Origin: Candidatus Aminicenantes bacterium
GTDB taxonomy: Bacteria; Acidobacteriota; Aminicenantia; Aminicenantales; UBA4085
NCBI GenBank assembly: GCA_963783665.1
Contig: CAWANZ010000007.1
Location: forward strand, 92,793-156,792
Length of the DNA stretch: 64,000 nt
Direction of reading: 5' to 3'
Shown here: positions 1 to 64,000 of the stretch, piece after piece
How positions within the stretch are numbered: the stretch's first letter is position 1
How the letters are laid out: the number at the start of each line of letters is the position of its first letter
Translations under genes and position numbers: made by a program
Notes under the pieces: generated by a model
Told to the model about the DNA's origin: nothing
What the model saw: the letters and a program-made list of their open reading frames with translations, nothing else
Database searches by the model: none

Positions 1-1
1 C

Positions 2-1705
2 CTGCCGCCCCGGTTCAAGGCGACCCTGTCCAAAATCGACGGGAAAAAGGCCAAGATCGCCGACGGCGATTCGGCCCGGTCAATCGTCGACGCCCTTAAG
101 GGCGCCGCATATGTCGTCCGGAATATTACCGTCACGGAAAAGAAGCGGAATCCGGCCCCGCCTTACATCACCAGCACCCTCCAGCAGGAAGCCTTCCGGC
201 TTCTCCGCTTTCCGGTCAAAAAGACGATGTCCGTCGCCCAGAAGCTTTACGAAGGACTGCCCCTCGGCGAGCGGGGCCCGATGGGCCTCATCACTTACAT
301 GCGAACCGATTCGGTCCGGATCTCGGCCGAGGCCCAGGAGTGGGCCCGGACGTACATAACCAAAACGTATTCTCCCCGCCATGTCCCGGCCCAACTGCGG
401 GTCTATGCCAATAAAAGCCAGGCCCAGGACGCCCACGAGGCCGTCCGGCCGACGTCACCCGAGCTGACCCCGGATGTGGTCCGGCCGTATCTCAAGAAAG
501 AGGAGTTCAGCCTCTACCAGCTGATCTGGAACCGCTTCCTGGCTTCCCAGATGAGCTCGGCGATCCTCGAGGAAACCGCCCTGGATATCTCCGCCGGCGA
601 AAAATTTCTGTTCACGGCCAAGGGGGGCGTGGTCAAGTTCAAGGGCTGGTGGGAGCTTTATCCCAAGCGGGAAGAGGACGAGGAAGACGAGCTCCCTCCG
701 GTCAAGAAGGACGAAACGCTGAAGCTGGCCGAGCTCGAGCCAAAGCAGAGCTTCACCCAGCCGCCGGCCCGGTTCACCGAGGGCACGCTGGTGAAGGAGC
801 TCGAAGCCCGGGGCATCGGGCGCCCTTCGACGTACGCCCCGATCATCTCCACCCTCCAGAGCCGGGTCTACGTCATCAAGGAAGAGAACAAGTTCGTCCC
901 GACGGACCTGGGGATGTTCGTGACCGATTTTCTGGTCAAGCTGTTCCCCGACCTGATGGAATACGAGTTCACGGCCTTGATGGAAGAGGAGCTGGACCAG
1001 GTGAGCGAAGGGACCCTGGATTGGGTCGGGGCGATGCGGGATTTCTACGCGCGCCTGGAGAAGGACCTGGCCGTCGGGGCCAAGGTCGAAAGCGTGGCCG
1101 GGACCGGAATCCCGATCAACGAAACATGCCCGAAGTGCGGCAAGCAGCTGGTCAACAAGGGCGGCAAGTTCGGCCGGTTCAAGTCCTGCTCCGGCTACCC
1201 GGAATGCGATTATTCCGACGACCTGTACAAGAAGGAGCCCGTCCCGCTCGAGGAAAAGTGTCCGACCTGCGGAGCGAACCTGGTTCAGCGAATCGGCCGT
1301 TACGGGATGTTCATCTCCTGCAGCGATTATCCGAAGTGCAAATACATCAAGAAGAAGGAAAAGGTCGATACCGGGATTCCTTGTCCCCGTGACTGCGGCG
1401 GGACGATCCTCAAGCGCAAGACCAAGCGGGAGAAGTTTTTCTACGGTTGCAGCTCTTTTCCCAAGTGCCGGTTTGCGACTTGGGACGAGCCCCTGAAGGA
1501 GCCCTGCCCCAAGTGCGGCAAATCGTTCATCCTTCAGAAATCGACGAAAAAAGACGGGACGTACAAATATTGCGTCGACGAAATCTGCGGCTGGCGCGAC
1601 CCGGCCGTCCCGGTGCCTCAACCGGAGAAAGAACTTACCGCTGAGCCGAAAGAGCCGGAACCGGCTCCGGCCTCGGGTTCCGGCGAAGAGCCCGCGGCTT
1701 CTTGA
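2..1705 (+). CDS. topA: DNA topoisomerase I, C-terminal ~567 aa (5' end upstream of window)
   Basis: The frame is open from nt 2 and runs into the listed 227..1705 ORF. Type IA core motifs are present (PPYITSTLQQEA, LITYMRTDS). They are followed by repeated CxxC...CxxC zinc-ribbon modules (CPKCG/CSGYPEC, CPTCG/CSDYPKC, CPKCG). Confidence 0.95.
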   Translation: MPPRFKATLSKIDGKKAKIADGDSARSIVDALKGAAYVVRNITVTEKKRNPAPPYITSTLQQEAFRLLRFPVKKTMSVAQKLYEGLPLGERGPMGLITYMRTDSVRISAEAQEWARTYITKTYSPRHVPAQLRVYANKSQAQDAHEAVRPTSPELTPDVVRPYLKKEEFSLYQLIWNRFLASQMSSAILEETALDISAGEKFLFTAKGGVVKFKGWWELYPKREEDEEDELPPVKKDETLKLAELEPKQSFTQPPARFTEGTLVKELEARGIGRPSTYAPIISTLQSRVYVIKEENKFVPTDLGMFVTDFLVKLFPDLMEYEFTALMEEELDQVSEGTLDWVGAMRDFYARLEKDLAVGAKVESVAGTGIPINETCPKCGKQLVNKGGKFGRFKSCSGYPECDYSDDLYKKEPVPLEEKCPTCGANLVQRIGRYGMFISCSDYPKCKYIKKKEKVDTGIPCPRDCGGTILKRKTKREKFFYGCSSFPKCRFATWDEPLKEPCPKCGKSFILQKSTKKDGTYKYCVDEICGWRDPAVPVPQPEKELTAEPKEPEPAPASGSGEEPAAS

Positions 1706-1977
1706 CCCGGCGATCGTTCCTCGAAAAATTATTGACACCTTGGGCGTGACCCTGTTAACCCGCACAATTCATAAAAATTTTTTCTTGTATTTTTTTTGTT
1801 ATTATTAGAAAGATGGTTATGTGTTTTTACCCTTCGGGCAAGCCGATATGGCCGCATCTGCTTCGTTGCGAAGGGCTTGCAGTGCGACTAGCACAGCTTC
1901 GCCCTCCGCGCCTTGCATCTGCAGCCATCTCGACTTGTGAATTGGGCAGGTTATAATAAGAAGCGAGGCGTGAATTC

Positions 1978-2673
1978 ATGAGCGACGACCGCCCCAAGGG
2001 GAAAATCAAGGTGACGAGGAATGGCCCGTACATCGTGACCGGGTGCGTCCCCCTGGCCGAGGCCCTGATCGTCATCGGCGCGGATGGGGAGCCCGAGCGC
2101 TGGGAAAAAGGACGGGAATATCCGGTCGCCGCGAGCTACGCCCTGTGCCGGTGCGGGGCCACAAAAAACGCCCCGTTTTGTGACGGCACCCACCTGAAAG
2201 CCGGCTTCGACGGGAAGGAAACTGCGGGGAACGCGCCTTACCTGGACGAGGCCGAAAAAACCGTAGGGCCCGAGGTCGACCTGACCTGGTCGGCGAAAAT
2301 CTGCGCCCTGGCCAGGTTTTGCCATCGCGGCGGTGACGCCTGGACGCTGGCCGAAGCGTCCGACAAATCCGAAAACCGCGACCTGGCCGTTCAGGAATCC
2401 TGCGATTGCCCGTCCGGCTCGCTCGTCGCCTGGGACAAGAAGACCGGGCAGCCCATCGAACCGGAGCTTTCTCCTTCTATCGGACTGATCGAAAACCGGG
2501 AGTCCGGGGCGAGCGGCCCGCTTTGGGTCAAAGGCGGAATCCCCGTCGAATCAGCTGACGGAACGGTCTACGAGATCCGAAACCGCGTCACCCTTTGCCG
2601 TTGCGGCGCCTCCGAAAACAAGCCATTCTGCGACGGTGCCCATGTCGGCTGCGCCTTCAAATCCGGCCGGTAA
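1978..2673 (+). CDS. CDGSH-type iron-sulfur domain protein
   Basis: Two CDGSH signatures (CRCGATKNAPFCDGTH and CRCGASENKPFCDGAH). A GAGG lies upstream of the ATG. Confidence 0.85.
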   Translation: MSDDRPKGKIKVTRNGPYIVTGCVPLAEALIVIGADGEPERWEKGREYPVAASYALCRCGATKNAPFCDGTHLKAGFDGKETAGNAPYLDEAEKTVGPEVDLTWSAKICALARFCHRGGDAWTLAEASDKSENRDLAVQESCDCPSGSLVAWDKKTGQPIEPELSPSIGLIENRESGASGPLWVKGGIPVESADGTVYEIRNRVTLCRCGASENKPFCDGAHVGCAFKSGR

Positions 2674-2782
2674 GCCGCTTCTTTCCATATCCGTATCGCG
2701 GGCGGTTTGAGAAAAACGCCCTCTCCTCCCGTCTTTTCTTTTTGGAAGGCGTACTCCTTAACTTGTGAATAATGCAGGTGAT

Positions 2783-2810
2783 TTGACAATTACACATAAA
2801 CGTGTATATT
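2783..2810 (+). promoter_or_regulatory. sigma70-like promoter with an internal palindrome upstream of hicA
   Basis: TTGACA (2783-2788), 16-nt spacer, TATATT (2805-2810). The spacer contains tacac-ataaac-gtgta. The hicA ATG lies only 4 nt after the -10 element, so the mRNA may be leaderless. Confidence 0.4.
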
Positions 2811-2814
2811 AACG

Positions 2815-2994
2815 ATGCGACGCAAGAAGTTGGAATCGAGGCTCCGGGAGGCTGGATGGAAGCTCATTCGTCGGGGCGGCCGTCATGATATTTGGGCTTG
2901 TAACGAGCTCGAACTGCCGGTTCCCCGGCATCGAGAGATTAATGAGTACACGACGAACGCAATTTTAAGGGTAGCGGAAAAAGGAAGGCCATGA
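2815..2994 (+). CDS. hicA: HicA-family mRNA interferase toxin (59 aa, not in the supplied ORF track)
   Basis: Own translation: MRRKKLESRLREAGWKLIRRGGRHDIWACNELELPVPRHREINEYTTNAILRVAEKGRP. It has a YcfA/HicA-like layout. The stop overlaps the hicB start in an ATGA. Confidence 0.8.
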   Translation: MRRKKLESRLREAGWKLIRRGGRHDIWACNELELPVPRHREINEYTTNAILRVAEKGRP

Positions 2995-3449
2995 GGTTTG
3001 CGGGCCGGGTGTTTAAAGTCGGGAAGTTGTGGGCGGTTGAAATCCCGGTTCTTGATGTGACAACCCAGGGAAAAACGTGCGTGGACGCTCTGGCGATGAT
3101 CTCGGATGCCGTGGAGGCGCTTGTCGACCGCCCCGGCTTTTCGGTGGACGTCTATCCCGGACCGACGGGCGAGTTTGAGATCGGGGCCTCCGACGAAGCC
3201 GCTTTAACGGCCCTGCTCTTGCGACGAGCCCGGCTCCGGGCCGGTTTGAGCCTTTCTCAGGTTGCCGCCCGCCTTGGGGAAAAATCCATCAACGGATATG
3301 CCCGGTACGAGCAAGGTCGGTCCGTTCCGAGCGTCGAAAAGCTGTCCAAGCTCTATGCCGCGGTCAGTCCGGCCGGGGATTTTGTCATCGACGACAGCCG
3401 GGCCGGGACCCGGAAGGATACCTTTCGCCGCCGTATTCCTTTACAATGA
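2991..3449 (+). CDS. hicB: HicB-family antitoxin with C-terminal XRE-type HTH
   Basis: HicB-like N-terminal domain plus an HTH (LSLSQVAARLGEKSINGYARYEQGRSVPSVEKLSKL). Translationally coupled to hicA. Confidence 0.8.
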   Translation: MRFAGRVFKVGKLWAVEIPVLDVTTQGKTCVDALAMISDAVEALVDRPGFSVDVYPGPTGEFEIGASDEAALTALLLRRARLRAGLSLSQVAARLGEKSINGYARYEQGRSVPSVEKLSKLYAAVSPAGDFVIDDSRAGTRKDTFRRRIPLQ

Positions 3450-3480
3450 GTTCGAGCCGGGATAACCGGCTCTTCGGCTT

Positions 3481-4365
3481 ATGCGCAAAGACATCGACGA
3501 ATTTCTCGAGTATCTCCGGCACGAGCGGAATGCCTCGGCCCATACGATCGCCGCCTACCGGCGGGACCTCCATCAGCTGGCCGTCTATCTCGAGGGCCGG
3601 AGAATCCGCCTGTCGGGCATCGATAACGTCGTTCTCCGAGGCTGGATGGCCGAGCTTCATGACCGGCGGCTCGCGAAAACTTCGGTCGTTCGGAAACTGG
3701 CCGCCGTCCGGTCCTTTTTCCAATATTGCCTGAAGAACCGGATTTGCGAAGACAATCCGGCCAAGATCGTGACCCGCCCCAAGCTCGACAGCCCCGTTCC
3801 CGGCTTTCTCTCCGAAGGTGAGATCGGCGAATTTCTGGACCTGCCCGATAAAAAATCCCGGCTCGGCCCTCGGGACAGGGCGATCTTCGAGCTTTTTTAC
3901 GCGTCCGGTATCCGGGTCAGCGAGCTGGTCGGGCTCGATATGGCCGACGTCGGGCTGGACGAACGGCTCGTCCGGGTCCGGGGCAAGGGACGAAAAGAAC
4001 GGATCGTGCCGTTCGGCCGGACCGCGGCCGAATGCCTCCTCGCCTATGTCGAAAAGCGTCCCACCCTGCTCGGAGAGCGCTTCGACGAAGCCGCCTTGTT
4101 TTTAAATTATCGGGGCGAGCGGCTGACGACCCGATCGGTCGAGCGGCTGGTGGCGAAGTACATCAAGCAAACATCGATCCGGCGGAAAATCAGCCCTCAC
4201 TCTCTGCGGCATTCGTTCGCCAGCCATCTCCTCGGCCGCGGGGCCGATCTCCGGGTGATCCAGGAGCTCCTCGGCCACGAAAGCCTGGGGACGACCCAAA
4301 AATACACCCACATCGACCTGCCGCAGCTTCTCGACGTTTACCGCAAAAGCCATCCGAGAGCCTGA
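3481..4365 (+). CDS. xerC: tyrosine site-specific recombinase XerC/XerD
   Basis: SAM-like N-terminal domain (TIAAYRRDLHQL). Catalytic residues: R (ASGIRVSEL), HxxR (HSLRHSFASHLL) and Tyr (TQKYTHI). Confidence 0.9.
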   Translation: MRKDIDEFLEYLRHERNASAHTIAAYRRDLHQLAVYLEGRRIRLSGIDNVVLRGWMAELHDRRLAKTSVVRKLAAVRSFFQYCLKNRICEDNPAKIVTRPKLDSPVPGFLSEGEIGEFLDLPDKKSRLGPRDRAIFELFYASGIRVSELVGLDMADVGLDERLVRVRGKGRKERIVPFGRTAAECLLAYVEKRPTLLGERFDEAALFLNYRGERLTTRSVERLVAKYIKQTSIRRKISPHSLRHSFASHLLGRGADLRVIQELLGHESLGTTQKYTHIDLPQLLDVYRKSHPRA

Positions 4366-4514
4366 CCGGGCGGCGGGACCTGGCTGATTCGGATGATTCC
4401 TGTTGTCGCTTATCGTTGACGCGCGCGTCGCGGAACGCCTACCGAGGTTGTCTCAAGTCGAACGATTATTTTAATAAGTATTACATTATAAATAAATTAA
4501 AATCCTTTCGAATT

Positions 4515-4530
4515 TGGCATGCCGGCCGCT
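4515..4530 (+). promoter_or_regulatory. possible sigma54-type -24/-12 element upstream of the ComEA-like gene
   Basis: TGGCATGccggCCGCTT has GG and GC at the consensus 10-nt offset of TGGCACG-N4-TTGCW. The -12 TTGC is degenerate (CCGC). Confidence 0.25.
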
Positions 4531-4557
4531 TATATCTAGGACGAAAGGAGGCTCGAC

Positions 4558-4869
4558 ATGAAGAGCTTATTGGCGAAAGGCATGGCGCTCAGCGTCATCG
4601 CGGCCCTCTTGGTTCTTCCGGCCCTGGCCGGGACTGCCCAAACGGCCGAAAAAAAAGGCGGCGATAAAGTCGCCGCGGAGAAGGTCAACTTGAACACGGC
4701 GACGACGGACGAGCTGCAGACGCTGCCCGGCGTCGGGGCTAAGGTCGCTCAGCGGATCGTCGAATTCCGCAAAACGAACGGCCCGTTCAAGAAGATCGAA
4801 GACCTGATGAAGGTCCGGGGAATCGGCGAGAAAACGTTCCTCAAGTTCAAGGACCGGCTGATGGTCTAG
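4558..4869 (+). CDS. comEA: ComEA-like helix-hairpin-helix DNA-binding protein (secreted or anchored)
   Basis: Signal/anchor peptide followed by the HhH motif region LNTATTDELQTLPGVGAKVAQRIVEFR...GIGEKTF. GGAGG RBS. Confidence 0.8.
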   Translation: MKSLLAKGMALSVIAALLVLPALAGTAQTAEKKGGDKVAAEKVNLNTATTDELQTLPGVGAKVAQRIVEFRKTNGPFKKIEDLMKVRGIGEKTFLKFKDRLMV

Positions 4870-4908
4870 GGTTCGGCGCTCCCTCCTTGCGGGTTATTTC
4901 CTGCATTC

Positions 4909-4945
4909 AGGCCCTTCCCCGAAAGGGGAAGGGCCTCCCTTATTT
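4909..4945. terminator. bidirectional intrinsic terminator between comEA and rdgB
   Basis: 12-bp perfect stem aggcccttcccc-gaaa-ggggaagggcct, followed by a T-rich tract. Confidence 0.7.
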
Positions 4946-4957
4946 TACCTGTAATAT

Positions 4958-5569
4958 TCACGAGCCGAGATAGAGGGGGAGCCGGCGAATCATTGCCGCC
5001 AGAGCCCGGCCCCGGTGGCTGACGGAATTCTTTTCTGTCGGGGAAACTTCGGCAAATGTCCGGCGAAGGGGATGATAATAAAAAACGGGATCGTACCCGA
5101 AGCCGTTTTTGCCGCACGGCTCCGGGGCGATGGTCCCCCGGACGGTTCCGCGGACGACCTCGAGAATCCGGCCGTCGCGGGCCAGCGCCATGGCGCAGAC
5201 GAATCGGGCCCGGCGCCGGTTCCGGGGAACGGCCGCGAGGAGGCGGAGAACCTTGGCCACGTTGCGGGAGTCGGTCGCGGCCGGTCCGGAAAAACGGGCG
5301 GAGTAAACGCCAGGTTTTCCTCCCAAGGCTTCGATTTCGAGGCCGGAATCTTCGGCCAGTGTCAGGCAACCGCTGCGGCGGCTGTAGAATTCGGCTTTTT
5401 CCCGGGCGTTGGCTTCGAACGTCAATCCTTTCTCGGGGCACGGAAGGTCGATCCCGGCCTCCGAAAGGGAGAGGACGCGGAGGGGGAAAGCTGAAAAGGC
5501 GGCGGCGATTTCCCGGGCTTTTCCGCGGTTTGTCGTGGCGACCAGGAGAACGGATTTTCGCGGCGCCAC
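4958..5569 (-). CDS. rdgB: non-canonical purine NTP pyrophosphatase (dITP/XTP), RdgB/HAM1 family
   Basis: VLLVATTNRGKAREI..., FGYDPVF and SHRGRA motifs typical of RdgB. Confidence 0.9.
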   Translation of the reverse strand: MAPRKSVLLVATTNRGKAREIAAAFSAFPLRVLSLSEAGIDLPCPEKGLTFEANAREKAEFYSRRSGCLTLAEDSGLEIEALGGKPGVYSARFSGPAATDSRNVAKVLRLLAAVPRNRRRARFVCAMALARDGRILEVVRGTVRGTIAPEPCGKNGFGYDPVFYYHPLRRTFAEVSPTEKNSVSHRGRALAAMIRRLPLYLGS

Positions 5570-5575
5570 GGCCGA

Positions 5576-6484
5576 TCAGCGCCCGACGGCGTCCTTGAAA
5601 AAGGCGAGGGCGAACAGGGCGACAAGAAAGATCGCGTACAGGGCGTATTTCGGCCGGACGAACAGCTGCTCCGGCTCTTCCATCACTTCGGCCTCGCGGA
5701 GCGTCTTGCGGAAAATCAAACCGAAGAAGAACAGGAGGAACGGGGCGATGGCATAAAACGATTGAAGCCGGTAATCCCAGGCGAAATAGAGAAAGGCTAG
5801 CAGGCAGATAACCGCGCTGGCGGTCATCCCCGCGACCAGGGATGTCCGCGTGTACTTCCGGTGGGAAACACGGTATTCGCCGGCTTTGTCCTTGAGGAAG
5901 CGGAATTCCGACAACCGCTTGGCGATCATGAGAAAATTGCCGAAGGCCCACCAGCAGACGAGGACGGACAGGGGCGGCAGCTCCCCAATCACGGCCAAGG
6001 CCGACCAGCCGATCATGAACCGGATCGGATTGTTGACCGATTCGGATATCGAGTCGAAGAAGGGAATGTCCTTGGCCCGGATCGGGCGGACGTTATAAAT
6101 GACGCCGGCGACCAGGAGCAAGAGCAGGCCGAGGAACAAGGTCCGGTTGAAGAGAAGACCGGCCGCGCCCAGGCAGACGGCCGCAAGGACGAGGCCGATC
6201 ACGGCGAAGGGGCGCTGCCGGATTTCGCCGCTGACGAGGGGCCGGAGCCGCTTGGTTGGATGATGAACATCAAAGGGGCGATCGACGATCTCGTTGAGAA
6301 CGTAGTTGGCCGTCGAGATGCCCCAGGTGAGAAGGAACGCCGCCGCCAGCCGCCAGGCGATCTCCAGGGCGGAGAACACGGCGGCTTCGTCCCGGTGGAG
6401 GAAAACGAAAACGGCCGTCCCGATGAAAATGGCCAGGCTCCGGGGCCAGCGCTCCAGCCGGAGGGCCCGAAGATAGGCGTTCAC
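5576..6484 (-). CDS. UbiA-family polyprenyl/prenyl-phosphate transferase (integral membrane)
   Basis: About 8 hydrophobic segments and the Asp-rich motif NEIVDRPFD (NxxxDxxxD). I place the start at GTG 6484, which overlaps the upstream methyltransferase stop in a GTGA. The longer track ORF (to 6736) runs inside that gene. Confidence 0.8.
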   Translation of the reverse strand: MNAYLRALRLERWPRSLAIFIGTAVFVFLHRDEAAVFSALEIAWRLAAAFLLTWGISTANYVLNEIVDRPFDVHHPTKRLRPLVSGEIRQRPFAVIGLVLAAVCLGAAGLLFNRTLFLGLLLLLVAGVIYNVRPIRAKDIPFFDSISESVNNPIRFMIGWSALAVIGELPPLSVLVCWWAFGNFLMIAKRLSEFRFLKDKAGEYRVSHRKYTRTSLVAGMTASAVICLLAFLYFAWDYRLQSFYAIAPFLLFFFGLIFRKTLREAEVMEEPEQLFVRPKYALYAIFLVALFALAFFKDAVGR

Positions 6485-7389
6485 GCAGTTCCGTCCTTCA
6501 CGGCGTAGATTTCGAACGAATCGCCGAGCGACAATTTTATCGGGATCCGGCGAAGAAAAAAAGATGCCCGGATTCGGGTGAAGATCCGGAGCGGCTTGAG
6601 GCGGGACACGAGGTAATGCAGGCTGAACGTCCAGGCGTAGCGCCGGTGATCCAGAATCCGGAACCCGGCCTCCTCTAAGAGGACACGGAGGCTTTCCTTT
6701 GAAAAATAGGCCACGTGTCCCGGCCGGAGGTGCCACCAGCGCCGCCCGGACAACCGGGCCAACCGGCTGTGGATGTCGGGCGTGACGAGGCAGAGGATGC
6801 CGCCGGGTGCAAGGATCGAAAAGGCCTTGGCTGCGGCTGCGGCCGGCCGGGGCGTGTGCTCGATGAAATCGACCATCGTCACGGCCTGAAACGACGCGGC
6901 CCGGATCGCGATGTCTTCGAATCCGCCTTCGCGGAGGACAATCCCGTGTTTTTCCGAAGCGAAGCGGACGGCCCAGGCGCTCGGGTCGACACCGTCGACA
7001 TCCCAGCCGCGCCGACGGGCCGCGTCGCAGAGAATGCCCGTGGCCGCGCCGACGTCGAAGAGCCGTCCGCGTTCGGGCCGGAGGGCGTCCAACCGGTCCA
7101 GGATGGGGAGAAAATTCTGCGTTCGGCCCTCAGCCTCCTGGTCATACAACGGATCTTCGACCCGCCCGTACAGGGCCGAGAGAAAATCCGGGGCGGGGGC
7201 GGGATCGGCGAAGATATGGCCGCAGGTCGAGCAGGCGGAGAGGTTCCAGATCTTGCCGTATTCGCTGTCCGTGATCTTGATCTGCTCGGGAGAGAGGCCC
7301 TCGTAAGCGAAATTCCCTTTTTTCCAGAGGGCGATATCCCGGCCGCGGCAAACGGGGCAGCCGTCCGGCCGGAGAAAGGTCCCCGTCAT
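6481..7389 (-). CDS. class I SAM-dependent methyltransferase with N-terminal Cys4 zinc ribbon
   Basis: CPVCRG...CSTCGH ribbon, SAM motif I (LFDVGAATG) and a 4-nt overlap with the upstream response regulator gene. Confidence 0.8.
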   Translation of the reverse strand: MTGTFLRPDGCPVCRGRDIALWKKGNFAYEGLSPEQIKITDSEYGKIWNLSACSTCGHIFADPAPAPDFLSALYGRVEDPLYDQEAEGRTQNFLPILDRLDALRPERGRLFDVGAATGILCDAARRRGWDVDGVDPSAWAVRFASEKHGIVLREGGFEDIAIRAASFQAVTMVDFIEHTPRPAAAAAKAFSILAPGGILCLVTPDIHSRLARLSGRRWWHLRPGHVAYFSKESLRVLLEEAGFRILDHRRYAWTFSLHYLVSRLKPLRIFTRIRASFFLRRIPIKLSLGDSFEIYAVKDGTA

Positions 7390-7772
7390 GGAGGAGAACC
7401 CGCCGAGGCGAGCGCCTTGGCCGCGGCGGCCCGGATGTCCGCCGGGGTGAAGGGTTTCGTGATGTACGCGACGGCGCCCATTTTCAGGGATTCCTCGGCC
7501 GTCCGGTGGGTCGGGTATCCGGTGATCATGAGAACCGGCGTATGGGGGCGGTATTCCCGAAACGATTTGAGGAGGTCGAGCCCGCTCAGCCCGGGCATCA
7601 TCAAGTCGCAGATGATCAGGTCATAACGAACCGCGACCATGCGGATCAGGGCGTCCTCACCGGATAAAACGGTCTCGATCTCGACGTCATCGGAAGCCAG
7701 GGCCAAGGCGATGCCCTGGGCGACGCTGCGCTCGTCGTCGACGACCAGGATCCTGCGTTTCGCCTCGGTCAT
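7386..7772 (-). CDS. single-domain response regulator (receiver only)
   Basis: ILVVDDE, phospho-acceptor context DLIICDLMMPG, ITGY and KPF. Confidence 0.9.
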   Translation of the reverse strand: MTEAKRRILVVDDERSVAQGIALALASDDVEIETVLSGEDALIRMVAVRYDLIICDLMMPGLSGLDLLKSFREYRPHTPVLMITGYPTHRTAEESLKMGAVAYITKPFTPADIRAAAAKALASAGSPP

Positions 7773-9712
7773 GGGCCGCTTCCTTTATTCCCGTTTTCCG
7801 TTTCCGGTAAAGGCCATTGTACCGTAAAGACCGCGCCGCGGCCAGCCTCGCTCCGGACGGAGATCCTCCCGCCGTGCTGCTCGACGATCCCGGCGGCGAC
7901 GGCCAGCCCGAGCCCGGTCCCCGAGGGCTTGGTCGTGAAGAACGGGTCGAAAATGCGGCCGATGATTTCGTCCGGGATCCCGGGCCCGGAATCGGCGAAC
8001 ATGATTTCAGCCTCCCGGCCGTCGGCCGATCGGCGGGTGGAAATCGCGAGCTCTCCGCCGGCGGGCATGGCTTCACAGGCGTTGAGAATCAGGTTCCAGA
8101 ACACTTGCTGGACCTTCGTCCCTTCCATGGGCATCGGGGGAAGGGAGCGGTCGAGGTCCCGGACGATCCGGACGTTGCGGGCCCAGGCTTGTCCGGACAG
8201 TAGCCCGACCGTCCGCTCGATGAGGGCATTGAGGTCGACGGCTGTTCGTTCCGGCGGCGTCCTCCGGGAATAATCCAGGAGGCCTTTGACGATCTCGGCG
8301 CACCGTTCCGTCTCTTCGGCGATGAGGCGGAGGGCGGCGGCCTGGGGATCGTCCGGGGTGGCCCGTTCGAGGAGGAGGTGGACATTCAGAAGAATCGCCG
8401 TGAGGGGATTGTTGATTTCGTGAGCGATGCCGGCCGAAAGCTGGCCAAGCGAGGCCATCTTTTCCGACCGGGCCATCGAATCCTGGATATTCCGGAGGGC
8501 CTGGTTTCGTTCCACGACCCGGCCCTCGAGTGTCCACGTCCACTGAAGGAGGTTCGCCTTGGCCTTCCGAAGCTCGGCCGTCATCCGGTTGAAGGCGGCC
8601 CCGAGCTCCCCGATTTCGTCGCGGCTGTTAACCTCGACTTGGAGATTCAAGTCACCCTGGGCGACCCGGGAGGCGGCCGCGGCCACCTCGCCGAGCGGGC
8701 GGACGAGGCGGCCGGTCAGACGGATCAGGAGGAACAGGAGAACGAGCGCGCCAAGGATGCCAAGAAAGGCGAATTTCAGGCTCAAGGCGTTGCGCAGGGC
8801 GATGAAGGGCCGCTCGCGGAGGCCGAGAATCAGCATCCCGGCGGGCGTCCCGTCGTGGTCTGCGAGCGGCTCGGCGGCGGCGATGTACCATTCGTCGAAA
8901 ACGCGGGCCCGTCCCGTCCAGGGCCGGCCGAGACGGAGCGCGTCGCGGAGGAGGGTCGGATCACCCCTGGTCCCCGTGACCCGGGCTCCTTCGGCATCGA
9001 CCAGCGTCGTGGCCGCCCGGATGTCGTCCTGGTAAATCGAAACAGCCCCTTCGTCGCCCGCGCCCGACGAGACGCCTTCAAACACGGTGGCCTTGATTTT
9101 GTCGACGATCTCGTTGTCGCCGCTGATCCGCCGGCCCCCGTAGAGTATCCCGATCACTTGCCCGGCCTTGTCGCGCATCGGAACGGCGGCGACAAGGACG
9201 AGAGCGGGGCCGGGGACTTCCAGCCACGTACTCTCCTTTCGGAGAGCTGAAGGGGAGATCCGGCGGGTCGCCACGATTCGTTCGCCCGCAAGAATCTTTT
9301 TGAAGAAAGGATCCAGATCGAGGAAGTCTCCGACCGGAGCGTTCGAATCCGACCGGGCGAGGACCCGGCCTTCGGCGTTTGCAGAGGTGAGAAAATCGAG
9401 ACGGCCGATTTGGGCGACGCGGCCGAGGATGGCTCCGAGGGCGGGATCCGACGGATTGTCGATGCGCAGGCGTATCGCGTCGCGGTCGGCCGCCGAGGCG
9501 ACGGCCGTCATCATGTTCTCTAGAATCGAGGCGTAGACCGTCCGGGCCGAGATGAGGTCGTGGCGAACCCGGGTTTCGGCCAAGGAAATGATTGTCCGAT
9601 GTTCGAGCCGCGTCCCGATCAGGAGGACGAACAGGCCGCCGAGAACGATGTTGGCAAGAATCAGGATGAGGATTTTTCGCCGAAAAGGAAGGTCGCTCCA
9701 CCGAAAAACCAT
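7769..9712 (-). CDS. sensor histidine kinase (TM - periplasmic Cache-like - TM - HAMP - HisKA - HATPase)
   Basis: Two TM segments flank a ~270-aa periplasmic region. H-box SAGIAHEINNPL, N box NLILNACEAM, G boxes DSGPGI and GTGLGLA. Confidence 0.9.
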   Translation of the reverse strand: MVFRWSDLPFRRKILILILANIVLGGLFVLLIGTRLEHRTIISLAETRVRHDLISARTVYASILENMMTAVASAADRDAIRLRIDNPSDPALGAILGRVAQIGRLDFLTSANAEGRVLARSDSNAPVGDFLDLDPFFKKILAGERIVATRRISPSALRKESTWLEVPGPALVLVAAVPMRDKAGQVIGILYGGRRISGDNEIVDKIKATVFEGVSSGAGDEGAVSIYQDDIRAATTLVDAEGARVTGTRGDPTLLRDALRLGRPWTGRARVFDEWYIAAAEPLADHDGTPAGMLILGLRERPFIALRNALSLKFAFLGILGALVLLFLLIRLTGRLVRPLGEVAAAASRVAQGDLNLQVEVNSRDEIGELGAAFNRMTAELRKAKANLLQWTWTLEGRVVERNQALRNIQDSMARSEKMASLGQLSAGIAHEINNPLTAILLNVHLLLERATPDDPQAAALRLIAEETERCAEIVKGLLDYSRRTPPERTAVDLNALIERTVGLLSGQAWARNVRIVRDLDRSLPPMPMEGTKVQQVFWNLILNACEAMPAGGELAISTRRSADGREAEIMFADSGPGIPDEIIGRIFDPFFTTKPSGTGLGLAVAAGIVEQHGGRISVRSEAGRGAVFTVQWPLPETENGNKGSGP

Positions 9713-9728
9713 GTTTTTCGCTCGGGGG

Positions 9729-9777
9729 ACATTCTATCACAGAGAATGTTGACATGAGCCCAAAATCATGATAAATC
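9729..9777 (+). promoter_or_regulatory. candidate rrf2 promoter with an overlapping palindromic operator
   Basis: acattct-N7-agaatgt (9729-9749) abuts TTGACA (9749-9754). A 17-nt spacer follows, then TAAATC (9772-9777). Confidence 0.4.
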
Positions 9778-9816
9778 AGATAATCGATTGACACGGTCGA
9801 CTATTAGGAAAAGTCA

Positions 9817-10287
9817 TTGAGACTATCGACAAAAGGCGAGTATGCCAGCCGGGCGATGCTCGAGTTGGCGCTCCATTACGGGGAGGATCCTCTCCATATC
9901 CGGGACATCTCCAAGGCCCAGGATATCCCCGCGCGGTTTCTCGAACAGATCCTTCTCCAGATCAAACGGGCCGGTTTTTTAAAAAGCCGGAAAGGCCCCA
10001 ATGGCGGATATGTCCTGGCTAAACCGCCCGAAAAGATCTCCGTGGCCGAAATCATCCGGGTCATGGATGGTCCTTTGGCCCCGATCGATTGCGTCAGCGT
10101 CACCGCTCATGAGGTCTGTCCCAGGGAGAATTTCTGCGGCCTTCGTTGGCTCTGGAAGAAAAATCGCGACGCGATCGCCGAGATTCTCGAAGGAACTTCA
10201 TTTGCCGACGTAGCCGAAAGCACCCGGCAGGCGCTTCTAGCTTGGGAAGAAAAAAAGCATAATTCCTTACAGGAAAAGGAAAAATAA
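9817..10287 (+). CDS. Rrf2-family transcriptional regulator (IscR/NsrR-like; three Cys may bind Fe-S)
   Basis: MRLSTKGEYASRAML... wHTH. Cys triad CVSVTAHEVCPRENFC. TTG start. Confidence 0.85.
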   Translation: MRLSTKGEYASRAMLELALHYGEDPLHIRDISKAQDIPARFLEQILLQIKRAGFLKSRKGPNGGYVLAKPPEKISVAEIIRVMDGPLAPIDCVSVTAHEVCPRENFCGLRWLWKKNRDAIAEILEGTSFADVAESTRQALLAWEEKKHNSLQEKEK

Positions 10288-10346
10288 TTTTTTGAAAGAA
10301 TAATTGATATGATCAATAAACTATATCATCTAATTAGGAGTATCCG

Positions 10347-11324
10347 GTGAATCTGAGCAAAATCGCTGCTTTGGCGATTGTTTTGTCATGGACTTCCTTC
10401 TCGTTCGCTCAAGAGGCCGCCGCTCCGCCGGCGGTGACGGCGGGCAAGGCCGCAAAGCTTTCCGGGGTCATTCAAGTTTTGGGGAAAAAGCAGGAGGCCG
10501 GCGTGGATTCGGTTTCCGTTCGCCGGGCCCGGTTCAGCCTTTTGGTCGATCTTTCCAAATCCTTGAAGGGTAAATTCATGATTGATGCCGTTCGTTCGCC
10601 CGTCCTGGTCGAGGCCCAGATCGACGCCGTGTTCTCGGAAGCGGCGACGCTGCGATTCGGCCAGTTCTACGTCCCGTTCGGTTTCGAAAGCACGACATCG
10701 GCGTCGGACCTGGAAATGATCAATTACGCTCAGCCCGTCGAGAAGCTCGCCCCCGGCCGGGACTTGGGAACGTTCGGGCGGGACGTGGGGGCGACGCTGA
10801 CCGGCAGGTATTCGATCTTCGATTACAGCCTCGGATTCTTCAACGGGGCCGGAGCCAATAAAGCGGACACGAACGACAAGAAGGATTTCGCCGGACGGAT
10901 CCGGGTCAAGCCGTTCGACTTTCTCAGTCTCGGAGCCAGCCTTTACCGAGGTCTTTATAGCGCCGCGGCCGGGACGCCGGCGACGACCCGCGATCGGACC
11001 GGCCTTGATGCGGCCGTGTCGCTCGGCCGGGCGACCTTGAAAGGGGAAGTCATCTGGGCGGTCGACGAGGCCACCGACAAATTCGGCTGGTTTGTCCGGG
11101 GAGCGTATTTTGTCCTCCCCAAGAAGCTGCAGGTCGCGGCGATGTTCGACACGTTCGATAAAAACCGGGATGCCGGGAACGACCGGGTGGATGTCTATAC
11201 CGCCGGCCTGAACTGGTTTTTCGCGGATAAAACAAAGGTTCAGGTGAATTATGAATATTCGCGAAACGAGCGGGCCCAGACGGTCAACAAGGCCCTCCTT
11301 GTCCAGTTCCAGGCATCATTTTAA
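10347..11324 (+). CDS. phosphate-selective porin O/P-like outer-membrane porin
   Basis: Signal peptide (…SFSFAQE), beta-strand-rich alternating pattern and a C-terminal ...VQFQASF. Sits directly upstream of pstS. GTG start after AGGAG. Confidence 0.75.
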   Translation: MNLSKIAALAIVLSWTSFSFAQEAAAPPAVTAGKAAKLSGVIQVLGKKQEAGVDSVSVRRARFSLLVDLSKSLKGKFMIDAVRSPVLVEAQIDAVFSEAATLRFGQFYVPFGFESTTSASDLEMINYAQPVEKLAPGRDLGTFGRDVGATLTGRYSIFDYSLGFFNGAGANKADTNDKKDFAGRIRVKPFDFLSLGASLYRGLYSAAAGTPATTRDRTGLDAAVSLGRATLKGEVIWAVDEATDKFGWFVRGAYFVLPKKLQVAAMFDTFDKNRDAGNDRVDVYTAGLNWFFADKTKVQVNYEYSRNERAQTVNKALLVQFQASF

Positions 11325-11336
11325 AAGGAGCTTTCC

Positions 11337-12284
11337 GTGAAAAGAGCGATAAGCCTGATTTTCAGCGCGGCGTTCGTCCTTTCCGCTTCCGCCCTCGGGT
11401 GCGCCCAGACGCCTGTTCCCGAAGGACGAGTCTCGATTTCCGGCGCTTGGGCCCTCTATCCCATGGTCGTCAAGTGGGCGGAGGAATTCCAGAAGATCTA
11501 TCCGAAGGTGAAAATCGACGTTCAAGCCGGCGGCGCGGGCAAGGGAATCGCCGATGCCCTGGCCGGCATGGTCGATTTCGGCATGGTGTCGCGCGACATC
11601 CATCCCGTCGAAATCGAGAAAGGGGCGAAGCCGTTTGCCGTCACAAAAGATGCCGTTGTCCCGATGATTCATGCGAAAAACCCCTACCTCAAGACGATCT
11701 TGGAAAAGGGGCTGACCCGGCAGGCCTTTGTCGATATCTGGATCACCAAGACCGCGACGACCTGGGCTGTCGTGCTGGGGATCAAGGCTCCGGCGCCGAT
11801 CCATGTCTTCACCCGCTCGGACGCCTGCGGGGCGGCCGAAACCTGGGCGGCTTTCCTTGGAAAGCGGCAGGAAGACCTGGCCGGTGTGGCCGTCTACGGC
11901 GACCCGGGACTGGCCGACGCCGTCCGCCGGGATTCCCTCGGCATCGGCTTCAATAACGTCAATTTCGCCTACGACCCGAAAACGCTGGTCCCTGTGGCCG
12001 GTCTCATCGCCGTTCCTATCGACCTTAACGGAAACGGAACGATCGACCCGGCTGAGCGGTTCTACCAAACGCGGGACGACCTGACTCGGGCCATCGCCGA
12101 TGGGCGGTATCCCTCGCCGCCGGCCCGGGATCTCTATTTCGTCTCGAAGGGTGGGCCGACCAAGCCGGCGGCGGTCGCGTTCCTCCGCTGGATTCTCGGC
12201 GAAGGGCAAAAATATGTTCCCGAGACCGGGTATATCCGGCTTGGCGAGGACAAGCTCAAGGCGGGGCTCGAGAAGCTGAAATAA
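11337..12284 (+). CDS. pstS: phosphate ABC transporter substrate-binding protein
   Basis: Signal peptide and PstS-like sequence (SGAWALYPMV..., GGAGKGI, TRSDACGAAE). Followed by pstCAB. Confidence 0.9.
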   Translation: MKRAISLIFSAAFVLSASALGCAQTPVPEGRVSISGAWALYPMVVKWAEEFQKIYPKVKIDVQAGGAGKGIADALAGMVDFGMVSRDIHPVEIEKGAKPFAVTKDAVVPMIHAKNPYLKTILEKGLTRQAFVDIWITKTATTWAVVLGIKAPAPIHVFTRSDACGAAETWAAFLGKRQEDLAGVAVYGDPGLADAVRRDSLGIGFNNVNFAYDPKTLVPVAGLIAVPIDLNGNGTIDPAERFYQTRDDLTRAIADGRYPSPPARDLYFVSKGGPTKPAAVAFLRWILGEGQKYVPETGYIRLGEDKLKAGLEKLK

Positions 12285-12289
12285 AAACG

Positions 12290-13177
12290 ATGGCCAAACG
12301 GCTGCTGAAAGACCTCTTCGCCCGGCGGGCGATGTTATTTCTCACCGCCGTTCCGGGAGTTTTCGTCTTTCTGATATTGTTGGGTCTCTACGGCAAGTCG
12401 CGGAGCATCCTGGCCGTTCGTTCCTTCGGCGAGCTTCTCCTCGGGACGTCCTGGCATCCGCTGAAAGGCGAGTTCGGGCTCTACCCCTTTCTGATCGGGA
12501 CGTTCTGGGTGACCTTCGCGGCGATGATCCTGGCTGTCCCGATCTCGCTTCTCTGCGCGATTTATCTTTCCGAATACGCTCCCCGGCGAGTCCGGGAAAT
12601 CATCAAGCCCGTCGTCGACCTCCTGTCCGGGATCCCCTCGGTCGTGTTCGGCGTCTGGGGCGTCCTGATGATCGTGCCGCTGGTGGCCAAGATCGCCCCT
12701 CTGTTCGGAAAATATTCTTCCGGGTACTCCGTGCTGGCCGGGGCGATTGTCCTGGCGATTATGGTTTTTCCGACGATCATTCATGTCTCGCTGGAAGTCT
12801 TCGCTGCGGTGCCCCAGTCGCTTCGGGATGCGTCGCTTTCGCTCGGAGCGACGAAATGGGAGACCGTCAAGCACGTCGTCTTGCGAAAAGGCCTGGCCGG
12901 GATGCTGGCTTCCGTCGTCCTCGGGTTTTCCCGGGCGTTCGGAGAAACGATGGCCGTCCTGATGGTCGTCGGCAACATCCCGGTGATCCCGAAATCGCCG
13001 TTCGACAGCGCCTACCCGCTGCCCGCCCTCCTGGCCAACAACTACGGGGAAATGATGTCGATTCCCTTGTACGACGGGGCGTTGATGCTGGCCGCCCTGG
13101 TCCTGCTCCTGATCGTCCTCATCTTCAACGTCATCGCCCGGATCGTCCTGATGCGGGCGGAACGAAAGGCGGAGTGA
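12290..13177 (+). CDS. pstC: phosphate ABC transporter permease PstC
   Basis: Six TM segments and the EAA-type loop SLRDASLSLGATKWETV. Confidence 0.9.
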   Translation: MAKRLLKDLFARRAMLFLTAVPGVFVFLILLGLYGKSRSILAVRSFGELLLGTSWHPLKGEFGLYPFLIGTFWVTFAAMILAVPISLLCAIYLSEYAPRRVREIIKPVVDLLSGIPSVVFGVWGVLMIVPLVAKIAPLFGKYSSGYSVLAGAIVLAIMVFPTIIHVSLEVFAAVPQSLRDASLSLGATKWETVKHVVLRKGLAGMLASVVLGFSRAFGETMAVLMVVGNIPVIPKSPFDSAYPLPALLANNYGEMMSIPLYDGALMLAALVLLLIVLIFNVIARIVLMRAERKAE

Positions 13178-14035
13178 TGGGATTCCGGCGACGGAAAGCG
13201 GAAGAAACGCTCTTCAAGGCGTTGATGATCGGCTCGACCGTCATCGTCGCCGGGAGCTTTCTCCTGATCATCGGGACGGTCGTCGTCAAGGGATTTCCCG
13301 GCGCTGAACCTGGCGATGATCACCCAGACGCCCAAGGGCGGCTATTACCTGGGCAAAGAAGGCGGGATCCTCAACGCGATCGTCGGCTCGCTGGAGCTGG
13401 CCGGCGGGGCGACCCTCCTGGCCCTCATCCTCAGTCTGCCCGTCGTCCTTTATATCAACGTCTATTCCCGGCGGAAATCGCGGCTGGCCGTTTTCACCCG
13501 GTTTGCCCTGGATGTTCTTTGGGGGATCCCCTCGATCGTCTACGGGGCGTTCGGGTTCATCCTGATGATGATGGTCGGCCTGCGGACATCGCTTCTGGCC
13601 GGGATCATCACCGTAGCTCTCCTCGAGCTTCCGATCATGGCCCGGGCGATGGACGAAGTCGTCCGGCTCGTGCCCCATTCGCTCCGCGACGCCTCGGCCT
13701 CGCTCGGAGCGACAAAGCTCGAGACGGCCTTCCATGTCATCGTCCGGCAATGCCTTCCGGGGATCATCACCGCGATCCTGATCGCCTTCGGCCGGGGCAT
13801 CGGCGACGCCGCCTCGGTCCTCTTCACTGCCGGCTTTTCCGACCGGATCCCCTGGAACCTGTTCGAGCCCGCGGCGACCCTGCCCCTGGCGATCTTCTTC
13901 CAGCTCGGCACGCCGTATCCTGAGGTTCAAGCGCGGGCTTATGCTTCGGCCGCCATCCTGACGATCATCATTCTCGTGGTCAGCCTTCTTTCGCGGTGGT
14001 TCAGCCGCAAATTCCGAAAAAACACGATTCACTAG
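13177..14035 (+). CDS. pstA: phosphate ABC transporter permease PstA (one +1 frameshift near 13296-13303)
   Basis: The N-terminus MGFRRRKAEETLFKALMIG...VVKGFP is in frame 1. The rest (ALNLAMITQTPKGG...) is in frame 2 (track ORF 13316..14035). An extra G in tttcccgGcgctg breaks the gene. EAA loop SLRDASASLGATKLETA. Confidence 0.85.
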
Positions 14036-14042
14036 GACGCCC

Positions 14043-14804
14043 ATGAGCGAACAGACGCATATCTCCATCCGGAACTTGAGTGTGGCGTACGGCCGGCAGC
14101 AAGTCCTCAAGGATGTTTCCCTCGACATCCCGGACCGCCGGGTCACGGCCATCATCGGACCTTCGGGCTGCGGCAAAACGACCTTGCTTAAAACCCTCAA
14201 CCGGCTGCTCGACGGCGTGGACGGAGTGAAAATCGAAGGCCAGGTCCTCGTCGACGGCGAGAATATCTACGACCCGAAGGTCGAAGTCACCCGGATCCGG
14301 CAGAAAATGGGGCTGCTGTCCCAGAAGCCGCAGGTCCTGCCGATGTCGATTTTCGACAACATCGCCTATGGGCCGAGAATCCACGGCATCCGGGACAGGG
14401 CGAAGCTTCGGGAAATCGCCCAGAAGCAGCTCGAAGCGGCCGGACTCTGGGACGAGGTCAAGGATCGCCTCAACGATCCGGCTTCGCGGTTGTCCGTCGG
14501 CCAGCAGCAGCGGCTGTGCCTGGCCCGGGGCCTGGCCGTCGAGCCCGAGATCATCCTGGGCGATGAGCCCACCTCCGCCCTCGACCCGCAGTCAAGCCGG
14601 ATTGTCGAACAGCGCCTGATCCAGCTCAAGGCGGATTACACGGTCATCGTCGTGACCCACATCCTCCGGCAGGCCCGGCGGATCGCCGATTACATCGCCT
14701 TTCTCTACCTGGGCGAGCTGGTCGAGCATGGTCCCGCGGCCGAAGTGTTCGCCGCGCCGAAAGACCCGCGGATGAAGGCTTATCTCACCGGCGAAATCTC
14801 TTAA
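14043..14804 (+). CDS. pstB: phosphate ABC transporter ATP-binding protein
   Basis: Walker A GPSGCGKTT, signature LSVGQQQRL, Walker B IILGDEPTSALD. Confidence 0.95.
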   Translation: MSEQTHISIRNLSVAYGRQQVLKDVSLDIPDRRVTAIIGPSGCGKTTLLKTLNRLLDGVDGVKIEGQVLVDGENIYDPKVEVTRIRQKMGLLSQKPQVLPMSIFDNIAYGPRIHGIRDRAKLREIAQKQLEAAGLWDEVKDRLNDPASRLSVGQQQRLCLARGLAVEPEIILGDEPTSALDPQSSRIVEQRLIQLKADYTVIVVTHILRQARRIADYIAFLYLGELVEHGPAAEVFAAPKDPRMKAYLTGEIS

Positions 14805-14881
14805 TTTCTCATTTCCTTCCTTCTTGGGCCCGCCCCGGACAGCCGCCAAAAAACCGTTTTACGGTATGATAGGGTTGAACG

Positions 14882-15739
14882 ATGAAAAAAAAGACGCGTT
14901 TTACCGCGGCCGCCGTCCTCGCGCTTTTCGCCGGAGGGATCGTTTATCAGCTCTTCTGGGGAAAATTATTCGCTTATGCTCCCTTTTTTCCCGGATTTTC
15001 GAAACGGGACACGGCGGGGACGACGATTCATGTCCAGCGGGAGGCCCGCTTTGCGGAGGCAGAAGCCGTCGACGCATGGCTGTCTGAGGTCGAGGGGACA
15101 CACGGCCTGGCCTTTGTGCGGAAACCGAAAATATTCGTCTTTTGTGATGATCGTGACTATGACCGTCGCTCCTTGTCTCGAACCAGGTTTTACACTTATC
15201 CCAACGGGAGCATCATCATCCGGCCGGGGGCGCTGCAAGAAGCCAGGGAAGGCCGCATTTCCCTGGAGATCTACATGAAGCACGAGCTGTCGCACGCGCT
15301 CCTCTTTCAACACATGAAGCCGGTGGCCGCCTATTTCACCTTCCCCCGGTGGCTTCAGGAAGGACTGGCCGTTTCCCGCTCCGGCCAGATGGGGACGTCC
15401 TGGTATCCGGGCAAGGCCGAAACCCTCGACCTTATCCGGCGGGGGAATTTTTTCCCGCCGGATGATTTCGGAAAAAAACGCGGCGACCGAGCGGCCCTCG
15501 ACGTTCAGAACCGGAGCGCCTTTCTCTACTCCGAATTCGCCTGTCTCGTCGAGGCGTTGATCGAATCCTACGGCGAGGAAAAATTCGAAGCGTATCTCCG
15601 CCGCTTGATGCGCGGGCGCCGGTCCGGGGCCGCGTTCTCCGAAACCTTCAGGACGGACTTCGACGCCTTCTTGCGAAGCTTCCAGGCCGCTCTCGGGGAC
15701 CGGGGCGCTTCTCCCGGTCAGTTCGTTCCCGGCCCGTAA
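14882..15739 (+). CDS. hypothetical membrane-anchored HExxH protein (putative MA-clan peptidase-like)
   Basis: N-terminal TM segment and an HELSHAL (HExxH) motif. No closer family recognised. Confidence 0.45.
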   Translation: MKKKTRFTAAAVLALFAGGIVYQLFWGKLFAYAPFFPGFSKRDTAGTTIHVQREARFAEAEAVDAWLSEVEGTHGLAFVRKPKIFVFCDDRDYDRRSLSRTRFYTYPNGSIIIRPGALQEAREGRISLEIYMKHELSHALLFQHMKPVAAYFTFPRWLQEGLAVSRSGQMGTSWYPGKAETLDLIRRGNFFPPDDFGKKRGDRAALDVQNRSAFLYSEFACLVEALIESYGEEKFEAYLRRLMRGRRSGAAFSETFRTDFDAFLRSFQAALGDRGASPGQFVPGP

Positions 15740-17346
15740 ACGAAGATCCCCGCGGAGAGGATAAGATCCTCGTCGAATTGGCCGGCGGGATATTCGCCTT
15801 TCTGATCCCAGCCTTTAAAAACGCCGTCCTTGCCGGGGGAGGCGATCAGGTATCCGTCGGTTCCCGTCTTTTTGTAAAGGAGATCGTTGCCCCAGGCGTC
15901 TTTCAAGGGGAGTTCCTTGATATACATGGGCGCCAGGATCGTTTGAAGCTCGGCCAGCGATCCGGCCTGGGGGGATTTCGCGTTGTCGACGATGAAGCCT
16001 TCGATGGCCAGGCCGACCGTTTTGAGCGTGGCCATCGTGCTGTTGACCTTGGCTTTGTCGCCTGCCTGGGCGAGAGCGGGGCCGGCGGCGGCCGCGGCCA
16101 GGCCGGCCGCAGTTGTCATCGGAGCCATGACCATCGACGTCAGGGACATGTTGTGACAGGAGGTCCAGACGATTCCGTCGAACCGGCGTTCCATCACAGA
16201 GAGGGCTTTCAGGTCGCGGGGAATGGATTTGAAGAGCGCGTCCGCGATTTGTTTGTCTTCGGGTTTGGCGGTCGCCGCTTTCTCGATCAGGTCGACATAG
16301 ATTTGAAAGAGCCGGGGAGAGAGGTAGGCGAATCCGTTGCCGCGGGCCGGGACGTGGGCCGCAAGCTCTTTGAATTCGGCCTCGCCGGCCAGGCCGCCGG
16401 TGCCGGCCCGGGCCTGGAGAAGGGCTTCCGCCCGGCCGGGGGAGGTGGCCACGATGACAAATCCTTCGCTCATCACGATGCAGGGTTCCAGCGGAATCGG
16501 CGCGGGAATGGCGGAAAACTGAAGCGTTTTCCGGCCGTCTTTTTCCGTGAATGCGGCCATCGGAAGCTTGGCTTTCAGCAGGTCGAAAAAGGTCGAATCC
16601 TTAGTCCCGATGACGATCGCCAGGCCGGGCTCGGGGATAGTCGATCCCGATTCATCGCCGGGCAGGGCGATGGTTTTGGCCTTGTCCAGGGTGACAATGT
16701 AGCCGATGGATCCGCTGAGCGATCCGAGAAGCTTGGGAAGGTCGACGCCCTGGGCGGCCAGCGTTGATTCGGCCTGGCCGGCGAACTTCTGGACGTCGGC
16801 AAGGCCCGAGGCCTCCAACTCTTTTTTAATCCAGGCCCAGACCGTGTCCAGGCGGAATTCGCCGAACGCGGCCAAGGCGGTGTCGGCCGGAAGGAGCTTG
16901 ATCTCGGAAAGGGTGCGCGGCCCGGCGGGGGCGGTTTGCCAGATCAAGCCCGTGTTCTTCTCGGCGTCGTGATGGACCACCATGCGGGTTCGTTGGAGCC
17001 CGCCGGGGAGGGAGACGTTGCTCAGGCCGAGGCCGGAGATTTCCTTTATCCCGGACTTGTCGATGAGGTTGAAGATGAAGGGAAGGATCGCCGCTTCCTT
17101 GCTATCGGCTTCGATGGGAAGCGCCTTAGAGAGCTGGGCGAATAAACCTTCGATCGACCGGATGAGCTGCTCCGTGCTGAGGTAGCCGTACAAGTCGCCT
17201 CCCGAATCGAGGCGGGAAGTGACCGGGACGAAGCTGGTGGGCTCGGCCGGCTTTATCTTATTGGGGAGACGGGCCGGGCCAAAAAAATACATTGCGGCAG
17301 CTCCGGCCAAGAGACCGACAAGGATGAGAACAAGGGCCTTTTTCAT
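15718..17346 (-). CDS. large N-terminally anchored protein with C-terminal GspG/pseudopilin-like globular domain
   Basis: Start chosen at MKKALVLILVG... (GAAGGAG RBS). The C-terminus LKDAWGNDLLYKKTGTDGYLIASPGKDG resembles the T2SS GspG C-terminal domain. The prepilin GFTLxE motif is absent. Confidence 0.55.
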   Translation of the reverse strand: MKKALVLILVGLLAGAAAMYFFGPARLPNKIKPAEPTSFVPVTSRLDSGGDLYGYLSTEQLIRSIEGLFAQLSKALPIEADSKEAAILPFIFNLIDKSGIKEISGLGLSNVSLPGGLQRTRMVVHHDAEKNTGLIWQTAPAGPRTLSEIKLLPADTALAAFGEFRLDTVWAWIKKELEASGLADVQKFAGQAESTLAAQGVDLPKLLGSLSGSIGYIVTLDKAKTIALPGDESGSTIPEPGLAIVIGTKDSTFFDLLKAKLPMAAFTEKDGRKTLQFSAIPAPIPLEPCIVMSEGFVIVATSPGRAEALLQARAGTGGLAGEAEFKELAAHVPARGNGFAYLSPRLFQIYVDLIEKAATAKPEDKQIADALFKSIPRDLKALSVMERRFDGIVWTSCHNMSLTSMVMAPMTTAAGLAAAAAGPALAQAGDKAKVNSTMATLKTVGLAIEGFIVDNAKSPQAGSLAELQTILAPMYIKELPLKDAWGNDLLYKKTGTDGYLIASPGKDGVFKGWDQKGEYPAGQFDEDLILSAGIFVYGPGTN

Positions 17347-17503
17347 TGGGTTCTCCTTCACACTCTACGGGAGATTATGAGGGAAATGGAGGTTAAAGAA
17401 AAGGACTTGACTTTTAGAAATATTGAATTATATTAATAATGTACTATAAGAATAAGACAATGAGACAATGGTTAAATAGGACAACAAAAAGGAGGCCTCG
17501 GGG

Positions 17504-17884
17504 ATGATAAATTTCATACTCGATCCCAAGAGCGGTGTGCCGTTTTACCGCCAAATCATCGACCAGATCCGCTATGGCATCTCCGCGGGAATCCTCAAGG
17601 TCGGAGAACAGCTCCCCACGGTTCGGGCCCTGGCCGTCGAATTAAAGGTCAATCTCAATACGGTCAATAAGGCCTACAAGGAGCTGGAAATCCAGAATAT
17701 TCTCGAAACCCAGCAGGGCACGGGGACGTTTATCGGCTCCCTCGACTTCAAGATCGCCGACCGCGAGCGTCACGAGAAGCTGACGTCGATTTGCCGGGAG
17801 TTTTTAAGCATCGCTTACAGCTACGGCTTTGATTCGGAAGAAATCATCCATCAGATCAAAGAGCTTAAAGGAGGGAGATCATGA
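17504..17884 (+). CDS. GntR-family (YtrA-like short) transcriptional regulator
   Basis: wHTH GEQLPTVRALAVELKVNLNTVNKAYKELE and a short C-terminal domain. The upstream region has TTGACT-N16-TATATT and a tandem agacaatg-agacaatg at 17455-17470. Confidence 0.85.
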   Translation: MINFILDPKSGVPFYRQIIDQIRYGISAGILKVGEQLPTVRALAVELKVNLNTVNKAYKELEIQNILETQQGTGTFIGSLDFKIADRERHEKLTSICREFLSIAYSYGFDSEEIIHQIKELKGGRS

Positions 17885-18804
17885 GCCTGAGCATCGAAAC
17901 GAAAACGGGGGTCAACTCCATCGCCGTGACCGTTTTTACGATCTTGATCGGCGCGGACATCGCCTTGTTCGTATTAAAAGCCATCGGCCCGGTCACGGCG
18001 GCCGCGGGCTTTGTTTTGGCGACCTTCCTCGCAGCCATGGTCCGGGTCGCCGACCAATGGGAGCGGGCCGTGGTCCTGCGGATGGGGAAATATCGGGGGT
18101 TGAAAGGCCCCGGCCCGTTCCTCCTCATTCCGATCCTCGACCGCGTGGTCAATTACATCGACCAGAGAGTCCGGGTGACAGATTTTTCGGCCGAGGAAAC
18201 CCTGACCAAGGACACCGTCCCGGTGAACGTCGATGCCGTCGTCTACTGGACGGTCTGGGACGTGGAGAAGGCGGCTCTGGAGGTGCAGGATTTCGTCAGC
18301 GCCATCTCTTACATTGCCATGACGGGACTGCGCGACATTATCGGCCGGCACGAGCTGGCCGAGCTTCTCCAGAACCGGGATAAGATTGCCGAAGACCTGC
18401 AGGTTTCGCTCGACCAACACACCAATCCCTGGGGGATCACCTGTCAGACCGTTGGGATCAAGGATATCGTCATCCCCGCCGCTTTAGCCGATGCCATGAG
18501 CAAGCAGGCCCAGGCGGAGCGCGAGCGGCAGGCCCGGATCATCCTCGGGACGGCCGAAACCGAGATCTCCGAGAAATTCTCCATCGCCGCCAGGAATTAC
18601 CGGAACGACCCCGTTGCCCTGCAGCTTCGGGGGATGAACATGCTCTTCGAAGGGCTCAAGGAAAAGGGCTCGCTCATCATCGTCCCGGCTGCGGCTCTGG
18701 AATCGATGAACCTTGGGGCCATCGGCGGATTGGCGGCCCTGGCCGCTCAGGCCGAAAACAAACAGTCCGAGCCGGATCCGGCGGCGGCGAAGGAACCGGC
18801 CTGA
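17881..18804 (+). CDS. SPFH/band-7 (stomatin-like) membrane protein
   Basis: N-terminal hydrophobic hairpin. SPFH core (VVLRMGKY..., DQRV..., TKDTVPVNVDAVVYW) and a coiled-coil AQAERERQARI. Confidence 0.9.
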   Translation: MSLSIETKTGVNSIAVTVFTILIGADIALFVLKAIGPVTAAAGFVLATFLAAMVRVADQWERAVVLRMGKYRGLKGPGPFLLIPILDRVVNYIDQRVRVTDFSAEETLTKDTVPVNVDAVVYWTVWDVEKAALEVQDFVSAISYIAMTGLRDIIGRHELAELLQNRDKIAEDLQVSLDQHTNPWGITCQTVGIKDIVIPAALADAMSKQAQAERERQARIILGTAETEISEKFSIAARNYRNDPVALQLRGMNMLFEGLKEKGSLIIVPAAALESMNLGAIGGLAALAAQAENKQSEPDPAAAKEPA

Positions 18805-18807
18805 AAG

Positions 18808-19035
18808 ATGATCACGCTCGATGGGGAGGACAAGCCGGCCCTTTCCTTGAACATTCGGTTCTTGATCTTCTTGTTCGTAACCTTCGGCTTCTTGTTCCTG
18901 ATTGTCAAAAATTGGATCGCCGTCTTGTTCATTGCTTTGCCCGCCTTGGCCCTGGCGGCCTTCATTCTCAATGCGCTCCGGGAGAAAATCAGGCCGAAAT
19001 TTCACCGTTTCTCGAAGGAAGCGAAAAAGAAATAA
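18808..19035 (+). CDS. small two-TM membrane protein, hypothetical
   Basis: Hydrophobic 75-aa ORF 3 nt after the SPFH gene. Confidence 0.5.
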   Translation: MITLDGEDKPALSLNIRFLIFLFVTFGFLFLIVKNWIAVLFIALPALALAAFILNALREKIRPKFHRFSKEAKKK

Positions 19036-19068
19036 TTGCGTTTTCCGTCCATCCCCATGAATCGATCG

Positions 19069-19434
19069 TTAGGCCGTCGCCGGCGGGTCGTCCGTCTCCA
19101 TCTCGATTTTTTCGAGGATGAGCTCCAGGCCGTGGACGATCTCCGGGTCGGACGAGCCGCAGGCCGGGCAGGTCGGAACGAAATCGTCCCGGACGGATTC
19201 GTTGCCGCAAGCCCGACAGCGGACGGTGAACGGCGGTTTGACCGTGGTCAGAATGGCCTCTTCGGCGATCGTCCCCTTTTTGTAGGCATCGAAGGCGCTC
19301 TCGAGAAGCTCGGGAACAACCCCGGCTAAGGCCCCGACCTGGATCTTCACCCCGGTGATGCGCTTGGCCTTATGAACGCGAGCCTGATCGAGCAGCGTCT
19401 CGAACATCGAGGCGACCAGCGAAAGCTCATGCAC
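19069..19434 (-). CDS. hypA: hydrogenase nickel-insertion protein HypA
   Basis: (GTG)HELSLVASM... N-terminus and a CxxC...CxxC zinc site (CRACGN, CPACGS). The start was moved to GTG 19434. Confidence 0.9.
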   Translation of the reverse strand: MHELSLVASMFETLLDQARVHKAKRITGVKIQVGALAGVVPELLESAFDAYKKGTIAEEAILTTVKPPFTVRCRACGNESVRDDFVPTCPACGSSDPEIVHGLELILEKIEMETDDPPATA

Positions 19435-20095
19435 GAGAGACGATCTCCCGGCGGGCTTTGAGAAGGAAGGCGACAAACTCGTCCATTCCCTCGCCGCTTA
19501 CGGCCGAGACGACGAACACCCGGAGCTTCGGATTGAGGGCTAAGGCCTCGGCTTTGGCCTTCTCGATGTCGAAGGGCAGATACGGCCGGAGGTCGGCCTT
19601 GGACAGGAGAAGGACGTCGGCCGTGGTAAAGGCCTTGGGGTATTTTTTCGGTTTGTCGTCGCCCTCGGGGGTCGACAGGAGAACGATCCGGAGCCGCTCG
19701 CCCAGGTCGTATCCGGCCGGGCAGACCAGGTTTCCGACGTTTTCAATGAACAGGAAGTCGATGTCTGTCGGAACTTCGGGGAGAACCTTCCCGATCATCT
19801 TGGCTTCAAGGTGGCAGGCCCCGCCGGTCGTGATTTGCCAGGCCGGCACGCCCTTGGCCCGGATGCGCTCGGCGTCCCGCTCGGTTTCGATGTCGCCCTC
19901 GATCACGGCGATTCGAGCGAGGCCCTTGAAACGGTCGGCCAGAGCCTCAAGCAGCGTTGTTTTCCCGGCGCCCGGGGAGCTCAGGAGATTGACGGCCAGA
20001 ATACCGCGCGTTTCGAGCTCCCGGCGGATAGCCGCGGCCGTTTGGGCGTTGCCGAGGAGAATGTCCTGAAGAACGAAGACGTCTTTTTTAGTCAT
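19427..20095 (-). CDS. hypB: hydrogenase nickel-incorporation GTPase HypB
   Basis: P-loop SSPGAGKTTLL, ENVGNLVCPA and SKADL motifs. Start at MTKKDVFV. Confidence 0.9.
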   Translation of the reverse strand: MTKKDVFVLQDILLGNAQTAAAIRRELETRGILAVNLLSSPGAGKTTLLEALADRFKGLARIAVIEGDIETERDAERIRAKGVPAWQITTGGACHLEAKMIGKVLPEVPTDIDFLFIENVGNLVCPAGYDLGERLRIVLLSTPEGDDKPKKYPKAFTTADVLLLSKADLRPYLPFDIEKAKAEALALNPKLRVFVVSAVSGEGMDEFVAFLLKARREIVSRA

Positions 20096-20127
20096 TTGAT
20101 AACCGCCGGCTTCATTATAGCGGAGCT

Positions 20128-20616
20128 TTAGTCGTTTTTCAGAAATTCGCCGAGAATCCGCTCGGCCTCGGCCAAGCTCTGTTCCCCTTCGGCCGAGAGG
20201 CCTTCGGCGAAATCCCATTCCGTGCCCCGGATCTTGAGGAGAAATCCCGCCGGGGCCTTCCCGTAAAGCTCTTCCGTAAGGGCCAGGACCGAGGCGGGAG
20301 ACATTTCGTGAGTGGTGAAGGAGATGGAAGCCGCCGGTTCGAGCGGGGCGAGGCCGGCCGGGGCCGCGAGATCAAGCGCCGCGTCGGCGAAGATGACCCG
20401 GTCGTAATCGCCGACGGTTGCCGCGTCTTCGATGTTCAATTGGTACGTCCAGAAGGCTTCGACCGGCCTGGCCGAAGAAGGGGCGGCGAGGGAAGCCGTG
20501 ATGTCGACAACGGCGCGTTCCGGCGGGCGCATGCCTGCCAGCCGCTCGACCAGGGCAGGTCCGAGCCCGTCGTCCCGGCGGCCCGGATTTCCGACCCCGA
20601 CGAGGAGCGTTCTCAC
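20128..20616 (-). CDS. hoxW: hydrogenase maturation endopeptidase (HoxW/HycI family)
   Basis: LLVGVGNPGRRDDGLG motif. 4-nt overlap with hoxH. Confidence 0.85.
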   Translation of the reverse strand: MRTLLVGVGNPGRRDDGLGPALVERLAGMRPPERAVVDITASLAAPSSARPVEAFWTYQLNIEDAATVGDYDRVIFADAALDLAAPAGLAPLEPAASISFTTHEMSPASVLALTEELYGKAPAGFLLKIRGTEWDFAEGLSAEGEQSLAEAERILGEFLKND

Positions 20617-22061
20617 CGCGTTTTGCGGTCGATTAATTCCCCGGCGGCGTTGTAAAGCTCGACGGCCAGGGGCATCCGGCCGAGGGCGTGGGTCGCGCAG
20701 GACAGGCAGGGGTCATACGCCCGGATGGCGATCTCGACCCGGTTGAGCATGCCTTCGGTGATCTCCGTCTTCCCGCTGATGACGTTTTGGGCCACCCAGC
20801 CGACCGCCCGGTTCATCGGTTCGTTGTTGTTCGTCGTCGAGACGATGAGGTTGGCCATGGAGATTTGGTCGTTTTCGTCCACCTGGTAGTGGTGGAACAG
20901 CGTCCCCCGGGGCGCTTCGATAAGGCCCACACCCTCGTCGCGCTTTTTGCCCTTGCGGACGAGCTCGGTTTTTTGCAGGTCGGGATCGAGCAGAAGGCTC
21001 TTGATGACTTCGCCGCTGTGGAGCAGCTCGATCAGCCGGGCCCAGTGCATGTGCAGCGACATATGGTTGGGCTTGCCGCCGGTATACGCCCGGAAGACCT
21101 CGAATTGCTTCTGGGCCCGCGGCGTCGGAATGAAGTCGCAGACGCTCAACCGGGCCAGCGGCCCGACCCGGTACCAGCCCTCGGCTTTGCCCAGGAACTT
21201 AAGGTACGGGAACTTCATGTAAGACCAGGTCCGGACTTCCTCGCCGATGTATTTAAGGTAGTCCCGGTAGTCGACGTCGTCGAGGATCCGCTTCCCGTCG
21301 GCGTCGACGGCCCGCAGGGCACCGTGGTAGAAGTCCAGCGCGCCGTCCTTGCGGACGAGGCTGAGGTGGTTGCTCGGAAAGGCGGCGAAGCCGTCCATGA
21401 GGTCGCGATTCTTGGAATGATAGTCCTTCAGAAACTCGACCGCTTCTTCCGCCCAGTCGATCATCGTGTCGACGTCGTAGGGGGCGGGGCCCTTGAGAAG
21501 TGCGTCTCGCTCCTCGATCGTTAGGTTCTTGTTGATCCCTCCCGGAATGGCCCCGGTCCCGTGGATTTTCTTCCCGGCCGTCGCCAGGATGACTTCCTGG
21601 CCGTATTTCCGGAGCAGCACGGCCCGGGTGGCCAGCTCCCGGTTCGTCAGGATGATGCCGATGACGTTGCGAGTGGCCGGGTCGGCGTCCGCCCCGAAGA
21701 GCAGGTCGGGCGCGGCCAGGTGGAAGAAGTGGAGGGCATGGGACTGGAACATCTGGCCGTAATGCATGAGCCGGCGCATCTTTTCGGCGGTCGGGGAGAG
21801 GCCGTCGGCTTCGACGCCGACGACCTGATCCATGGCCTTCGCCGCGGCCAGGTGATGGCTGACCGGACAGATGCCGCATAGGCGCTGGACGAGGACCGGA
21901 GCCTCCCAGTACGGCCGCCCCTGGACGAAGCGCTCGAAGCCGCGGAATTCGACGATATGGAGGCGGCTTTCGGAGACGTTGTTCTTGTCGTCGAGGCGGA
22001 TCGTGACTTTGCCGTGGCCTTCGACTCGGGTGACGGGTTCGATGACGATTTTTCTGGCCAT
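20613..22061 (-). CDS. hoxH: [NiFe] hydrogenase large subunit, NAD(P)-linked bidirectional type (group 3d-like)
   Basis: RVEGHG, N-terminal ligand motif RLCGICPVSH and C-terminal DPCLSCATH. Confidence 0.93.
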   Translation of the reverse strand: MARKIVIEPVTRVEGHGKVTIRLDDKNNVSESRLHIVEFRGFERFVQGRPYWEAPVLVQRLCGICPVSHHLAAAKAMDQVVGVEADGLSPTAEKMRRLMHYGQMFQSHALHFFHLAAPDLLFGADADPATRNVIGIILTNRELATRAVLLRKYGQEVILATAGKKIHGTGAIPGGINKNLTIEERDALLKGPAPYDVDTMIDWAEEAVEFLKDYHSKNRDLMDGFAAFPSNHLSLVRKDGALDFYHGALRAVDADGKRILDDVDYRDYLKYIGEEVRTWSYMKFPYLKFLGKAEGWYRVGPLARLSVCDFIPTPRAQKQFEVFRAYTGGKPNHMSLHMHWARLIELLHSGEVIKSLLLDPDLQKTELVRKGKKRDEGVGLIEAPRGTLFHHYQVDENDQISMANLIVSTTNNNEPMNRAVGWVAQNVISGKTEITEGMLNRVEIAIRAYDPCLSCATHALGRMPLAVELYNAAGELIDRKTR

Positions 22062-22071
22062 GGGATTCCTC

Positions 22072-22620
22072 TTAGTCGAATTTCAGGAGGGTATAGGGGA
22101 TTTCGAGCGGCTTGCCCTCCAGCAGCGACGTCAGGGCCTTCCAAATCAAGTCGGCCGAGGGCGGGCAGCCCGGGAGGTAGGCGTCGATTTTCACGATTTC
22201 ATGCAGGGGGTAAACCTTGTCCAGGATGATTGGCAGGTCCTCGTCGCCCGGCATGATCTGAGGATCCGCCGGGTCGATCGTCGGGGAGTGGAAATACGCC
22301 TCCTCCAGGCATTCCCGGACGGGGATGCCGTTGCGCATCGCCGGCAGGCCGCCCATGATGGCGCACTCACCGAGCGAAATCAGAACCTTGCAGTGCTTGC
22401 GGAACTCCCGGAGGACTTCCACGTTTTCGCTGTTGCAGCAGCCGCCTTCGATGATCCCGACGTCCACCGGCTTGGTGAACGTTTTGATGTCATCGATGGG
22501 CGACTTGTTGAACTCGACGAGGTCGACGAGGGCGAGAATCCGCTCGTCGATGTCCAGGAACGACATATGGCAGCCGAAGCAGCCGGCCAGCGAGGCGGTG
22601 GCGATGATGGGCTTGCTCAT
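22072..22620 (-). CDS. hoxY: [NiFe] hydrogenase small subunit (HoxY, short type)
   Basis: SLAGCFGCHMS proximal-cluster motif. 182 aa, as in soluble Hox enzymes. Confidence 0.9.
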   Translation of the reverse strand: MSKPIIATASLAGCFGCHMSFLDIDERILALVDLVEFNKSPIDDIKTFTKPVDVGIIEGGCCNSENVEVLREFRKHCKVLISLGECAIMGGLPAMRNGIPVRECLEEAYFHSPTIDPADPQIMPGDEDLPIILDKVYPLHEIVKIDAYLPGCPPSADLIWKALTSLLEGKPLEIPYTLLKFD

Positions 22621-22630
22621 GGTCTCCTCC

Positions 22631-23344
22631 TCAGCCTTTGGCCTTCTCGATGTCGCTGCCGATCGGGGCTTTATCGAATTTCCTCTTGCCTATGGGGACA
22701 ACGAAGCCGACTTCCTTTTTCAGGATCGAGCCGACCGGGCAACGGTCCATAGCCTGACGGGCCTGCTTTTCCGGAAGGGCCGAGGCCAGGGCGGGGTCCA
22801 CGGCGATTTTCTTGTCGCGGGACCGCTTCAAGGCCCCGAAAACGGCTTTGTTGTCCCGGGTCCGGACGCCCCGCACGCAGCGCAGGCACTTGACGCAGCG
22901 GTTGTGCTCGAGAAGGATCTTTTTGCCGGCCGGTTCGACGTGGCGGACGGGAAACTGGTAGGGGAAGCGGGGGGCGAGCATCTGGAACCGGTAGGCGAGA
23001 GCCTGAAGCTCACAATTCCCGCTCTTTTCGCAGGTCGGGCACATGTGGTTGCCTTCGACAAACAGCATCTCGATGAGGGCCTTGCGCATATCCTGGAGGT
23101 CGGGGACGTCGTTTTCCACGGCCATGCCTTCGGCCGCGGGCTGGGTGCAGGCGGCCATGTAACGGCCGCCGACCCGGACAGTGCAGACGCGGCAGGCGCC
23201 GGCCGACTTCATGCCCTCCCAGTAGCAGAGGGAGGGGATATAGATCCCGCCGGCCCGGGCCGCGGCCAGGATGGTCTGGCCGGGAACGGCTTGGCATTTC
23301 TTGCCGTCGACGGTGAAGCTAATGACGGGCTTGCTCTTACTCAT
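22631..23344 (-). CDS. hoxU: diaphorase subunit HoxU (NuoG N-terminal-like, 2Fe-2S + 4Fe-4S)
   Basis: Plant-type ferredoxin N-terminus (CYWEG...CRVC). Cluster motifs CPTCEKSGNCELQ and CVKCLRCVRG. Confidence 0.9.
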   Translation of the reverse strand: MSKSKPVISFTVDGKKCQAVPGQTILAAARAGGIYIPSLCYWEGMKSAGACRVCTVRVGGRYMAACTQPAAEGMAVENDVPDLQDMRKALIEMLFVEGNHMCPTCEKSGNCELQALAYRFQMLAPRFPYQFPVRHVEPAGKKILLEHNRCVKCLRCVRGVRTRDNKAVFGALKRSRDKKIAVDPALASALPEKQARQAMDRCPVGSILKKEVGFVVPIGKRKFDKAPIGSDIEKAKG

Positions 23345-25160
23345 GGCGGGTCTCCGGGTTGTGGGAGATCAATTTTTGGCCGGTGACGGCCGAAGCGGCC
23401 TTGACCGACTCGGCCAGGTCGAACTCGGGCACGAAGGCCTTGGCCTGGTCGACCTTGGATGCGTACATCTCCCGGAAGTTTTGAATTGTCGTTAAAATGG
23501 GGTTGGGCGAGGTCTGTCCGAGGCCGCAGCGGCTCATGGCCTTGATCGTCTTGCCCCAAGCTTCCATCTCGGCGATATCGGAGGGCGTGCCCTTCCCGGC
23601 CATGATCTTTTCCAGCTTCCGGAGAAGAAGCGGATTTCCCGCCCGGCAGGGGACGCACCAGCCGCAGGATTCCTCGACGAAGAATTCCATGAAGTTGTGG
23701 ACGATTTCAAACAGGTCGCGTTGCGGGCCGATGACGATGATCGATCCGCCCGTGGCCAGGTCCTCGAAGCCGATCGCCCGGTCGAACTGGCCCCGGGAGA
23801 TGCACGTCCCGGAAGGCCCGCCGACCTGGACGGCCCGGGCATCCGAGCCGCCGGCCATTTCCAGGAGCTTGCGGATGGTCAGACCAAAGGGGATTTCATA
23901 GACGCCGGGCTTTTTACAATCGCCGGAGACGCTCAGGACCTTTGTTCCGGCCGAGCGGGCCGTCCCCATCTCTTTGAACCAGGACGCGCCTTTTTCCATG
24001 ATCCGGGCGGCCGCGCAGAGCGTTTCGACGTTGTTGACCGTCGTCGGGAGGAAACGGTATCCGGATGAAACGGGGAAGGGCGGTCGGTCGCGCGGCTCGC
24101 CGCGCTCTCCTTGGGCCGATTGGAGCAGGGCCGATTCCTCGCCGCAGATATAGGCGCCGGCGCCGAGTCTGATCGTGATGTCGAAGGAAAATCCGGGTTT
24201 TCCGGCGATTTTCTTTCCCAGGACGCTCTTCTTCCGGAGGTCGGCCAGGACTTTCTGAAGATACGGCAGGAGGTAGGCGTACTCGGCCCGGAGGTAGAGC
24301 ACCCCTTCCTTGGCTCCGATGGCGTATCCGGCCACGGCCATGCCTTCGAACAGGAGGTGGGGCCGTTCTGTCAGGATGACCCGGTCCTTGAAGGTCCCGG
24401 GTTCGCCCTCGTCGGCATTGCAGACGACATAATGGGCCTCGCCTTTTTCCCGGCGACAGAACTCCCATTTGAGCCCGGTCGGGAATCCGGCCCCGCCGCG
24501 GCCGAGAAGGTTGGCTTTCTTGACCTCGGCGATGACACCGTCGGGGGTCAGCTTGACGGCCTTTTTAACGGCCGCCCCGGAGCGGAAGGGCGCCAGGACG
24601 ACCGGGCCCTCTTTCCGGATGTTGTTTTTGACCATGGCCCGGACGAGCTTCGAAGCGTTGGCTCCGTCCCCGAAGGAAGCGACCATCGCCGCCGGGTCCA
24701 TCCCGGCCTTCATCCCTTCGACGATGACCCGGGCCTTGGCCGGGGTCAGGTTGGTGAAAACGACGCCGTTGACAAGGGCCGAGGGTTCCTGATCGTTCAT
24801 CCCGATGCAGGAGGTCCGGTGGAGCCCGATCCGGCCGTCGGGCGTCGTTTCCCCGAACGCGCAGCCGGCGGCTTTTTCGAAGGCCGCGGCCACCGCCGCC
24901 CGGCCTTTCATGACGGAGACGATGTTGTCGTTGAGGTAGACGGCATAGGTCCCGGCGGGGCGGGCCGAGAAGAAATGATAGAAGGTCGCCACACCTTCAA
25001 CTTCGACGGTGGAAAGGCCGAGCCCGCCGGCGATTTCGGCGACGGCTGCGGGCGATATGCACCCGGCCTGCGCCTGGATGTCCCGGAGGACGTCGATAAG
25101 GCGAGCGCGGTCGTGTCGGTGGCGGCTGAGGACGGCGGCGACAAGTCCCTTGGACGGCAT
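23337..25160 (-). CDS. hoxF: diaphorase subunit HoxF (NuoE-like N-domain fused to NuoF core)
   Basis: FMN/NADH region GRGGAGFPTGLKWEF and 4Fe-4S motif ESCGWCVPCR. The N-terminal NuoE-like domain lacks the usual Cys pairs. Start at MPSKGLV with a GGAGG RBS. Confidence 0.9.
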   Translation of the reverse strand: MPSKGLVAAVLSRHRHDRARLIDVLRDIQAQAGCISPAAVAEIAGGLGLSTVEVEGVATFYHFFSARPAGTYAVYLNDNIVSVMKGRAAVAAAFEKAAGCAFGETTPDGRIGLHRTSCIGMNDQEPSALVNGVVFTNLTPAKARVIVEGMKAGMDPAAMVASFGDGANASKLVRAMVKNNIRKEGPVVLAPFRSGAAVKKAVKLTPDGVIAEVKKANLLGRGGAGFPTGLKWEFCRREKGEAHYVVCNADEGEPGTFKDRVILTERPHLLFEGMAVAGYAIGAKEGVLYLRAEYAYLLPYLQKVLADLRKKSVLGKKIAGKPGFSFDITIRLGAGAYICGEESALLQSAQGERGEPRDRPPFPVSSGYRFLPTTVNNVETLCAAARIMEKGASWFKEMGTARSAGTKVLSVSGDCKKPGVYEIPFGLTIRKLLEMAGGSDARAVQVGGPSGTCISRGQFDRAIGFEDLATGGSIIVIGPQRDLFEIVHNFMEFFVEESCGWCVPCRAGNPLLLRKLEKIMAGKGTPSDIAEMEAWGKTIKAMSRCGLGQTSPNPILTTIQNFREMYASKVDQAKAFVPEFDLAESVKAASAVTGQKLISHNPETRHE

Positions 25161-25348
25161 AAGTACCTCCCTGAATCGGGGGATGAGATATAAAGAAAGG
25201 ATTTTATAGCACAAGAGAGAGCCGGACTCAAACGAATCCGGGGGTTGCCGGAAGAACCGGAGAGATGCGGAAGGGCTTGCCTTTTCGTTGGGACTTAGAT
25301 TAAAATCCTGATAGTGAGAATGCCGACCTATTGCCGGGAGGAGGAATC

Positions 25349-26035
25349 ATGAAGAAAAAGATCATTTATGTCCTTGGGCTTTGTCTTCTCGTGTTCACGT
25401 TCCAGAGCTGTTCTTCGAAACCCGAAGAATCCCTGCTGAAGAGCTATTTTAATGCCATCAGCATGAACGACATCCAGACCATGTCCTCAATGGCCGTCGA
25501 CCCGTTGAAAATCGAGGCCGACAGCTGGAAGATCGTTCAAGCCAGCGAAGAACGGATCATCCCGGCCACGCTTCGGGAAATGAACCAGCAGGAACTCGAC
25601 CTGAAAAAGCAGTGGGAGGCGAGTTCAGGCCCGGCCCTCGATGCCCAGGACACCCTGAATGCGGCCAAGGACGCCTATACCGCCGCCCGCTCAGGCGCCG
25701 CCCGAGCCGCCGCCAAGATCAAACAGGACGAGGCCCAGAAAAAGTTTGACGAGGCCTACACCGCCAACCGTTCCCTCGTGAAACAGTACAACGACGCTAA
25801 GGAAGCGGCCTCCAAGGAAGAGGAAAAGATGGCGTTTTCCCTTGGCATTAAACAGCTTCCCAATATCCGGGAACTGACCGGCGAGATCGCCGCCAAGGAC
25901 CTCGAAATCGAAGTGATGAAGGACGGCCAGGCAAAGCGGATCAAGCTCCTCATGGAAAAGTACACCATGAAAGACGAAGCGGCTGGTCTCGTCCATCGCG
26001 GACGCTGGGTTATCTCGAAATTCGAGACCGTCTGA
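25349..26035 (+). CDS. lipoprotein, hypothetical
   Basis: MKKKIIYVLGLCLLVFTFQSC lipobox and a GGAGG RBS. Coiled-coil-like middle region. Confidence 0.65.
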   Translation: MKKKIIYVLGLCLLVFTFQSCSSKPEESLLKSYFNAISMNDIQTMSSMAVDPLKIEADSWKIVQASEERIIPATLREMNQQELDLKKQWEASSGPALDAQDTLNAAKDAYTAARSGAARAAAKIKQDEAQKKFDEAYTANRSLVKQYNDAKEAASKEEEKMAFSLGIKQLPNIRELTGEIAAKDLEIEVMKDGQAKRIKLLMEKYTMKDEAAGLVHRGRWVISKFETV

Positions 26036-26061
26036 TCCTCTAGCACCTCCCGAGATCATAC

Positions 26062-26100
26062 TCCCCCTAGCCCTCCGGGGATAGGGGGATTTCCATTTTC
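26062..26100 (+). terminator. intrinsic terminator after the lipoprotein gene
   Basis: tcccccta-N12-taggggga stem followed by tttccatttt. Confidence 0.5.
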
Positions 26101-26159
26101 TGGCGATGATTTCCTTGACTCCCCGGGCCGATTCGGCTATAACTAGTGCTCGTTTTTAG

Positions 26160-26232
26160 GGGCCGATAGCTCAGCTGGTAGAGCACCGCCCTTTTAAGGC
26201 GGGTGTCGCGGGTTCGAATCCCGCTCGGCTCA
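26160..26232 (+). tRNA. tRNA-Lys (anticodon TTT)
   Basis: Manual cloverleaf: acceptor GGGCCGA/TCGGCTC, anticodon loop CTTTTAA, T-loop GGTTCGAATCC. No encoded CCA. Confidence 0.9.
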
Positions 26233-26244
26233 TATCGGTTTTAC

Positions 26245-26317
26245 GCCCCTGTCGTCTAGAGGCCCAGGACACCGCCCTTTCACGGCAGCAACACGGGTTC
26301 GAATCCCGTCGGGGGCG
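26245..26317 (+). tRNA. tRNA-Glu (anticodon TTC)
   Basis: Acceptor GCCCCTG/CGGGGGC, anticodon loop CTTTCAC, T-loop GGTTCGAATCC. One C-A mismatch in the anticodon stem. Confidence 0.85.
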
Positions 26318-26324
26318 TTCTTCC

Positions 26325-26439
26325 TTGAGAGGGAACCCAAATTGAGGGTTCCCTCTCAACGCACCGGTTCTGCATCCTGCACGAACCGGTCGCTGCTCAC
26401 CCTCTGCTGTGGCATCCCTCCATGACCCTCCGTAGGGTG
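26325..26439 (+). repeat. tRNA-trailer repeat, copy 1 (double hairpin plus gctgctcaccctc...ccatgaccc module)
   Basis: ttgagagggaaccc-loop-gggttccctctcaa, then caccggttctgca-tcc-tgca(c)gaaccggt, then gctgctcaccctc...tccatgaccctc. About 115 bp recur after tRNA-Val. Confidence 0.85.
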
Positions 26440-26445
26440 GATGAC

Positions 26446-26710
26446 GCCCAGCTTGCGGAGCGAGCCGAGGCAAATCCCACACGAGCTTTGCGAGTCGGGG
26501 CACACACCATGATAGCCGTTACGGATTTCTGTTTGGGCTTCGTTCGCTGCTCACCCTCTGAAGCCTTACTCGCCTTGCGAGTCCAGGCAAATCCTACGCG
26601 ACGTTTCGGAGCCAGGGTGATGCCCAGCTTGCGGAGCGAGCCGAGGCAAATCCCACACGAGCCTTGCGAATCGGGGCACACCCCATGATAGCCGTTAGGA
26701 ATTTGTTTGG
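26446..26710 (+). repeat. two ~90-bp near-identical direct repeats, 176 bp apart
   Basis: 26446-26536 and 26622-26710 share gcccagcttgcggagcgagccgaggcaaatcccacacgagcYttgcgaRtcggggcacacMccatgatagccgtta. They differ at a handful of positions. Each is followed by cgctSctcaccc. Confidence 0.85.
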
Positions 26711-26734
26711 ATTTCTTTCGCTCCTCACCCATAT

Positions 26735-26938
26735 GGACTAGTGTCGCGTCTCGGAAATATCTTGTTAAATTCCAAGTCTTTCATGACGCGACGCCGCCGG
26801 GGGAGATTGAGGGGGGCGGCGACGCTCCCCTTAGGGGTTCAGCGAAGCGCCGAAGGGGGAGCTTGACTCCCCCTTGGAAGTGTCCCGTTTCCTCGATCAT
26901 CCTGGCAAAGAACTTATGAAACGGGACACTAGACGTCC
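26735..26938 (+). other. ~204-nt multi-hairpin element closed by a long-range stem (candidate structured RNA or MITE-like element)
   Basis: Closing helix ctagtgtc/gacactag. Internal stems: gtcgcgtc/gacgcgac, cgccgcc/ggcggcg, gctcccctt/aagggggagc and tgtcccgtttc/gaaacgggaca. The strand is unassigned. Confidence 0.4.
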
Positions 26939-26952
26939 TGGGCGATAGAGAA

Positions 26953-27216
26953 TCACTCGGAATCGGATGGCGGCGGCCCGGCTTCAGGCGCGGGCGACGG
27001 AGCGTTCTCCGGCTTCGGGAGCGCTTCGGCTCGCCGTCTCTTCCAGAGTCCGTAAAGGAGGGCCGCCGGGATTTGATAGACCGCGAATATCACGGGAGCC
27101 AGAATCCATCCCCAAATGTCCATCCGACGGGCGAACAGGAAAATGAAGCCCGCAAGCCCGGCAACGGAAAATCCGGCGGCAAACCAGGCTCCCAGATTTG
27201 AGGGTCGTTTGCCCAT
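26953..27216 (-). CDS. small two-TM membrane protein with Pro-rich tail, hypothetical
   Basis: 87-aa hydrophobic ORF 8 nt downstream of the HD-GYP gene. Confidence 0.45.
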   Translation of the reverse strand: MGKRPSNLGAWFAAGFSVAGLAGFIFLFARRMDIWGWILAPVIFAVYQIPAALLYGLWKRRRAEALPKPENAPSPAPEAGPPPSDSE

Positions 27217-27224
27217 CGAACGGA

Positions 27225-28574
27225 TTAATCGAAAACGAAGCTTTTTTCCAGGAACAGGCGGAGACAGGCGTCGACGACAATGGCGTCGTATTGAAGGCTC
27301 CGGCCGCGCTGGATTTCGGCGAGCGCTTTTTCGATGCCGGGGGCCGGCCGGTAGGGACGGTGCGAGGACATGGCCTCGACCACGTCGGCGACGCTGATGA
27401 TCCGGGATTCGAGAAGGATTTCATCTCCCTTGAGCTTGTTCGGGTACCCGGTCCCATCCTGGCGCTCATGGTGCTGGTAGACGATCTGGGAGATCGGCCA
27501 GGGGAACTCGATATTCTTGAGAATGTCGTATCCGACCTGGGAATGCGTCCGGATGATCGACATCTCGATCTCGCTGAGTTTTCCGGGCTTGCTCAGGATT
27601 TCCGCCGGAACATAGATTTTTCCGATGTCGTGAATATCACCGGCCATCTTGACGCCCTCAATCCGGGCGTCGTCGAGGCCCATTTCCTGAGGCGATGGCC
27701 GTGGACAGCTTGCTCACCCGGTGCTGGTGGCCGGCCGTGTAGGGATCCCGCATTTCGATGGTCAGGCCGATCGCCTGGATCGACCCGGCCAGGGCTTTCT
27801 GATGCCGGGCGTAGCTTTCCCGGAGCTCTTCCTCGGCCTTCTTTCGGCTCCGGATATCGCGGAAAATATAGACGCGGCCGAACGTCTCTTCCTTCTCGCC
27901 GTGGATCGGGGAGACCGATTGCTCGATGGGGATGGCCGTGCCGTCCCGGGTCGTCAGGATGCTTTCGTCGACCGTGATGACGGCCGGGCTTCTCCGGCCG
28001 CCGGCTTGCCCTGGACGGGGATTCGGAGGAAGCCGGCCAGGGGCTTTTCGAGGATTTCGGACTGGTTCCAGCCGGTCAGGGATTCGGCCACCCCGTTCAT
28101 GAAGGTCACCCGGTCGCTCTGGTCGGTGACGATGACCCCGTCGCCGATGGAGCGAAGGATCGTCGACAGCCAGCGCTCGCGCTCGCGGAGCTTCTTTTCC
28201 ATCTGGGCCTTGAAGAAGGCCATTTCGATCGTGGTCTGAAGCTCCCGCTCGTCGAACGGTTTAAGGATGTATCCGAACGGCTCGGTGACTTTGGCCCGCT
28301 GGAGGGTTGCCTCGTCGGCGTAAGCCGTGAGATAGACGACGGGCAGGGAGTAGTTTTCCCAGATGTACTGGGCGGCCTCGATCCCGTCGATCCGGCCTTT
28401 GAGGACGATATCCATGAGGATGATGTCGGGCCGGGTTTTCTCGGCGATGACGATCGCCTCTTCGCCCGTCGAGACGACGGCCGGGACGGAATAGCCGAGG
28501 CCCCGGACCATGTTGACGATGTCCTTGGCCACCAGGCTTTCGTCTTCGACAACCAGGATTTGCAGCTTTTTCAT
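27225..28574 (-). CDS. response regulator - PAS - HD-GYP (c-di-GMP phosphodiesterase type); two 1-nt frameshifts
   Basis: Receiver ([17 protein letters not shown]) and PAS ([16 protein letters not shown]...) lie in ORF 27954..28574. The middle part [22 protein letters not shown]...[16 protein letters not shown] is in a third frame. HD-GYP (HDIGKI...[11 protein letters not shown]) lies in ORF 27225..27683. Indels near 27975-27983 (-1) and 27681-27690 (+1). Confidence 0.85.
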
Positions 28575-28592
28575 TTCAAGCCTGAGCGTTCT

Positions 28593-29471
28593 TCAGCGTC
28601 TCGGCCAGGGCTTCCAGGGATTTTTGGAGCAGGCTTCCGGATCCTGGCCGGTCTGGTCGGTCATGGTCACGCCCGAAAAAACGATGACCGGGACGGCATG
28701 CCCTTCATGGTTGATGGGATCGTCGAAAATGCCCAGAATCCGGCGCTCGGCGATCTGGGACTGCTCCTCCGTCTCGAGATCGGGGAGGAGGATAATGAAT
28801 TCCCCGCTTTCAAGGCGGGCGAGGGTGTCGCTCTTGCGGAGGATGCGCATGAGCCGCTCGGTCACCGCCGGGACGATATCGATCGGTCCGAGCGGGACGC
28901 CGTCGACGGACGGCTCGGCCGGCAGGACGACGAAGGCCAGAAGGCCGACCCGCTTGTGGTGGCGGTCCCCGAGATAGATGGATTTGCTGAGGTGGTCGAG
29001 GAACAGGAACTTGTTCGGAAGGCCGGAGAGACGGTCGTGGATGGCCCAGAAAGCCGCCTGCCGCTCTTTTTCGTGTTTGTAGAAGGCGAGTTCGATGACG
29101 GTCTTGAGCTCCCGGAATTCAAACGGCTTGAGGAGGTAACCGAGGGGATCGGAGCTTTTTGCCCGCGAGAGAGTCAGGTCGTCGGCGTGAGCCGTCAGGT
29201 AGACGAAGGGGATGGCCCATTCTTCCTTGATGATGTTGGCGGCCTGGATTCCGTCGATCGGCCCTTTGAGCCGGATATCGAGGAGGATAAGGTCCGGAGC
29301 CCGATTACGGATGACGGCGAGGGCGTCCTCGGCCGATGAGACGATCGCCTGGACGTCGTACCCGAGCTCGATCAGCATATTGCTGATATCATGAGCAACG
29401 AGGAATTCGTCTTCGACAACGAGGATTCTGGCTTTGGCCACGACAGTCCTCCCGGAAGAATTGTATATCAC
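28593..29471 (-). CDS. response regulator with degenerate GGDEF domain (ESGEF)
   Basis: Receiver (ILVVEDE, LILLDIRL, KPF) plus a GGDEF-fold region in which the active-site GG[DE]EF reads ESGEF (LARLESGEFIILL). Confidence 0.8.
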   Translation of the reverse strand: MIYNSSGRTVVAKARILVVEDEFLVAHDISNMLIELGYDVQAIVSSAEDALAVIRNRAPDLILLDIRLKGPIDGIQAANIIKEEWAIPFVYLTAHADDLTLSRAKSSDPLGYLLKPFEFRELKTVIELAFYKHEKERQAAFWAIHDRLSGLPNKFLFLDHLSKSIYLGDRHHKRVGLLAFVVLPAEPSVDGVPLGPIDIVPAVTERLMRILRKSDTLARLESGEFIILLPDLETEEQSQIAERRILGIFDDPINHEGHAVPVIVFSGVTMTDQTGQDPEACSKNPWKPWPRR

Positions 29472-29577
29472 CCCGGGGGAAATAAGTCAAAGAAAGGAAT
29501 TCCGCCCCCGGCAATCCCCTTGACCGGCCCAAGGTCCGGCTTTATGATCCGGGGTGACGGCTTCCCGAGGAGGAATC

Positions 29578-30084
29578 ATGAACAAAGCGCTTTCGATCGT
29601 TCTGGCGGGCCTGTTTCTGGCGGCGGTTTCAGTTGTTCCGGCTTCGGCCCAGGCCGGTAAATCCGAAGACCGGGATCTGTTGGTCAAATCCCAGGTCGAA
29701 ACGGCCGTCAGCCTGCTCCAGGCCGTCTATGGGAAGCACCAGAAAGGCGAGTTGACGCTGGAAAAGGCCAAACTGTTGGGGGCCGACCTCCTCCGGGAGC
29801 TGCGGTACGGCGCGGACGGATATTTTTGGGCGGACACCACGGCCGGCGTCAACATCGTCCTCCACGGTCAGAAGGATACCGAAGGGCGGAACCGGCTGGC
29901 GGACAAGGATGCCAAAGGATTCGCTTACGTCAAGGCCTTCTTGGAAAAAGGCCTGGCCGGCGGCGGCTATGTCGACTACCTGTTCACGAAACTGGGAGAC
30001 ACCGCCCATTATCCGAAACGGTCCTACGTCAAGCACTTCGAACCGTTCGGCTGGGTGATCGGATCGGGATATTATTTGGAATAA
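29578..30084 (+). CDS. secreted Cache-like domain protein
   Basis: Signal peptide MNKALSIVLAGLFLAAVSVVPASA after GGAGG. The YFWADTT...GKNR... and PFGWVIGSGYY pattern resembles single-Cache sensor modules. Confidence 0.6.
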   Translation: MNKALSIVLAGLFLAAVSVVPASAQAGKSEDRDLLVKSQVETAVSLLQAVYGKHQKGELTLEKAKLLGADLLRELRYGADGYFWADTTAGVNIVLHGQKDTEGRNRLADKDAKGFAYVKAFLEKGLAGGGYVDYLFTKLGDTAHYPKRSYVKHFEPFGWVIGSGYYLE

Positions 30085-30136
30085 GCCGTGATGCGGCTCA
30101 CTCTCGCCGGATTCCTCCGTCTTTACTTTTTCCTGG

Positions 30137-30170
30137 GAACGGCCGAGGCATCCCTGGCCGTTCTCCTTTT
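30137..30170 (+). terminator. intrinsic terminator after the Cache gene
   Basis: gaacggcc-N11-ggccgttc stem followed by tccttttg. Confidence 0.5.
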
Positions 30171-30237
30171 GATGAAAACGGGAATTTCGGCGAAATAATT
30201 CCGATTTCGAATCTCCGATGATGAAAGGGAATGAAGA

Positions 30238-30870
30238 ATGGAATTCTACGAGACGGTTTCGAGGCGGCGGACGGTGCGTGAGTTCACCCCGGAACCGGTT
30301 CCCCGGGAATCGATCCGCCGGGTTTTGACGGCCGGACTTCAAGCTCCCTGCAACGCTCACCTCAAGAGCTGGCGGTTCCTCCTGCTGCGGGACAAGGAGA
30401 AAAGGGCCCGGGCCGTCGGCCAGGGATTGAAGGCCCGGGATATCAAAAGCCGGGAGGAGATCGAACGGTTCATTGCTCCTTTTGCCGATGAAGAGCTCAA
30501 ATCGGTTTATCGGCGCTCCCTGCCCGTTCAGCTGACAATGATGCTTGAGGCGCCGGAGCTTCTCGTCGTCTGCTACAGGATGAAGCCGCCGGCCGAATGC
30601 CGGGGCCTTTTCGACCTGAACCCCCTGGCTTCGGTCTGGATGTGCATCGAGAACGTCATGCTGGCCCTTTCGGCCGAAGGCTTGTTCGGGTGCACATACA
30701 CCCCCTACGACGGGAGCGGGCTTAAGGAATTCCTGAGTGTTCCGGAAGGCTTCGAAATCGCCGCGGTCATCCCGTTCGGGTTCCCCAAAAAGGAACTGAA
30801 GGAGCAAATCCCGGAAAAATTGGACGGGCGCCTGTCGATCGACAGCTGGGAAAATTCCGAGCCCTTCTGA
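30238..30870 (+). CDS. nitroreductase-family FMN oxidoreductase
   Basis: The motif RRTVREFTPEPVP near the N-terminus and the overall nitroreductase-fold pattern. Confidence 0.8.
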   Translation: MEFYETVSRRRTVREFTPEPVPRESIRRVLTAGLQAPCNAHLKSWRFLLLRDKEKRARAVGQGLKARDIKSREEIERFIAPFADEELKSVYRRSLPVQLTMMLEAPELLVVCYRMKPPAECRGLFDLNPLASVWMCIENVMLALSAEGLFGCTYTPYDGSGLKEFLSVPEGFEIAAVIPFGFPKKELKEQIPEKLDGRLSIDSWENSEPF

Positions 30871-30904
30871 GGATCCTTATTTGTTGTATAATCTGCCCGC
30901 TTGC

Positions 30905-30977
30905 GGGCGGTTAGCTCAGCGGTTAGAGCATCGGCTTTACACGCCGGTGGTCGCAGGTTCGAATCCTGCACCGCCCA
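30905..30977 (+). tRNA. tRNA-Val (anticodon TAC)
   Basis: Acceptor GGGCGGT/ACCGCCC, anticodon loop TTTACAC, T-loop GGTTCGAATCC. Confidence 0.9.
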
Positions 30978-30983
30978 GACCTG

Positions 30984-31095
30984 TTGAGAGGGAACCCTGG
31001 TGGGGTTCCCTCTCAACGCACCGGTTCTGCATCCTGCAGAACCGGTGCTGCTCACCCTCCAATGTAGCATTACTCCATGACCCTTCCTAGTGTGC
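30984..31095 (+). repeat. tRNA-trailer repeat, copy 2
   Basis: Same double-hairpin plus gctgctcaccctc...tccatgaccct module as 26325-26439. The first hairpin differs only in its loop. Related ccatgacYc modules recur near 31217 and 31318. Confidence 0.85.
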
Positions 31096-31511
31096 CGGAC
31101 ACCCACCACGATAACCGTTACTGGTATTTGGGTGGACTCGCTCTATCGCTCCAGCCCCGCATCTCCAGGGTCGACAGCGGGGATCTGTCGCTGCCCCTCT
31201 TCCAAGGTTGCATCTCTCCATGACCCTTCATAGGGTTGACACACCCATTGACTTCTGTTTCTGATCGATGAGAGAAGCTTTTGAATACGGTGCCGCCCGT
31301 AAGTCCAAGGTTGCATTCCTCCATGACTCGTGTCAGTCCGAGCCGGATGCTGAAGTTATTTTATTTGCTTGCAAATACTTATATTGGATATCGGTCCGGT
31401 TTGTGTCTTGTCAAGCAGGCCAGGGCATTTCCTGATTGACATAAACGCAAGCCCATGTTAAAGTTAGGCTCCCTTTTTGCGGAATCCGACTCCAATTCGA
31501 GGACTTACACA

Positions 31512-32042
31512 ATGTTCGCAGTTATTAAAACAGGCGGAAAGCAGTATGTCGTCAAGGAAGGCGACATGCTTCATGTCGAAAAGCTGGGAACCGGCGCCGG
31601 CGGTACGGTCCTCTTCGAAGAGGTCCTTCCTGATCGACGACGGCGAAAAAACGCTCGTCGGGACGCCGCTCGTTGCCAACGCGGTCGTCAAGGCGGCCGT
31701 CCTGGAGATCTTCCGGGATGATAAAGTGCTGGTTTTTAAGAAGAAACGCCGCAAACAGTTCCGCCGGACGCGGGGCCATCGTCAGACTCTGGCCAAAATC
31801 CAGATTCTGAAGGTCTTCCCGGATCGGACGACGGTGCCGGCCTCCGAGTTGGAAGTGACCCATGCCCCGGTCGTCGCCTCGACTCCCGCGGCTCCCAAAC
31901 CGAAAGTGAAAGTCGAAAAACCGCAAAGCCGGTCGAAGAAAAACCGGTTGCCAAGAAGACCGCGGCCGCCAAGGCCGCGAAACCCAAGAAGGCCGCCGAA
32001 ACCGCCAAGCCCAAAGCCCGGGCCAAGAAAGCGGAAAAGTAA
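31512..32042 (+). CDS. rplU: 50S ribosomal protein L21 with Lys/Ala/Pro-rich C-terminal extension; two frameshifts
   Basis: [18 protein letters not shown]... Extra C near 31627-31632, then [13 protein letters not shown]...[13 protein letters not shown] 1-nt deletion near 31915-31925. The tail ...[38 protein letters not shown] ends 12 nt before rpmA. Confidence 0.85.
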
Positions 32043-32054
32043 AGGAGACGATCG

Positions 32055-32309
32055 ATGGCGACAAAACGTGGAAGCGGCGTCGGGCGGAACGGCCGGGATA
32101 GTGCGGGCCGGCGGCTTGGAGTAAAAAAATCCGGCGGCCAGGTGGTCAAAGCCGGCTCGATTTTGGTTCGGCAGCGCGGCACACCGTTCAAACCCGGCCC
32201 CAATGTGGGCCGCGGGCAGGACGACACCCTTTACGCCAAAATCACCGGAGTTGTCCGGTTCACAGATAAAGGCGAGAGGGGCAAACTTGTTTCGGTCCAT
32301 CCGGCCTGA
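32055..32309 (+). CDS. rpmA: 50S ribosomal protein L27
   Basis: [29 protein letters not shown]... AGGAG RBS. Confidence 0.95.
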
Positions 32310-32332
32310 ATCCGACACCGCTCAACTTCTAA

Positions 32333-33429
<1,097 letters not shown>

Positions 33430-33433
<4 letters not shown>

Positions 33434-34104
33434 CGCGTCCGTTGCGGATCGGCATTTTCGGGGGGACGTTCGATCCCATTCATTGCGGCCATCTCCGGGC
33501 GGCCGAAGAAGTCCGTTCGCGGCTTCGCCCTGGATCGCGTTCTGTTCGTTCCCTCCAAAACGCCCCCCACAAGCGGCGTCCCGGGATGGCTCCCGCGGCT
33601 GACCGCTTGGCGATGGTTCGGTCGGCCTTGCGGGGCCGGCCCGGTCTCGCGGCCAGCCGATTTGGAAGTCGCGTCGCCCCGGACGTCCTATTCCGTCTTC
33701 ACCCTGGCGAAAATCCGGAAGCTCTATCCCGGACGCCCGCCTCTTTTTCCTTCTCGGGGCGGATGCCTTTCTCGAAATCAAAACCTGGCGGGAATGGCGG
33801 CGGGTTCTCGACCAGTGCATGTTCATTGTCATGACCCGGCCGGGAGCGAGCCTTCGGGCTGCCCGGGCCGTTCTGGAACCGGAATGACCGGAACCGGATG
33901 GCCGCCGTTCGGAACGCGGCCGACGCCGAAGCCCGCCTCCGGGCCGGGCGGACCATTCTTTTTTTCCGGATCGAGGCCTTGCCAATTTCCTCCACGGACA
34001 TCCGGCGGTTGGTCCGGGACGGCCGGTCGATTGAGGGCCTTGTTCCCGGCGGCGTGGCCGCCCGGATCAAGTCGGCCAAACTTTATCAGGGACGGGAGAA
34101 ATGA
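33430..34104 (+). CDS. nadD: nicotinate-nucleotide adenylyltransferase; several frameshifts
   Basis: IGIFGGTFDPIHCGHL at the N-terminus and ISSTDIRRLV near the C-terminus. The intervening parts are in other frames. Confidence 0.8.
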
Positions 34105-34506
34105 TCAAAGCGACCAAAATCCAAGCCCAGATCCGCGTCGGCGGCGAAACCCAAAGCGCTCACCAAGCGGCAGCTGCCGCCCGGCGTCCGGACCGCGATC
34201 CAGGCCGCCCAGGACAAGAAAGCCGAAAACATCGTCGTCATCGACCTCCGGGCCGCGGCCTCGTTTACCGAATATTTTCTTCTCATGACCGGGATGAACT
34301 CCCGCCAAACGGCGGCTCTGGCCGAGACGATCGAACGCGATCTCAAGGCCGAAAACCTCCGGCCGATCGGAGTTGAAGGCGCCTCGCGTGGGGAATGGAT
34401 CCTGATGGACTATGGCTGGTTCATCGTTCATGTTTTCTCCCCGGCGGCCCGGGATTATTACGCCCTGGAAAAGCTCTGGGGCGACGCTCCGAGTCTGACG
34501 GTCTGA
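34101..34506 (+). CDS. rsfS: ribosome silencing factor RsfS (iojap); frameshifted
   Basis: The C-terminal 73 aa (MTGMNSRQTAALAETIERDLK...WILMDYGWFIVHVF...YYALEKLW) are typical RsfS. The N-terminal part is in another frame. Confidence 0.8.
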
Positions 34507-34533
34507 GCCGCCGGCTCCCGGAGCGAGGCGGGA

Positions 34534-35004
34534 ATGCGAGTCAGGGTTCTGTGGCCGGGGCGGACGAAATCCGAGGAGATCCGCCGGCTGGAGGCCTTTT
34601 ACCTGAAACGCATCACCGGCCTTCTGCCCTGCGAAATCGTCGAAACCGAAACCGTTCGCGGCCTGAACGAGAAGGATTCGGAAAAAATTTTGGAAATCGA
34701 AGCCCGGGGGCTTGAAAAACGGCTTGAAAGATGATTATATTGTCTGCCTCTTGGATAACGGGAGAGAGATGAATTCGAACGAATTCGCCCGGTTTATCGA
34801 AGGCCGAGGCGGTCTCGGGAACGAGATCGCTGGCTTTCGTCGTGGGCGGATTTCTGGGCTTGGCGCCCGCGGCTTCTGGAGCGGGCCGATCTCAAGCTTT
34901 CCCTGTCCCGGATGACGATGTCCCACGAGCTCTGCCGCGCGGTTCTGCTGGAGCAGATCTACCGCGGCGCATCACTCATGAAAGGAAGATCTTATGCCAA
35001 ATAA
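34534..35004 (+). CDS. rlmH: 23S rRNA (pseudouridine1915-N3)-methyltransferase RlmH; frameshifted
   Basis: [12 protein letters not shown]..., [18 protein letters not shown]..., LAFVVGG and [22 protein letters not shown] are reconstructed across frames. Confidence 0.8.
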
Positions 35005-35368
35005 AGGAAGCGTCGTGAATAAAAAAGAGCTGGACGTCGTCAAAAAAGATCTTCATGATCCGCCGGCACGAAATCATCACAAACTGAGCGAAGCCCAGGA
35101 TCAGAGCAAGATGATCGAGACGGACATCGCCCAGGACTTGGCCGATAAGGCCGAAAGCTCCTACACCAAGGAATTTCTCCTCAGCCTGTCCAATGCCGAG
35201 CGCGACGAGCTCCTTCAGATCGACGGCGCCTTGAAACGGGTCGCCAAGGGCGAATACGGCATTTGCCAGAGCTGTCAAAAGGAAATCGGCAAAAAGCGCC
35301 TCGCGGCGCTTCCCTGGACGCCTCTCTGCATCGATTGCCAGGAACAAAGCGAGTCCGAAACGGCCTGA
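34994..35368 (+). CDS. DksA/TraR-family C4 zinc-finger protein
   Basis: CQSCQKEI...CIDCQ zinc finger preceded by a coiled-coil. An alternative in-frame GTG start lies at 35015. Confidence 0.8.
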
Positions 35369-35379
35369 TTTTGGCCTGG

Positions 35380-36111
35380 CCGCGTCCTCTCGCCGACCTC
35401 GGCCGACTTGGCCGGGCTGGTCTTTTTCCCCTCGTTCTGTCAAATCTTGCGGCGCGCTTCTCGAAAACCGGCGCGACCGGATTCTCTGCGCCGATTGCCT
35501 GGACCGGATCGAACCGCATCGACGTCGTCCTGCCTGTGTCTTGCGGAAGGTTTTTCGAAGGAGCGGGCGAGCCCCATGCCTGCGGCCGGTGCGCCGTCGC
35601 GGCGCCCTCTTTTAGCCGGCATCGATCGGCCGGCCGGTATCGGGGCGTCCTCAAGGACGCCGTGTTGCTCCTGAAATACCGGCGGTACCGGCCGCTGGCC
35701 GGCGTCTTGGGGGAGATGGCGTTACGAAACGCTAAAAAAGGACGAGGAATCTCTGGACCGGGATCGACCTGATCGTCCCGGTTCCTCTCCACAAAAGGCG
35801 CCGTCGGGAGCGAGGCTTCAATCAGGCCGAGGAAATCGGCCGGGAAATCGGGAGGCGGGCTGGAATCGCGTTCGCCCCCGACGCCCTTAAAAAAATCCGA
35901 AATACGCCTCCCCAAACATCTCTGGAACACCGGGAGCGGACGGAAAATGTCCGGGGGGCTTACGTCCTCGGCCGGAAAAACATCGTCAAGGGAAGGTCGT
36001 CCTTCTCGTCGACGACGTCTTCACGACCGGGTCGACCATTGGGGAATGCGCCCGGGTTCTTCGCCGGGGAGGCGCGGCCGAAATCCGGGGCTTACCGTCG
36101 CCCAGGCCTGA
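35380..36111 (+). CDS. comF: ComF-family protein (phosphoribosyltransferase domain); several frameshifts, start approximate
   Basis: Zn-finger region (HACGRC), YRGVLKDAVLLLKY, VPVPLHKRRRRERGFNQAEEI and the PRT motif VVLLVDDVFTTGST are found in different frames. Confidence 0.7.
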
Positions 36112-36144
36112 GGATAGTTCAAGTCCGCTTACTTTTGTCGTCTT

Positions 36145-36601
36145 TTATCCATCTTTTTCGGCTTTCAGGATCTTGACGGTCTTGGGTTTCAGCTCCTGCC
36201 TTTTAGGCATGACGACCCGCAGGACGCCGTTTTCATGCTCGGCCTGGATGTGTCCGGTGTCGACCGAGTTGGGGAGGGAGAACGCCCGAAAGAACGAGCC
36301 GTAGGACCGCTCGATCCGGTGGAAATTCTCTTCCTTGGTTTCCTTTTCGAATTTGCGTTCGCCTTTCAGCGACAGGGTGTTGTCCTCGATTTTGATTTCG
36401 ATGTCCTTTTCTTCGATCCCGGGCATTTCAGCGGTCAGGACAAGCTCGTTGGCCGTTTCGTAGATATCGACGGCCGGCGCCCAATTACTCGTCATCATGT
36501 CTTCTCCTTCCCTTCTGGGCCGGGAGAGTCCTCGAAGAGCCGGTTCATCTTTTCCCGAGTGTGACCACGTCCCGAAAGGGATCCCATCTGATGATAGCCA
36601 T
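36145..36601 (-). CDS. Hsp20/alpha-crystallin small heat-shock protein; N-terminal arm frameshifted twice
   Basis: The ACD is in ORF 36145..36498 (APAVDIYET...FSLP...GVLRVVMPK). The upstream pieces MAIIRWDPFRDVVTL and REKMNRLFEDS are in two other frames. They follow GGAGG-N6-ATG at 36601. Confidence 0.8.
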
Positions 36602-36761
36602 TAAAAACCTCCAATATGAAATCATTCGCCCTGACGGGCTTGTAATACAACAAAAATATAAGATCTAAGTGTCTATGTGTCAAGAATTATGAATAAAAAT
36701 ATTTAGATATATAAAAATAATATAAATAAAAGAATTATAACAATTTAATGATATTTAGCCG

Positions 36762-37441
36762 TTATTTTCCGGCGCCTTGGATAAGGACCGTGGCTTCGCC
36801 TTTAAGTTCCCGGCTCCGGCGATTTTGATGAGTTCCGCCGGCGTGCCCCGGAGGAATTCTTCGAAGATCTTCGTCATTTCCCGGGCGATGACGACCTGCC
36901 TGTCCGGGGAACAATTCTCTGGAGCGCTTCAAGGAACAAGGTCGATTTTCCGGGCGGGGAGGTAGAAAATAATCGTCCCCTCTTCTTCCTGAAGGGACCG
37001 AAGCGTTTTTTTCAGCGCTTCGCGCTTGGGAGGCGCGAATCCCATGAACAGAAACCGGTGGGTCGGAAGGCCGGATGCGGCCAGAGCCGCGGTCACGGCC
37101 GACGGACCGGGAATCGGGACGACCGGAAGGCCTTCCTTGACCGCCTCCCGAACCAGGCGGAAACCCGGATCGGAGATCCCCGGCGTTCCGGCATCCGTAA
37201 CCAGGGCGATCGAGCGGCCTTCTCTGAGGAGATTAAGAAGATGGGGGATGCGTTGGCCTTCGCGGGATTCGTAAAAGCTGATCAGCTTCTTTTTAATCTC
37301 ATAGCGGTTGAGGAGCTTGAGCGTCTGCCGCGTGTCTTCGCAGGCGACGAAGTCGACTTCCCGCAGAATCCGGACGGCCCGAAAGGTGATGTCTTCCAGG
37401 TTGCCGATCGGCGTCGAGACGAGATACAGCGTTCCGGCCAA
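36762..37441 (-). CDS. rsmI: 16S rRNA (cytidine1402-2'-O)-methyltransferase RsmI; frameshifted at the 3' end
   Basis: GTLYLVSTPIGNLEDIT...ACEDTR..., TDAGTPGISDPG. The C-terminal ...KGEATVLIQGAGK is in another frame. Confidence 0.85.
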
Positions 37442-37456
37442 AATGCGTCCATCGGC

Positions 37457-39128
37457 TTACTTGTTCCAGTCGTAGGGATAGAGAAAGTCGTGCCCGATCG
37501 TCCGCGCGGAGATTTTGGCGATGGGGGGCATCTGCCGTTTGAATTCCGAGCTGCCGGATCAGCCGGATGATTTTTTCGACCCGGACTCCGGGGATATCCT
37601 TGGGCGACGAGCTCGTCTTTCGATTCCCGGCCTTCGACGAGATGCTCGAGGATTTCGTCGAGCTCGGCATAGGTCAGGCCGATTTCGCTTTCGTCCGTCT
37701 GGCCCGACCAGAGGCAGGCCGAAGGCGGCTTTCGTCCGGATGCGTTCCGGGAGCCCAGATGAGGCGCCAGCGCCCGGATCTGGGTTTTGTATAAGTCGCC
37801 CGAGCGGATTGAAGGCGCAGGCCAGATCGCCGTGGATCGTCCCGTAGCCGATCAGAAGCTCGGATTTATTGCTTGTCCCCAGAATCAGGGCTTTTTCCCG
37901 GGCGGACCAGTCGTAAAGGATGGACATTCTCTCCCGGGCCATCTTATTGCCCTTGAGCACACGGCTTGTCTGTCGGGTGTTTTTTGAAATAAGCGTCGAC
38001 CATCGGGGAGATGTCGATCGTCCGGGCGTCGATGCTTCAAGGACTTGGCGACGACGCCGGGCGTCGTCCAAGGTCGGAGCCGAAACCCTTGCCGTAGGGC
38101 ATGATCAGGCCGATCACGTTTTTCGGGCCCGAGGGCCCGGGCGGCCAAGGCTGCGCACACGGCCGAATCCAAGCCTCCCGAAAGGCCGAGGATGTCCTTT
38201 TTTAAAGCCCGTTTTGCCTAATTCCTCCCGGAGGAAGGAGGTCAGGATTTTTTCGACGAACGCCGGATTAATCTTCATCGCGGTGGACGATCCTTTCCAG
38301 GTTGGCCAGGGTGACTTCAGGCCGGTCGTCCCGTTTGAAGGTCGCGGCCGGCGGGCCTTGCGGATATCGTCGGGATTGATCTCGGCCAGGAGGAAATCCG
38401 GCTCGGCGTAACGCGGCCTGGGCGACGAGGTTTCCCGAACGGGTCCGAAGATAAACGACCCTCCGGCGAAATCCGCCCCGTCCTCGAATCCCGACGCGGT
38501 TGCAATAGACGACGACGGAGGTGGTCAGGCGGGCGGCCGTTTCGCCCATGACCTCCCACATCCGGCTGGTCGCGAATCCGTTTTCGCCGGCGACACCGCG
38601 GCCCGGGGCGGCGCTGATGGTGATCGAGATCTCGGCGCCGTCGGCGAACAGCAGGTAATGGGCGTTGAGATGGAGAAAATCGCGGCAGATCAGCAGGCCG
38701 GCCCGGCCCCAGGGCGTGCCGAAGGCCCGGAACGTCCGGCCCCGGGCGAAAAACCGCAGCTCCTCGAACATGCCCGAGTTGGGAAGGAACACTTTCCGGT
38801 GGAGGTGATAGATCGACCCCTTATGGAGAAAGGCCGCGGAATTGTAAAAAAGGCCCCGCTCCTCGGGGCGATTCCTCGACGAATCCCAGGACCAGGGCAA
38901 GCGCCCGGCCGGCGTCCCGAAGGGCTTTGAACTTCCGTGAAGAGCGGGGATTCGCGGGCGGCTTCGGCGACGAGGTCGCGCAGCTTGTAGCCGGTGAGGC
39001 TCAGCTCCGGGAAAGACCAGTAGGTCGGCTTTGGCCCGGCGGGCCTTTTCGATCGTTTCGAGGTGGAGGTCGAGGTTGCGGGCGACGTCTCCCAGAACGG
39101 GCGATATTTGAGCCAGGGCGATTTTCAT
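37457..39128 (-). CDS. nadE: glutamine-dependent NAD+ synthetase (nitrilase domain + NadE domain); many frameshifts
   Basis: [14 protein letters not shown]..., the CN-hydrolase core (LLICRDF) and the ATP-PPase motif [11 protein letters not shown]. The C-terminal [28 protein letters not shown] is reconstructed over three frames. Confidence 0.8.
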
Positions 39129-39201
39129 ATCTTCAAAGTTAGCACAAACCGGCGGGCCGGCCAAATTTGATATTTTTATTTTTTTCGATAGAATAGGCCC
39201 A

Positions 39202-42792
<3,591 letters not shown>

Positions 42793-42910
42793 GGGCTTCA
42801 TTCTAACGAAATCGACCGGAGAAAGAAAATCCCCCTCGGCACGGCCTCCGTCGAGGGGGAGGCCGAGGGCGGATTGCGGGGCGGAGCGACGGGGAGGCGA
42901 ACCGTCCCGG

Positions 42911-44091
42911 TTATTTGCCGGTGCGCTTTTTCGCCGCGGCGACCAGGGCGTCGAACTTGCCCGGGCCGGCTTTCATCTGCGGCGGCGAGGTTGTTGAGGG
43001 TGACCGTTTCCTTGTCGATCAATTCTTTGAGCTTCCGGTACTCGCGGCTTCTCGTCGGGGGTGAGCTCTTCTTCGCTCTTTTCGCCGAATTTTTTATTGA
43101 TGGTGGTCGGTCCAATCCTTGATGAGGGCCTGGCTTTCTTCGGCCAGCTTGATCCGGCTGTTCCATTCCTTGTCCTGGCCGAAGAACAGCGACCGGGCGA
43201 TGTCCTGGCACTGCTTCGCCGTTTCGGGTCGAGGAAGCTGGCGTCGAGGAGGAAGTCGACGGCGTCTTCGGTCAAGGCCGGGTTGGTCTTGGCCTCGTTG
43301 GCCAGCATGATCCCGATATTGTAGGCCATGGCCCCGGTTTTGTTCTTGGCGTACATGTCTTTGAACATCTGCATGGCTTCGGCCTGCCGCCCTGCTTGTT
43401 CAGGATCTGGGCGAGAATGGTCAGGCTTTCCTGGTCCTTGCCGGTTCCGGCCAGGTAAGCGGAAGACCGGTTCGGCTTCGGACGAACTTTCCGGCATCGT
43501 AGAAGCCCTTGCCGATTTTTTTGACTTCGCCGAGGACGGCCCCGTCCTTGGTGACTTTGTAGGCTTGGTTATAGGCCTCGAGGGCGCCGTTGATGTCGCC
43601 GGATTTTTCCAGCGCCTGGGCCGTCAGGTAATGCGCCTGGCCGATCGTCAGGGTCCATGTTTTGGCGTTGGCCGCTTCGGCTTCCTTGCCCTTGGCAGCG
43701 TTGGCGTGCTGGATGACCTGCTGGGCGGCGGCTTTAGCTTTATCGAATTGGTTCGCTTTTCAGGTTGATGTCGGCGATGGCGTAAGAGCAGAGAGCCTTT
43801 CATCATGTCGTCGATCCCGCCGGCGGCGATCGCTTTTTCGGCCAGGCTGATCGTATCGGCGTCGTATTGCTTGGCCTGGTATTGGAGGAGGCAAAGGTAG
43901 GCGTAAGCGTAATTGTCGTATTTATTGCCTTTGCCGGCGTATAGGGAGACATATTCCTTGAGGAGCTTGGTCTTTTCGGCCGCGTCTTTGGCCTGCATCG
44001 CCTTGATGTAGACCTCGTCCGCGCTCTGGGCAAAGGCCGTTCCCCCGAGGAAAAGGGAGAAACAAATGGTGAGAAAAAGGATCCTTTTCAT
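42911..44091 (-). CDS. TPR-repeat secreted/lipoprotein, hypothetical; many frameshifts
   Basis: Signal peptide MKRILFLTICFSLFLGGTAFAQ and TPR-like AYAYLCLLQYQAKQYD. C-terminal ...AGPGKFDALVAAAKKRTGK. Confidence 0.55.
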
Positions 44092-44256
44092 GTTGGACTC
44101 CTCAAAAAAATTTGATTCATCATATCCCAGCCGCTCCGGCGGTGTCAAATTCCTCCCGAAACCCCCTCCCGGGAAGCTTCTCCAGGGGTTACATGATGCA
44201 ACCCTCGTGCCATTTCAACCGCTTTTTCATTGCATCCCGGAGACGGCGGGGATAAA

Positions 44257-45206
44257 ATGCGCCTGATGACGGACATCCGGCGGTTGATTGAGACTGAGAC
44301 AGGGCGGTCTCCCGAAATCGGGCGTCGTCCTTAAAAACCATTCGAATTTTAAAATCGGCGGGCCGGCCGACTTCTTTTTCGAGGCGGTCACCCTCGATGA
44401 GCTGCGGAAGGTCATCTCCGTCGCCCGGAGATCCGGATTTAGATATTACGTGATCGGAGGCGGATTCAACCTCCTCTTCGACGACGCCGGATTCAGAGGT
44501 TTAATAATCCGGAACGCTTGCCGGGGACTCGAATTCGACCCGGTTTCGCTCCGGCTGACCGCTCTTGGCGGGACTCCGTTGGAAGACCTGACGGCTCTTT
44601 GCCGGACGCACGGGCTTTCCGGCTTGGAATTCCTGGCCGGGATTCCCGGAACCGTGGGCGGAGCGGTTTACGGCAATGCCGGGGCTTTCGGGAGGTCCGT
44701 CGGGGAAATTCTCGAAGAAGCCCTTCTCCTGGACGCCGCCGGGGCCGAAAAACGAGCCGTCACCCCTGGAAATTTTGAATTCGGCTACCGGGATTCGCGG
44801 CTGAAAAGAACGGGCGAAGTCGTCCTTTCCGCGGTCTTTCGGGCCGTTTCCGGCGAGGCCGCGGCCGTCTCCGCCTGCATGGATTCCTACCTGGCTCTTC
44901 GGGCCGAACGCCATCCCTCCCGGGACATGGCCTATGCCGGGAGCTTTTTTAAAAATCCCCTCGGCCCCGATGGAAAGCGGCTCGCGGCCGGCAAGCTCCT
45001 CGAACAGGTCGGGAGCCAAAGAGATAACGATCGGCGGAGCGGCGGTTTACGAAGGGCATGGGAATTTTCTCTACAATCGGGGAAAAGCCACGGCGGTTGA
45101 CGTCAGGCGGCTGGCCGCCGTCCTTAAGGCCAAGGTGAAAGAACGTTTCGGCGTGGAGTTGGAAGAAGAAGTTATTTTTCTTCCAGCAGAGCCCGAAGGC
45201 GTTTGA
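44257..45206 (+). CDS. murB: UDP-N-acetylenolpyruvoylglucosamine reductase; frameshifted (start approximate)
   Basis: LKNHSNFKIGGPADFF, YYVIGGGFNLL, GIPGTVGGAVYGNAGAFG and SFFKNP. The C-terminal GGAAVYEGHGNFLYN... is in another frame (shift near 45015). Confidence 0.85.
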
Positions 45207-46044
45207 TCGAGCCGGCCGCGGCGCCCCGTTTTTTAAGAAGCTCCAGCGACGCCAGCCCGACCGTCCGGTATGCCGCCCGGGCCCGGGGGACGCGCCGCAA
45301 AGCCTTCAATTGCCGTTCGATTGTCCCGAAATCCAGGCGGGCGAGAGGGCCCGTCAGGGCTTCCGGCGCGTCAAAGACTTTGACATTCCGTAAAGTTCCT
45401 TCGACAAGAGGGAGAAGTGCCTTTTTTGCATCCGGTGCGGGCACACCGGCCGCCATCATGGTCTCGACGGCCAGCTCGACGAGGGGCGGCAGGAGGTTGG
45501 AGGCAAGGACGCAGGCGGCGTGATAGAGGGTTTTTTGCCTGGAAGCGAGAACGATCGAGCGTCCGCCCAACGCCCGGACCAACGACTTTAGCCGTCCGGA
45601 CGGCGGAGGGGTCTCCTTCCAGCCCGAAAACCGTTCCCCGGAAATGGGACGGGGGAGTGGATGGCTTCGAAAAAGACTGGGCCGGATGGAACGAGCCGAC
45701 GGCCGCTCCCCGTTTCGCCAACCGGAAAGCCGCGAGGCCGGCTCCAATCCGCTCGTGTGGAAGACCGTCTTGCCCCGGCCGCAAAATCCGGCGGCGCAAA
45801 GCCGGGCGACAGCCGCGGGAAGCGCGCCGTCGGGGACGGCGATAAAAACGATGTCGGCGGCCGCGGCCGCCGCGGCCGGATCCCCGGTCACCCGGCCCCG
45901 GCCGATGATGTGTTTCGCCCTTCGAGCGGCCCGCGACATCCGCGTCGGAAAGACCGGCGATTTCAAATCCGGCTCGGGCCAGGGCGTTTCCCAGCGAAGT
46001 CCCCAACCTTCCCGTCCCAATGATCGCGACTTTCCTTTTTTCAT
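45172..46044 (-). CDS. Rossmann-fold NAD(P)-binding / DUF2520-like protein; frameshifted
   Basis: MKK(R)KVAIIGTGRLGTSLGNALA (shift in the A-run at the 5' end). The C-terminal YHAACVLASN...EALTGPLARLD resembles DUF2520. Confidence 0.6.
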   Translation of the reverse strand: MKKGKSRSLGREGWGLRWETPWPEPDLKSPVFPTRMSRAARRAKHIIGRGRVTGDPAAAAAAADIVFIAVPDGALPAAVARLCAAGFCGRGKTVFHTSGLEPASRLSGWRNGERPSARSIRPSLFRSHPLPRPISGERFSGWKETPPPSGRLKSLVRALGGRSIVLASRQKTLYHAACVLASNLLPPLVELAVETMMAAGVPAPDAKKALLPLVEGTLRNVKVFDAPEALTGPLARLDFGTIERQLKALRRVPRARAAYRTVGLASLELLKKRGAAAGSIKRLRALLEEK

Positions 46045-46518
46045 TTTTTTTTCCGGGCGAAGGCTTCCGCCCACAGCGAGACTTCGAGGGCCGAGGCGGC
46101 TTCCTCGTCCTTGTCCATCTCCCGGGCTTTCCGGCGTTCGCGAAGGCTCTTCTTCATTTCCCGATAAAATTCGTCACAGCGCAGAGACGTCGCCCCGGCC
46201 TCCCGGGCGATCGCCCGGATCTCCCGGTCCGAGCTGACGACGAACAGGTTGCGGCGGTCGGGCCGGCGCTCAATATAGTCCACGATGAGGGAATCGGCCG
46301 ATTCTCCGGGCGGGGGAAAAAGAACCGAAAACTTCTCCTTCCCCGGGTCGGGGAAATCCGTCCGGCGCGACCCCGTCGAAGACCAGGATCACCCGGGTCC
46401 GGGTCTGACGCTGAAAGGCCTGAAGCTTCCCGACGAGGGCCGAGCGGTGAGCCGGGTCGCGATGGAATCCGGCGTAGACGTGCCCGAGGAGGTTGTTGCC
46501 GTCGATGAGATAGGCCAT
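46041..46518 (-). CDS. NYN/YacP-like nuclease-domain protein; one frameshift near 46290
   Basis: MAYLIDGNNLLG...RVILVFDG... continues in the other frame as ...ADSLIVDYIERRPDRRNLFVVSSDREI. Confidence 0.7.
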
Positions 46519-46519
46519 G

Positions 46520-46864
46520 TCATCCGGGCGGCCAGCGCATCTTCCGGCCGCCGAGGAGATGGACGTGAATATGAAAAACGTCCTGGCCGGAGTCGGGGCC
46601 GGTATTGATGACAAGGCGGTAACCGGAGGCCTTGACTCCTTTAAGCTCGGCGATTCCGGGGGCTTTGGCCAGGATGTGCCCGACAAGATCCGTCTGCCCC
46701 GGCTGAAGGTCGTTGAGCGAGGCGATGTGCTCCCTGGGGATGATCAGGGTGTGGACCGGGGCCTGGGGCCGGATGTCGTCGAAGGCGATGATCCGGTCGT
46801 CCTCGTAGATGACTTTGGCCGGGATGTCCTTGGCGGCGATCCGGCAGAAGATGCAGTCGCTCAT
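46520..46864 (-). CDS. HIT-family (histidine triad) nucleotide hydrolase
   Basis: CIFCRI..., HIHVHLLGG histidine triad. Confidence 0.9.
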
Positions 46865-46901
46865 GGTGGTCCTCCTCCGCCCGGTCGGGGCGGGCCGCCG
46901 C

Positions 46902-48169
46902 TCAATCCTTGATTCGCTCGATCCGGGCGCCCAGCTGCCGGAGCTTGGCTTCGATGGCCTCGTACCCGCGGTCGATATGCTCGACTTCGTTGACGATGGT
47001 CTCTCCGCCGGCCACCAGGCCGGCCAGGAGCAGCCCGGCCGAGGCCCGCAGGTCCGAGGCCGTCACTTCGGCGCCGGAGAGCGGCGTCGGGCCGCGGACG
47101 ATCGCCTTGTCCCCGGTCACTTCGATGGAGGCGCCCAGGCGCAGGAGCTCGTTGACGTGCTGAAAGCGGCGGTCGAAGATCGTTTCGGTGATGATCGACG
47201 TGCCCGCGGCCTGGGTCATCAGGACCATGAACTGGGCCTGCATGTCCGTCGGAAATCCGGGGAACGGCGAGGTCGTGATGTCCTGGGGCGTGATGACGGA
47301 CGGCCCGACGACCCGGAGCTGGTCGGCTCCGAGGATGTCGACATGGGCGCCGGAATAACGCAGCTTGTCGATCGTCGTGATGAGATGGTCGGGGCGGACG
47401 CCGTGAAGGACGATGTCCCCCTTGGTCAGGGCGCCGGCGACCATATAGGTCCCGGCCTCGATGCGGTCGGGGATGATTTCGTGGGCCGCCCCGCCCAGGC
47501 TGTCCACGCCCATGATCCGGATCGTTTCTTCGCCGATGCCGCTCGATTTTTGCGCCCATTTTGACCAGGAGCTCGCAAAGGCATTGGACTTCGGGCTCAC
47601 GGGCGCAGTTTCGGAGGATCGTTTCCCCCCTGGCCAGGGCGGCGGCCATGACCAGGTTTTCCGTGCCGCCGACGGTGGTTTTTTCGAAGTGGATCTCGGT
47701 CCCCTGGAGACGGGGGGCCTCGGCCTTGATATACCCGTGTTCCAGGGTGATGGTCGGCCCCGAGTTTCTGGAGACCGGACATATGGAGGTCGATCGGCCG
47801 GGAGCCGATCGCGCAGCCGCCGGGCAGGGCGACCAGGGCTTTGCCGAACCGGGCGACCAGCGGGCCGAGGACCAGGATGGACGCCCGCATCAGCTTGACC
47901 AGGTCGTAGGAGGCCTCTTCCCGGAGGAGGTTCCGGGCCCGGATTTCGAGGGCGTTTTCCTTGAGGTCCGTTTCCGCCCCGAGCTCCCGCAGGAGGGTCA
48001 TCATCGAATAGACGTCGCGGACGAGGGGGACGTTGGTCAGGCGGAGATAATCCTCGGTCAGAAGGGCGGCGGCGATGGCCGGAAGGACCGCGTTTTTCGA
48101 ACCGGAAACGCGGACGTTCCCCCGGAGAGAGAGGTCGGGTCCGCCGTTGATCCGTATGCGTTCCATCAT
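46902..48169 (-). CDS. murA: UDP-N-acetylglucosamine 1-carboxyvinyltransferase; frameshifted
   Basis: [25 protein letters not shown]..., [14 protein letters not shown] and the C-terminal [19 protein letters not shown]. At least 2 frame changes between 47300 and 47800. Confidence 0.88.
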
Positions 48170-48244
48170 CCGCGATTCTAGACGATTGAAAGGGAAATTA
48201 CAAACCCGTCGCCCGGCGGTGGGGCGGGCCGGCCGGTTTGCCTG

Positions 48245-49649
48245 TCAGACCCTCTTCAGGGCCTGCTCCAGGTCGCGCGATCACGTCGTCCGGATTCTCG
48301 GCCCCGACGCACAGCCGGATGAGCTGGGGCGGCACATCGGCCATGCGGCGGGCTTCCTCGCCCTGCTGTTGATGGGTCGAAACGGCCGGAATCGTGGCGA
48401 TGCTCTTGATCCGGCCCAGGTCGGTCGCCCGGTAGATCATCTTGAATCCGTCATAGACTTTCCGGGCGTTGGCCGGCGGGCCGTCGACCCGGAAGCCCAT
48501 GAGATGGCCATAGCGGTTGACTTCCTTGCCGGTTCCGTCGTTGGAGTCAACCAGGGTCATATATTTTTTGGCGAGGGGATGGAGCGGATGGGAGGAAAGG
48601 CCGAGGTAATCCACTTGGTAGACTTTCGGGTGCTTGCTCAGCCATTCGGCCACTTTCTGGCAATTGGAGCTGACCAGGTCCATCCGGCAACTGAGGGTCC
48701 GCAGCTCATTCAGGGCCATCATGGCGTTGAACGGAGAGGCGGCCGGCCCGTTGTCCCGGTAGGGAAGGAACTTCACGTATTCGGCGTAGCTGTCCTTGAA
48801 GAGAGGATGGTCGTTTACGACCTTCGTCGTGATCGGCTTGCGGCTGATCAGGGCGCCGCCGATCGCCGTCCCGCTCATGGTGATGGACTTGGTCAGGGAG
48901 TGGACGACGATGTCGGCTCCGTGGGCCAAGGGCCGCATCAAGGCGGGCGTGGCGCAGGTGGAGTCGACGATGAACGGGATACCCCATTTGTGGGCCAAGT
49001 CGGCAACCGCCTTCACGTCGCAGAACGACTGCTGGGGATTGCTCGGGGCTTCCATGTAGAGGAAGCGGGTGTTTTCGTCGATTTTCTCGGCCCAGCTCTC
49101 AATCTTTTCGGGCTTGCAGACCCAACGGACTTCGAGTCCCCGTTCCTGGGCTTTCCGTAGGTTGAAGAGCTGGAATGTCCCGCCGTAGGCCTGGATGCAG
49201 GAGACGAAATTGATCTTTTCGTTGTCCTTCTGCCGGACCAGGAGGGGGTCGACGGCCATCGAGATGGCCGCCATTCCCGAAGCGGTGAGGACGCAGGACG
49301 CATCCACGCCGGCCTTGTAGCTTTCGAGGAGGGCGAGGACCCATTCCAGGTAGTAGGTCGTCGGATTCGCGATCCGGGTATAGCACCAGGTCGGGACGAG
49401 ATAGGCCAGGGCGGCCTCCAGCTCGTCGGAGTCGCGGTAATGCTGGGAGGTCGAGAGGTAGAGCGGCTCGATGACCGCGCCCTGATTGCGGCTATAGGAT
49501 TCTTCGAGGGTATAGAGACCGTGGACGGCGATCGTGTCGAATTTCCAAGTCTTTGCCCGGGCGATCTGTTCGTTGCGTTCGGCAATGAGCTTTTCGGCTT
49601 CCTTGACGTACTTCATGACTCCGGGGCTGTAGGAGCTGGCGTCGGTCAT
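48245..49649 (-). CDS. metY: O-acetylhomoserine/O-acetylserine sulfhydrylase (PLP, Cys/Met metabolism family); +1 frameshift near 48277
   Basis: PLP-lysine context VHSLTKSITMSG. Removing one C in atcgcgCgacctg gives ...DDVIADLEQALKRV-stop at 48245. A GC hairpin follows. Confidence 0.85.
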
Positions 49650-49755
49650 AGGACCTCCTCGGAATTTCCGGCCTCGTCGGGGCCGGTCGATCCGCCCGTC
49701 ATCTTATCGAACGCGTCCGTCCGGGTCAAGCCGGCCGGAGGACGAGACAGGAGGA

Positions 49756-50766
49756 CTAGAATCGAATCGAAAAGCCGAGCTTGACGACCCCGCCAGAGAC
49801 GTTCAGGTTGAATGTTTCCGAGGACTTGACGTCCGCCCCGGCCGTCGGCCGGTTGTCGATCAGCTCGATCTCCGTTCCTTCGGTATCCCAGTCCGCGGTC
49901 AAGGTCTTCGTTCCGGATCATCCATTTCCCATCCCAGGTCTCGACCGTCGATCCGTTCACTTCCCGGCTCTCGCCGCTGAGGGAAAAGACGACGTGATAG
50001 GCGTACCCGGCCTCGATAAAAAGGGCGAAGGGGCGGCTGATGTTAAAATCGAGCCGCGTTCCGGCTTCGAACATGATGCCCCAGCCCCTGCCTTCCATTC
50101 GGAAGGCCCGGCTGATGGTCGGGGCGATGGTCGTCCGGTCCCCGTTGATGATGCTTTCGAACCCTTCCGTCCATGTCTTTTCGTACAGGGCGTTGGCGAA
50201 GAACGGGCCGACGCCGATGTACAGCCCGGCGTCCACCCCCCGCCCTTCGGTCATGTTGTAGTAAGCGGTGATCGGGAGGCAAAACCCGGTGACCCGGAGC
50301 CGGTAATTATCGAAGTTAACCGAGTCCGCGTACCCCTCGTTGGTGTCGACCGATCGGACGTATTCGATCGGAAGAGGCTGGTCGACCTGGCTGGAGAACA
50401 TCCGGAAACCGACGCCGAACGTGACCATAAACCAGGGGGACTGAAACCTCGCCTTGAGTTCGAAGGGGAACGTCCGCTTCAGCGAGGGGAAGCCGTCGTC
50501 CAATCCCTCGACGCTCCAGTACTTGATCTGGCCCTGGGTGTACATCCAGGTGAAGCGGTTGTCGTAATAAAAGGCGTGCATGTCGTCGTTGGCTTCGGCG
50601 ACCAGGAACATGTCGCCGAAGACCGACGACATCCAGGCTCCCGGAGAAGCTCGAATCGGACTTTCGGCAGCCAGTCTTCCTCGGTATATTGAGCGGCCAG
50701 GGGAAGGCTTCCCGCGCAGAGAGCGAAGATCAGTCCGATCCCCAGAGCCTTGGGCAGTGTTTTCAT
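49756..50766 (-). CDS. outer-membrane beta-barrel protein, hypothetical; two frameshifts
   Basis: Signal peptide MKTLPKALGIGLIFALCAGSLPLAAQ and amphipathic beta-strand pattern. The reconstructed C-terminus is ...NLNVSGGVVKLGFSIRF (terminal Phe). Confidence 0.6.
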
Positions 50767-50961
50767 CGGCGTCATCCTTTCACGGCAATCGCCCCGAAGG
50801 GAGATGATTGTACAGGAAAACGGGGTCGGAACGCCATCTCACTCCCGGCGCTCGGGCGGATAGGCCCGCTCGAGAACAAAACCCCGGCCCGGGCCGCGGC
50901 GTTGCGGGCGTGATATAATCGGCTTCCCCGCCGGCCCGGGCGCGGCGAGGAGGAGACCGAT

Positions 50962-52074
50962 GTGACGAAAGCCAAAGTGGCGATTCTGAGGACGCGTCCC
51001 GAGACCGTCCTGGACGATACGGTCCGGCTGTTTGAGCTGGCCGACGGGCCGAAGAGCCTGAAACCCGGGACGCCGGTCATCCTCAAGGACAATATCAGCT
51101 GGCATTTTCCGTTTCCCTCGGCCAACACGACGCCGTGGCAGCTGGAAGGGACGATCCTGGCTCTCCGCCGGCACGGGTTTTCCGACCTGGTTTGCGTCCA
51201 GAACAAGACCGAGGTCACCGATGCCTTAAAAGGCGAGGATCTGAACGGCTACAAGCCCATCTTCCAGGCCCACGGGATCGAGGTCCGGTTCAATTTCAAG
51301 GACGAGGACATGCGGTGGGTGCCCTTCAAGCCGAAAGCCCGGCTGCGGGCTCTCGGCGACATCTACGGTGACGACCTGAGGATTCCGGACTTTTTCATCG
51401 GCCGGAACATCGTCCATCTCCCGACCGTCAAGTGCCACATCTACACCACGACGACCGGAGCGATGAAAAACGCCTTCGGCGGCCTCCTCAACCACAAGCG
51501 CCACCAGACGCACACCCGCATCCATGAAACCCTGGTGGACCTGCTGGCCATCCAAAGGGAGATCCATCCGGGATTGTTTTGCATCATGGACGGGACGACG
51601 GCCGGCAACGGCCCCGGGCCGCGGATCATGGAGCCCGTCCGGAAGGACGTCCTCCTGGCCGGGGCTGATCAGGTCGCGATCGACGCGGTGGCCGCCCGCC
51701 TGATGGGCTTCGACCCGATGAGCATCCCCTATATCCGGATGGCTCACGAGGACGGGCTCGGCGTCGGCGACCCACGCGAGATCGCCCTCGTTGGCGACGA
51801 AGCGGCGGGCGCCGAAAGCTGGGGCTTCAAGGTGGGCATGTGCTTCCATAAATTCGCCGGCTGGGCGACCTGGTTCGGCCCGACCAAGTTTATGCAGAAG
51901 ATCCTGACCCGGCCGCCGGTCCTCTACCTGGGGAACTTCTACTCCTTCTTCTATCACGACGTTATCCATTGGCGGTTCAAGGAAGGCAGGATCTACCGCC
52001 GCTGGCTCGAAGAATCCGATTGGGGCCGCCTGTTTGCCCGCTATCGGGCGGAGGGGACCTTGCGGTCCCGCTGA
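50962..52074 (+). CDS. DUF362-domain protein
   Basis: Pattern KPN.../HLPTVKCHIYTTTTGAMKNAFGGL.../IMDGTTAGNGPGP typical of DUF362. Confidence 0.7.
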   Translation: MTKAKVAILRTRPETVLDDTVRLFELADGPKSLKPGTPVILKDNISWHFPFPSANTTPWQLEGTILALRRHGFSDLVCVQNKTEVTDALKGEDLNGYKPIFQAHGIEVRFNFKDEDMRWVPFKPKARLRALGDIYGDDLRIPDFFIGRNIVHLPTVKCHIYTTTTGAMKNAFGGLLNHKRHQTHTRIHETLVDLLAIQREIHPGLFCIMDGTTAGNGPGPRIMEPVRKDVLLAGADQVAIDAVAARLMGFDPMSIPYIRMAHEDGLGVGDPREIALVGDEAAGAESWGFKVGMCFHKFAGWATWFGPTKFMQKILTRPPVLYLGNFYSFFYHDVIHWRFKEGRIYRRWLEESDWGRLFARYRAEGTLRSR

Positions 52075-52079
52075 CTCCG

Positions 52080-53655
52080 ATGCGGCTGATCTCGAAAAGC
52101 AAATACCTGGCCGGGTTGCAATGCCGGAAGCTATTCTGGACATATTTCAAGGACCCTAAATCCATCCCGCCGATCGATGCGGCCACCCAAGCTATTTTCG
52201 ACCAGGGCCACGAAGTCGGCGACCTGGCGAAAACGCTTTTCCCCGGAGGTCTGGAAATCGAGGGCGAACCCTGGAAATTTAGTGATTTGATGGCCCGGAC
52301 CCGCGAGGCGATGAAAAAGCGGGTTCCCCTCTACGAAGCGGCCTTCGGGGCCCGCGGCTCATTTGCCCGGGCGGACATCCTCGTTCCGGTCGAAGAGAAG
52401 GCCTGGGATATCGTCGAGGTCAAGAGCGGAACCGAGGTCAAGCCGGTCAACATCCTCGATCTCTCGCTCCAGCGGTTCGCGGCCGAAAGCGACGGGCTGA
52501 AAATCCGGAAATGTTTTCTCATGCACATCGATAACACCTACGTCCGCCGCGGCCCGATCGAGGCGGAGCGATTGTTTGCCCGGGAAGACGTGACCGCAGC
52601 CGTCGACGAAGAATTCAAGAACGTCGAACCGAACCTGGAGCGCCTTCTCGCGGTGTTGGAGGAGGCGTCCACTCCGAACGTGCCGATCGGCCCGCATTGC
52701 GACGCCCCGTTTGTCTGCCCGCTTCATGACGTCTGCTGGAAATTCCTTCCCCAGGATAATCCGCTTAAAGTGAACGGCTTCAATAAAGATGAGGCGTTCA
52801 AGCTCATTCATCGCGGAATCATCAAGATCGGCGAAATGCCGCTTTACGATGGGCCGGGGGTCGGGCTCAAGAAAGCCAAGGATCTTGGTGTCTTTGTTCC
52901 CTTCAAGATCGGAGAAAAGCAAAACATTCAGATCGAAGCGGCCCGCTCGGGGCTGCCTTTCGTGAAGCCGTTCGAAATCAGGGAGTTCTTGAAAAAGCTT
53001 TCCTATCCCCGCTATTTTCTCGATTTTGAGACGTTCCAAACCGCGGTCCCGGAATTCGACGAGACGCGGCCGTATCAACAGGTCCCGTTCCAGTTTTCCC
53101 TCCACGTCGTTGCCGCGGCCGGGGCCGCGCCGGATCATTTTTCCTACCTTGCCGAAGGGAATGTCGACCCGCGGCCCGAATTCCTGGCTTTGCTTCGAGA
53201 GCGCCTCGGCGAGACCGGACCCGTCATTTGCTACAATGCCGCCTTCGAGCGCGGGATCGTGGAGGCGTCTGTCGAGGTCGTTCCGGATTTCAAGGGCTGG
53301 TGGAAAAAAACGGGCGGGCGGTTCGTCGATCTCCTGGTTCCCTTTCCGGTCGTTCGCGTATTACCATCCCGACCAGCTCGGCAGCGCTTCGCTGAAATCC
53401 GTCCTTCCGGCCGTGACCGGCGGGACGGGATACGAAGACCTGGAGATCTGCGACGGGGGGCAGGCGGCCTGGGAATACCGTCGGATCACGTTCGGCAAAG
53501 TCGAACCTGACGAACGCGCCAGGGTCCGCACACAGCTCGAAGAATACTGCGGCCTGGATACGGAAGCGATGATCCGCGTCGTTTCGGCGCTGGAAGCGCT
53601 CGAGCTTCCGGCGGTGGAACCGCGGAAGAGGAAAACGAGGGAGGGGAGGAGATGA
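52080..53655 (+). CDS. DUF2779-like protein (N-terminal PD-(D/E)xK-like nuclease region + C-terminal RNase H-like region); one frameshift near 53341-53349
   Basis: MRLISKSKYLAGLQCRKLFW..., ADILVP...WDIVEVKSGT, YFLDFETFQTAVP and ICYNAAFE. An extra C in ccctttCcgg shifts to ...FAYYHPDQLGSASLKSVLPA. Confidence 0.65.
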
Positions 53656-54546
53656 AAAAAATGGCGTTGATCGGCCTCCTGGCCTTGGTGTTGATTTTTC
53701 CCGGCGATCGCCGCCGCGCCAAGCACCGCCGGCCAAGAAGCTCAAGGTTTTCATTTCCGTCGATATGGAGGGCGTCAGCGGGCTCGTCAATTGGGACGAA
53801 ACATCGACCTCGGGGAAGGATTATGATTTGTTCCGGCGGTTGATGACCGAGGAGGCTTCTGCGGCCGTCTCCGGAGCCCTGAAAGCCGGGGCGACGGAGG
53901 TTGTCGTCCGGGACGCCCATGGGACGGGCCGAAATATTCTCCCTGATGCTCTCCATCTCGAAGCGAAGCTTCTCCGCGACTGGTCGGCCGGCCCGCTCAG
54001 CATGATGGAAGGGATCGATGAGACGTTTGACGCCGTCATCTTCATCGGCTACCACGCCCGGGCGGGCACGCCCGACGCCATCCTCGACCATACGATGATT
54101 TCCTCCCGGCTCCTTTACGTCGCGATCAATGGAATCCAGATGCCGGAAGCCGGGATCAACGGGTTGATTGCCGGGATGTTCGGCGTGCCGGTCGTCCTCG
54201 TTTCGGGGGACAAGGCGATCGCCGCCCAGGCCCGGGAGCTTTTCGGCGAGGTGGAAACGGTCATGGTGAAGGAAGGGATCGGGAACGCCGAGCTCGGCGT
54301 CTCATCCGAGCAAGGGGCGGGAGATGATCCTGGATGGCGTCACGCGCGGCCTTGAAGCGGCTGAAGGATTTCAAACCTTACAAGCTTAGCCCGCCTTACA
54401 CCCTGGATGTCTCCTATATCCTGGAATCCGAGGCTCAGAACGCGACTTGGATTCCCGGAGCGGTTCGCAAGGACGCCCGCACGGTCAGCTTCAAAGCCGA
54501 GACCGTGATGGACCTGATGAAGGTTTTCCGCCTGGCGAGGCAGTAG
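53652..54546 (+). CDS. M55-family D-aminopeptidase (DppA-like) with signal peptide; at least 3 frameshifts
   Basis: KVFISVDMEGVSG..., VVVRDAHG and IGYHARAG. The C-terminal piece is in ORF 54334..54546. Confidence 0.75.
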
Positions 54547-54684
54547 TTCCGGTCTTCACGGAAAAGTGCGTGGATTGAAGTTAAAGCAGACCTTCTGAAT
54601 ATTTCTTTGCCCTGAAACTGAAAAAACCCGGACCGGGGAACGTCCTTCCCTGAGCGAGCGATATTTTCGTAAAAACTACAGAAA

Positions 54685-54703
54685 GCAACTGAATATCAGT
54701 TGC
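54685..54703 (+). promoter_or_regulatory. perfect palindrome upstream of hicA-2 (candidate HicB operator)
   Basis: gcaactga-ata-tcagttgc, 29 nt upstream of the TTG start. Confidence 0.4.
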
Positions 54704-54731
54704 ATTTTCTTTTCCAGCGAGGTAATATTCT

Positions 54732-54992
54732 TTGAGCAAGCGCGACAAGCTGTTAGCGCGATTTCTGTCTAAACCAAAGGATTTCACGTTTGGCGAACTG
54801 AGAACTCTTTTGGAACGATTCGGTTACCGGGAATTTGCGGCCGGGGCGACCTCCGGCTCAAGGGTGATTTTCATCCAGACAGCTACTGGACATTTAATCC
54901 GGCTTCACAAACCGCATCCTTCTGATATTTTAAAAAGATATCAGTTGGATGCGATCGAGGAATGTCTTAGGGCGAAAGGACGGCTTAAATGA
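54732..54992 (+). CDS. hicA: HicA-family toxin (long form)
   Basis: KDFTFGELRTLLERFGY...GSRVIF...LHKPHP...LKRYQL pattern. TTG start. 4-nt overlap with hicB-2. Confidence 0.75.
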   Translation: MSKRDKLLARFLSKPKDFTFGELRTLLERFGYREFAAGATSGSRVIFIQTATGHLIRLHKPHPSDILKRYQLDAIEECLRAKGRLK

Positions 54993-55330
54993 AGAACGTC
55001 ATGGTTTACCGCGAATTTGCCGGGTCGGTCCATTATGAATCCCACGACGACTTTTTCCACGGGAAAATCGAAGGGATCGACGATTTGATCACGTTCGAAG
55101 GCCGGTCGGTCGCGGATTTGAAGAAAGCGTTTCGCGAGGCCGTCGACGATTATGAGAAAATTTGCTTGAACGCAGGGAAGTCCCCCCAGAAATCATATCG
55201 TGGAACGTTTAACGTCCGTGTCCCGCCGGCGCTCCACCACGCGGCCGCCCGTGCCTCCCTTCGGCAGGGGCTGACCTTGAATCAGTTCGTCCGAAAAGCT
55301 CTTGAACGAAGCGTGAGCGAATCGCGCTGA
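54989..55330 (+). CDS. hicB: HicB-family antitoxin with C-terminal RHH-like tail
   Basis: YREFAGSVHYESHDDFFHGKIEGIDDLITFEG...FNVRVPPALH... typical of HicB (COG4226-like). Confidence 0.8.
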   Translation: MKNVMVYREFAGSVHYESHDDFFHGKIEGIDDLITFEGRSVADLKKAFREAVDDYEKICLNAGKSPQKSYRGTFNVRVPPALHHAAARASLRQGLTLNQFVRKALERSVSESR

Positions 55331-55351
55331 CCGGTTGCGGTCGACCGGTCG

Positions 55352-55388
55352 AAAAAAAAGGCCGCTCCCCGGAGGGAGCGGCCTTTTA
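55352..55388. terminator. bidirectional intrinsic terminator between hicB-2 and gltA
   Basis: A8 tract, 10-bp stem ggccgctccc-cgga-gggagcggcc, then T4. Confidence 0.8.
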
Positions 55389-55401
55389 CGGTTACAGAAA
55401 A

Positions 55402-56742
55402 TTACTTCGCCAAACTCGGAGAAGAGCCAGGGGCGGCCGCGGCGGCCTTGATCTGGCTTTCCACCCACTCGGTCGTGACGGACTTGGGCCGTTCGAGCGG
55501 CAGGCCGAGGGCCCGGCTCCAGATGAGCTGGGCCATGGTGCCCAGGGCCCGGCTGACGCCGAAGAACACGGTGTAGAAGTCGTACTCGGTGATGCCGTAG
55601 TACATCAAGAGGACGCCGGAATGGGCGTCGACGTTCGGCCACGGGTTCTTGGCCTTGCCGTGTTTCAGGAGGATGTCCGGGGCGACCTTGTAGATCGAGC
55701 TGACGACCTGGAACAGGTCGTAGTCGGGAAGGTGCTTGAGGGCGAATTCGCGCTGGGCGACATACCGGGGATCGGTCTTCCGAAGGACGGCGTGGCCGTA
55801 GCCCGGGATGACTTTTCCGCCATTCAGCGTGTTCCAGAGGTACTTGGACAGCTGTTCCTCGTTGGGAACGCCGCCGAGGTCTTTCATCGTGTCCATGATC
55901 CAGCGGAGAACTTCCTGGTTGGCCAGGCCGTGAAGCGGGCCGGCCAGGCCGTCCATGGCCGCCGACAGGGAGTAGTAGGCATCCGACAGGGCCGAGCCGA
56001 CGAGGTGGCTCGTGTGAGCCGAGACGTTGCCGCCTTCGTGGTCGCTGTGGATGTCCAGGTACAGCCGCATCAAGTCATAGAAATCCGGCTTGTCGTTTCC
56101 GATCTGGTGGGCCAGGTTGGCCGCCCAGTCGAGCTTCGGGTCGGGGGCGATGTACTTGGCGCCCTTGTAGCAGCGCATGTAGATGCGGGCGGCGATCTCG
56201 GGCAGCTTGGCGAGGATGTTCATGACATCTTCGAACATCGGATCCCAGTAATCCTTCTTGTTCATGCCGTCCCGGTAGCGGGCGGCGAACACGGAGTCTT
56301 TCTGGAGAGCCAAGATGGCCAGGGAGAACTGGGTCATCGGGTGCAAGTCCATCGGGAGGGATTCGAGCACCTTGATGATGTAGTCGGGGAGCTTGGCCCG
56401 CTGTTTCCATTCCTCGCCGAGGGCCAGGGCGTCCTCGAGGGTCGGGACGTCGCCGGTCAGCAGCAGGTAGAAGAGGCCTTCGACAAGGGGTTCTTCCGTG
56501 CCGGGGAGCTTGGGCAGTTTGGCCTGAAGCTCGGGAATCGTGAATCCGCGGAAGCGGATTCCCTCGTTCGGATCGAGGGCGGAGACTTCCCAAACCATGC
56601 TCTTGACGCTGCGCATACCGCCATAGGCCTGGGCGATCGTGCAGTCGGCGATCTTCATTTCGCCGTGTTCCTTGAGGATCTTCTGGATCCTCTCGCGCAT
56701 GGGAACCATTTTCCCTGCGAAAACTTCTTTTAGGGTTGCCAT
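55402..56742 (-). CDS. gltA: citrate synthase
   Basis: GYGHAVLRKTDPR, catalytic His/Asp contexts (SDHEGGNVSAHT), 446 aa. Confidence 0.93.
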   Translation of the reverse strand: MATLKEVFAGKMVPMRERIQKILKEHGEMKIADCTIAQAYGGMRSVKSMVWEVSALDPNEGIRFRGFTIPELQAKLPKLPGTEEPLVEGLFYLLLTGDVPTLEDALALGEEWKQRAKLPDYIIKVLESLPMDLHPMTQFSLAILALQKDSVFAARYRDGMNKKDYWDPMFEDVMNILAKLPEIAARIYMRCYKGAKYIAPDPKLDWAANLAHQIGNDKPDFYDLMRLYLDIHSDHEGGNVSAHTSHLVGSALSDAYYSLSAAMDGLAGPLHGLANQEVLRWIMDTMKDLGGVPNEEQLSKYLWNTLNGGKVIPGYGHAVLRKTDPRYVAQREFALKHLPDYDLFQVVSSIYKVAPDILLKHGKAKNPWPNVDAHSGVLLMYYGITEYDFYTVFFGVSRALGTMAQLIWSRALGLPLERPKSVTTEWVESQIKAAAAAPGSSPSLAK

Positions 56743-56968
56743 TCGATAAAACCTCCTTTATGAAATGGCCGCGGTGATCACCCCGATAAGGGACTCGGGA
56801 GAACATGGATTTTATCTGGAAAAGAGGGGCAAGTCAATCGAAAAAACGCGTTTTCAAGCCTTGGCGGCGGACTTTTTCCGGGTGACTTGGGCGGTGAGCT
56901 GACAACTTCTTGCTTTTTCCCGGGGCTGGGCCTATCCTTTGGAGGAACGCCTCTCAAGGAGGGCTAAG

Positions 56969-57523
56969 ATGCCCGCTTTGTTATTGTTCCTGATTATCAT
57001 CGCGGTTGTCGTGTTTTACGTCATCGGCCTGTACAACAGCCTGGTGACCCTGCGCAACCGTTGCGACAACGCCTGGGCCCAGGTCGACGTCCAGCTCAAG
57101 CGCCGGTACGATCTTATCCCCAACCTGGTCGAAACGGTCAAGGGCTACGCCAAGCACGAGCGCGAGGTGTTCGAAAAGGTGACCCAGGCCCGGAACATGG
57201 CCATTTCCGCCTCCGGAGTCAAGGACCAGGGCCAGGCCGAGAACATGCTCAGCGGCGCATTGAAGTCTCTGTTCGCAGTCGCCGAAGCTTATCCCGAGCT
57301 TAAGGCCAACCAGAACTTCCTCATGCTCCAGGAAGAGCTGGCCGGAACAGAAAGCAAGATCGCCTACGCCCGGCAGTTCTACAACGACATCGTCATGAAG
57401 TTCAATACGAAACAGCAGGTTTTCCCTTCCAATATCATCGCCGGGATGTTCCAGTTCAAGACCAAGGAATACTTCGAGCTCGAAGAGCCGGCGGCCAAGG
57501 AGCCGGTGAAGGTCCAGTTCTAA
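56969..57523 (+). CDS. lemA: LemA-family membrane protein
   Basis: N-terminal TM followed by [42 protein letters not shown] before ATG 56969. Confidence 0.9.
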
Positions 57524-57569
57524 GTCCGGGCGGCTCTCACGGCCGCCTTCTCCGAAACGATACCCGGCG

Positions 57570-58460
57570 ATGTACGAGCAGATCGCGAGCAACAAGCGGC
57601 GTTCGATTTTCATCATCGCCTTTTTCGTCGTCCTGATCTTCCTCCTGGCTTGGGTGTTCGAGCAGCTTACCGGGATGGGGGAGGGAGGCATAATCTTCGC
57701 CGCCGTATTCGCCGGGATCTCGGCTTTTGCCGGCTATTACGCCAGCGATAAAATCGCCCTGGCCATCAGCCATGCCCGCCCCGTCACGAAGGATGAATTC
57801 CCCCACCTTTTCAATGTCGTCGAGGGTCTGACCATCGCCGCCGGAATCCCCGCCCCGCGTTGCTACGTCATTAATGACACCGCCCCAAACGCGTTTGCCG
57901 CGGGGCGAAATCCGGAGCACTCGGTCATCTGCGTGACGACCGGCCTTCTGGAAAAGCTCAACCGGGTGGAGCTTGAGGGCGTCGTCGCTCACGAGATGGC
58001 CCATATCAAGAATTATGACATCCGGCTTCAGACTTTGGCCGTGGTGATGGTCGGAGTCATCGCCCTCCTGGGCGACTGGATCATGCGGTCGGTCTGGTGG
58101 GGCGGGAAAGGCCGGAAAGTCTCGGGAGACCGAAGCGGCGCGGGGGCGATCTTTCTTGTGGTCGGCCTGGTCTTCGCCGCTTTCGGACCGTTGATCGCCC
58201 AGCTTTTACGCCTGGCGGTCTCGCGGCGGCGGGAATTCCTGGCCGATGCCTCGGGAGCGATGCTGACCCGCTATCCGCCGGGACTGGCCTCGGCTCTGCG
58301 GAAGATCTCGGCCGATCCCGAGCCGCTGGAGGCGGCCAACAAGGCCACGGCCCATATGTACATCGTCAATCCTTTGAAAAACCTCAAGGGCTCGCTGAAC
58401 AAGCTGTTCAGCACTCATCCGCCCATCGAGGAGCGGATCGCCGCGTTGGAAAAGATGTAA
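57570..58460 (+). CDS. htpX: M48-family zinc metalloprotease HtpX
   Basis: HEMAHIKNYD (HExxH), four TM segments, C-terminal STHPPIEERI. Confidence 0.92.
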   Translation: MYEQIASNKRRSIFIIAFFVVLIFLLAWVFEQLTGMGEGGIIFAAVFAGISAFAGYYASDKIALAISHARPVTKDEFPHLFNVVEGLTIAAGIPAPRCYVINDTAPNAFAAGRNPEHSVICVTTGLLEKLNRVELEGVVAHEMAHIKNYDIRLQTLAVVMVGVIALLGDWIMRSVWWGGKGRKVSGDRSGAGAIFLVVGLVFAAFGPLIAQLLRLAVSRRREFLADASGAMLTRYPPGLASALRKISADPEPLEAANKATAHMYIVNPLKNLKGSLNKLFSTHPPIEERIAALEKM

Positions 58461-58648
58461 TATTATTCTCCTCCAGATTTAATTGTTCGCAAATCTGAGC
58501 GCGCAATTATTCCAAAAAATCGCTTTCCCGGCGGACGGCCGGTTTATCGAGATGCGCTTCCCCTGGCTATATAGTTGAATATCAATATGATACGAGGAGC
58601 TCTTGAAAAAAAAGCCGAGCCCGGCTATAATCTTGCGGCCTATTAGGC

Positions 58649-58725
58649 GGGGCCGTAGTTCAGTTGGTTAGAACGCTGGCCTGTCACGTCAGAGGTCGCG
58701 AGTTCAAGTCTCGTCGGCCCCGCCA
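58649..58725 (+). tRNA. tRNA-Asp (anticodon GTC), CCA encoded
   Basis: Acceptor GGGGCCG/CGGCCCC, anticodon loop CTGTCAC, T-loop AGTTCAAGTCT, 3' GCCA. Confidence 0.9.
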
Positions 58726-58839
58726 CTCAAATCCCACCGCAACGGATACGCTTTTCGGCCCAGCGAAACCTTTAATTACGCCCGTGCGTATTTACGAAGG
58801 CGGCATTTTATCCTGCCTGCTTTCAAGGGGCGGGATGAT

Positions 58840-59259
58840 TTGGAGATGAGCATGTTCAAAATGTTGTCCGAAAGAAAATGGTTGGCGTTGATTGGAGGAT
58901 TGGCGGCCGTCCTTCTGGCGCTGCCCGGATTCGCGGCCCAAAGCGCGGCCGGCCAGGATCCGACAAAGGTTTATGAGAAGTTCCTGGGCAAATATGAATT
59001 CGACTTAAGCGCGATGGGCGGCGGCTCTCGAATCTTTGAATTCTATGTAAAGGACGGCGCCTTTTGGATCGAGTACGGCTTCACCTCGCCGGGGGAGCTG
59101 AAGGCGGTGACGAATACCGTCGATGAATTCACTTTCGACGAACCCGATGACGGGCTGATTAAGATCACCTTTCAGAAAGATACCGAAGGCAATTATTCGA
59201 AGTGTCGTTTCGTTGTCGAATCCCTGGGCGTGGATATCGTCGGCGATAAGATGAAGTGA
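58840..59259 (+). CDS. secreted hypothetical protein
   Basis: Signal peptide ...LIGGLAAVLLALPGFAAQ. The likely start is ATG 58852 (GGAG upstream). Confidence 0.55.
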   Translation: MEMSMFKMLSERKWLALIGGLAAVLLALPGFAAQSAAGQDPTKVYEKFLGKYEFDLSAMGGGSRIFEFYVKDGAFWIEYGFTSPGELKAVTNTVDEFTFDEPDDGLIKITFQKDTEGNYSKCRFVVESLGVDIVGDKMK

Positions 59260-59422
59260 ACGGAGCCGGATGATTCCGTCGCCGTCGTCAAGCTCCGAAT
59301 CATTTTTCTCCTCTTATTTAAATAGAATTCATCAGAATTCCGAGTTGTTGAATATTGAAGAGCGCCGCTGGAGCCTTCAGCGCAGTACTAAAATAACTAT
59401 AAACGCCCCGCCAAATCTTTTT

Positions 59423-59451
59423 TTGACTTGAGGCGGCTGTTTCCCTATACT
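59423..59451 (+). promoter_or_regulatory. strong sigma70-like promoter of the PqqD/precursor transcription unit
   Basis: TTGACT (59423-59428), exactly 17 nt, TATACT (59446-59451), preceded by an A/T-rich stretch. Confidence 0.6.
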
Positions 59452-59457
59452 CCCCTG

Positions 59458-59643
59458 GCGGAGAGGATTTCTGTCTTCATGCTTTGGCCTTCCACGGATT
59501 TCCGGGACCGGAACGCTCTTCGTCCGGGGGAGGAACGTCCGCTCAGCCGCCGGGCCCGGAGATTCCTATTCCGCGCGTTAAATAACCGGCGGAGCGCCTT
59601 CCTGCCCGTGGCCGGGTCTGATCCCTAAAAGGGAGAGATTGGC
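59458..59643 (+). promoter_or_regulatory. ~186-nt GC-rich structured 5' leader (candidate cis-regulatory RNA, class unknown)
   Basis: Helices ccgg(a)acg-ctctt-cgtccgg (59508-59527) and cgctc(ag)ccgccgg ... ccggcggagcg (about 59541-59553 with 59586-59596). The track ORF 59428..59628 starts inside the -35 box and is Arg-rich, so it is unlikely to be coding. Confidence 0.35.
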
Positions 59644-59922
59644 ATGATAATAACACTCGCGACGATCGTGAAGAAAAACGAGGATGTCATCGCCGGCAGC
59701 ATCGACCGGGAAATCGTGGCGATGAATATTCAGACCGGCAAATGCTTCCAATTAAACGAAACCGGAGGCCGCACCCTGGCCCTTCTCGATCAACCCCGTT
59801 CAGTCGGGGATTTGTGCGAGGAGATGGCCGCCGGATACGATATCGACAGGGAAATCTGCCGGAGGGATGTCATCGAATTCATCCAGGCCGTGGAAGAATT
59901 TGGCTTGATCAAGGTCGAATGA
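59644..59922 (+). CDS. PqqD-family peptide chaperone (stand-alone RiPP recognition element)
   Basis: 92 aa. The pattern ...DREIVAMNIQTGKCFQLNETGGRTLALLDQPRSVGDLCEEMAAGYDIDREICRRDVIEFIQAVEEFGLI matches the PqqD / lasso-B1 wHTH layout. GGGAGAG RBS. Confidence 0.85.
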   Translation: MIITLATIVKKNEDVIAGSIDREIVAMNIQTGKCFQLNETGGRTLALLDQPRSVGDLCEEMAAGYDIDREICRRDVIEFIQAVEEFGLIKVE

Positions 59923-60003
59923 CCGGCCCCTCTGACCCCAAGCGCCTCTTGCTATTTAAGAATTTATACCGTATCTTATAACGAGAGAGCGGGAGGTTTG
60001 CAA

Positions 60004-60150
60004 ATGGAAAATAAGAAAGATCAGAAAGAAGAGGGCCCTCGTCAATCGCTTCCGAAATGGGAAAAGCCTTCGGTGAAGGAAATCGATATTACAGTGGCCT
60101 CCGGATTGACCTTTACCTCCGTCGGCACTGATAATGTAATGTACAGTTGA
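60004..60150 (+). CDS. candidate RiPP precursor peptide, 48 aa (absent from the supplied ORF track)
   Basis: Own translation: MENKKDQKEEGPRQSLPKWEKPSVKEIDITVASGLTFTSVGTDNVMYS. GGGAGG lies 7 nt upstream of the ATG. It sits 81 nt after the PqqD gene. The WEKPSVKEIDI leader resembles PqqA (WxKPxhxxhxI) and lasso (YxxPxL...T-x) leaders. Confidence 0.7.
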   Translation: MENKKDQKEEGPRQSLPKWEKPSVKEIDITVASGLTFTSVGTDNVMYS

Positions 60151-60215
60151 AAGTTCGACGGAGCCCTCCCGGCGACCGTCCTAAATAACCGCTGACTTCG
60201 TGCGGCGGCGTCTTT

Positions 60216-60240
60216 CCTCTTCTGAAATCCCCGGAAGAGG
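60216..60240. terminator. hairpin between the convergent precursor and radical SAM genes
   Basis: cctcttc-N11-gaagagg stem. The flanks are T-rich on one side only. Confidence 0.35.
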
Positions 60241-60244
60241 GATG

Positions 60245-61273
60245 TCACTCTTCGTCGATATCGAAATCGTTCGTTTGCCGGTGTCCCATCGCCGTTACGA
60301 TCTCCTCGAGAGTGAACCATTGGTCGAATTTTTGAAAATCCAAGAACACTTCGCATGAGGCGCAAGGAATTCCGGCGCGGGCGGGGGCTGCTCCCATGAG
60401 CATTTGTCTCGCGTATCGCATTGCGCCGTTGTTGATCTCCTCCGCGAATCTTCCGCCCAGGGCGTTGTCGGCGTACACCCCGCTCACATTGTGACTGCAA
60501 CCGAGCAGCCGACCGTCCCAGCTGACCTGCGGAGACCTCCAGATCTCGAGACAGATGTTGCGCATGTAAATCTTGCCGGTCTTTTCCCGGAACGACTCCG
60601 TATCGTGAAATCCGATCATCCGCGTCAGGGCTTCATGATCGCGCACCGGGAGGAATCCCTTAAAGACATTAAGCTTGATGAAGAGTTCCATGCCCAGGGC
60701 TTTGGCCAAGACCGCGATCTTGCCGATCTCGTGTTCATTGTGTTCGAAGGGGATGAACTGGAGGATCAATCGAGGCCGGCCGCTTCGGCTCCGGTTTTTC
60801 AACTCGTTGATCTTTTGAACGTTGTTCAGGACTTTTCTCAGGTTCCCCCCGACCCGGTATGTTTGATACGTATCTTGCGTCGATCCGTCGATCGACACTT
60901 TCAAAAGCGCAACGCCGTACTTGACGAGGGCTTCCAAGGCTTCGTCGGAGGCGTCATTGAGGTTCGAGCCTTGTTTGATTGTGATCGTCACGCCCTTGTC
61001 ATGCGCGTATTTCAACATGGCGGGCAGCTCAGGATTGAGAAACACTTCGCCCGAATTTCCGATTTCGATGGCCCGGATTTGGGGATTTTCATCGATGAAT
61101 TCGATGAAGCGGGAGGCCGGCATAATCCCGCTCCCGATGAATGGCCTTCCCTTCCGGTGCCGGACGGGGCAGAGCAGGCAGCGGAGCTGACACCGGCTGC
61201 TGACATCAAGCCGTGCCGATTGCGGGTAGACCCGCAGGCCGTCAGCGCTTAATCGTTCTTCTCTGCCGGTCAT
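60245..61273 (-). CDS. radical SAM enzyme with partial SPASM/twitch-type C-terminal Cys domain
   Basis: CQLRCLLCP (Cx3Cx2C) about 30 aa from the N-terminus and the GGE-like motif GNSGEVFLNP. C-terminal CLEIWRSPQVSWDGRLLGC (Cx12Gx4C) followed by CASC. Start taken at the ATG overlapping the upstream stop (ATGA). An alternative in-frame ATG lies at 61291. Confidence 0.85.
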   Translation of the reverse strand: MTGREERLSADGLRVYPQSARLDVSSRCQLRCLLCPVRHRKGRPFIGSGIMPASRFIEFIDENPQIRAIEIGNSGEVFLNPELPAMLKYAHDKGVTITIKQGSNLNDASDEALEALVKYGVALLKVSIDGSTQDTYQTYRVGGNLRKVLNNVQKINELKNRSRSGRPRLILQFIPFEHNEHEIGKIAVLAKALGMELFIKLNVFKGFLPVRDHEALTRMIGFHDTESFREKTGKIYMRNICLEIWRSPQVSWDGRLLGCSHNVSGVYADNALGGRFAEEINNGAMRYARQMLMGAAPARAGIPCASCEVFLDFQKFDQWFTLEEIVTAMGHRQTNDFDIDEE

Positions 61274-62436
61274 TCCGCTTTGTTCAGACATGTCTTCGAG
61301 ATCTCCTTGACCGTTCGGGGTGAATCGTATCCCGAGTATTTTGCGGAAAAGGCGGCGGCCTTTTCCCGAAGGCCGGCCGAAGCGGCCGTGCAGTCGAACT
61401 TTTCCCGGACACGTTCGCTTTTGTCGAAAAAGCTTGCGAATTCGCATAGCCCCTGCTTTTGCAGCCGGTAGGCCAGGAGGGTTTGCTCGAGCTGTTCCGG
61501 ACAAAGGAGCAAGGGCTTGCCCGCAAGGAGCAGGCGGGTAGTCGTCGTCAGGCCTCCGTGCGTGACGGCCAGGTCGCATTCGGACGCGGCTCGTGAAAGA
61601 TCAATCGGTGAAGCGTGGATGCGGATCGTGGGCGATTCCATCATGTGCCGTTCGGATTCGGGCATATTCTTGACGTATCCGATCGCGGATAGTCCGAGCC
61701 TTCCGATATGATCGATGAAATCCTTGAGACAGCGATTGGCCATGCTCATATAGAATAATACCCTGGGCGTGCTTCCTTCCGGCCAGCGATAGTCGGCCTC
61801 AGTTCCACCGTCCAGAATCGGCCCCCAATACCGATCTTCCACCCGGTTTTCATAAGAATCGGTCTCGCGAAAGATCGTCAAGAAGCGTTGCGCGCCGCGA
61901 AAAATGTCAGCGACGGAATCGATCGAAGCCTCCACGCTTCGCAGCCTTTCCACGAGCATCGCTTCCGCCTCCGCAAGACGCATCTCCGGCAGAGAAAGCC
62001 AGGGATGGAGGCTGGGCATCGGGACTGCGGCCGGAGGGACGGTGAACCCTGTTCCGATAATCCCGCGGGGAATGGCGGAGGTCAAGGCGGACAGGAGGGC
62101 GGTGGGGGCATAATCCGAAAGGACATAATCAGGCTTGATCGCACGGAAGCGCTCCATCCACCATGCGAAATGAGATCGGAACAGCGCCTCGTCCCAGTAG
62201 CCGTTGCCCCAGATGCATTGTGCGAAGTTCAGCGAAAAACCGGTTTTGCGAATGATCCAGGCCGGGGTTTGCTCGATTTCAACGCCGAGCCCCTCCATGG
62301 CGACGCGGGCTTTAGCCGCATCATGACAAAAGACAACGACCCTGTTGCCGTCGGCAGTCAATTCCCGCGCGATCGGTTTGAGGCGAAGGATATGTCCCCA
62401 TCCCCCTCCCATCTCATTGGCGAAAACGATTTTCAT
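61270..62436 (-). CDS. GT-B fold glycosyltransferase (GT1/GT28, MGT/UDP-glycosyltransferase-like)
   Basis: MKIVFANEMGGGWGH N-terminal Gly-rich motif. C-terminal nucleotide-sugar motif THGGLTTTTRLLLAGKPLLLCP..EQ. Start moved to ATG 62436. Confidence 0.75.
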   Translation of the reverse strand: MKIVFANEMGGGWGHILRLKPIARELTADGNRVVVFCHDAAKARVAMEGLGVEIEQTPAWIIRKTGFSLNFAQCIWGNGYWDEALFRSHFAWWMERFRAIKPDYVLSDYAPTALLSALTSAIPRGIIGTGFTVPPAAVPMPSLHPWLSLPEMRLAEAEAMLVERLRSVEASIDSVADIFRGAQRFLTIFRETDSYENRVEDRYWGPILDGGTEADYRWPEGSTPRVLFYMSMANRCLKDFIDHIGRLGLSAIGYVKNMPESERHMMESPTIRIHASPIDLSRAASECDLAVTHGGLTTTTRLLLAGKPLLLCPEQLEQTLLAYRLQKQGLCEFASFFDKSERVREKFDCTAASAGLREKAAAFSAKYSGYDSPRTVKEISKTCLNKAE

Positions 62437-62456
62437 CGTCGGGGCCTGAATGATTC

Positions 62457-63440
62457 CTATTGATTCATGTGAGAATCGAGAATGATGCGGCAGAGTTCCT
62501 CCGGCCGCGGCGGCTCGGCGGGAAGACGGATTTCCTCCACCTTCACTCCGGCCGCAAGCGTCTGCAACAAATGAAAAAGGCGAAGCCGGTTTCCGGTATC
62601 CCCCATGGAATGGAGACAAAAGACGTGTTCCACAAGAGCCTGAAATTTGGCCGCGCCCGTGAGGTTTTCGAAAACGAGGGATGAATTCTGCGTCCGGCGC
62701 AGGATGAATATCTTCTTTAAAGAGGAAGGGACCTTCTTGAAATTAGTCCGGGCCAGGACGGCGATTTTATTCAAGGCCGGTTTTACCGGACCCGCAATCG
62801 TATGCTCGAATTTGATGTTCCGTAAAGCGTCGCCCCAAACCCTGATTTCAGGTATTCCCGGGACTACCCGGGGGCCGTCATCCTGAAAATCAATCACCGC
62901 CACATTGTCATCCAAGTATAGAAATCCGGCATTTAGAAAAGCGACGGCCATGGTGGACTTGCCGGCCCCGGATTCGGCGCAGATCGTGAAACACGACTCT
63001 CCGCGGCAGAGCGTGCTGCCGTGGAGGGGAAGCAGCCCGAGCTGGTGGAATATCCCGGCCAGAGCCCATCCCAGCAGCATTTGCCTGATCACGCCGGGAT
63101 TTCCCCCGGGGAGCCGTTCGACCGTTATGGTCTTGCCTTCTGAGATGAGAATCGTGGCGCTTTTCGACCCGCGGAGAAGGATCCTGCCCGGCGAGGCTTC
63201 AATCCGCACGGAGTCCGGCGGGACGTAGTCTGGGCCGAAAATCACGCCATGCCGGATCTCGATATCGGCCGCTCCGGAAGCAGGAGCGGCGGGCCACTGG
63301 GGAAAACGGATTTCAGATGAAAAATTGAGTCCGTAGGCTTGGTAGAAGTATGGATCGCCCGAAAAGAGCTCATCGTCCATCAGCAAACCGCCAGCCGCGC
63401 CGTCACGGCTCCGGTCAGGCATGGTGGAATTCGATTCCAT
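62457..63440 (-). CDS. HPr-kinase-like (HprK-related) P-loop serine kinase
   Basis: Walker A in the HprK C-domain context: LHGSTLCRGESCFTICAESGAGKSTMAVAFLNAGFLYLDDN. Size and layout resemble RiPP-associated HprK-related kinases. The start is uncertain (63440, 63422 or 63380). Confidence 0.75.
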   Translation of the reverse strand: MESNSTMPDRSRDGAAGGLLMDDELFSGDPYFYQAYGLNFSSEIRFPQWPAAPASGAADIEIRHGVIFGPDYVPPDSVRIEASPGRILLRGSKSATILISEGKTITVERLPGGNPGVIRQMLLGWALAGIFHQLGLLPLHGSTLCRGESCFTICAESGAGKSTMAVAFLNAGFLYLDDNVAVIDFQDDGPRVVPGIPEIRVWGDALRNIKFEHTIAGPVKPALNKIAVLARTNFKKVPSSLKKIFILRRTQNSSLVFENLTGAAKFQALVEHVFCLHSMGDTGNRLRLFHLLQTLAAGVKVEEIRLPAEPPRPEELCRIILDSHMNQ

Positions 63441-63996
63441 AAAACCTCGCCGGCATGAAGCCGCGATGGTTCAAGTTATGCGGGATGCGGGCTCCCATGA
63501 AGGCAAAGCCCGGGGCGTTGACGGTCTTCCCCAGGATTTCAAGGGAACCCTCGACGAGCACGATCAACGTCTCATGGTCATCACGGTGCAACGGGATCGC
63601 ATTGCCGGATGATAGCTTGTGATAGCGCACGTTCAAGCGGGGAAGAAAGCGCGTCGGACCGGAATAGACTTCGATTGTTCCGGGCTCTTCGTCCGATAAG
63701 GCCGCCTGGCGGGCGCCCCGGCGATAAAGAAAGTGCAGCCCTGCCTTGCCGTTCGCGAACGGTGGGCTTTTACGCCATCTGATATGCAGATACTCGGCCG
63801 GTTCATCGCCGGAATTTTGGGAATTATGCGGAATTGTCGAGTCCAGAAAAAAAAGCGAACCGCTCTCAGGAGCGGACGTCCGCTTTTCCCCAGAATCGGG
63901 GTCGCGGAAGGTGAATTGAATATTGTCGGAAAGGGTAATGTGCATCTCTTCGTGATCGTGGGTGTGAATTTCATGGGGGGCGACGTTTGCGCTCAT
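63415..63996 (-). CDS. cupin-domain protein (two cupin-like halves)
   Basis: HEIHTHDHEEMHITL (HxH...E metal motif) in the N-terminal half and PLHRDDHETLIVLVEG in the C-terminal half. Overlaps the kinase ORF by 26 nt. Its upstream region lies outside the window. Confidence 0.6.
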   Translation of the reverse strand: MSANVAPHEIHTHDHEEMHITLSDNIQFTFRDPDSGEKRTSAPESGSLFFLDSTIPHNSQNSGDEPAEYLHIRWRKSPPFANGKAGLHFLYRRGARQAALSDEEPGTIEVYSGPTRFLPRLNVRYHKLSSGNAIPLHRDDHETLIVLVEGSLEILGKTVNAPGFAFMGARIPHNLNHRGFMPARFYGIEFHHA

Positions 63997-64000
63997 GACC

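Follow-up and report, generated by a model that had tools for sequence, protein, structure and literature searches.

A probable lasso-peptide cluster of the phosphorylated type that also encodes a radical SAM enzyme, a glycosyltransferase and a double cupin

Our analyses indicate that six co-located genes at the end of the window (the whole stretch of 64,000 nucleotides that was analysed) very probably represent one end of a lasso-peptide cluster of the phosphorylated (paeninodin/pseudomycoidin) type, within a distinct sub-family that occurs mostly in anaerobes. This assignment is based on a lasso cyclase (C) in the conspecific contig L001, a B1 protein, a PsmK-like kinase, a peptide ending in Ser and a lasso leader motif. 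What seems to be new is the presence of a radical SAM enzyme (rSAM), a glycosyltransferase (GT) and a double cupin beside the known serine kinase in a lasso cluster, and no description of a GT-B enzyme, an rSAM or a bicupin within lasso clusters was found in the literature. An earlier account of this DNA, made from the letters alone (the sequence-only reading), had described the locus as a RiPP cluster, which our results support, and had stated that no described system joins an rSAM, an HprK-type kinase and a GT, which still stands within the searchable literature. The features of the region are as follows (window coordinates).

59423..59451, + strand: tentative promoter-like site TTGACT-17-TATACT upstream of B1, on weak evidence
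59644..59922, + strand: lasso B1 protein, PqqD-family RRE, 92 aa (Pfam PF05402, 6e-18)
60004-60150, + strand: precursor A, 48 aa, with a GGGAGG ribosome-binding site 8 nt upstream
60004..60105, + strand: leader of precursor A, 34 aa, MENKKDQKEEGPRQSLPKWEKPSVKEIDITVASG
60106..60150, + strand: predicted core, 14 aa plus stop, LTFTSVGTDNVMYS, register from the family consensus
60214..60242, no strand: GC-rich hairpin of 11 bp between the convergent peptide and rSAM genes (RNA fold)
60245..61291, - strand: radical SAM enzyme, 348 aa, one auxiliary Fe-S cluster (PF04055)
61270..62436, - strand: GT-B glycosyltransferase, GT1-like, 388 aa (weak GT-B family matches)
62457..63440, - strand: HprK-like lasso peptide kinase, 327 aa (PsmK homology)
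63415..64000, - strand: bicupin, 232 aa in full, of which the window holds the C-terminal 194 codons (PF07883)

Open reading frames and Pfam/NCBIfam profiles confirmed all six of the genes reported earlier, with their positions and domains, as well as the 26-nt overlap of the cupin and kinase genes, the 20-nt gap between the kinase and GT genes, and the 94 nt that separate the rSAM stop from the peptide stop across the hairpin. Two gene starts were revised. The rSAM had been placed at Met 61273, in an ATGA overlap with the GT gene; 26 homologues support the Met at 61291 (MSEQSG), with which the overlap is 22 nt. The cupin had been said to start 4 nt from the window end; its frame is open to base 63999 and its full-length homologues are 232–252 aa long with a conserved N-terminus, hence the window truncates the gene by about 39 codons, and the full-length protein was taken from P0179/L001. 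Promoter-like sites with 10/12 consensus matches occur 3 times in the region in a consensus scan, against 1.0 expected. The RNA fold of 60148-60248 has an energy of -38.3 kcal/mol (z = -2.8), and the hairpin within it is probably a bidirectional terminator.

The 48-aa open reading frame is supported as the substrate. Its leader carries a W-x-x-P-x-V RRE-binding motif at -16 to -11, and in an alignment with 23 other precursors the W always precedes the predicted cleavage site by exactly 16 residues; all 24 of these distinct peptides are short and end in D-x3-[Y/W]-S. The leader had been called PqqA-like; the motif [Y/W]xxPx[L/V/I] is a general one of lasso and other RRE-bound leaders (PMC13381572, PMC10368454), and the match to the PqqA profile (0.054) is below cut-off. 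The family core consensus is x-[GST]-x-x-x-x-G-x-D9-[NG]-x-x-Y-S, and the core patterns nearest to that of the window are GTFSGSGTDNNNYS (L086) and SSFVNTGTDNTSYS (L087). On this consensus, the window core is predicted to form a Leu1-Asp9 isopeptide ring with a 5-residue tail ending in Tyr13-Ser14; Ser1-Asp11 and Ala1-Asp12 are possible alternative registers.

The protein described earlier as a stand-alone PqqD is a lasso B1 protein, and its suggested role as the leader-recognition element is upheld. Among NCBIfam models lasso_PqqD_Bac fits it best (2.4e-17; 62.9 bits, cut-off 80), its PF05402 match is above the Pfam cut-off, and it shares 30% identity with PsmB1 of the pseudomycoidin cluster (E 1e-15). 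The kinase is 30% identical to PsmK over 246 aa (E 4e-33), matches HprK_rel_A far below cut-off (1.5e-7), and has homologues with a precomputed PF27840 ScmC annotation. Its residues H140/K161/D177/D178, which are invariant in 25 homologues, correspond to the His-Lys-Asp-Asp motif of lasso kinases (PMC9266682), and nearly all of its 80 genomic relatives adjoin a lasso C gene, most of them also B2 or B1. Phosphorylation of a C-terminal Ser occurs on the linear precursor, and a hexose can be borne by the phosphate (PMC9266682, PMC6993621); by analogy, the kinase of the window is predicted to phosphorylate the C-terminal Ser of its linear precursor.

The sequence-only reading was correct that no lasso B2 or C gene lies inside the window, where a B2 HMM search was empty and which ends before the cyclase gene. 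The near-identical contig L001 matches the last 11.5 kb of the window at 95-98.6% nucleotide identity, and in it, rather than in the window itself, a 638-aa Asn-synthase-type lasso cyclase begins 0.2 kb beyond the end of the window. In NCBIfam this protein matches the lasso isopeptide cyclase model best (1e-108; 365 bits vs 164 bits for asparagine synthase), with a score under the curated cut-off of NF033535 (365 vs 525 bits; an 'exception'-kind model, lass_lactam_cya), and its alignment with PsmC extends over the full length (29% identity, 8e-89). The earlier proposal of an undescribed RiPP class, for which an adjoining lasso cyclase had itself been named as grounds for reclassification, is therefore not sustained. 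That an rSAM, kinase, GT and cupin act on a PqqA-like precursor independently of lasso chemistry fits the lack of B2 and C inside the window and the existence of a related non-lasso family, the linear polyphosphorylated peptides (LPPs; PMC13381572), but is highly improbable given that a lasso cyclase is present in L001 and in each rSAM-type locus whose flanks are long enough, that all 24 precursors have Asp at ring position 7-11, that neither an SpI-type peptidase nor a PsmN-like NTP transferase is found at the window locus, and that matches to the PqqA, PqqE, HPr-rel-A and SynChlorMet models fall well short of the respective cut-offs.

The B2 HMM detected no B2 protease over the 64 kb of the window and the 9.4 kb that follow; B2 is likewise missing from the flanks of L004, L006 and L007, and no exporter is present at the locus in this genome. 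In the closest relatives, L002 and L003, a B2 gene and an ABC exporter gene (ABC-D) lie directly upstream of C, and the relatives' B2 passes the curated cut-off of NF033537; in L001 the same place is occupied by an unrelated small secreted protein and a fragmented MacB/FtsX permease. The window precursor also has Ser(-2)/Gly(-1)/Leu1 at its predicted cleavage site in place of the canonical Thr(-2), which most relatives combine with S/A/G at +1. This replacement and this drift would suit a decaying remnant that has lost B2 and exporter and yields no mature product in this organism, a reading that we consider unlikely. The six window genes and the C gene in L001 are all full-length and align end to end with their homologues, and they are intact although frameshifts were noted elsewhere in the window by the sequence-only reading; the invariant catalytic and cluster-binding residues are retained, and Ser(-2) is seen in L108 too. 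Moreover, B2 lies kilobases away in L005 and could sit elsewhere in this genome, and heterologous hosts make pseudomycoidin without B1/B2 (PMC6993621).

The suggested partnership of kinase, GT, rSAM and cupin proved to be conserved. The set of cupin, kinase, B1, A, GT and rSAM occurs at more than 20 anaerobe loci (viz. window/L001, L002-L007, L012, L083, L085-L087, L092-L098, L108 and L112), with the cultured Desulfatiglans anilini among the hosts; the gene order varies, and several phyla are represented. L086 adds three GT2 genes. The GT, which is found in 13/13 rSAM-type lasso loci, gives only weak profile matches (Glyco_trans_4_4 (GT4), GT28_C, MJ1255 and MGT families) and remote PDB sequence matches to YjiC, a UDP-glycosyltransferase (7vlb) and OleD (3e-5 to 2e-3), and has a GGGWGH loop near its N-terminus. 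The bicupin (PF07883 2e-7, above cut-off) has a conserved H50-x-H52-x3-E56...H96 motif, and its AF2 model (pLDDT 75.5) matches the bicupins OxdC, MncA, AerE and BacB in Foldseek. In P0136, P0139, P0144 and P0134 the bicupin and the rSAM form a single fused protein, with the bicupin at one end of the rSAM or the other, and we regard the rSAM as a putative tailoring enzyme and the bicupin as its partner.

The rSAM matches PF04055 above cut-off (6e-10), and its CX3CX2C motif (C34/C38/C41) and C-terminal C247/C265/C310/C313 are all invariant in 27 homologues, the latter four fitting one auxiliary cluster. The best Foldseek matches of its AF2 model (pLDDT 88.8) are SuiB, BlsE, DesII, SkfB, CteB, BtrN and EpeE (TM 0.5-0.6). 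Evidence for a sugar as its target comes from the GT, which is always immediately upstream, and from the presence of BlsE and DesII among the top structural matches. Relatives at 38-45% identity fall outside lasso clusters, and their commonest neighbours are GT4, GT2, NDP-sugar dehydratase/epimerase, sugar O-acyltransferase and polysaccharide deacetylase genes, an enrichment drawn from a handful of 21 heterogeneous loci. An rSAM crosslinker as the core of the cluster, as claimed earlier, is not supported, the remoter relatives being located in glycan loci. Assignment to the sugar rather than the peptide is nevertheless weak, because the Foldseek matches are evenly split with the peptide maturases SuiB, SkfB, CteB and EpeE.

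It is a possibility of some weight, though the less favoured one, that within the same lasso cluster the rSAM and bicupin act on the peptide, with decoration of the product by the GT as a later step. At or close to the invariant Tyr13 they might introduce a carbon-carbon or carbon-oxygen crosslink or cause an epimerisation. The enzyme belongs to the SPASM/twitch lineage that is dominant among RiPP maturases, EpeE and TigE stand with SuiB, SkfB and CteB among its top matches, and NCBIfam gives partial matches to WgkB, ScmE, StsB and the mycofactocin maturase. The residue at -2 from the C-terminus is Tyr, once Trp, and is invariant only in rSAM-type clusters; Tyr is found there in only 10/50 kinase-only lasso precursors (Fisher p = 2e-10, inflated by relatedness). 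BacB and AerE, structural neighbours that match the bicupin in size, both act on rings resembling that of tyrosine. On the other hand, the rSAM is without an RRE domain of its own, it directly follows the GT in 13/13 loci tabulated, whichever GT family is present, its remoter homologues in glycan-type loci are accompanied by neither precursor nor RRE, and the sugar enzymes BlsE and DesII rank equal to the peptide enzymes.

In the pathway that we propose, with the sugar as the favoured rSAM substrate, the B1 protein, as its homology suggests, would bind the W-x-x-P-x-V leader, and the kinase, like its characterised homologues, would phosphorylate the invariant Ser14 while the precursor is still linear. 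The GT-B enzyme may then add a sugar, either to the Ser14 phosphate, as in pseudomycoidin, or to the Tyr13 hydroxyl. The rSAM and bicupin, which always adjoin the GT and are sometimes fused together, may act as one unit, most likely remodelling the sugar under anoxic conditions and less likely modifying Tyr13. After removal of the leader, the Asn-synthetase-like cyclase would link the predicted Leu1 to Asp9, giving a lariat or lasso of 14 residues in which the bulky decoration at the C-terminus could serve as a stopper; since five residues make a very short tail for a threaded lasso, the topology could also be that of a branched cycle.

Among known systems, PQQ biosynthesis (PqqA/D/E) likewise has a PqqD-fold RRE beside an rSAM and a short peptide, whereas the window locus is without PqqB and PqqC, its rSAM has one auxiliary cluster and no PqqE model match, and its peptide, below the PqqA cut-off, is without the PqqA Glu/Tyr pair. 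LPP clusters combine an RRE with an HprK-like kinase and an NTP transferase, use no cyclase and often have neither B2 nor C, in contrast to the adjacent lasso cyclase here (PMC13381572). The davasins of Streptomyces davaonensis are likewise lasso peptides glycosylated by a dedicated, cluster-encoded GT, IgtG, which in a microsome assay iteratively glycosylates Ser on the mature lasso (PMC11912497); IgtG has no kinase, rSAM or cupin partner, whereas the GT here is a GT1-like GT-B enzyme. Paeninodin, ThcoK, SyanK and BsfK share the kinase family and His-Lys-Asp-Asp motif, and these kinases work on the linear precursor with B1 assistance, although BsfK targets Ser3 rather than the C-terminus; further tailoring in such clusters comprises at most an NTP transferase or sulfotransferase, and the non-Thr penultimate leader residues recorded are Ile/Val(-2) in Bradymonadales, Acidobacteriaceae and Sphingomonadales, the predicted Ser(-2) with Leu1 of the window not being among them (PMC9266682, PMC10368454). 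The pseudomycoidin cluster psmCAKB1B2ND of Bacillus pseudomycoides DSM 12442 differs in having B2 and D at the locus but neither rSAM nor cupin, in a 22-aa core with a 13-residue tail (here 14 aa and a fixed 5-residue tail), and in requiring the nucleotidyltransferase PsmN (NTP_transf_5) for its hexose, a role that here would fall to the GT-B enzyme (PMC6993621). It shares a lasso C, a split B1, an HprK-like kinase acting on a C-terminal Ser, a precursor with a W-x-x-P-x-L leader and a ...K-Y-S end, and the addition of a sugar after phosphorylation, and its authors proposed that the C-terminal decoration is a tail lock (PMC6993621). The K, B1 and C proteins of window/L001 are each homologous to their psm counterparts in pairwise comparison.

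Our analyses have recovered all six of the open reading frames that a sequence-only reading had claimed at the 3' end of the window, each at its claimed position. The spacings given for them were right: the cupin and kinase genes overlap by 26 nt, 20 nt separate the kinase from the glycosyltransferase gene, and the convergent radical SAM and peptide genes end 94 nt apart.

Features of the gene cluster in the window (coordinates, strand, description)
59644-59922, +, PqqD-family protein (B1); PF05402 6e-18, above cut-off
60004-60150, +, precursor peptide of 48 aa, MENKKDQKEEGPRQSLPKWEKPSVKEIDITVASGLTFTSVGTDNVMYS; upstream GGGAGG ribosome-binding site
60214-60242, 11-bp hairpin inside the 94-nt convergent gap
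60245-61291, -, radical SAM (rSAM) enzyme; Pfam 6e-10, above cut-off
61270-62436, -, GT-B glycosyltransferase (GT); family matches weak, remote PDB matches YjiC and OleD
62457-63440, -, P-loop HprK-like protein (kinase); TIGR04352 1.5e-7, far below cut-off
63415 to window end, -, cupin; Pfam 2e-7, above cut-off

The start of the rSAM gene, which had been placed at the ATGA Met at 61273, is better set at 61291, the position favoured by its homologues. The cupin gene had been thought to begin just inside the window end; its frame is open to 63999, the gene is cut by the window edge, and its full-length homologues are of 232-252 aa.

Several features of the surrounding sequence may also be recorded. 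A tRNA-Asp(GTC) gene (58649-58725, +) is located 1 kb upstream of B1, and the GC content across the last 6 kb (58000-64000) is 0.545-0.573 vs. about 0.60-0.65 for the bulk of the window; the low GC and the adjoining tRNA gene are compatible with a horizontally acquired island. An Rfam scan of 58400-60400 found nothing beyond this tRNA and a chance snoRNA-like match. Immediately upstream of the tRNA is a LemA-HtpX (M48 peptidase) gene pair (56939-58460, +), which, because HtpX is paired with LemA, is probably of housekeeping function and outside the cluster. Small secreted proteins of 139 aa (window 58840-59259, +) and 132 aa (6700-7098 of L001, the same locus in a conspecific assembly) flank the cluster on both sides; they are paralogues (31% identity) with a signal-peptide-like N-terminus and no Pfam match, and are found only in the locus of this organism and not in its relatives.

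The affiliation of the cluster is indicated by the kinase. A single-sequence search retrieved no relatives, and a profile of 25 homologues led to 80 genomic loci. In almost all of them the kinase adjoins an Asn-synthase-type cyclase, and in most it also has a B2 protease (transglutaminase core) or a B1 protein (PqqD) for a neighbour. These loci include Bacillus pseudomycoides, the source of the lasso peptide pseudomycoidin, and many paeninodin-type Paenibacillus and Bacillus genomes. Identity to proteins of the pseudomycoidin cluster is 30% both for the window kinase (against PsmK, E 4e-33) and for the window PqqD protein (against PsmB1); among NCBIfam models, the PqqD protein scores highest with lasso_PqqD_Bac, though below the cut-off of that model. 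Kinase residues H140, K161, D177 and D178, invariant in the 25 homologues, match the His-Lys-Asp-Asp motif of lasso kinases, which mutagenesis has found to be essential (PMC9266682). In characterised lasso kinases, the residue phosphorylated is the C-terminal Ser of a precursor that is still linear (PMC9266682), and the window peptide ends in Ser. On these grounds, both proteins belong to the lasso machinery.

The sequence-only reading had proposed an undescribed class of RiPP, and had itself named a lasso cyclase beyond position 64000 as evidence against this proposal. Through a kinase homologue (P0001, 100% coverage) we reached ENA contig ERZ25039462 contig_15881, i.e., L001, to which the final 11.5 kb of window sequence align at 95-98.6% nucleotide identity (98.6% for the stretch reaching the window end), with window base 64000 corresponding to L001 9441. 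Past this point the cupin gene ends and is followed by a gene for a 638-aa Asn-synthase homologue (L001 7294-9210), which among NCBIfam models scores highest with NF033535, that of the lasso cyclase (1e-108; 365 bits, which does not reach the cut-off of 525). The lasso cyclase score of this protein is twice its asparagine synthase score, and it is 29% identical to PsmC over its full length (8e-89). A cyclase (C) is also found in every rSAM-type relative with enough flank. The proposal of a new class is thus set aside: the class-defining genes seemed to be missing because the window edge cut them off. Small indels between the two assemblies are numerous, with 43 gaps opened over 10.6 kb (L001 vs. 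window 52486-64000); the rSAM gene of L001 is split by a frameshift and its precursor leader reads KKRALRQSL vs. KEEGPRQSL in the window. These differences look like long-read indel noise rather than biology. Further copies of the kinase (P0187) and of the rSAM (P0059, 100% identical over 84% of the window rSAM) are found together on a 1.117-Mb NCBI/ENA contig.

Nor are the cupin, GT-B and rSAM genes neighbours by chance: together with the kinase they co-occur in other genomes, the set recurring in more than 20 loci. The carriers include, besides the window and L001, L002 (JGI), L003 (a Deltaproteobacteria MAG), L004 (Smithella), L005 (Desulfatiglandaceae), L006 (a Geobacter MAG), L007, L012, L083 (Chloroflexi), L086 (Desulfobacterales), L087, further metagenome loci, and L085, which is the cultured Desulfatiglans anilini DSM 4660 (AULM01000005.1; L085 2149-13931). 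The GT gene is directly upstream of the rSAM gene in every case, often overlapping it, and many of the clusters contain two rSAM paralogues vs. one in the window. The cupin is a bicupin, and its fusions with the rSAM (N-terminal in the protein P0136 and C-terminal in P0134, P0139, and P0144) indicate that the two work together. Fuller relatives add a B2 leader protease, an ABC exporter and a PsmN-type NTP_transf_5 protein. In the Desulfobacterales locus L086 (6147-8972), three GT2 genes precede the two rSAM genes, besides the GT-B gene, which suggests that this member carries a larger glycan.

The precursors associated with this module share a distinctive architecture. In all 24 distinct precursors that were collected for the sub-family, a Trp inside the motif W-x-x-P-x-[IVLM] precedes the predicted cleavage site by exactly 16 residues, and most have a Thr at -2 from this site. 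The predicted cores are of 12-17 residues, their first residue is usually Ser, Ala or Gly, and an Asp is present at position 7-11 (most often 9). Every core ends in D-x3-[Y/W]-S (Tyr in 23, Trp in 1), with Ser last in 24/24, the window peptide included. Our first search pattern required an aromatic residue before the final Ser, and a search repeated without this constraint gave no further plausible candidate. In 50 precursors from kinase-only lasso clusters, the cores are of 17-37 residues and Tyr is found at the C-terminal -2 position in only 10; the associated Fisher p of 2e-10 is overstated because the sequences are related. Examples of sub-family cores are AGTTGDGSDNQSYS in Desulfatiglans anilini and the SGPFFPLAPLDGTFGYS type in the Chloroflexi locus L083.

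Read in the register of the family, the core of the window precursor is LTFTSVGTDNVMYS, with close matches in L086 (GTFSGSGTDNNNYS) and L087 (SSFVNTGTDNTSYS), and it would form a Leu1-Asp9 ring with a 5-residue tail. The window precursor keeps the lasso leader motif and in this register has Asp at position 9, but the register also implies Leu1 and Ser(-2)/Gly(-1) and not Thr(-2). A Ser(-2) is found again in the relative L108, and a non-Thr penultimate leader residue has experimental precedent in phosphorylated lasso peptides (PMC10368454). Alternative registers for the window are Ala1-Asp12 after Thr-Val, which would restore Thr(-2), or Ser1-Asp11. In three other loci (L083 8647, L095 119, and L093 2661; SGPFFPLAPLD..., SASNDTSLASD..., and SSTPTPGSFD...), the only Asp available with the conserved leader spacing is at core position 10 or 11. 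Rings closed at these positions would exceed the 7-9 residues known for lasso peptides. In L005, a few kb from the first set, there is another kinase together with a B2 and another precursor, which ends in ...DGWS (2195-3560 and 5894, -); this arrangement points to two adjacent lasso systems or to one shared B2.

The rSAM contains the CX3CX2C motif and four more invariant Cys (C247, C265, C310, and C313), enough for one auxiliary cluster. A structure search with its AlphaFold model (pLDDT 88.8) retrieved both peptide maturases (viz. SuiB, SkfB, CteB, EpeE, and TigE) and sugar or nucleoside enzymes (viz. BlsE, DesII, BtrN, viperin, and AprD4), all at TM 0.5-0.6, and this mixed list of matches does not settle the substrate; the rival to a carbohydrate substrate, in which the rSAM and bicupin act on Tyr13 of the core and not on a sugar, is accommodated by it equally. 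Homologues of the rSAM above about 45% identity are all in lasso clusters. The family as a whole has at least 560 metagenome matches, and the idea that it is lasso-specific in this wider sense was rejected, as most metagenome loci of at least 9 kb at 38-45% identity have no lasso genes. The commonest neighbour Pfams in the 38-45% loci are GT4/GT1, GT2, methyltransferases, RmlD/GDP-mannose-dehydratase-type enzymes, sugar O-acyltransferase and polysaccharide deacetylase. Among the lasso-free loci (L105, L106, L136, L140, L143, L158, and others), GT4/GT2, AT3-SGNH sugar O-acyltransferase, polysaccharide deacetylase and NDP-sugar enzymes are found, and L143 has a stand-alone cupin. Because of the sugar-enzyme neighbours of the remoter homologues and the constant GT-rSAM adjacency, the evidence tilts modestly towards a carbohydrate substrate. 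The bicupin model (pLDDT 75.5) keeps the H-x-H-x3-E...H metal motif in its first barrel, and its structure search returned generic bicupins, with a resemblance to compact AerE and BacB and to oxalate decarboxylase. AerE and BacB are oxygen-independent isomerases. The hosts are mostly anaerobes, which makes an oxygen-dependent role of the bicupin less likely.

The window locus differs from its fuller relatives in what accompanies the cyclase. A B2 protease, which passes the NF033537 cut-off in L002 and L085 and was detected also in L003, L005, L083, L086, L087, L096-L098, and L112, was not found by tblastn or by an HMM built from 8 B2 sequences in the six frames of the 64-kb window and of L001 (9.4 kb beyond), the best window E of the HMM being 0.47. 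At the place of the ABC exporter (D) and B2 of L002 and L003, L001 contains a small secreted protein and a fragmented MacB/FtsX permease; this MacB_PCD/FtsX-type ABC permease (L001 3878-6450) is in three pieces on the strand opposite the cyclase, through either assembly-error frameshifts or pseudogene formation. No alternative leader peptidase was found, the only peptidase near the locus being the probably housekeeping HtpX/M48, with no S26 (SpI-type) peptidase listed among the genes called in L001. This copy of the cluster could therefore be decaying, as neither B2 nor an exporter or PsmN homologue was found at the window locus or in L001 and the cleavage site has drifted; however, every gene is intact with its invariant residues kept, and a B2 can sit at a distance, as in L005, so that the B2 of this organism could be encoded elsewhere in the genome.

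We conclude that this is a phosphorylated-type lasso cluster with a conserved GT, rSAM and bicupin module and a short Tyr-Ser-ended core, the module being apparently undescribed. By homology, B1 would bind the leader and C would join the N-terminus to the Asp by an isopeptide bond, and the kinase, like its characterised homologues, would phosphorylate Ser14 of the linear precursor. The gene context suggests that the GT may place a sugar onto the phosphate or Tyr13 and that the rSAM/bicupin unit may remodel this sugar. More speculatively, the bulky C-terminal group could act as a stopper on so short a tail, a role proposed, not shown, for the C-terminal decoration of pseudomycoidin (PMC6993621); the constant length of the Tyr-Ser tail, 5 residues, points to a phospho-glycan, and not to bulky side chains, as this stopper. 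On a broader reading, which we regard as quite possible though short of probable, the products would be the first lasso (or lariat) peptides to be tailored by a radical SAM enzyme, and the sub-family a large and uncharacterised one of anaerobes (Desulfobacterota, Chloroflexi, and others). Its short D-x3-Tyr-Ser cores would be phosphorylated and glycosylated and then subjected to oxygen-independent rSAM/bicupin chemistry on the bound glycan or Tyr13, some members having rings of 10-11 residues, and the window member would be processed without a cognate B2.

A number of known systems were considered and rejected. For PQQ biosynthesis, PqqA (0.054) is below its cut-off and PQQ_PqqD scores 26 bits vs. 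a cut-off of 46, with no PqqE match for the window rSAM and no PqqB or PqqC among the genes called in L001. The HPr-rel-A system (TIGR04352/TIGR04353; HprK_rel_A 30.9 vs. 200, PqqD_rel_X 22.1 vs. 35), the SynChlorMet cassette (ScmC/D/E; ScmD 16.6 vs. 100, ScmE 22.6 vs. 400), and GeoRSP, WgkC and mycofactocin fail their curated cut-offs. Linear polyphosphorylated peptides (LPP) do not fit, as the window locus has no NTP_transf_5 or MsbA-type ABC protein and a cyclase is present; a family that shares the RRE and the kinase but is not of the lasso type is a very recent addition to the literature (PMC13381572). HprK-type kinases, NTP transferases and GT2 enzymes have all been described or noted as members of lasso clusters (PMC9266682, PMC6993621, PMC7533575, PMC8498205), and one GT is known to modify a lasso peptide in its mature form (PMC11912497). 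In the searchable literature we found no lasso cluster described as containing an rSAM or a cupin, though a passing mention elsewhere is possible. Known lasso tailoring comprises phosphorylation, hexose addition to the phosphate, Ser glycosylation, methylation, acetylation, hydroxylation, epimerisation, citrullination and aspartimide formation (PMC9266682). As the described tailoring is without radical SAM enzymes, the conserved GT, rSAM and bicupin module would point to new anoxia-compatible chemistry, a question that the cultured carrier Desulfatiglans anilini DSM 4660 makes testable; lasso peptides are valued stable scaffolds, and every new tailoring reaction extends what can be built on them.

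Follow-up and report, generated by a model that had tools for sequence, protein, structure and literature searches.

A short gene behind a PqqD-family gene probably encodes the precursor of a kinase-tailored lasso peptide of the paeninodin/pseudomycoidin type

The window analysed here, by which the whole 64-kb stretch of DNA is meant, contains a 48-codon ORF located between the gene of a PqqD-family RRE protein and a minus-strand operon (radical SAM enzyme, glycosyltransferase, kinase and cupin) which converges on it. In the original prediction this ORF was taken for a RiPP precursor with a leader resembling those of both PqqA and lasso peptides and a core fitting neither class. The questions raised by the locus are whether the ORF is a genuine gene and, if so, what kind of peptide it encodes. 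The features of the region are listed below, with the radical SAM enzyme hereafter abbreviated as rSAM and the glycosyltransferase as GT.

59644..59922, plus strand: PqqD-family RRE (lasso B1 protein), 92 aa (PF05402, E 6.1e-18)
59923..60003, plus strand: intergenic region between the PqqD and precursor genes, containing the GGGAGG ribosome-binding site (RBS) at 59991-59996
60004-60150, plus strand: precursor ORF of 48 codons, ATG at 60004, TGA at 60148-60150
60189..60208, plus strand: terminator-like hairpin separating the precursor gene from the convergent rSAM gene, a consensus match only
60245..61273, minus strand: radical SAM enzyme, 342 aa (PF04055), with a CxxxCxxC motif and four conserved C-terminal Cys residues (twitch/SPASM-like)
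61270..62436, minus strand: GT-B type glycosyltransferase, 388 aa, with weak matches to MJ1255/VC2487 (E 1e-11) and the macrolide GT family (E 8.5e-9)
62457..63422, minus strand: HprK-like lasso-peptide kinase, 321 aa (TIGR04352 HprK_rel_A, E 1.5e-7, below the cut-off)
63415..64000, minus strand: cupin-domain protein, 248 aa in full (PF07883, E 2.3e-7), whose 5' end lies beyond the window and which is complete on the public contig L001

The translation of the ORF, MENKKDQKEEGPRQSLPKWEKPSVKEIDITVASGLTFTSVGTDNVMYS, is exactly the one given in the original prediction, which had also correctly described the GGGAGG RBS, separated from the ATG by 7 nt, and the 81-nt gap between the end of the PqqD gene (59922) and the precursor start (60004). 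This intergenic region includes an AT-rich stretch, TTGCTATTTAAGAATTTATACCGTATCTTAT, which is retained when the region is aligned with that of a homologous locus (L002) and is a candidate promoter of the precursor gene itself; it was not flagged as a promoter by the consensus scan. The hairpin downstream of the ORF is the single match of the terminator-type consensus scan, for which 1.4 matches are expected by chance.

The peptide is short and has no match in Pfam or NCBIfam, as might be the case for a chance ORF or for a non-coding RNA or regulatory element situated between convergent genes. Both possibilities are refuted by the comparative data and retain a negligible probability: the peptide is kept at the amino acid level across phyla with no frame breaks, and a Shine-Dalgarno sequence is found 7-13 nt upstream in all 18 loci in which the peptide gene was located by exact match. 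The only Rfam match, to an archaeal snoRNA model, is sub-threshold and lies outside the ORF; a snoRNA identity was rejected as a chance hit. An identical peptide (P0001), encoded on a 1.117-Mb NCBI contig, has already been called, without a name, in public collections (NCBI/ENA/Logan). The closest homologue (P0002) is 75% identical and is encoded on two other contigs downstream of a PqqD gene with a 95% DNA identity; its leader is nearly unchanged and its frame intact, while 8 of the 14 residues of the core, as delimited below, differ, which is the usual leader/core contrast of a RiPP precursor. The dN/dS value for the 14-codon core (0.39, from one close pair with very few sites) is uninformative, so that the leader/core contrast and the conservation across the family were used as evidence in its place. 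Comparison of these sequences confirms the ORF as a real, conserved protein-coding gene.

Related clusters were retrieved via homologues of the rSAM, the closest of which come from Deltaproteobacteria/Desulfobacterota MAGs. Near these closest homologues the same set of genes recurs, coding for an Asn-synthetase-like cyclase, an HprK-like kinase, a PqqD protein, a small ORF, a GT and the rSAM, to which several clusters add a second rSAM, a cupin, a B2 peptidase, an NTP_transf_5 protein or an ABC transporter. The loci include a metagenomic one (L005), one from Desulfatiglans anilini (L007, AULM01000005), L089 and L090, as well as L009-L026 from Smithella, Desulfatiglandaceae, Desulfobacterales, Geobacter, Chloroflexi and Riflebacteria. 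All related clusters contain a PqqD gene, and each peptide gene that was located follows it immediately. The search for homologous small ORFs beside PqqD/HprK-like genes, suggested in the original prediction, yielded 16 further peptides at the same position, immediately behind the PqqD gene in almost all of the clusters; their sources are Desulfatiglans, Smithella, Geobacter, Chloroflexi and Riflebacteria.

A profile built from 20 homologous peptides was used to search 1.84 billion proteins (E <= 1e-3), resulting in 144 representatives at 50% identity, nearly all of which comprise 40-60 aa and can be aligned over their full length. Such a family, with the gene placed directly after the PqqD gene, bears out the proposal that the ORF encodes a RiPP precursor. 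None of the at least 144 sequence clusters (50% identity) bears a functional name; the family spans anaerobic Desulfobacterota, Chloroflexi and Riflebacteria, and other phyla probably host it as well.

Residue frequencies were counted in a set of 151 peptides consisting of the 144 profile matches minus a few long proteins, plus the peptides recovered earlier. In the leader, Trp at -16 and Pro at -13 are present in 151/151 peptides, Val or Ile at -11 in 138, Asp or Glu at -9 in 132 and Thr at -2 in 143, with Ser occupying the -2 position in just two. The invariance of W-x-x-P agrees with the earlier reading of W-x-K-P-x-V as the motif bound by the PqqD-type RRE. The last residue is Ser in 151/151 peptides, as expected from its earlier interpretation as the signature of HprK-type lasso kinases, and Tyr-Ser are the last two residues in 129. 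The core, usually of 14 residues, has the consensus [S/A/G]-G-F-T-G-x-G-x-D-[G/N]-G-x-Y-S; alignments A2 and A3 show no variation at its Asp, Tyr and Ser. One Asp is invariant in the family; an acidic residue occupies core position 8 or 9 in 117/151 peptides, and in 34/151 the invariant Asp falls at core position 10-11, outside the natural range of 7-9. The commonest architecture (65/151) is a 14-aa core with D9 and then five residues, and five residues follow the invariant Asp in 100 of the 151 peptides.

The leader/core boundary was placed with the help of the family alignment, giving the following division of the ORF.

60004..60105, plus strand: predicted leader, codons 1-34, MENKKDQKEEGPRQSLPKWEKPSVKEIDITVASG, with W19 at -16, P22 at -13, V24 at -11, S33 at -2 and G34 at -1
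60106..60150, plus strand: predicted core, codons 35-48, LTFTSVGTDNVMYS, and the stop codon, with L35 as residue 1, D43 as residue 9 and S48 as the C-terminal residue

The conserved Thr(-2) of the family aligns with Ser33 here, and the closest homologue has Thr at this position; we infer that the leader is cut after Gly34, leaving the 14-residue core LTFTSVGTDNVMYS. Since the conserved -2 residue corresponds to position 33, Asp43 becomes core residue 9, within the 7-9 range of the acidic residue in lasso cores, and is predicted to be the macrolactam acceptor, with S48 as the predicted phosphorylation site. The cut after Val31 proposed originally, with Thr30 at -2 and a 17-aa core, was rejected, as position 30 is variable in the family. 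It was this cut, made three residues too early, that put the Asp at position 12 and led to the statements that the core lacks Asp or Glu at positions 7-9 and that the peptide is not a lasso, neither of which survives the correction. The canonical register, with W19 at -17 and a cut after Leu35, was also rejected because it would move the conserved Thr to -3. The Trp is thus at -16 here, compared with -17 in the canonical register and -15 in the paeninodin-like precursor PbaA. The Y/W-x-x-P-x-L motif by which lasso leaders are recognised takes the form W19-x-x-P22-x-V24, and the penultimate leader residue is Ser33. Most family members begin the core with Ser, Ala or Gly, and 10/151 begin it with Leu; citrulassin is reportedly a known lasso peptide with Leu as its first residue.

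The second cause of the earlier orphan-class reading is that the cyclase gene lies past the window end. A gene coding for an Asn-synthetase-like protein of 638 aa starts about 230 bp beyond it, at the equivalent of window positions 64231-66147, and is found on both contigs extending past the window, namely the public contig with the same sequence (L001, 5299-7215) and a contig of a closely related strain with a 97% identical rSAM (L004, 4977-6893). The protein matches PF00733 (E 1.6e-25), and its best NCBIfam match is the lasso peptide isopeptide bond-forming cyclase NF033535 with 367.5 bits (E 1e-109), below the curated cut-off of 525; the genuine Asn synthase model gives 165 bits, far below that value. 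The best-matching model carries the name lass_lactam_cya, which we take to mean a cyanobacterial-type cyclase. The Asn-synthetase-like cyclase expected in a lasso cluster is therefore encoded together with the precursor, and it is present in 15 of the 16 related clusters with enough flanking DNA. With this gene and a paeninodin-type register the claim that the peptide fits neither class fails. The cyclase is adjoined by a MacB/FtsX-type transporter.

The RRE expected of a lasso cluster is encoded beside the precursor, with lasso_PqqD_Bac as the best NCBIfam match of the PqqD protein (62.9 bits, cut-off 80). Against the lasso reading, both the cyclase and the PqqD protein score below the NCBIfam curated cut-offs. 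The remaining typical component, the transglutaminase-like leader peptidase B/B2 (PF13471/NF033537), was absent from the area searched: an HMM made from five related B2 proteins had no match (E <= 1) within the 64-kb window or on L004, and B2 was also undetected in roughly 5 kb beyond the cyclase, which makes about 70 kb in total. A B2 gene may be located in another part of the genome. Five of the 16 related clusters have B2 (L005, L007, L009, L016 and L018), the proteins of L005 and L007 being bona fide lasso B2 (NF033537, 95-103 bits, cut-off 33).

The lack of B2 might be a sign that the cluster is decaying or silent, with an intact precursor gene and no mature product. Genes for an NTP-transferase and a lasso ABC exporter are likewise missing near the cluster, though relatives have them, and the Ser at -2, rare in the family, could point in the same direction. 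Nevertheless, none of the seven cluster genes is truncated or frameshifted, a transporter gene stands beside the cyclase, and the close homologue combines a preserved leader with a diverged core, which is the pattern of an evolving precursor in use. Moreover, neither B1 nor B2 is required for making pseudomycoidin, and the cluster of Stanieria cyanosphaera, in which a cyclase and a kinase are accompanied by a recognisable GT, contains no B genes (PMC6993621). A silent cluster is accordingly considered quite improbable.

The kinase provides the link to a particular lasso subfamily. A search of its single sequence against the PDB gave no match, and a profile of eight homologues was required to match the HPr kinase/phosphorylase structures 2qmh and 1jb1 (E 1.3e-3) across the region of the catalytic motif. 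H134, G152-x-G154-K155-S156 and D171-D172 are invariant in these eight homologues, and their spacing equals that of H148/K169/S170/D186/D187 in BsfK (PMC10368454) within one residue. The kinase thus matches the His/GxGKS/Asp-Asp motif published for lasso kinases (PMC9266682, PMC10368454). A 327-aa version of the kinase ORF has no exact public match, the public gene call starting later. The C-terminal Ser is described as extremely conserved in kinase-bearing lasso clusters and phosphorylated on the linear precursor (PMC9266682), and W-x-x-P as nearly invariant in paeninodin-like lasso leaders (PMC13381572). All three hallmarks, that is, the W-x-x-P leader, C-terminal Ser48 and the catalytic motif of the kinase, are present here, and judged by them the peptide is a member of the paeninodin-like (kinase-tailored) subfamily. 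In paeninodin and pseudomycoidin, the ring joins an Ala at the N-terminus to an internal Asp, and phosphorylation takes place on the C-terminal Ser (PMC6993621); by analogy, the predicted register of the precursor, with its residue 1, Asp9 and C-terminal Tyr-Ser, matches both. Taken together, the leader motif, Asp9, the Tyr-Ser end, the cyclase and the kinase motif therefore make it likely that the product of the ORF is the precursor (A peptide) from which a kinase-tailored class II lasso peptide of the paeninodin/pseudomycoidin type is made. RODEO or antiSMASH would probably flag such loci as lasso clusters already.

Paeninodin (PadeA) from Paenibacillus dendritiformis, together with ThcoA and SyanA, also has a discrete PqqD-type B1 and an HprK-like kinase with the His/Lys/Asp-Asp residues (PMC9266682, PMC13381572, PMC6993621). 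The group likewise shows a W-x-x-P leader, Thr or Ser at -2 and a C-terminal Ser as the phosphorylation site, the last being predicted here. In contrast to paeninodin, which comes from Bacillota, the core here starts with Leu, genes for GT, rSAM and cupin are additionally present, B2 and ABC exporter genes are missing nearby, and the hosts are anaerobic Desulfobacterota, Chloroflexi and Riflebacteria. The paeninodin ring is said to extend from residue 1 to Asp9, the same size as predicted here, and its core is reportedly about 23 aa long, compared with 14 aa here and five residues after the ring Asp. To our knowledge, five residues after a 9-residue ring are fewer than in any characterised lasso peptide, and with such a tail it is uncertain whether the product is threaded.

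Pseudomycoidin (PsmA) from Bacillus pseudomycoides, whose C-terminal Ser is phosphorylated and then glycosylated, is a lasso peptide made without B2 (PMC6993621); the present cluster would resemble it in these respects. It differs from pseudomycoidin in that its glycosyltransferase is of the GT-B type, whereas PsmN is NTP-transferase-like, in having rSAM and cupin genes, which are absent there, and in retaining B1.

The features that drew attention to PQQ biosynthesis, namely the W-x-K-P-x-hydrophobic leader together with a PqqD-type RRE, the twitch/SPASM-like rSAM and the acidic residue followed by x3-Tyr near the C-terminus, are real likenesses to PqqA/PqqD/PqqE, but the PqqA-like E-x3-Y pair gains no support as a sign of membership. 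The acidic residue is Asp instead of Glu, and the distance from it to Tyr varies in the family, being x3 in about two thirds of the peptides (100/151) and x4 or more in the others. None of the called genes codes for PqqB, PqqC or PqqF, the rSAM is not orthologous to PqqE, and a lasso cyclase and a kinase are present, unlike in the PQQ system. The PqqE model TIGR02109 is not among the NCBIfam matches of the window rSAM at E < 0.01, and the paralogue rSAM2 reaches 27 bits against it, with a cut-off of 381.

The LPP peptides of Bacillota likewise use an HprK-like kinase and a discrete RRE on a leader-bearing precursor (PMC13381572). Their clusters combine the HprK kinase and RRE with an NTP transferase and an SpI-like peptidase, and lasso enzymes are linked to no more than about a third of the SpI genes by which the family is defined (PMC13381572). 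They have a Y-x-x-P leader, phosphorylation of Ser3 in a 45-aa core and signal-peptidase-I-like cleavage, none of which applies here: the leader has Trp, core residue 3 is Phe, and no signal peptidase is annotated among the called cluster genes.

The existence of non-lasso RiPPs that use HprK-like kinases and RREs (PMC13381572) nevertheless brings up the alternative that the kinase/PqqD/precursor/GT/rSAM module makes a linear or rSAM-crosslinked phospho-glycopeptide, possibly with an Asp-x3-Tyr C-C link like that made by PqqE, the cyclase being dispensable or secondary. Consistent with this, one Riflebacteria locus contains the kinase, B1, precursor, GT and rSAM genes with no cyclase within 10 kb, most clusters have no B2, x3 is the prevailing Asp-Tyr spacing, and SuiB, SkfB and PqqE are found among the structural neighbours of the rSAM model. 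However, the cyclase is present here and in nearly all clusters with adequate flanks, the acidic residue stands at lasso positions 8-9 in the majority of the family when counted from the Thr(-2) cut, and the leader has the W-x-x-P of the paeninodin type, not the Y-x-x-P of LPP, with no signal-peptidase-like gene beside it. The rSAM is not PqqE-like by sequence, and its distant relatives adjoin GT2 and sugar-epimerase genes. A non-lasso product is thus regarded as unlikely, and the lasso reading is preferred.

The rSAM is syntenic in all related clusters, with its Cys residues invariant, and carries no RRE domain itself. Its homologues at E <= 1e-10 number 169, and in some relatives it is fused to the cupin. 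Its AF2 model (pLDDT 89.9) has Foldseek neighbours with TM 0.5-0.6 in which enzymes acting on sugars or nucleosides (BlsE, DesII, BtrN) are interleaved with those acting on peptides (SuiB, SkfB, CteB, EpeE, PqqE). The loci of distant rSAM homologues (L027-L088) are non-lasso and contain a GT2 in 13 cases and an NAD-dependent epimerase-like protein, recognised by eye, in 6, and these neighbourhoods would weakly favour glycan chemistry. Action of the rSAM on a sugar is slightly favoured, and it is possible that it modifies the peptide instead, with the invariant Tyr, Thr residues or Asp/Asn as targets. The GT gene is conserved beside the peptide gene in related clusters, although both of its NCBIfam matches, MJ1255/VC2487 and macrolide GT, are below the cut-off and its Pfam GT matches are weak. 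The cupin gives 21.4 bits against the aspartyl/asparaginyl beta-hydroxylase model, just under the cut-off of 22.6.

In the proposed pathway, the 34-residue leader would bind the PqqD-like B1 through W19-x-x-P22-x-V24, as suggested by the biochemistry of PadeB1 and PbaB1, and the HprK-like kinase would phosphorylate the side chain of Ser48 on the linear precursor, as PadeK, ThcoK and PsmK do, probably with the assistance of B1, by analogy with BsfB1. The leader would then be removed after Gly34, with Ser33 in the place of Thr(-2), a boundary which follows the family alignment. The cyclase is expected to link the amine of Leu35 to the side chain of Asp43, giving a 9-residue ring with the 5-residue tail N-V-M-Y-S. 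The calculated monoisotopic neutral masses are 1533.702 for the linear core, 1515.692 for the macrolactam, 1595.658 after addition of HPO3 and 1757.711 after addition of HPO3 and a hexose. The GT, rSAM and cupin may further tailor the product, a sugar, possibly modified, on or near the phospho-Ser being the most likely outcome, though this is speculative. It is equally a matter of speculation that a bulky C-terminal group could serve as the lower lock of a short-tailed lasso. The segment after the ring, D-[G/N]-G-x-Y-S, would fit a minimal loop, with a Gly-rich turn followed by Tyr-Ser, Tyr being placed at or above the ring and the modified Ser below it. The phospho-Ser of pseudomycoidin is further glycosylated, and the authors suggested that a bulky group locks the thread (PMC6993621).

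A June 2026 review of lasso peptides covers phosphorylation, glycosylation, acetylation, halogenation, prenylation and other modifications and does not mention radical SAM enzymes (PMC13352647). The literature searched contains no characterised lasso peptide whose biosynthesis involves a radical SAM enzyme, and no description of this cluster type, either in connection with Desulfatiglans or as a lasso cluster with radical SAM, kinase and cupin genes. The cluster type, with a kinase, a GT, one or two rSAMs, a cupin, a 14-aa core and often no B2, appears to be uncharacterised. It is a tentative idea, and on balance a doubtful one, that the family represents the first rSAM-tailored and shortest-tailed lassos (9 + 5), with the thread held by a phospho-glycosyl group which the kinase, GT, rSAM and cupin install on the C-terminal Ser, in place of a bulky side chain under the ring, with some rings of 10 or 11 residues and with most members maturing independently of a dedicated B2 peptidase.

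The main result is a correction: the peptide belongs with the paeninodin-like lasso peptides and not in an orphan class. The cluster is a useful lead for genome mining, and the frequent absence of B2 in its relatives is relevant to leader removal in systems of this kind. The family also bears on the idea of a C-terminal phospho-sugar as a lock, raised for pseudomycoidin and not demonstrated, and its minimal core of 14 residues bears on how short a lasso tail can be.

The cluster is bracketed by two paralogous signal-peptide proteins of about 135 aa (31% identity, E 6e-21), one before the PqqD gene and the other beyond the cyclase gene, the latter located on L004, the contig of a closely related strain which continues past the window end. 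Immediately upstream, the cluster is flanked by a tRNA-Asp gene:
58649-58725, + strand, tRNA-Asp gene
58840-59259, + strand, ~135-aa signal-peptide protein, the copy before PqqD
L004 4383-4781, ~135-aa signal-peptide protein, the copy beyond the cyclase

The cluster, whose GC content is somewhat reduced (0.49-0.58 versus about 0.60), may represent an island associated with the tRNA gene. L004 is a long-read assembly with apparent indel errors (10975-11202 and neighbouring genes), which introduce frameshifts into the peptide gene and the 3′ end of the rSAM gene and split the cyclase-adjacent MacB/FtsX transporter genes; differences from the window at these sites are not counted as biology.

Further upstream in the window, two small ORFs situated in a local GC dip (0.466) overlap by 4 nt and look by eye like a HicA/HicB-type toxin-antitoxin pair:
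54732-54992, + strand, ORF of 86 aa
54989-55330, + strand, ORF of 113 aa

With the cut set two residues after the conserved Thr, the invariant Asp occupies core position 10 or 11 in 34 of the 151 family peptides, including P0135, P0137, P0139-P0141, P0144 and others, which fall outside the ring range of 7-9 of known natural lasso peptides.

In some relatives from Chloroflexi and metagenomes, the cupin and the radical SAM enzyme are fused in one protein of 550-590 aa, which suggests that the two work jointly:
Proteins P0065, P0068, P0069 and P0073, cupin-rSAM fusion
L019 (a related-cluster locus) 9167-10984, cupin-rSAM fusion

Distant rSAM homologues (39-46% identity) are widespread outside lasso clusters, being found at about 60 genome loci (L027-L088) in hosts including Alphaproteobacteria, Acidobacteria, Actinobacteria, cyanobacteria and a Methanoregulaceae archaeon. 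The genes found most often beside them encode GT2 glycosyltransferases, at 13 loci, and NAD-dependent epimerase-like proteins, identified by eye at 6 loci.

Type II secretion/pseudopilin genes (Secretin, N_methyl, T2SSF) adjoin a lasso-type cluster in two distant taxa, an adjacency which may be either a coincidence or a functional link:
L007 14.8-21 kb, Desulfatiglans anilini, type II secretion/pseudopilin genes
L092 4.8-8.4 kb, Riflebacteria, type II secretion/pseudopilin genes

The Riflebacteria contig JADFXM010000033 (L092/L021) possesses the kinase, PqqD, precursor, glycosyltransferase and rSAM genes, and the 10 kb to each side of them contain neither an Asn-synthetase-like cyclase nor the leader peptidase B2; the tailoring module is therefore able to exist separately from the lasso enzymes.

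What the first reader, a model, noticed from the sequence alone, without database searches (positions are those of the whole stretch)
61270..63440. Kinase and glycosyltransferase pair matched to a precursor ending in Ser
- The kinase has the HprK C-domain P-loop (AESGAGKST).
- HPr-kinase homologues in paeninodin-type clusters phosphorylate the C-terminal Ser of the precursor. Here the precursor ends ...MYS.
- A GT-B enzyme is encoded immediately downstream of the kinase.
- This raises two possibilities: a phospho-glycosyl (sugar on phosphate) modification, or O-glycosylation of the Ser/Thr-rich core. The order and targets of the reactions cannot be read from the sequence.
Basis: partly seen in the sequence, partly recalled or inferred. 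Interest (0 to 1): 0.65.

Follow-up and report, generated by a model that had tools for sequence, protein, structure and literature searches.

The report
Kinase plus sugar-transferase lasso-peptide tailoring pair
Two adjacent genes, a serine kinase and a sugar-adding enzyme, belong to a horizontally acquired gene cluster for a very short ring-shaped (lasso-type) peptide that always ends in Tyr-Ser. The two enzymes have stayed together throughout one branch of these clusters in anaerobic bacteria, and no one has studied what they build on that peptide end.

Summary
- **Kinase:** 62457-63440(-) encodes a 327-aa HprK-like kinase. It has the P-loop AESGAGKST and invariant H140/K161/D177/D178. It is 30% identical (E 4e-33) to the kinase of a Bacillus pseudomycoides psm (pseudomycoidin-type) locus.
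- **Glycosyltransferase:** 61270-62436(-) encodes a 388-aa GT1-family (GT-B) enzyme. The model has pLDDT 88.7, and the Foldseek top hits are natural-product GT1s.
- **Precursor:** 60004-60150(+) ends ...D43-N-V-M-Y47-S48.

The cluster continues past the window end with a bicupin and a lasso cyclase. In relatives the order is cupin-kinase-PqqD-precursor-GT-rSAM, so kinase-GT adjacency is peculiar to this genome.

In a tree of 97 such kinases, the 23 whose loci carry this GT form one branch (100/96). None of the other 73 loci has the GT. All 25 precursors of that branch end D-x-x-x-Y-S.

Phosphorylation of Ser48 is well supported by homology. The GT's acceptor is unresolved. No ring Ser/Thr position is conserved. 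The invariant candidates are Tyr47-OH and the Ser48 phosphate. A PsmN-type transferase coexists with the GT in the most complete relatives.

I rate this a new variant of kinase-tailored lasso peptides.

The parts
62457..63440 (-). HprK-like RiPP serine kinase (327 aa), paeninodin/pseudomycoidin type
   Evidence: ORF. HprK_rel_A E 1.5e-7. 30% identity, E 4e-33, to the psm-locus kinase. 25-member orthologue alignment with invariant H140, K161, D177, D178. Model pLDDT 84, PEPCK/HprK-type P-loop fold.
62952..62978 (-). Walker A / P-loop AESGAGKST (residues 155-163)
   Evidence: S157, G158, G160, K161, S162 and T163 are invariant in the clade.
62901..62918 (-). YLDDNV: the Asp-Asp metal-binding motif (D177, D178)
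   Evidence: It corresponds to D158/D159 of PsmK, whose double mutation abolished phosphorylation (PMC6993621). The BLAST register is offset by one residue.
63015..63032 (-). LPLHGS with His140, 21 residues before K161
61270..62436 (-). GT1-family (GT-B) glycosyltransferase, 388 aa
62392..62409 (-). N-terminal glycine loop GGGWGH, with invariant His15 as the presumed general base
   Evidence: Invariant G10, G11, G14, H15. The N-terminal stretch aligns to the equivalent loop of MurG, CalG3 and plant UGT/CGT structures. The assignment as base rests on general GT1 knowledge.
61483..61563 (-). Nucleotide-sugar binding signature THGGLTTT...CPEQLEQ (residues 292-318)
   Evidence: Invariant G295, P313, Q315, E317, Q318. 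This region carries the matches to MGT/MJ1255 models and to the YjiC/OleD structures.
60245..61291 (-). Radical SAM enzyme (348 aa, CX3CX2C at residues 34-41); its start overlaps the GT stop by 22 nt
   Evidence: The same 19-22 nt overlap occurs in L006, L007, L009, L015, L016 and L017.
63415..64000 (-). Bicupin (248 aa; runs on to position 64161 beyond the window); its stop overlaps the kinase start by 26 nt
   Evidence: It is followed upstream by the 650-aa lasso cyclase homologue at L002:5024-6976, equivalent to window positions 64231-66183 (NF033535, 367 bits).
59644..59922 (+). PqqD-type RRE (lasso B1), 92 aa
   Evidence: PF05402 E 6e-18; lasso_PqqD_Bac E 2.4e-17.
60004..60150 (+). 48-aa precursor: leader W19-E-K-P-S-V..., core ending D43-N-V-M-Y47-S48
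   Evidence: It is homologous to 24 other clade precursors and to the precursor (PsmA-type) ORF of the psm locus L057.
60142..60147 (+). Codons of Tyr47 and Ser48, the invariant C-terminal pair
59369..59393 (+). Left copy of a perfect 25-nt direct repeat that brackets the whole 7.5-kb cluster (right copy 7494 nt downstream, beyond the window)

Best explanation
The kinase and the GT are two tailoring enzymes of a horizontally acquired lasso-type RiPP cluster of about 7.5 kb.

**Cluster layout.** On the minus strand: cyclase C, bicupin, kinase, GT1, radical SAM. On the plus strand, converging on them: PqqD/B1 and the precursor.

**Proposed course.**
- Inferred: B1 binds the WxxPxV leader.
- Inferred from homology: the kinase uses ATP to phosphorylate the side chain of the invariant C-terminal Ser48 of the still-linear precursor. 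PadeK, ThcoK and PsmK do this.
- Inferred: the cyclase closes an N-terminus-to-Asp43 macrolactam. Only a five-residue tail, N-V-M-Y-S, remains.
- The GT1 is a soluble Leloir enzyme dependent on an NDP-hexose. It has a His15/acidic dyad and an E-Q sugar-binding motif. It adds a sugar to the invariant C-terminal Tyr-Ser module.

**GT acceptor.** I consider a hydroxyl acceptor, chiefly Tyr47-OH, somewhat more likely than the Ser48 phosphate. A positionally variable ring Ser/Thr is least likely. The GT probably works together with the translationally coupled radical SAM enzyme. A bulky phospho/glycosyl C-terminal cap may replace the steric plug that such a short tail cannot supply.

**Shown versus inferred.** Shown here: homology, folds, catalytic motifs, gene linkage, co-inheritance and precursor conservation. 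Inferred: every chemical step, the order of steps and the acceptor.
For: **Kinase.**
- 30% identity, E 4e-33, to the kinase of a B. pseudomycoides psm locus.
- H140, K161, D177 and D178 are invariant in 25 orthologues. This matches the essential His-Lys-Asp-Asp set of lasso kinases (PMC9266682).

**Precursor.**
- The leader W-x-K-P-x-[VL]-x-E-[LI]-D is homologous to that of the precursor ORF (PsmA type) in the psm locus L057.
- Ser is C-terminal in 25/25 clade precursors and 37/39 non-clade precursors.

**GT.**
- Profile hits to solved GT1s at E 2e-9.
- GT-B fold by Foldseek, E about 1e-15.
- Invariant GGGWGH and P-x-Q-x-E-Q motifs.

**Co-inheritance.**
- In a 97-kinase tree, the 23 GT-linked kinases form one branch (100/96). 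This needs 1 change, and 0/500 label shuffles score as low. None of the 73 other loci has the GT.
- Every GT-clade locus with enough flank carries the kinase.

**Tyr at -2.**
- 25/25 in the clade versus 7/39 outside it.
- This includes L117, which has the GT and kinase but no rSAM or cupin, and whose precursor ends ...YSYS.

**Other.**
- D-x-x-x-Y-S is fixed, while the distance from the leader cut to the Asp varies from 8 to 11 residues.
- The cyclase homologue scores 367 bits on the lasso cyclase model.
- Island character: 25-nt perfect direct repeats flank the cluster. An orthologue is present in only 1 of 41 related genomes.
Against: - There are no biochemical data for any member of this clade.
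- HprK-like RiPP kinases do not always target the C-terminus. LppK phosphorylates Ser3 of its core (PMC13381572).
- The window's cluster lacks a B2 leader peptidase anywhere in the assembly, which is 77.5% complete. It also lacks an exporter and a PsmN-type gene.
- At the leader/core junction, the precursor has Ser-Gly|Leu-Thr where all relatives have Thr-x|[S/A/N]-Gly. This copy may therefore be impaired.
- Tyr invariance could equally serve the rSAM, the cupin or the kinase.
- Ring sizes of 10-11 and a 5-residue tail are outside known lasso geometry, so the product may be an unthreaded lariat.
- Two relatives (L008, L009) show no cyclase within the sequenced flanks, about 5-10 kb on each side.
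Confidence: 0.55

Rival explanations
1. Phospho-glycosyl cap. The GT transfers its sugar directly onto the phosphate of phospho-Ser48. This gives a Ser-O-P-O-sugar diester as in pseudomycoidin, with the GT doing the job of PsmN.
For: - In pseudomycoidin, hexoses sit on the phosphate of the C-terminal Ser. [quoted passage not shown]
- The GT is strictly nested within one kinase clade, so there is never a GT without the kinase.
- The window's cluster has no PF14907 gene. The genome's only copy lies in a sugar-nucleotide/polysaccharide locus on another contig.
Against: - The most complete relatives (L010, L095/L115; weakly L015/L107) carry both the PsmN-type gene and the GT, so the GT is not a simple replacement.
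- To my knowledge, GT1 enzymes glycosylate hydroxyl, amine, thiol or carbon nucleophiles with a His base, and a phosphate acceptor has no precedent in this family.
- The invariant His15 fits a hydroxyl acceptor better.
Confidence: 0.25
2. Ring O-glycosylation. The GT glycosylates one or more Ser/Thr side chains of the Ser/Thr-rich ring, independently of the kinase.
For: - The cores are rich in Ser/Thr (window: T36, T38, S39, T42). Many relatives have Thr at core position 4.
- A lasso peptide O-glycosylated on Ser is known: the davasins, made by IgtG (PMC11912497).
Against: - No ring Ser/Thr position is conserved across the 25 precursors, while the GT is conserved in all loci.
- IgtG is a membrane GT2 with a DXD motif, unrelated to this soluble GT1.
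- This option does not explain why the GT occurs only with one kinase clade.
Confidence: 0.12
3. The kinase phosphorylates a residue other than Ser48 (for example a core Ser/Thr near the cut site, as LppK does), and Ser48 is conserved for another reason.
For: LppK, an HprK-like RiPP kinase, polyphosphorylates Ser3 of its core and not a C-terminal Ser (PMC13381572). Most clade cores start with Ser.
Against: - Core position 1 is not invariant (S, A, N, K, L), whereas the C-terminal Ser is 25/25.
- The window kinase clusters with lasso-linked kinases whose precursors end in Ser.
- Lasso position 1 must be a free amine for ring closure.
Confidence: 0.1
4. In this genome the cluster is a decaying or incomplete island. 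The genes are intact, but no mature product is made, because there is no B2 peptidase, no exporter and an altered cleavage junction.
For: - No PF13471/B2 homologue is linked to the cluster, and tblastn finds none in the assembly.
- Thr(-2) is replaced by Ser, and the next three junction positions also differ from all relatives.
- The B1-precursor module is relocated and inverted relative to all relatives.
- The cluster is sporadic among relatives.
Against: - All seven ORFs are intact, with catalytic motifs, overlapping gene junctions and a good precursor RBS.
- Many relatives also lack B2 nearby.
- Pseudomycoidin is made without B1/B2 in E. coli (PMC6993621).
- The assembly is only 77.5% complete.
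Confidence: 0.15

Closest known systems
Pseudomycoidin (psm) cluster of Bacillus pseudomycoides: PsmK kinase plus PsmN (PF14907)
   Same: - Homologous kinase (30% identity, E 4e-33).
- Homologous leader (EWQKPVLEVLDMNMT versus KWEKPSVKEIDITVAS).
- Precursor also ends Tyr-Ser (...VKYS).
- C-terminal Ser is phosphorylated and then carries hexose(s).
   Different: - psm has no GT1, no radical SAM and no cupin.
- Its sugar step depends on PsmN, which the window's cluster lacks.
- Its core is 22 aa with a 13-residue tail, against 14 aa with a 5-residue tail here.
Paeninodin (pade) and ThcoK/SyanK kinase-tailored lasso peptides
   Same: - HprK-like kinase with the His-Lys-Asp-Asp motif acting on the C-terminal Ser of the linear precursor.
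- Split B1/B2 architecture.
- Asn-synthetase-like cyclase (PMC9266682).
   Different: - Only (poly)phosphorylation has been demonstrated.
- No glycosyltransferase, rSAM or cupin.
- Hosts are Bacillota/Pseudomonadota, not anaerobic Desulfobacterota-type bacteria.
- B2 is present.
Davasins (igt cluster, Streptomyces davaonensis): glycosylated lasso peptides
   Same: A dedicated glycosyltransferase decorates a lasso peptide with hexoses (PMC11912497).
   Different: - IgtG is a membrane GT2 fused to a deacetylase, with a DXD motif.
- It acts on a Ser hydroxyl of the mature lasso.
- No kinase is involved.
- It is unrelated in fold to the GT-B enzyme here.
GT1 natural-product glycosyltransferases (OleD, YjiC/YojK, VinC, CalG1-4, the vancomycin Gtf enzymes)
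   Same: - Same two-Rossmann GT-B fold (TM 0.6-0.7).
- N-terminal Gly-His loop and C-terminal NDP-sugar motif.
- Several act on phenolic hydroxyls, and the Gtf enzymes act on a cross-linked peptide.
   Different: - Only 13-19% identity.
- The acceptor domain carries clade-specific invariant motifs (GTGFTxPP, PMPSLHPW).
- The enzyme is embedded in a ribosomal-peptide cluster.
Linear polyphosphorylated peptides (lppA-K-B-S-D-N; Popov et al. 2026, PMC13381572)
   Same: RRE plus HprK-like kinase plus PF14907 set derived from the same toolkit. Those loci are often rich in glycosyltransferases.
   Different: - No cyclase.
- A signal-peptidase-type leader protease.
- The kinase targets Ser3 of the core.
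- The final product is unknown.

Membership tests
HprK-like lasso-peptide Ser kinases (PadeK/ThcoK/SyanK/PsmK) | Sequence homology to a characterised member | tested here: met
   30% identity over 246 aa, E 4e-33, to the kinase of a B. pseudomycoides psm locus. It sits inside a 97-member tree of such kinases.
HprK-like lasso-peptide Ser kinases (PadeK/ThcoK/SyanK/PsmK) | Walker A P-loop and the conserved His-Lys-Asp-Asp catalytic set | tested here: met
   AESGAGKST; H140, K161, D177 and D178 invariant in 25 orthologues. The motif is as described in PMC9266682.
HprK-like lasso-peptide Ser kinases (PadeK/ThcoK/SyanK/PsmK) | Encoded with a lasso cyclase, a PqqD RRE and a precursor ending in Ser | tested here: met
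   Cyclase at L002:5024-6976 (367 bits on NF033535). B1 at 59644-59922. Precursor ends YS.
HprK-like lasso-peptide Ser kinases (PadeK/ThcoK/SyanK/PsmK) | Phosphate transfer to the C-terminal Ser of the linear precursor | not testable with these tools
   Needs an in vitro or heterologous assay with wild-type and S48A precursor.
HprK/P fold (PEPCK-like P-loop kinases) | Fold of the nucleotide-binding domain | tested here: inconclusive
   The model (pLDDT 84) matches PEP carboxykinases at E 1e-9, TMq 0.55. From general knowledge, HprK/P shares this fold, but no HprK/P chain was in the top 50. The sequence profile found no HprK/P in the PDB. The NCBIfam HprK_rel_A hit is far below its cut-off.
GT1 family (GT-B) NDP-sugar glycosyltransferases | Two-Rossmann GT-B fold | tested here: met
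   Foldseek finds 453 PDB hits at E<=1e-3. The top 50 are all GT1 enzymes, E about 1e-15 to 1e-14.
GT1 family (GT-B) NDP-sugar glycosyltransferases | C-terminal nucleotide-sugar binding signature and N-terminal Gly-rich loop with His | tested here: met
   Profile hits on YjiC, OleD and UGT109A1 across residues about 280-365 (E 2e-9). N-terminal hits on MurG, CalG3 and plant UGTs. GGGWGH and P-x-Q-x-E-Q are invariant.
GT1 family (GT-B) NDP-sugar glycosyltransferases | Glycosyl transfer; identity of donor and acceptor | not testable with these tools
   Needs an enzyme assay with UDP/TDP-sugars on phospho- and dephospho-peptide.
Pseudomycoidin-type phospho-glycosylation system (kinase + PsmN) | PF14907 nucleotidyltransferase-like gene in the cluster | tested here: not met
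   None in the cluster. The single genomic copy (C3:15196-16365) lies among UDP-glucose dehydrogenase, epimerase and LptD genes. It is present in relatives L010 and L095.
Canonical lasso peptide cluster (A, B1, B2, C) | B2 transglutaminase-like leader peptidase (PF13471) | tested here: not met
   There is no hit near the cluster. One borderline hit (27.5 bits) lies in a 670-aa ORF on contig C3 and was not examined. tblastn with two clade B2 proteins finds nothing in the assembly, which is 77.5% complete. B2 is present in relatives L006, L010, L015, L017 and L095.
Canonical lasso peptide cluster (A, B1, B2, C) | Thr at leader position -2 and Asp/Glu at core position 7-9 | tested here: inconclusive
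   In gap-free register with relatives, the cut falls at G34|L35. That gives Asp at core position 9 but Ser, not Thr, at -2. Relatives keep Thr(-2) but place the Asp at position 8, 9, 10 or 11.
Davasin-type lasso glycosylation (IgtG) | Membrane GT2 with DXD motif | tested here: not met
   The enzyme here has a GT-B/GT1 fold, and its matches are to soluble GT1 enzymes. IgtG is described in PMC11912497.

The most novel reading that the evidence does not exclude
The kinase-GT1 pair, together with the coupled radical SAM enzyme and bicupin, builds a previously unseen C-terminal cap on the invariant D-x-x-x-Tyr-Ser end. One form would be a sugar joined directly to phospho-Ser48 by a Leloir GT-B enzyme without any PsmN-type helper. 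Another would be a glycosyl-Tyr next to phospho-Ser that the radical SAM enzyme then cross-links. This cap would act as the steric lock for ultra-short peptides with macrolactam rings of 8 to 11 residues, outside the known lasso geometry.
Probability: 0.18. Interest if true: 0.8.

Novelty: new variant of a known kind. Interest (0 to 1): 0.58.

Why it matters
Kinase-tailored lasso peptides are known. How the sugar reaches the phosphate in pseudomycoidin is still unresolved: PsmN may be a new kind of glycosyltransferase, or it may be a helper for a host GT.

This clade offers a natural experiment. It has a recognisable GT1 that has been inherited strictly together with one kinase lineage. That GT1 occurs with a PsmN-type gene in some clusters and without one in others, including this window.

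Working out what the pair does would:
- settle which enzyme makes the phosphate-sugar or Tyr-sugar bond;
- add a soluble GT-B enzyme to the RiPP glycosylation toolbox;
- show how a 14-residue peptide with a five-residue tail can be held in, or released from, a lasso fold.

A complete version of the cluster probably exists in a cultured bacterium: NCBI lists its GT protein for Desulfatiglans anilini. The question is therefore directly testable.

Tried and rejected
- **Kinase profile against PDB sequences:** no HprK/P or other significant hit. Foldseek returned only PEP carboxykinases in the top 50. The 'HprK' label therefore rests on homology to the psm kinase, on NCBIfam HprK_rel_A, and on PF07475/PF27840 annotations of remoter relatives.
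- **B2 peptidase and PsmN-type gene in the window's own genome:** no B2 was found. The only PF14907 gene lies in a polysaccharide/sugar-nucleotide locus, and I rejected it as a cluster member.
- **Bicupin homologue search:** this was meant to reveal GT-rSAM-cupin triads outside kinase clusters. It returned only seven close orthologues and was uninformative.
- **Remoter GT homologues (23-32% identity):** these lie in non-RiPP contexts, for example beside a UbiA prenyltransferase. They say nothing about the acceptor.
- **Unannotated genes next to the cyclase-less cassettes L008/L009:** NCBIfam gave no hits.
- **GT as a passenger gene:** rejected because of its strict co-inheritance with the kinase and its conserved overlap with the rSAM gene.
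- **Acceptor pocket of the GT model:** I could not inspect it, because model coordinates are not exposed to the Python box.

Full report
**1. What is in the sequence**

- The stretch 61270-63440 holds two minus-strand genes.
- The upstream one (62457-63440, 327 aa) carries AESGAGKST at residues 155-163.
- The downstream one is listed as a 449-aa ORF from a TTG at 62619. Alignment with ten orthologues puts the real start at the ATG at 62436, giving 388 aa. That start lies 20 nt after the kinase stop codon.
- The 48-codon precursor (60004-60150, plus strand, GGGAGG ribosome-binding site) ends D43-N-V-M-Y47-S48.

**2. The surroundings**

The pair sits in a tight minus-strand operon.
- The bicupin gene (63415 to about 64161) overlaps the kinase start by 26 nt.
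- The GT stop overlaps the start of a radical SAM gene (61291-60245, CX3CX2C) by 22 nt.
- I fetched the contig beyond the window end. It shows a 650-aa asparagine-synthetase-like protein directly upstream of the bicupin. Its best NCBIfam match is the lasso isopeptide cyclase model (367 bits).
- On the plus strand, converging on this operon, lie a PqqD-type RRE (lasso B1; E 2.4e-17 on lasso_PqqD_Bac) and the precursor.

Some expected genes are missing.
- No B2 leader peptidase, exporter or PF14907 gene is linked to the cluster.
- tblastn with clade B2 proteins finds nothing in the assembly, which is 77.5% complete. One borderline PF13471 hit (27.5 bits) lies in a 670-aa ORF on contig C3; I did not examine it.
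- The only PF14907 gene lies among UDP-glucose dehydrogenase, epimerase and LptD genes on another contig.

**3. The kinase**

- NCBIfam gives only a sub-threshold hit to HprK_rel_A.
- The database search found about 30 orthologues at 46-66% identity. It also found remoter relatives that carry Pfam Hpr_kinase_C and ScmC annotations.
- A scan of representative genomes recovered the classical Bacillota clusters. These include a Bacillus pseudomycoides locus with the psm gene order C-A-K-B1-B2-N-D.
- The window kinase is 30% identical to that kinase over 246 residues (E 4e-33).
- In 25 orthologues, H140, K161, D177 and D178 are invariant.
- Reviews of paeninodin-type kinases name a His-Lys-Asp-Asp set as essential. 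The PsmK D158A/D159A mutant is inactive (PMC9266682, PMC6993621).
- The AlphaFold model (pLDDT 84) resembles PEP carboxykinases. From general knowledge this is the fold class of HprK/P, but no HprK/P chain itself was retrieved. I therefore rate that single test inconclusive.

**4. The glycosyltransferase**

- Pfam hits are below threshold.
- A profile of the orthologues hits solved GT1 enzymes (UGT109A1, YjiC, OleD) at E 2e-9 to 8e-8.
- Remoter homologues carry EryCIII-like_C, Glyco_tran_28_C and UDPGT annotations.
- The model (pLDDT 88.7) matches GT-B natural-product glycosyltransferases at E about 1e-15. These include the kitacinnamycin GT, VinC, OleD, CalG1, YojK, SpnP and GtfD.
- Invariant residues include the N-terminal GGGWGH15 loop, an acidic residue in the D108-Y-A-P-T-A-L-L strand, and the C-terminal H-G-G...P-x-Q-x-E317-Q318 signature.
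- By general knowledge of GT1 enzymes, these correspond to the His/Asp general-base dyad and to the NDP-hexose site.
- The acceptor half carries strongly conserved motifs specific to the clade (GTGFTxPP, PMPSLHPW).

**5. Comparative evidence for a functional pair**

Gene order in relatives:
- Contexts of eight kinase orthologues show one cassette: (cyclase)-bicupin-kinase-PqqD-precursor-GT-rSAM(-second rSAM).
- A GT orthologue that NCBI lists for Desulfatiglans anilini lies in the same cassette.
- The fullest versions add an ABC exporter, a PF14907 gene and B2 (L010, L095).
- Kinase-GT adjacency is thus unique to this genome, where the PqqD-precursor module has been moved and inverted.
- The GT's constant partner is the rSAM gene, with a 19-22 nt overlap in seven loci.

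Distribution of the GT:
- tblastn across 80 kinase loci from representative genomes finds the GT, rSAM and cupin only with the Desulfobacterota-type kinases. None occurs in the Bacillota, Pseudomonadota or Bacteroidota clusters.
- A GT-seeded metagenome scan gives the reverse result. Every GT-clade locus with enough flank carries the kinase.

Kinase tree:
- In a maximum-likelihood tree of 97 distinct kinases, the 23 with a linked GT form one branch (100/96 support). This needs one change, and 0 of 500 label shuffles score as low.
- Within it the GT is present 23/23.
- The rSAM is missing in L117. The cupin is missing in the deep-branching loci L018, L116 and L117, and also in L024, which is not in the tree.
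- Among the tailoring genes, the GT is therefore the kinase's most faithful companion.

Caveats:
- Part of the sample was ascertained through the GT.
- Only the best 80 of 348 kinase loci were examined.

**6. The precursor end**

- All 25 distinct clade precursors end D-x-x-x-Y-S. L117 ends ...D-G-A-Q-Y-S-Y-S.
- Among 39 precursors of other kinase-linked lasso loci, 37 end in Ser but only 7 have Tyr before it.
- The leader motif W-x-x-P-x-V-x-E-h-D is shared with the precursor (PsmA-type) ORF of the psm locus L057.
- The distance from the conserved Thr-x cut to the Asp is 8, 9, 10 or 11 residues. The Asp-to-C-terminus distance never varies.
- No ring Ser/Thr position is conserved.
- The window's own precursor is odd at the junction. 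It has S33-G34|L35-T36 where relatives have T-x|[S/A/N]-G. In gap-free register, Asp43 is still core residue 9.

**7. Mechanism**

Kinase step:
- Phosphorylation of Ser48 on the linear, B1-bound precursor is the best-supported step. The support is homology, retained catalytic residues and the invariant Ser.
- My estimate for this step is about 0.7.
- One caution applies: LppK, a related RiPP kinase, targets Ser3 of its core (PMC13381572).

- Ring O-glycosylation lacks a conserved acceptor.
- Sugar on phosphate has the pseudomycoidin precedent. There, however, the step needs PsmN. PsmN-type genes coexist with the GT in the fullest clade members, so the GT is an addition and not a substitute. 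A phosphate acceptor would also be unprecedented for GT1, to my knowledge.
- A third option is O-glycosylation of the invariant Tyr47. This fits the His-base chemistry of GT1 enzymes. It also fits the clade-specific invariance of Tyr, which holds even in L117, a locus without rSAM or cupin.
- The Tyr could instead serve the rSAM, the cupin or the kinase.

I therefore commit only to 'a sugar on the C-terminal Tyr-Ser module'. I rank Tyr-OH somewhat above the phosphate.

With only five residues after the ring, a bulky C-terminal cap is a plausible substitute for the usual steric plug. The pseudomycoidin authors proposed such a lock (PMC6993621).

**8. Status in this genome**

- A perfect 25-nt direct repeat brackets the 7.5-kb cluster.
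- tRNA-Asp lies about 650 nt upstream of the left repeat copy.
- Only this genome among 41 relatives has the kinase orthologue.
- The cluster therefore looks like a recently acquired island.
- The missing B2, exporter and PsmN-type gene, together with the altered junction, leave a real chance (about 0.15) that this copy makes no mature product.
- Against that, all ORFs and motifs are intact, and pseudomycoidin matures without B1/B2 in E. coli (PMC6993621).

**9. Novelty**

- Reported before: kinase-tailored lasso peptides, phosphate-linked hexoses, and a GT2-glycosylated lasso peptide (PMC9266682, PMC6993621, PMC11912497).
- Bioinformatic surveys also mention kinases, nucleotidyltransferases and GT2 genes near lasso clusters (PMC7533575).
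- My searches found no description of a GT1 enzyme co-inherited with a lasso kinase, or of this rSAM/bicupin-bearing clade with 13-16-residue cores.
- Earlier notes of this scan on other genomes describe the same clade. I re-derived their main claims independently here.
- I rate this a new variant of a known kind, of moderate to good interest.

Noticed in passing
window 59369-59393 and L002:7656-7680 (C7:159655-159679, beyond the window): A perfect 25-nt direct repeat, TGGAGCCTTCAGCGCAGTACTAAAA, sits 7494 nt apart and brackets exactly the RiPP cluster. No integrase was seen. It looks like an att-type or target duplication of an island.
   Followed up: partly
L002:7183-7279 versus L002:8087-8183: A 97-nt fragment (97% identical) of the neighbouring 289-aa gene (my guess from the sequence: EcsC-like; no family hit) is duplicated just inside the right end of the island, next to the cyclase gene. 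It may be a scar of the insertion or of recombination.
   Followed up: no
window 59644-60150 versus loci L006-L017, L095: The PqqD-precursor module is relocated and inverted in this genome. In most relatives it lies between the kinase and the GT on the same strand. Here it has its own promoter-like site (TTGACT-17-TATACT at 59423-59451).
   Followed up: partly
precursors of L012/L013, L109, L110/L111, L118, L016, L024, L102: Within the clade, the distance from the conserved Thr-x leader cut to the conserved Asp is 8, 9, 10 or 11 residues. The Asp-x-x-x-Tyr-Ser end is fixed. Either ring sizes exceed the known 7-9, or the cut site shifts.
   Followed up: partly
L008 and L009: Two cassettes (bicupin-kinase-PqqD-precursor-GT-rSAM) show no lasso cyclase within the sequenced flanks (about 5-10 kb on each side). 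The cyclase may be dispensable or encoded elsewhere.
   Followed up: partly
L117: A deep-branching relative combines the GT1 and kinase with a GSCFA-family protein and an O-methyltransferase instead of rSAM and cupin. Its precursor ends ...DGAQYSYS.
   Followed up: partly
window 58840-59259(+) and L002:11208-11603(-): Two paralogous small secreted proteins (139 and 131 aa, no family hit) lie on either side of the island.
   Followed up: no
L014:11429-11653: The precursor ORF of this relative runs on for 74 aa, apparently through a frameshift just before the D-x-x-x-Y-S end. This could be an assembly error or an inactivated copy.
   Followed up: no
G000:C3:15196-16365 (L099:8188-9531): The genome's only PF14907 (PsmN-type) gene is 38% identical to the clade's cluster-borne copy. 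It sits among UDP-glucose dehydrogenase, NAD-epimerase, GFO/IDH/MocA and LptD genes, far from the RiPP cluster.
   Followed up: partly
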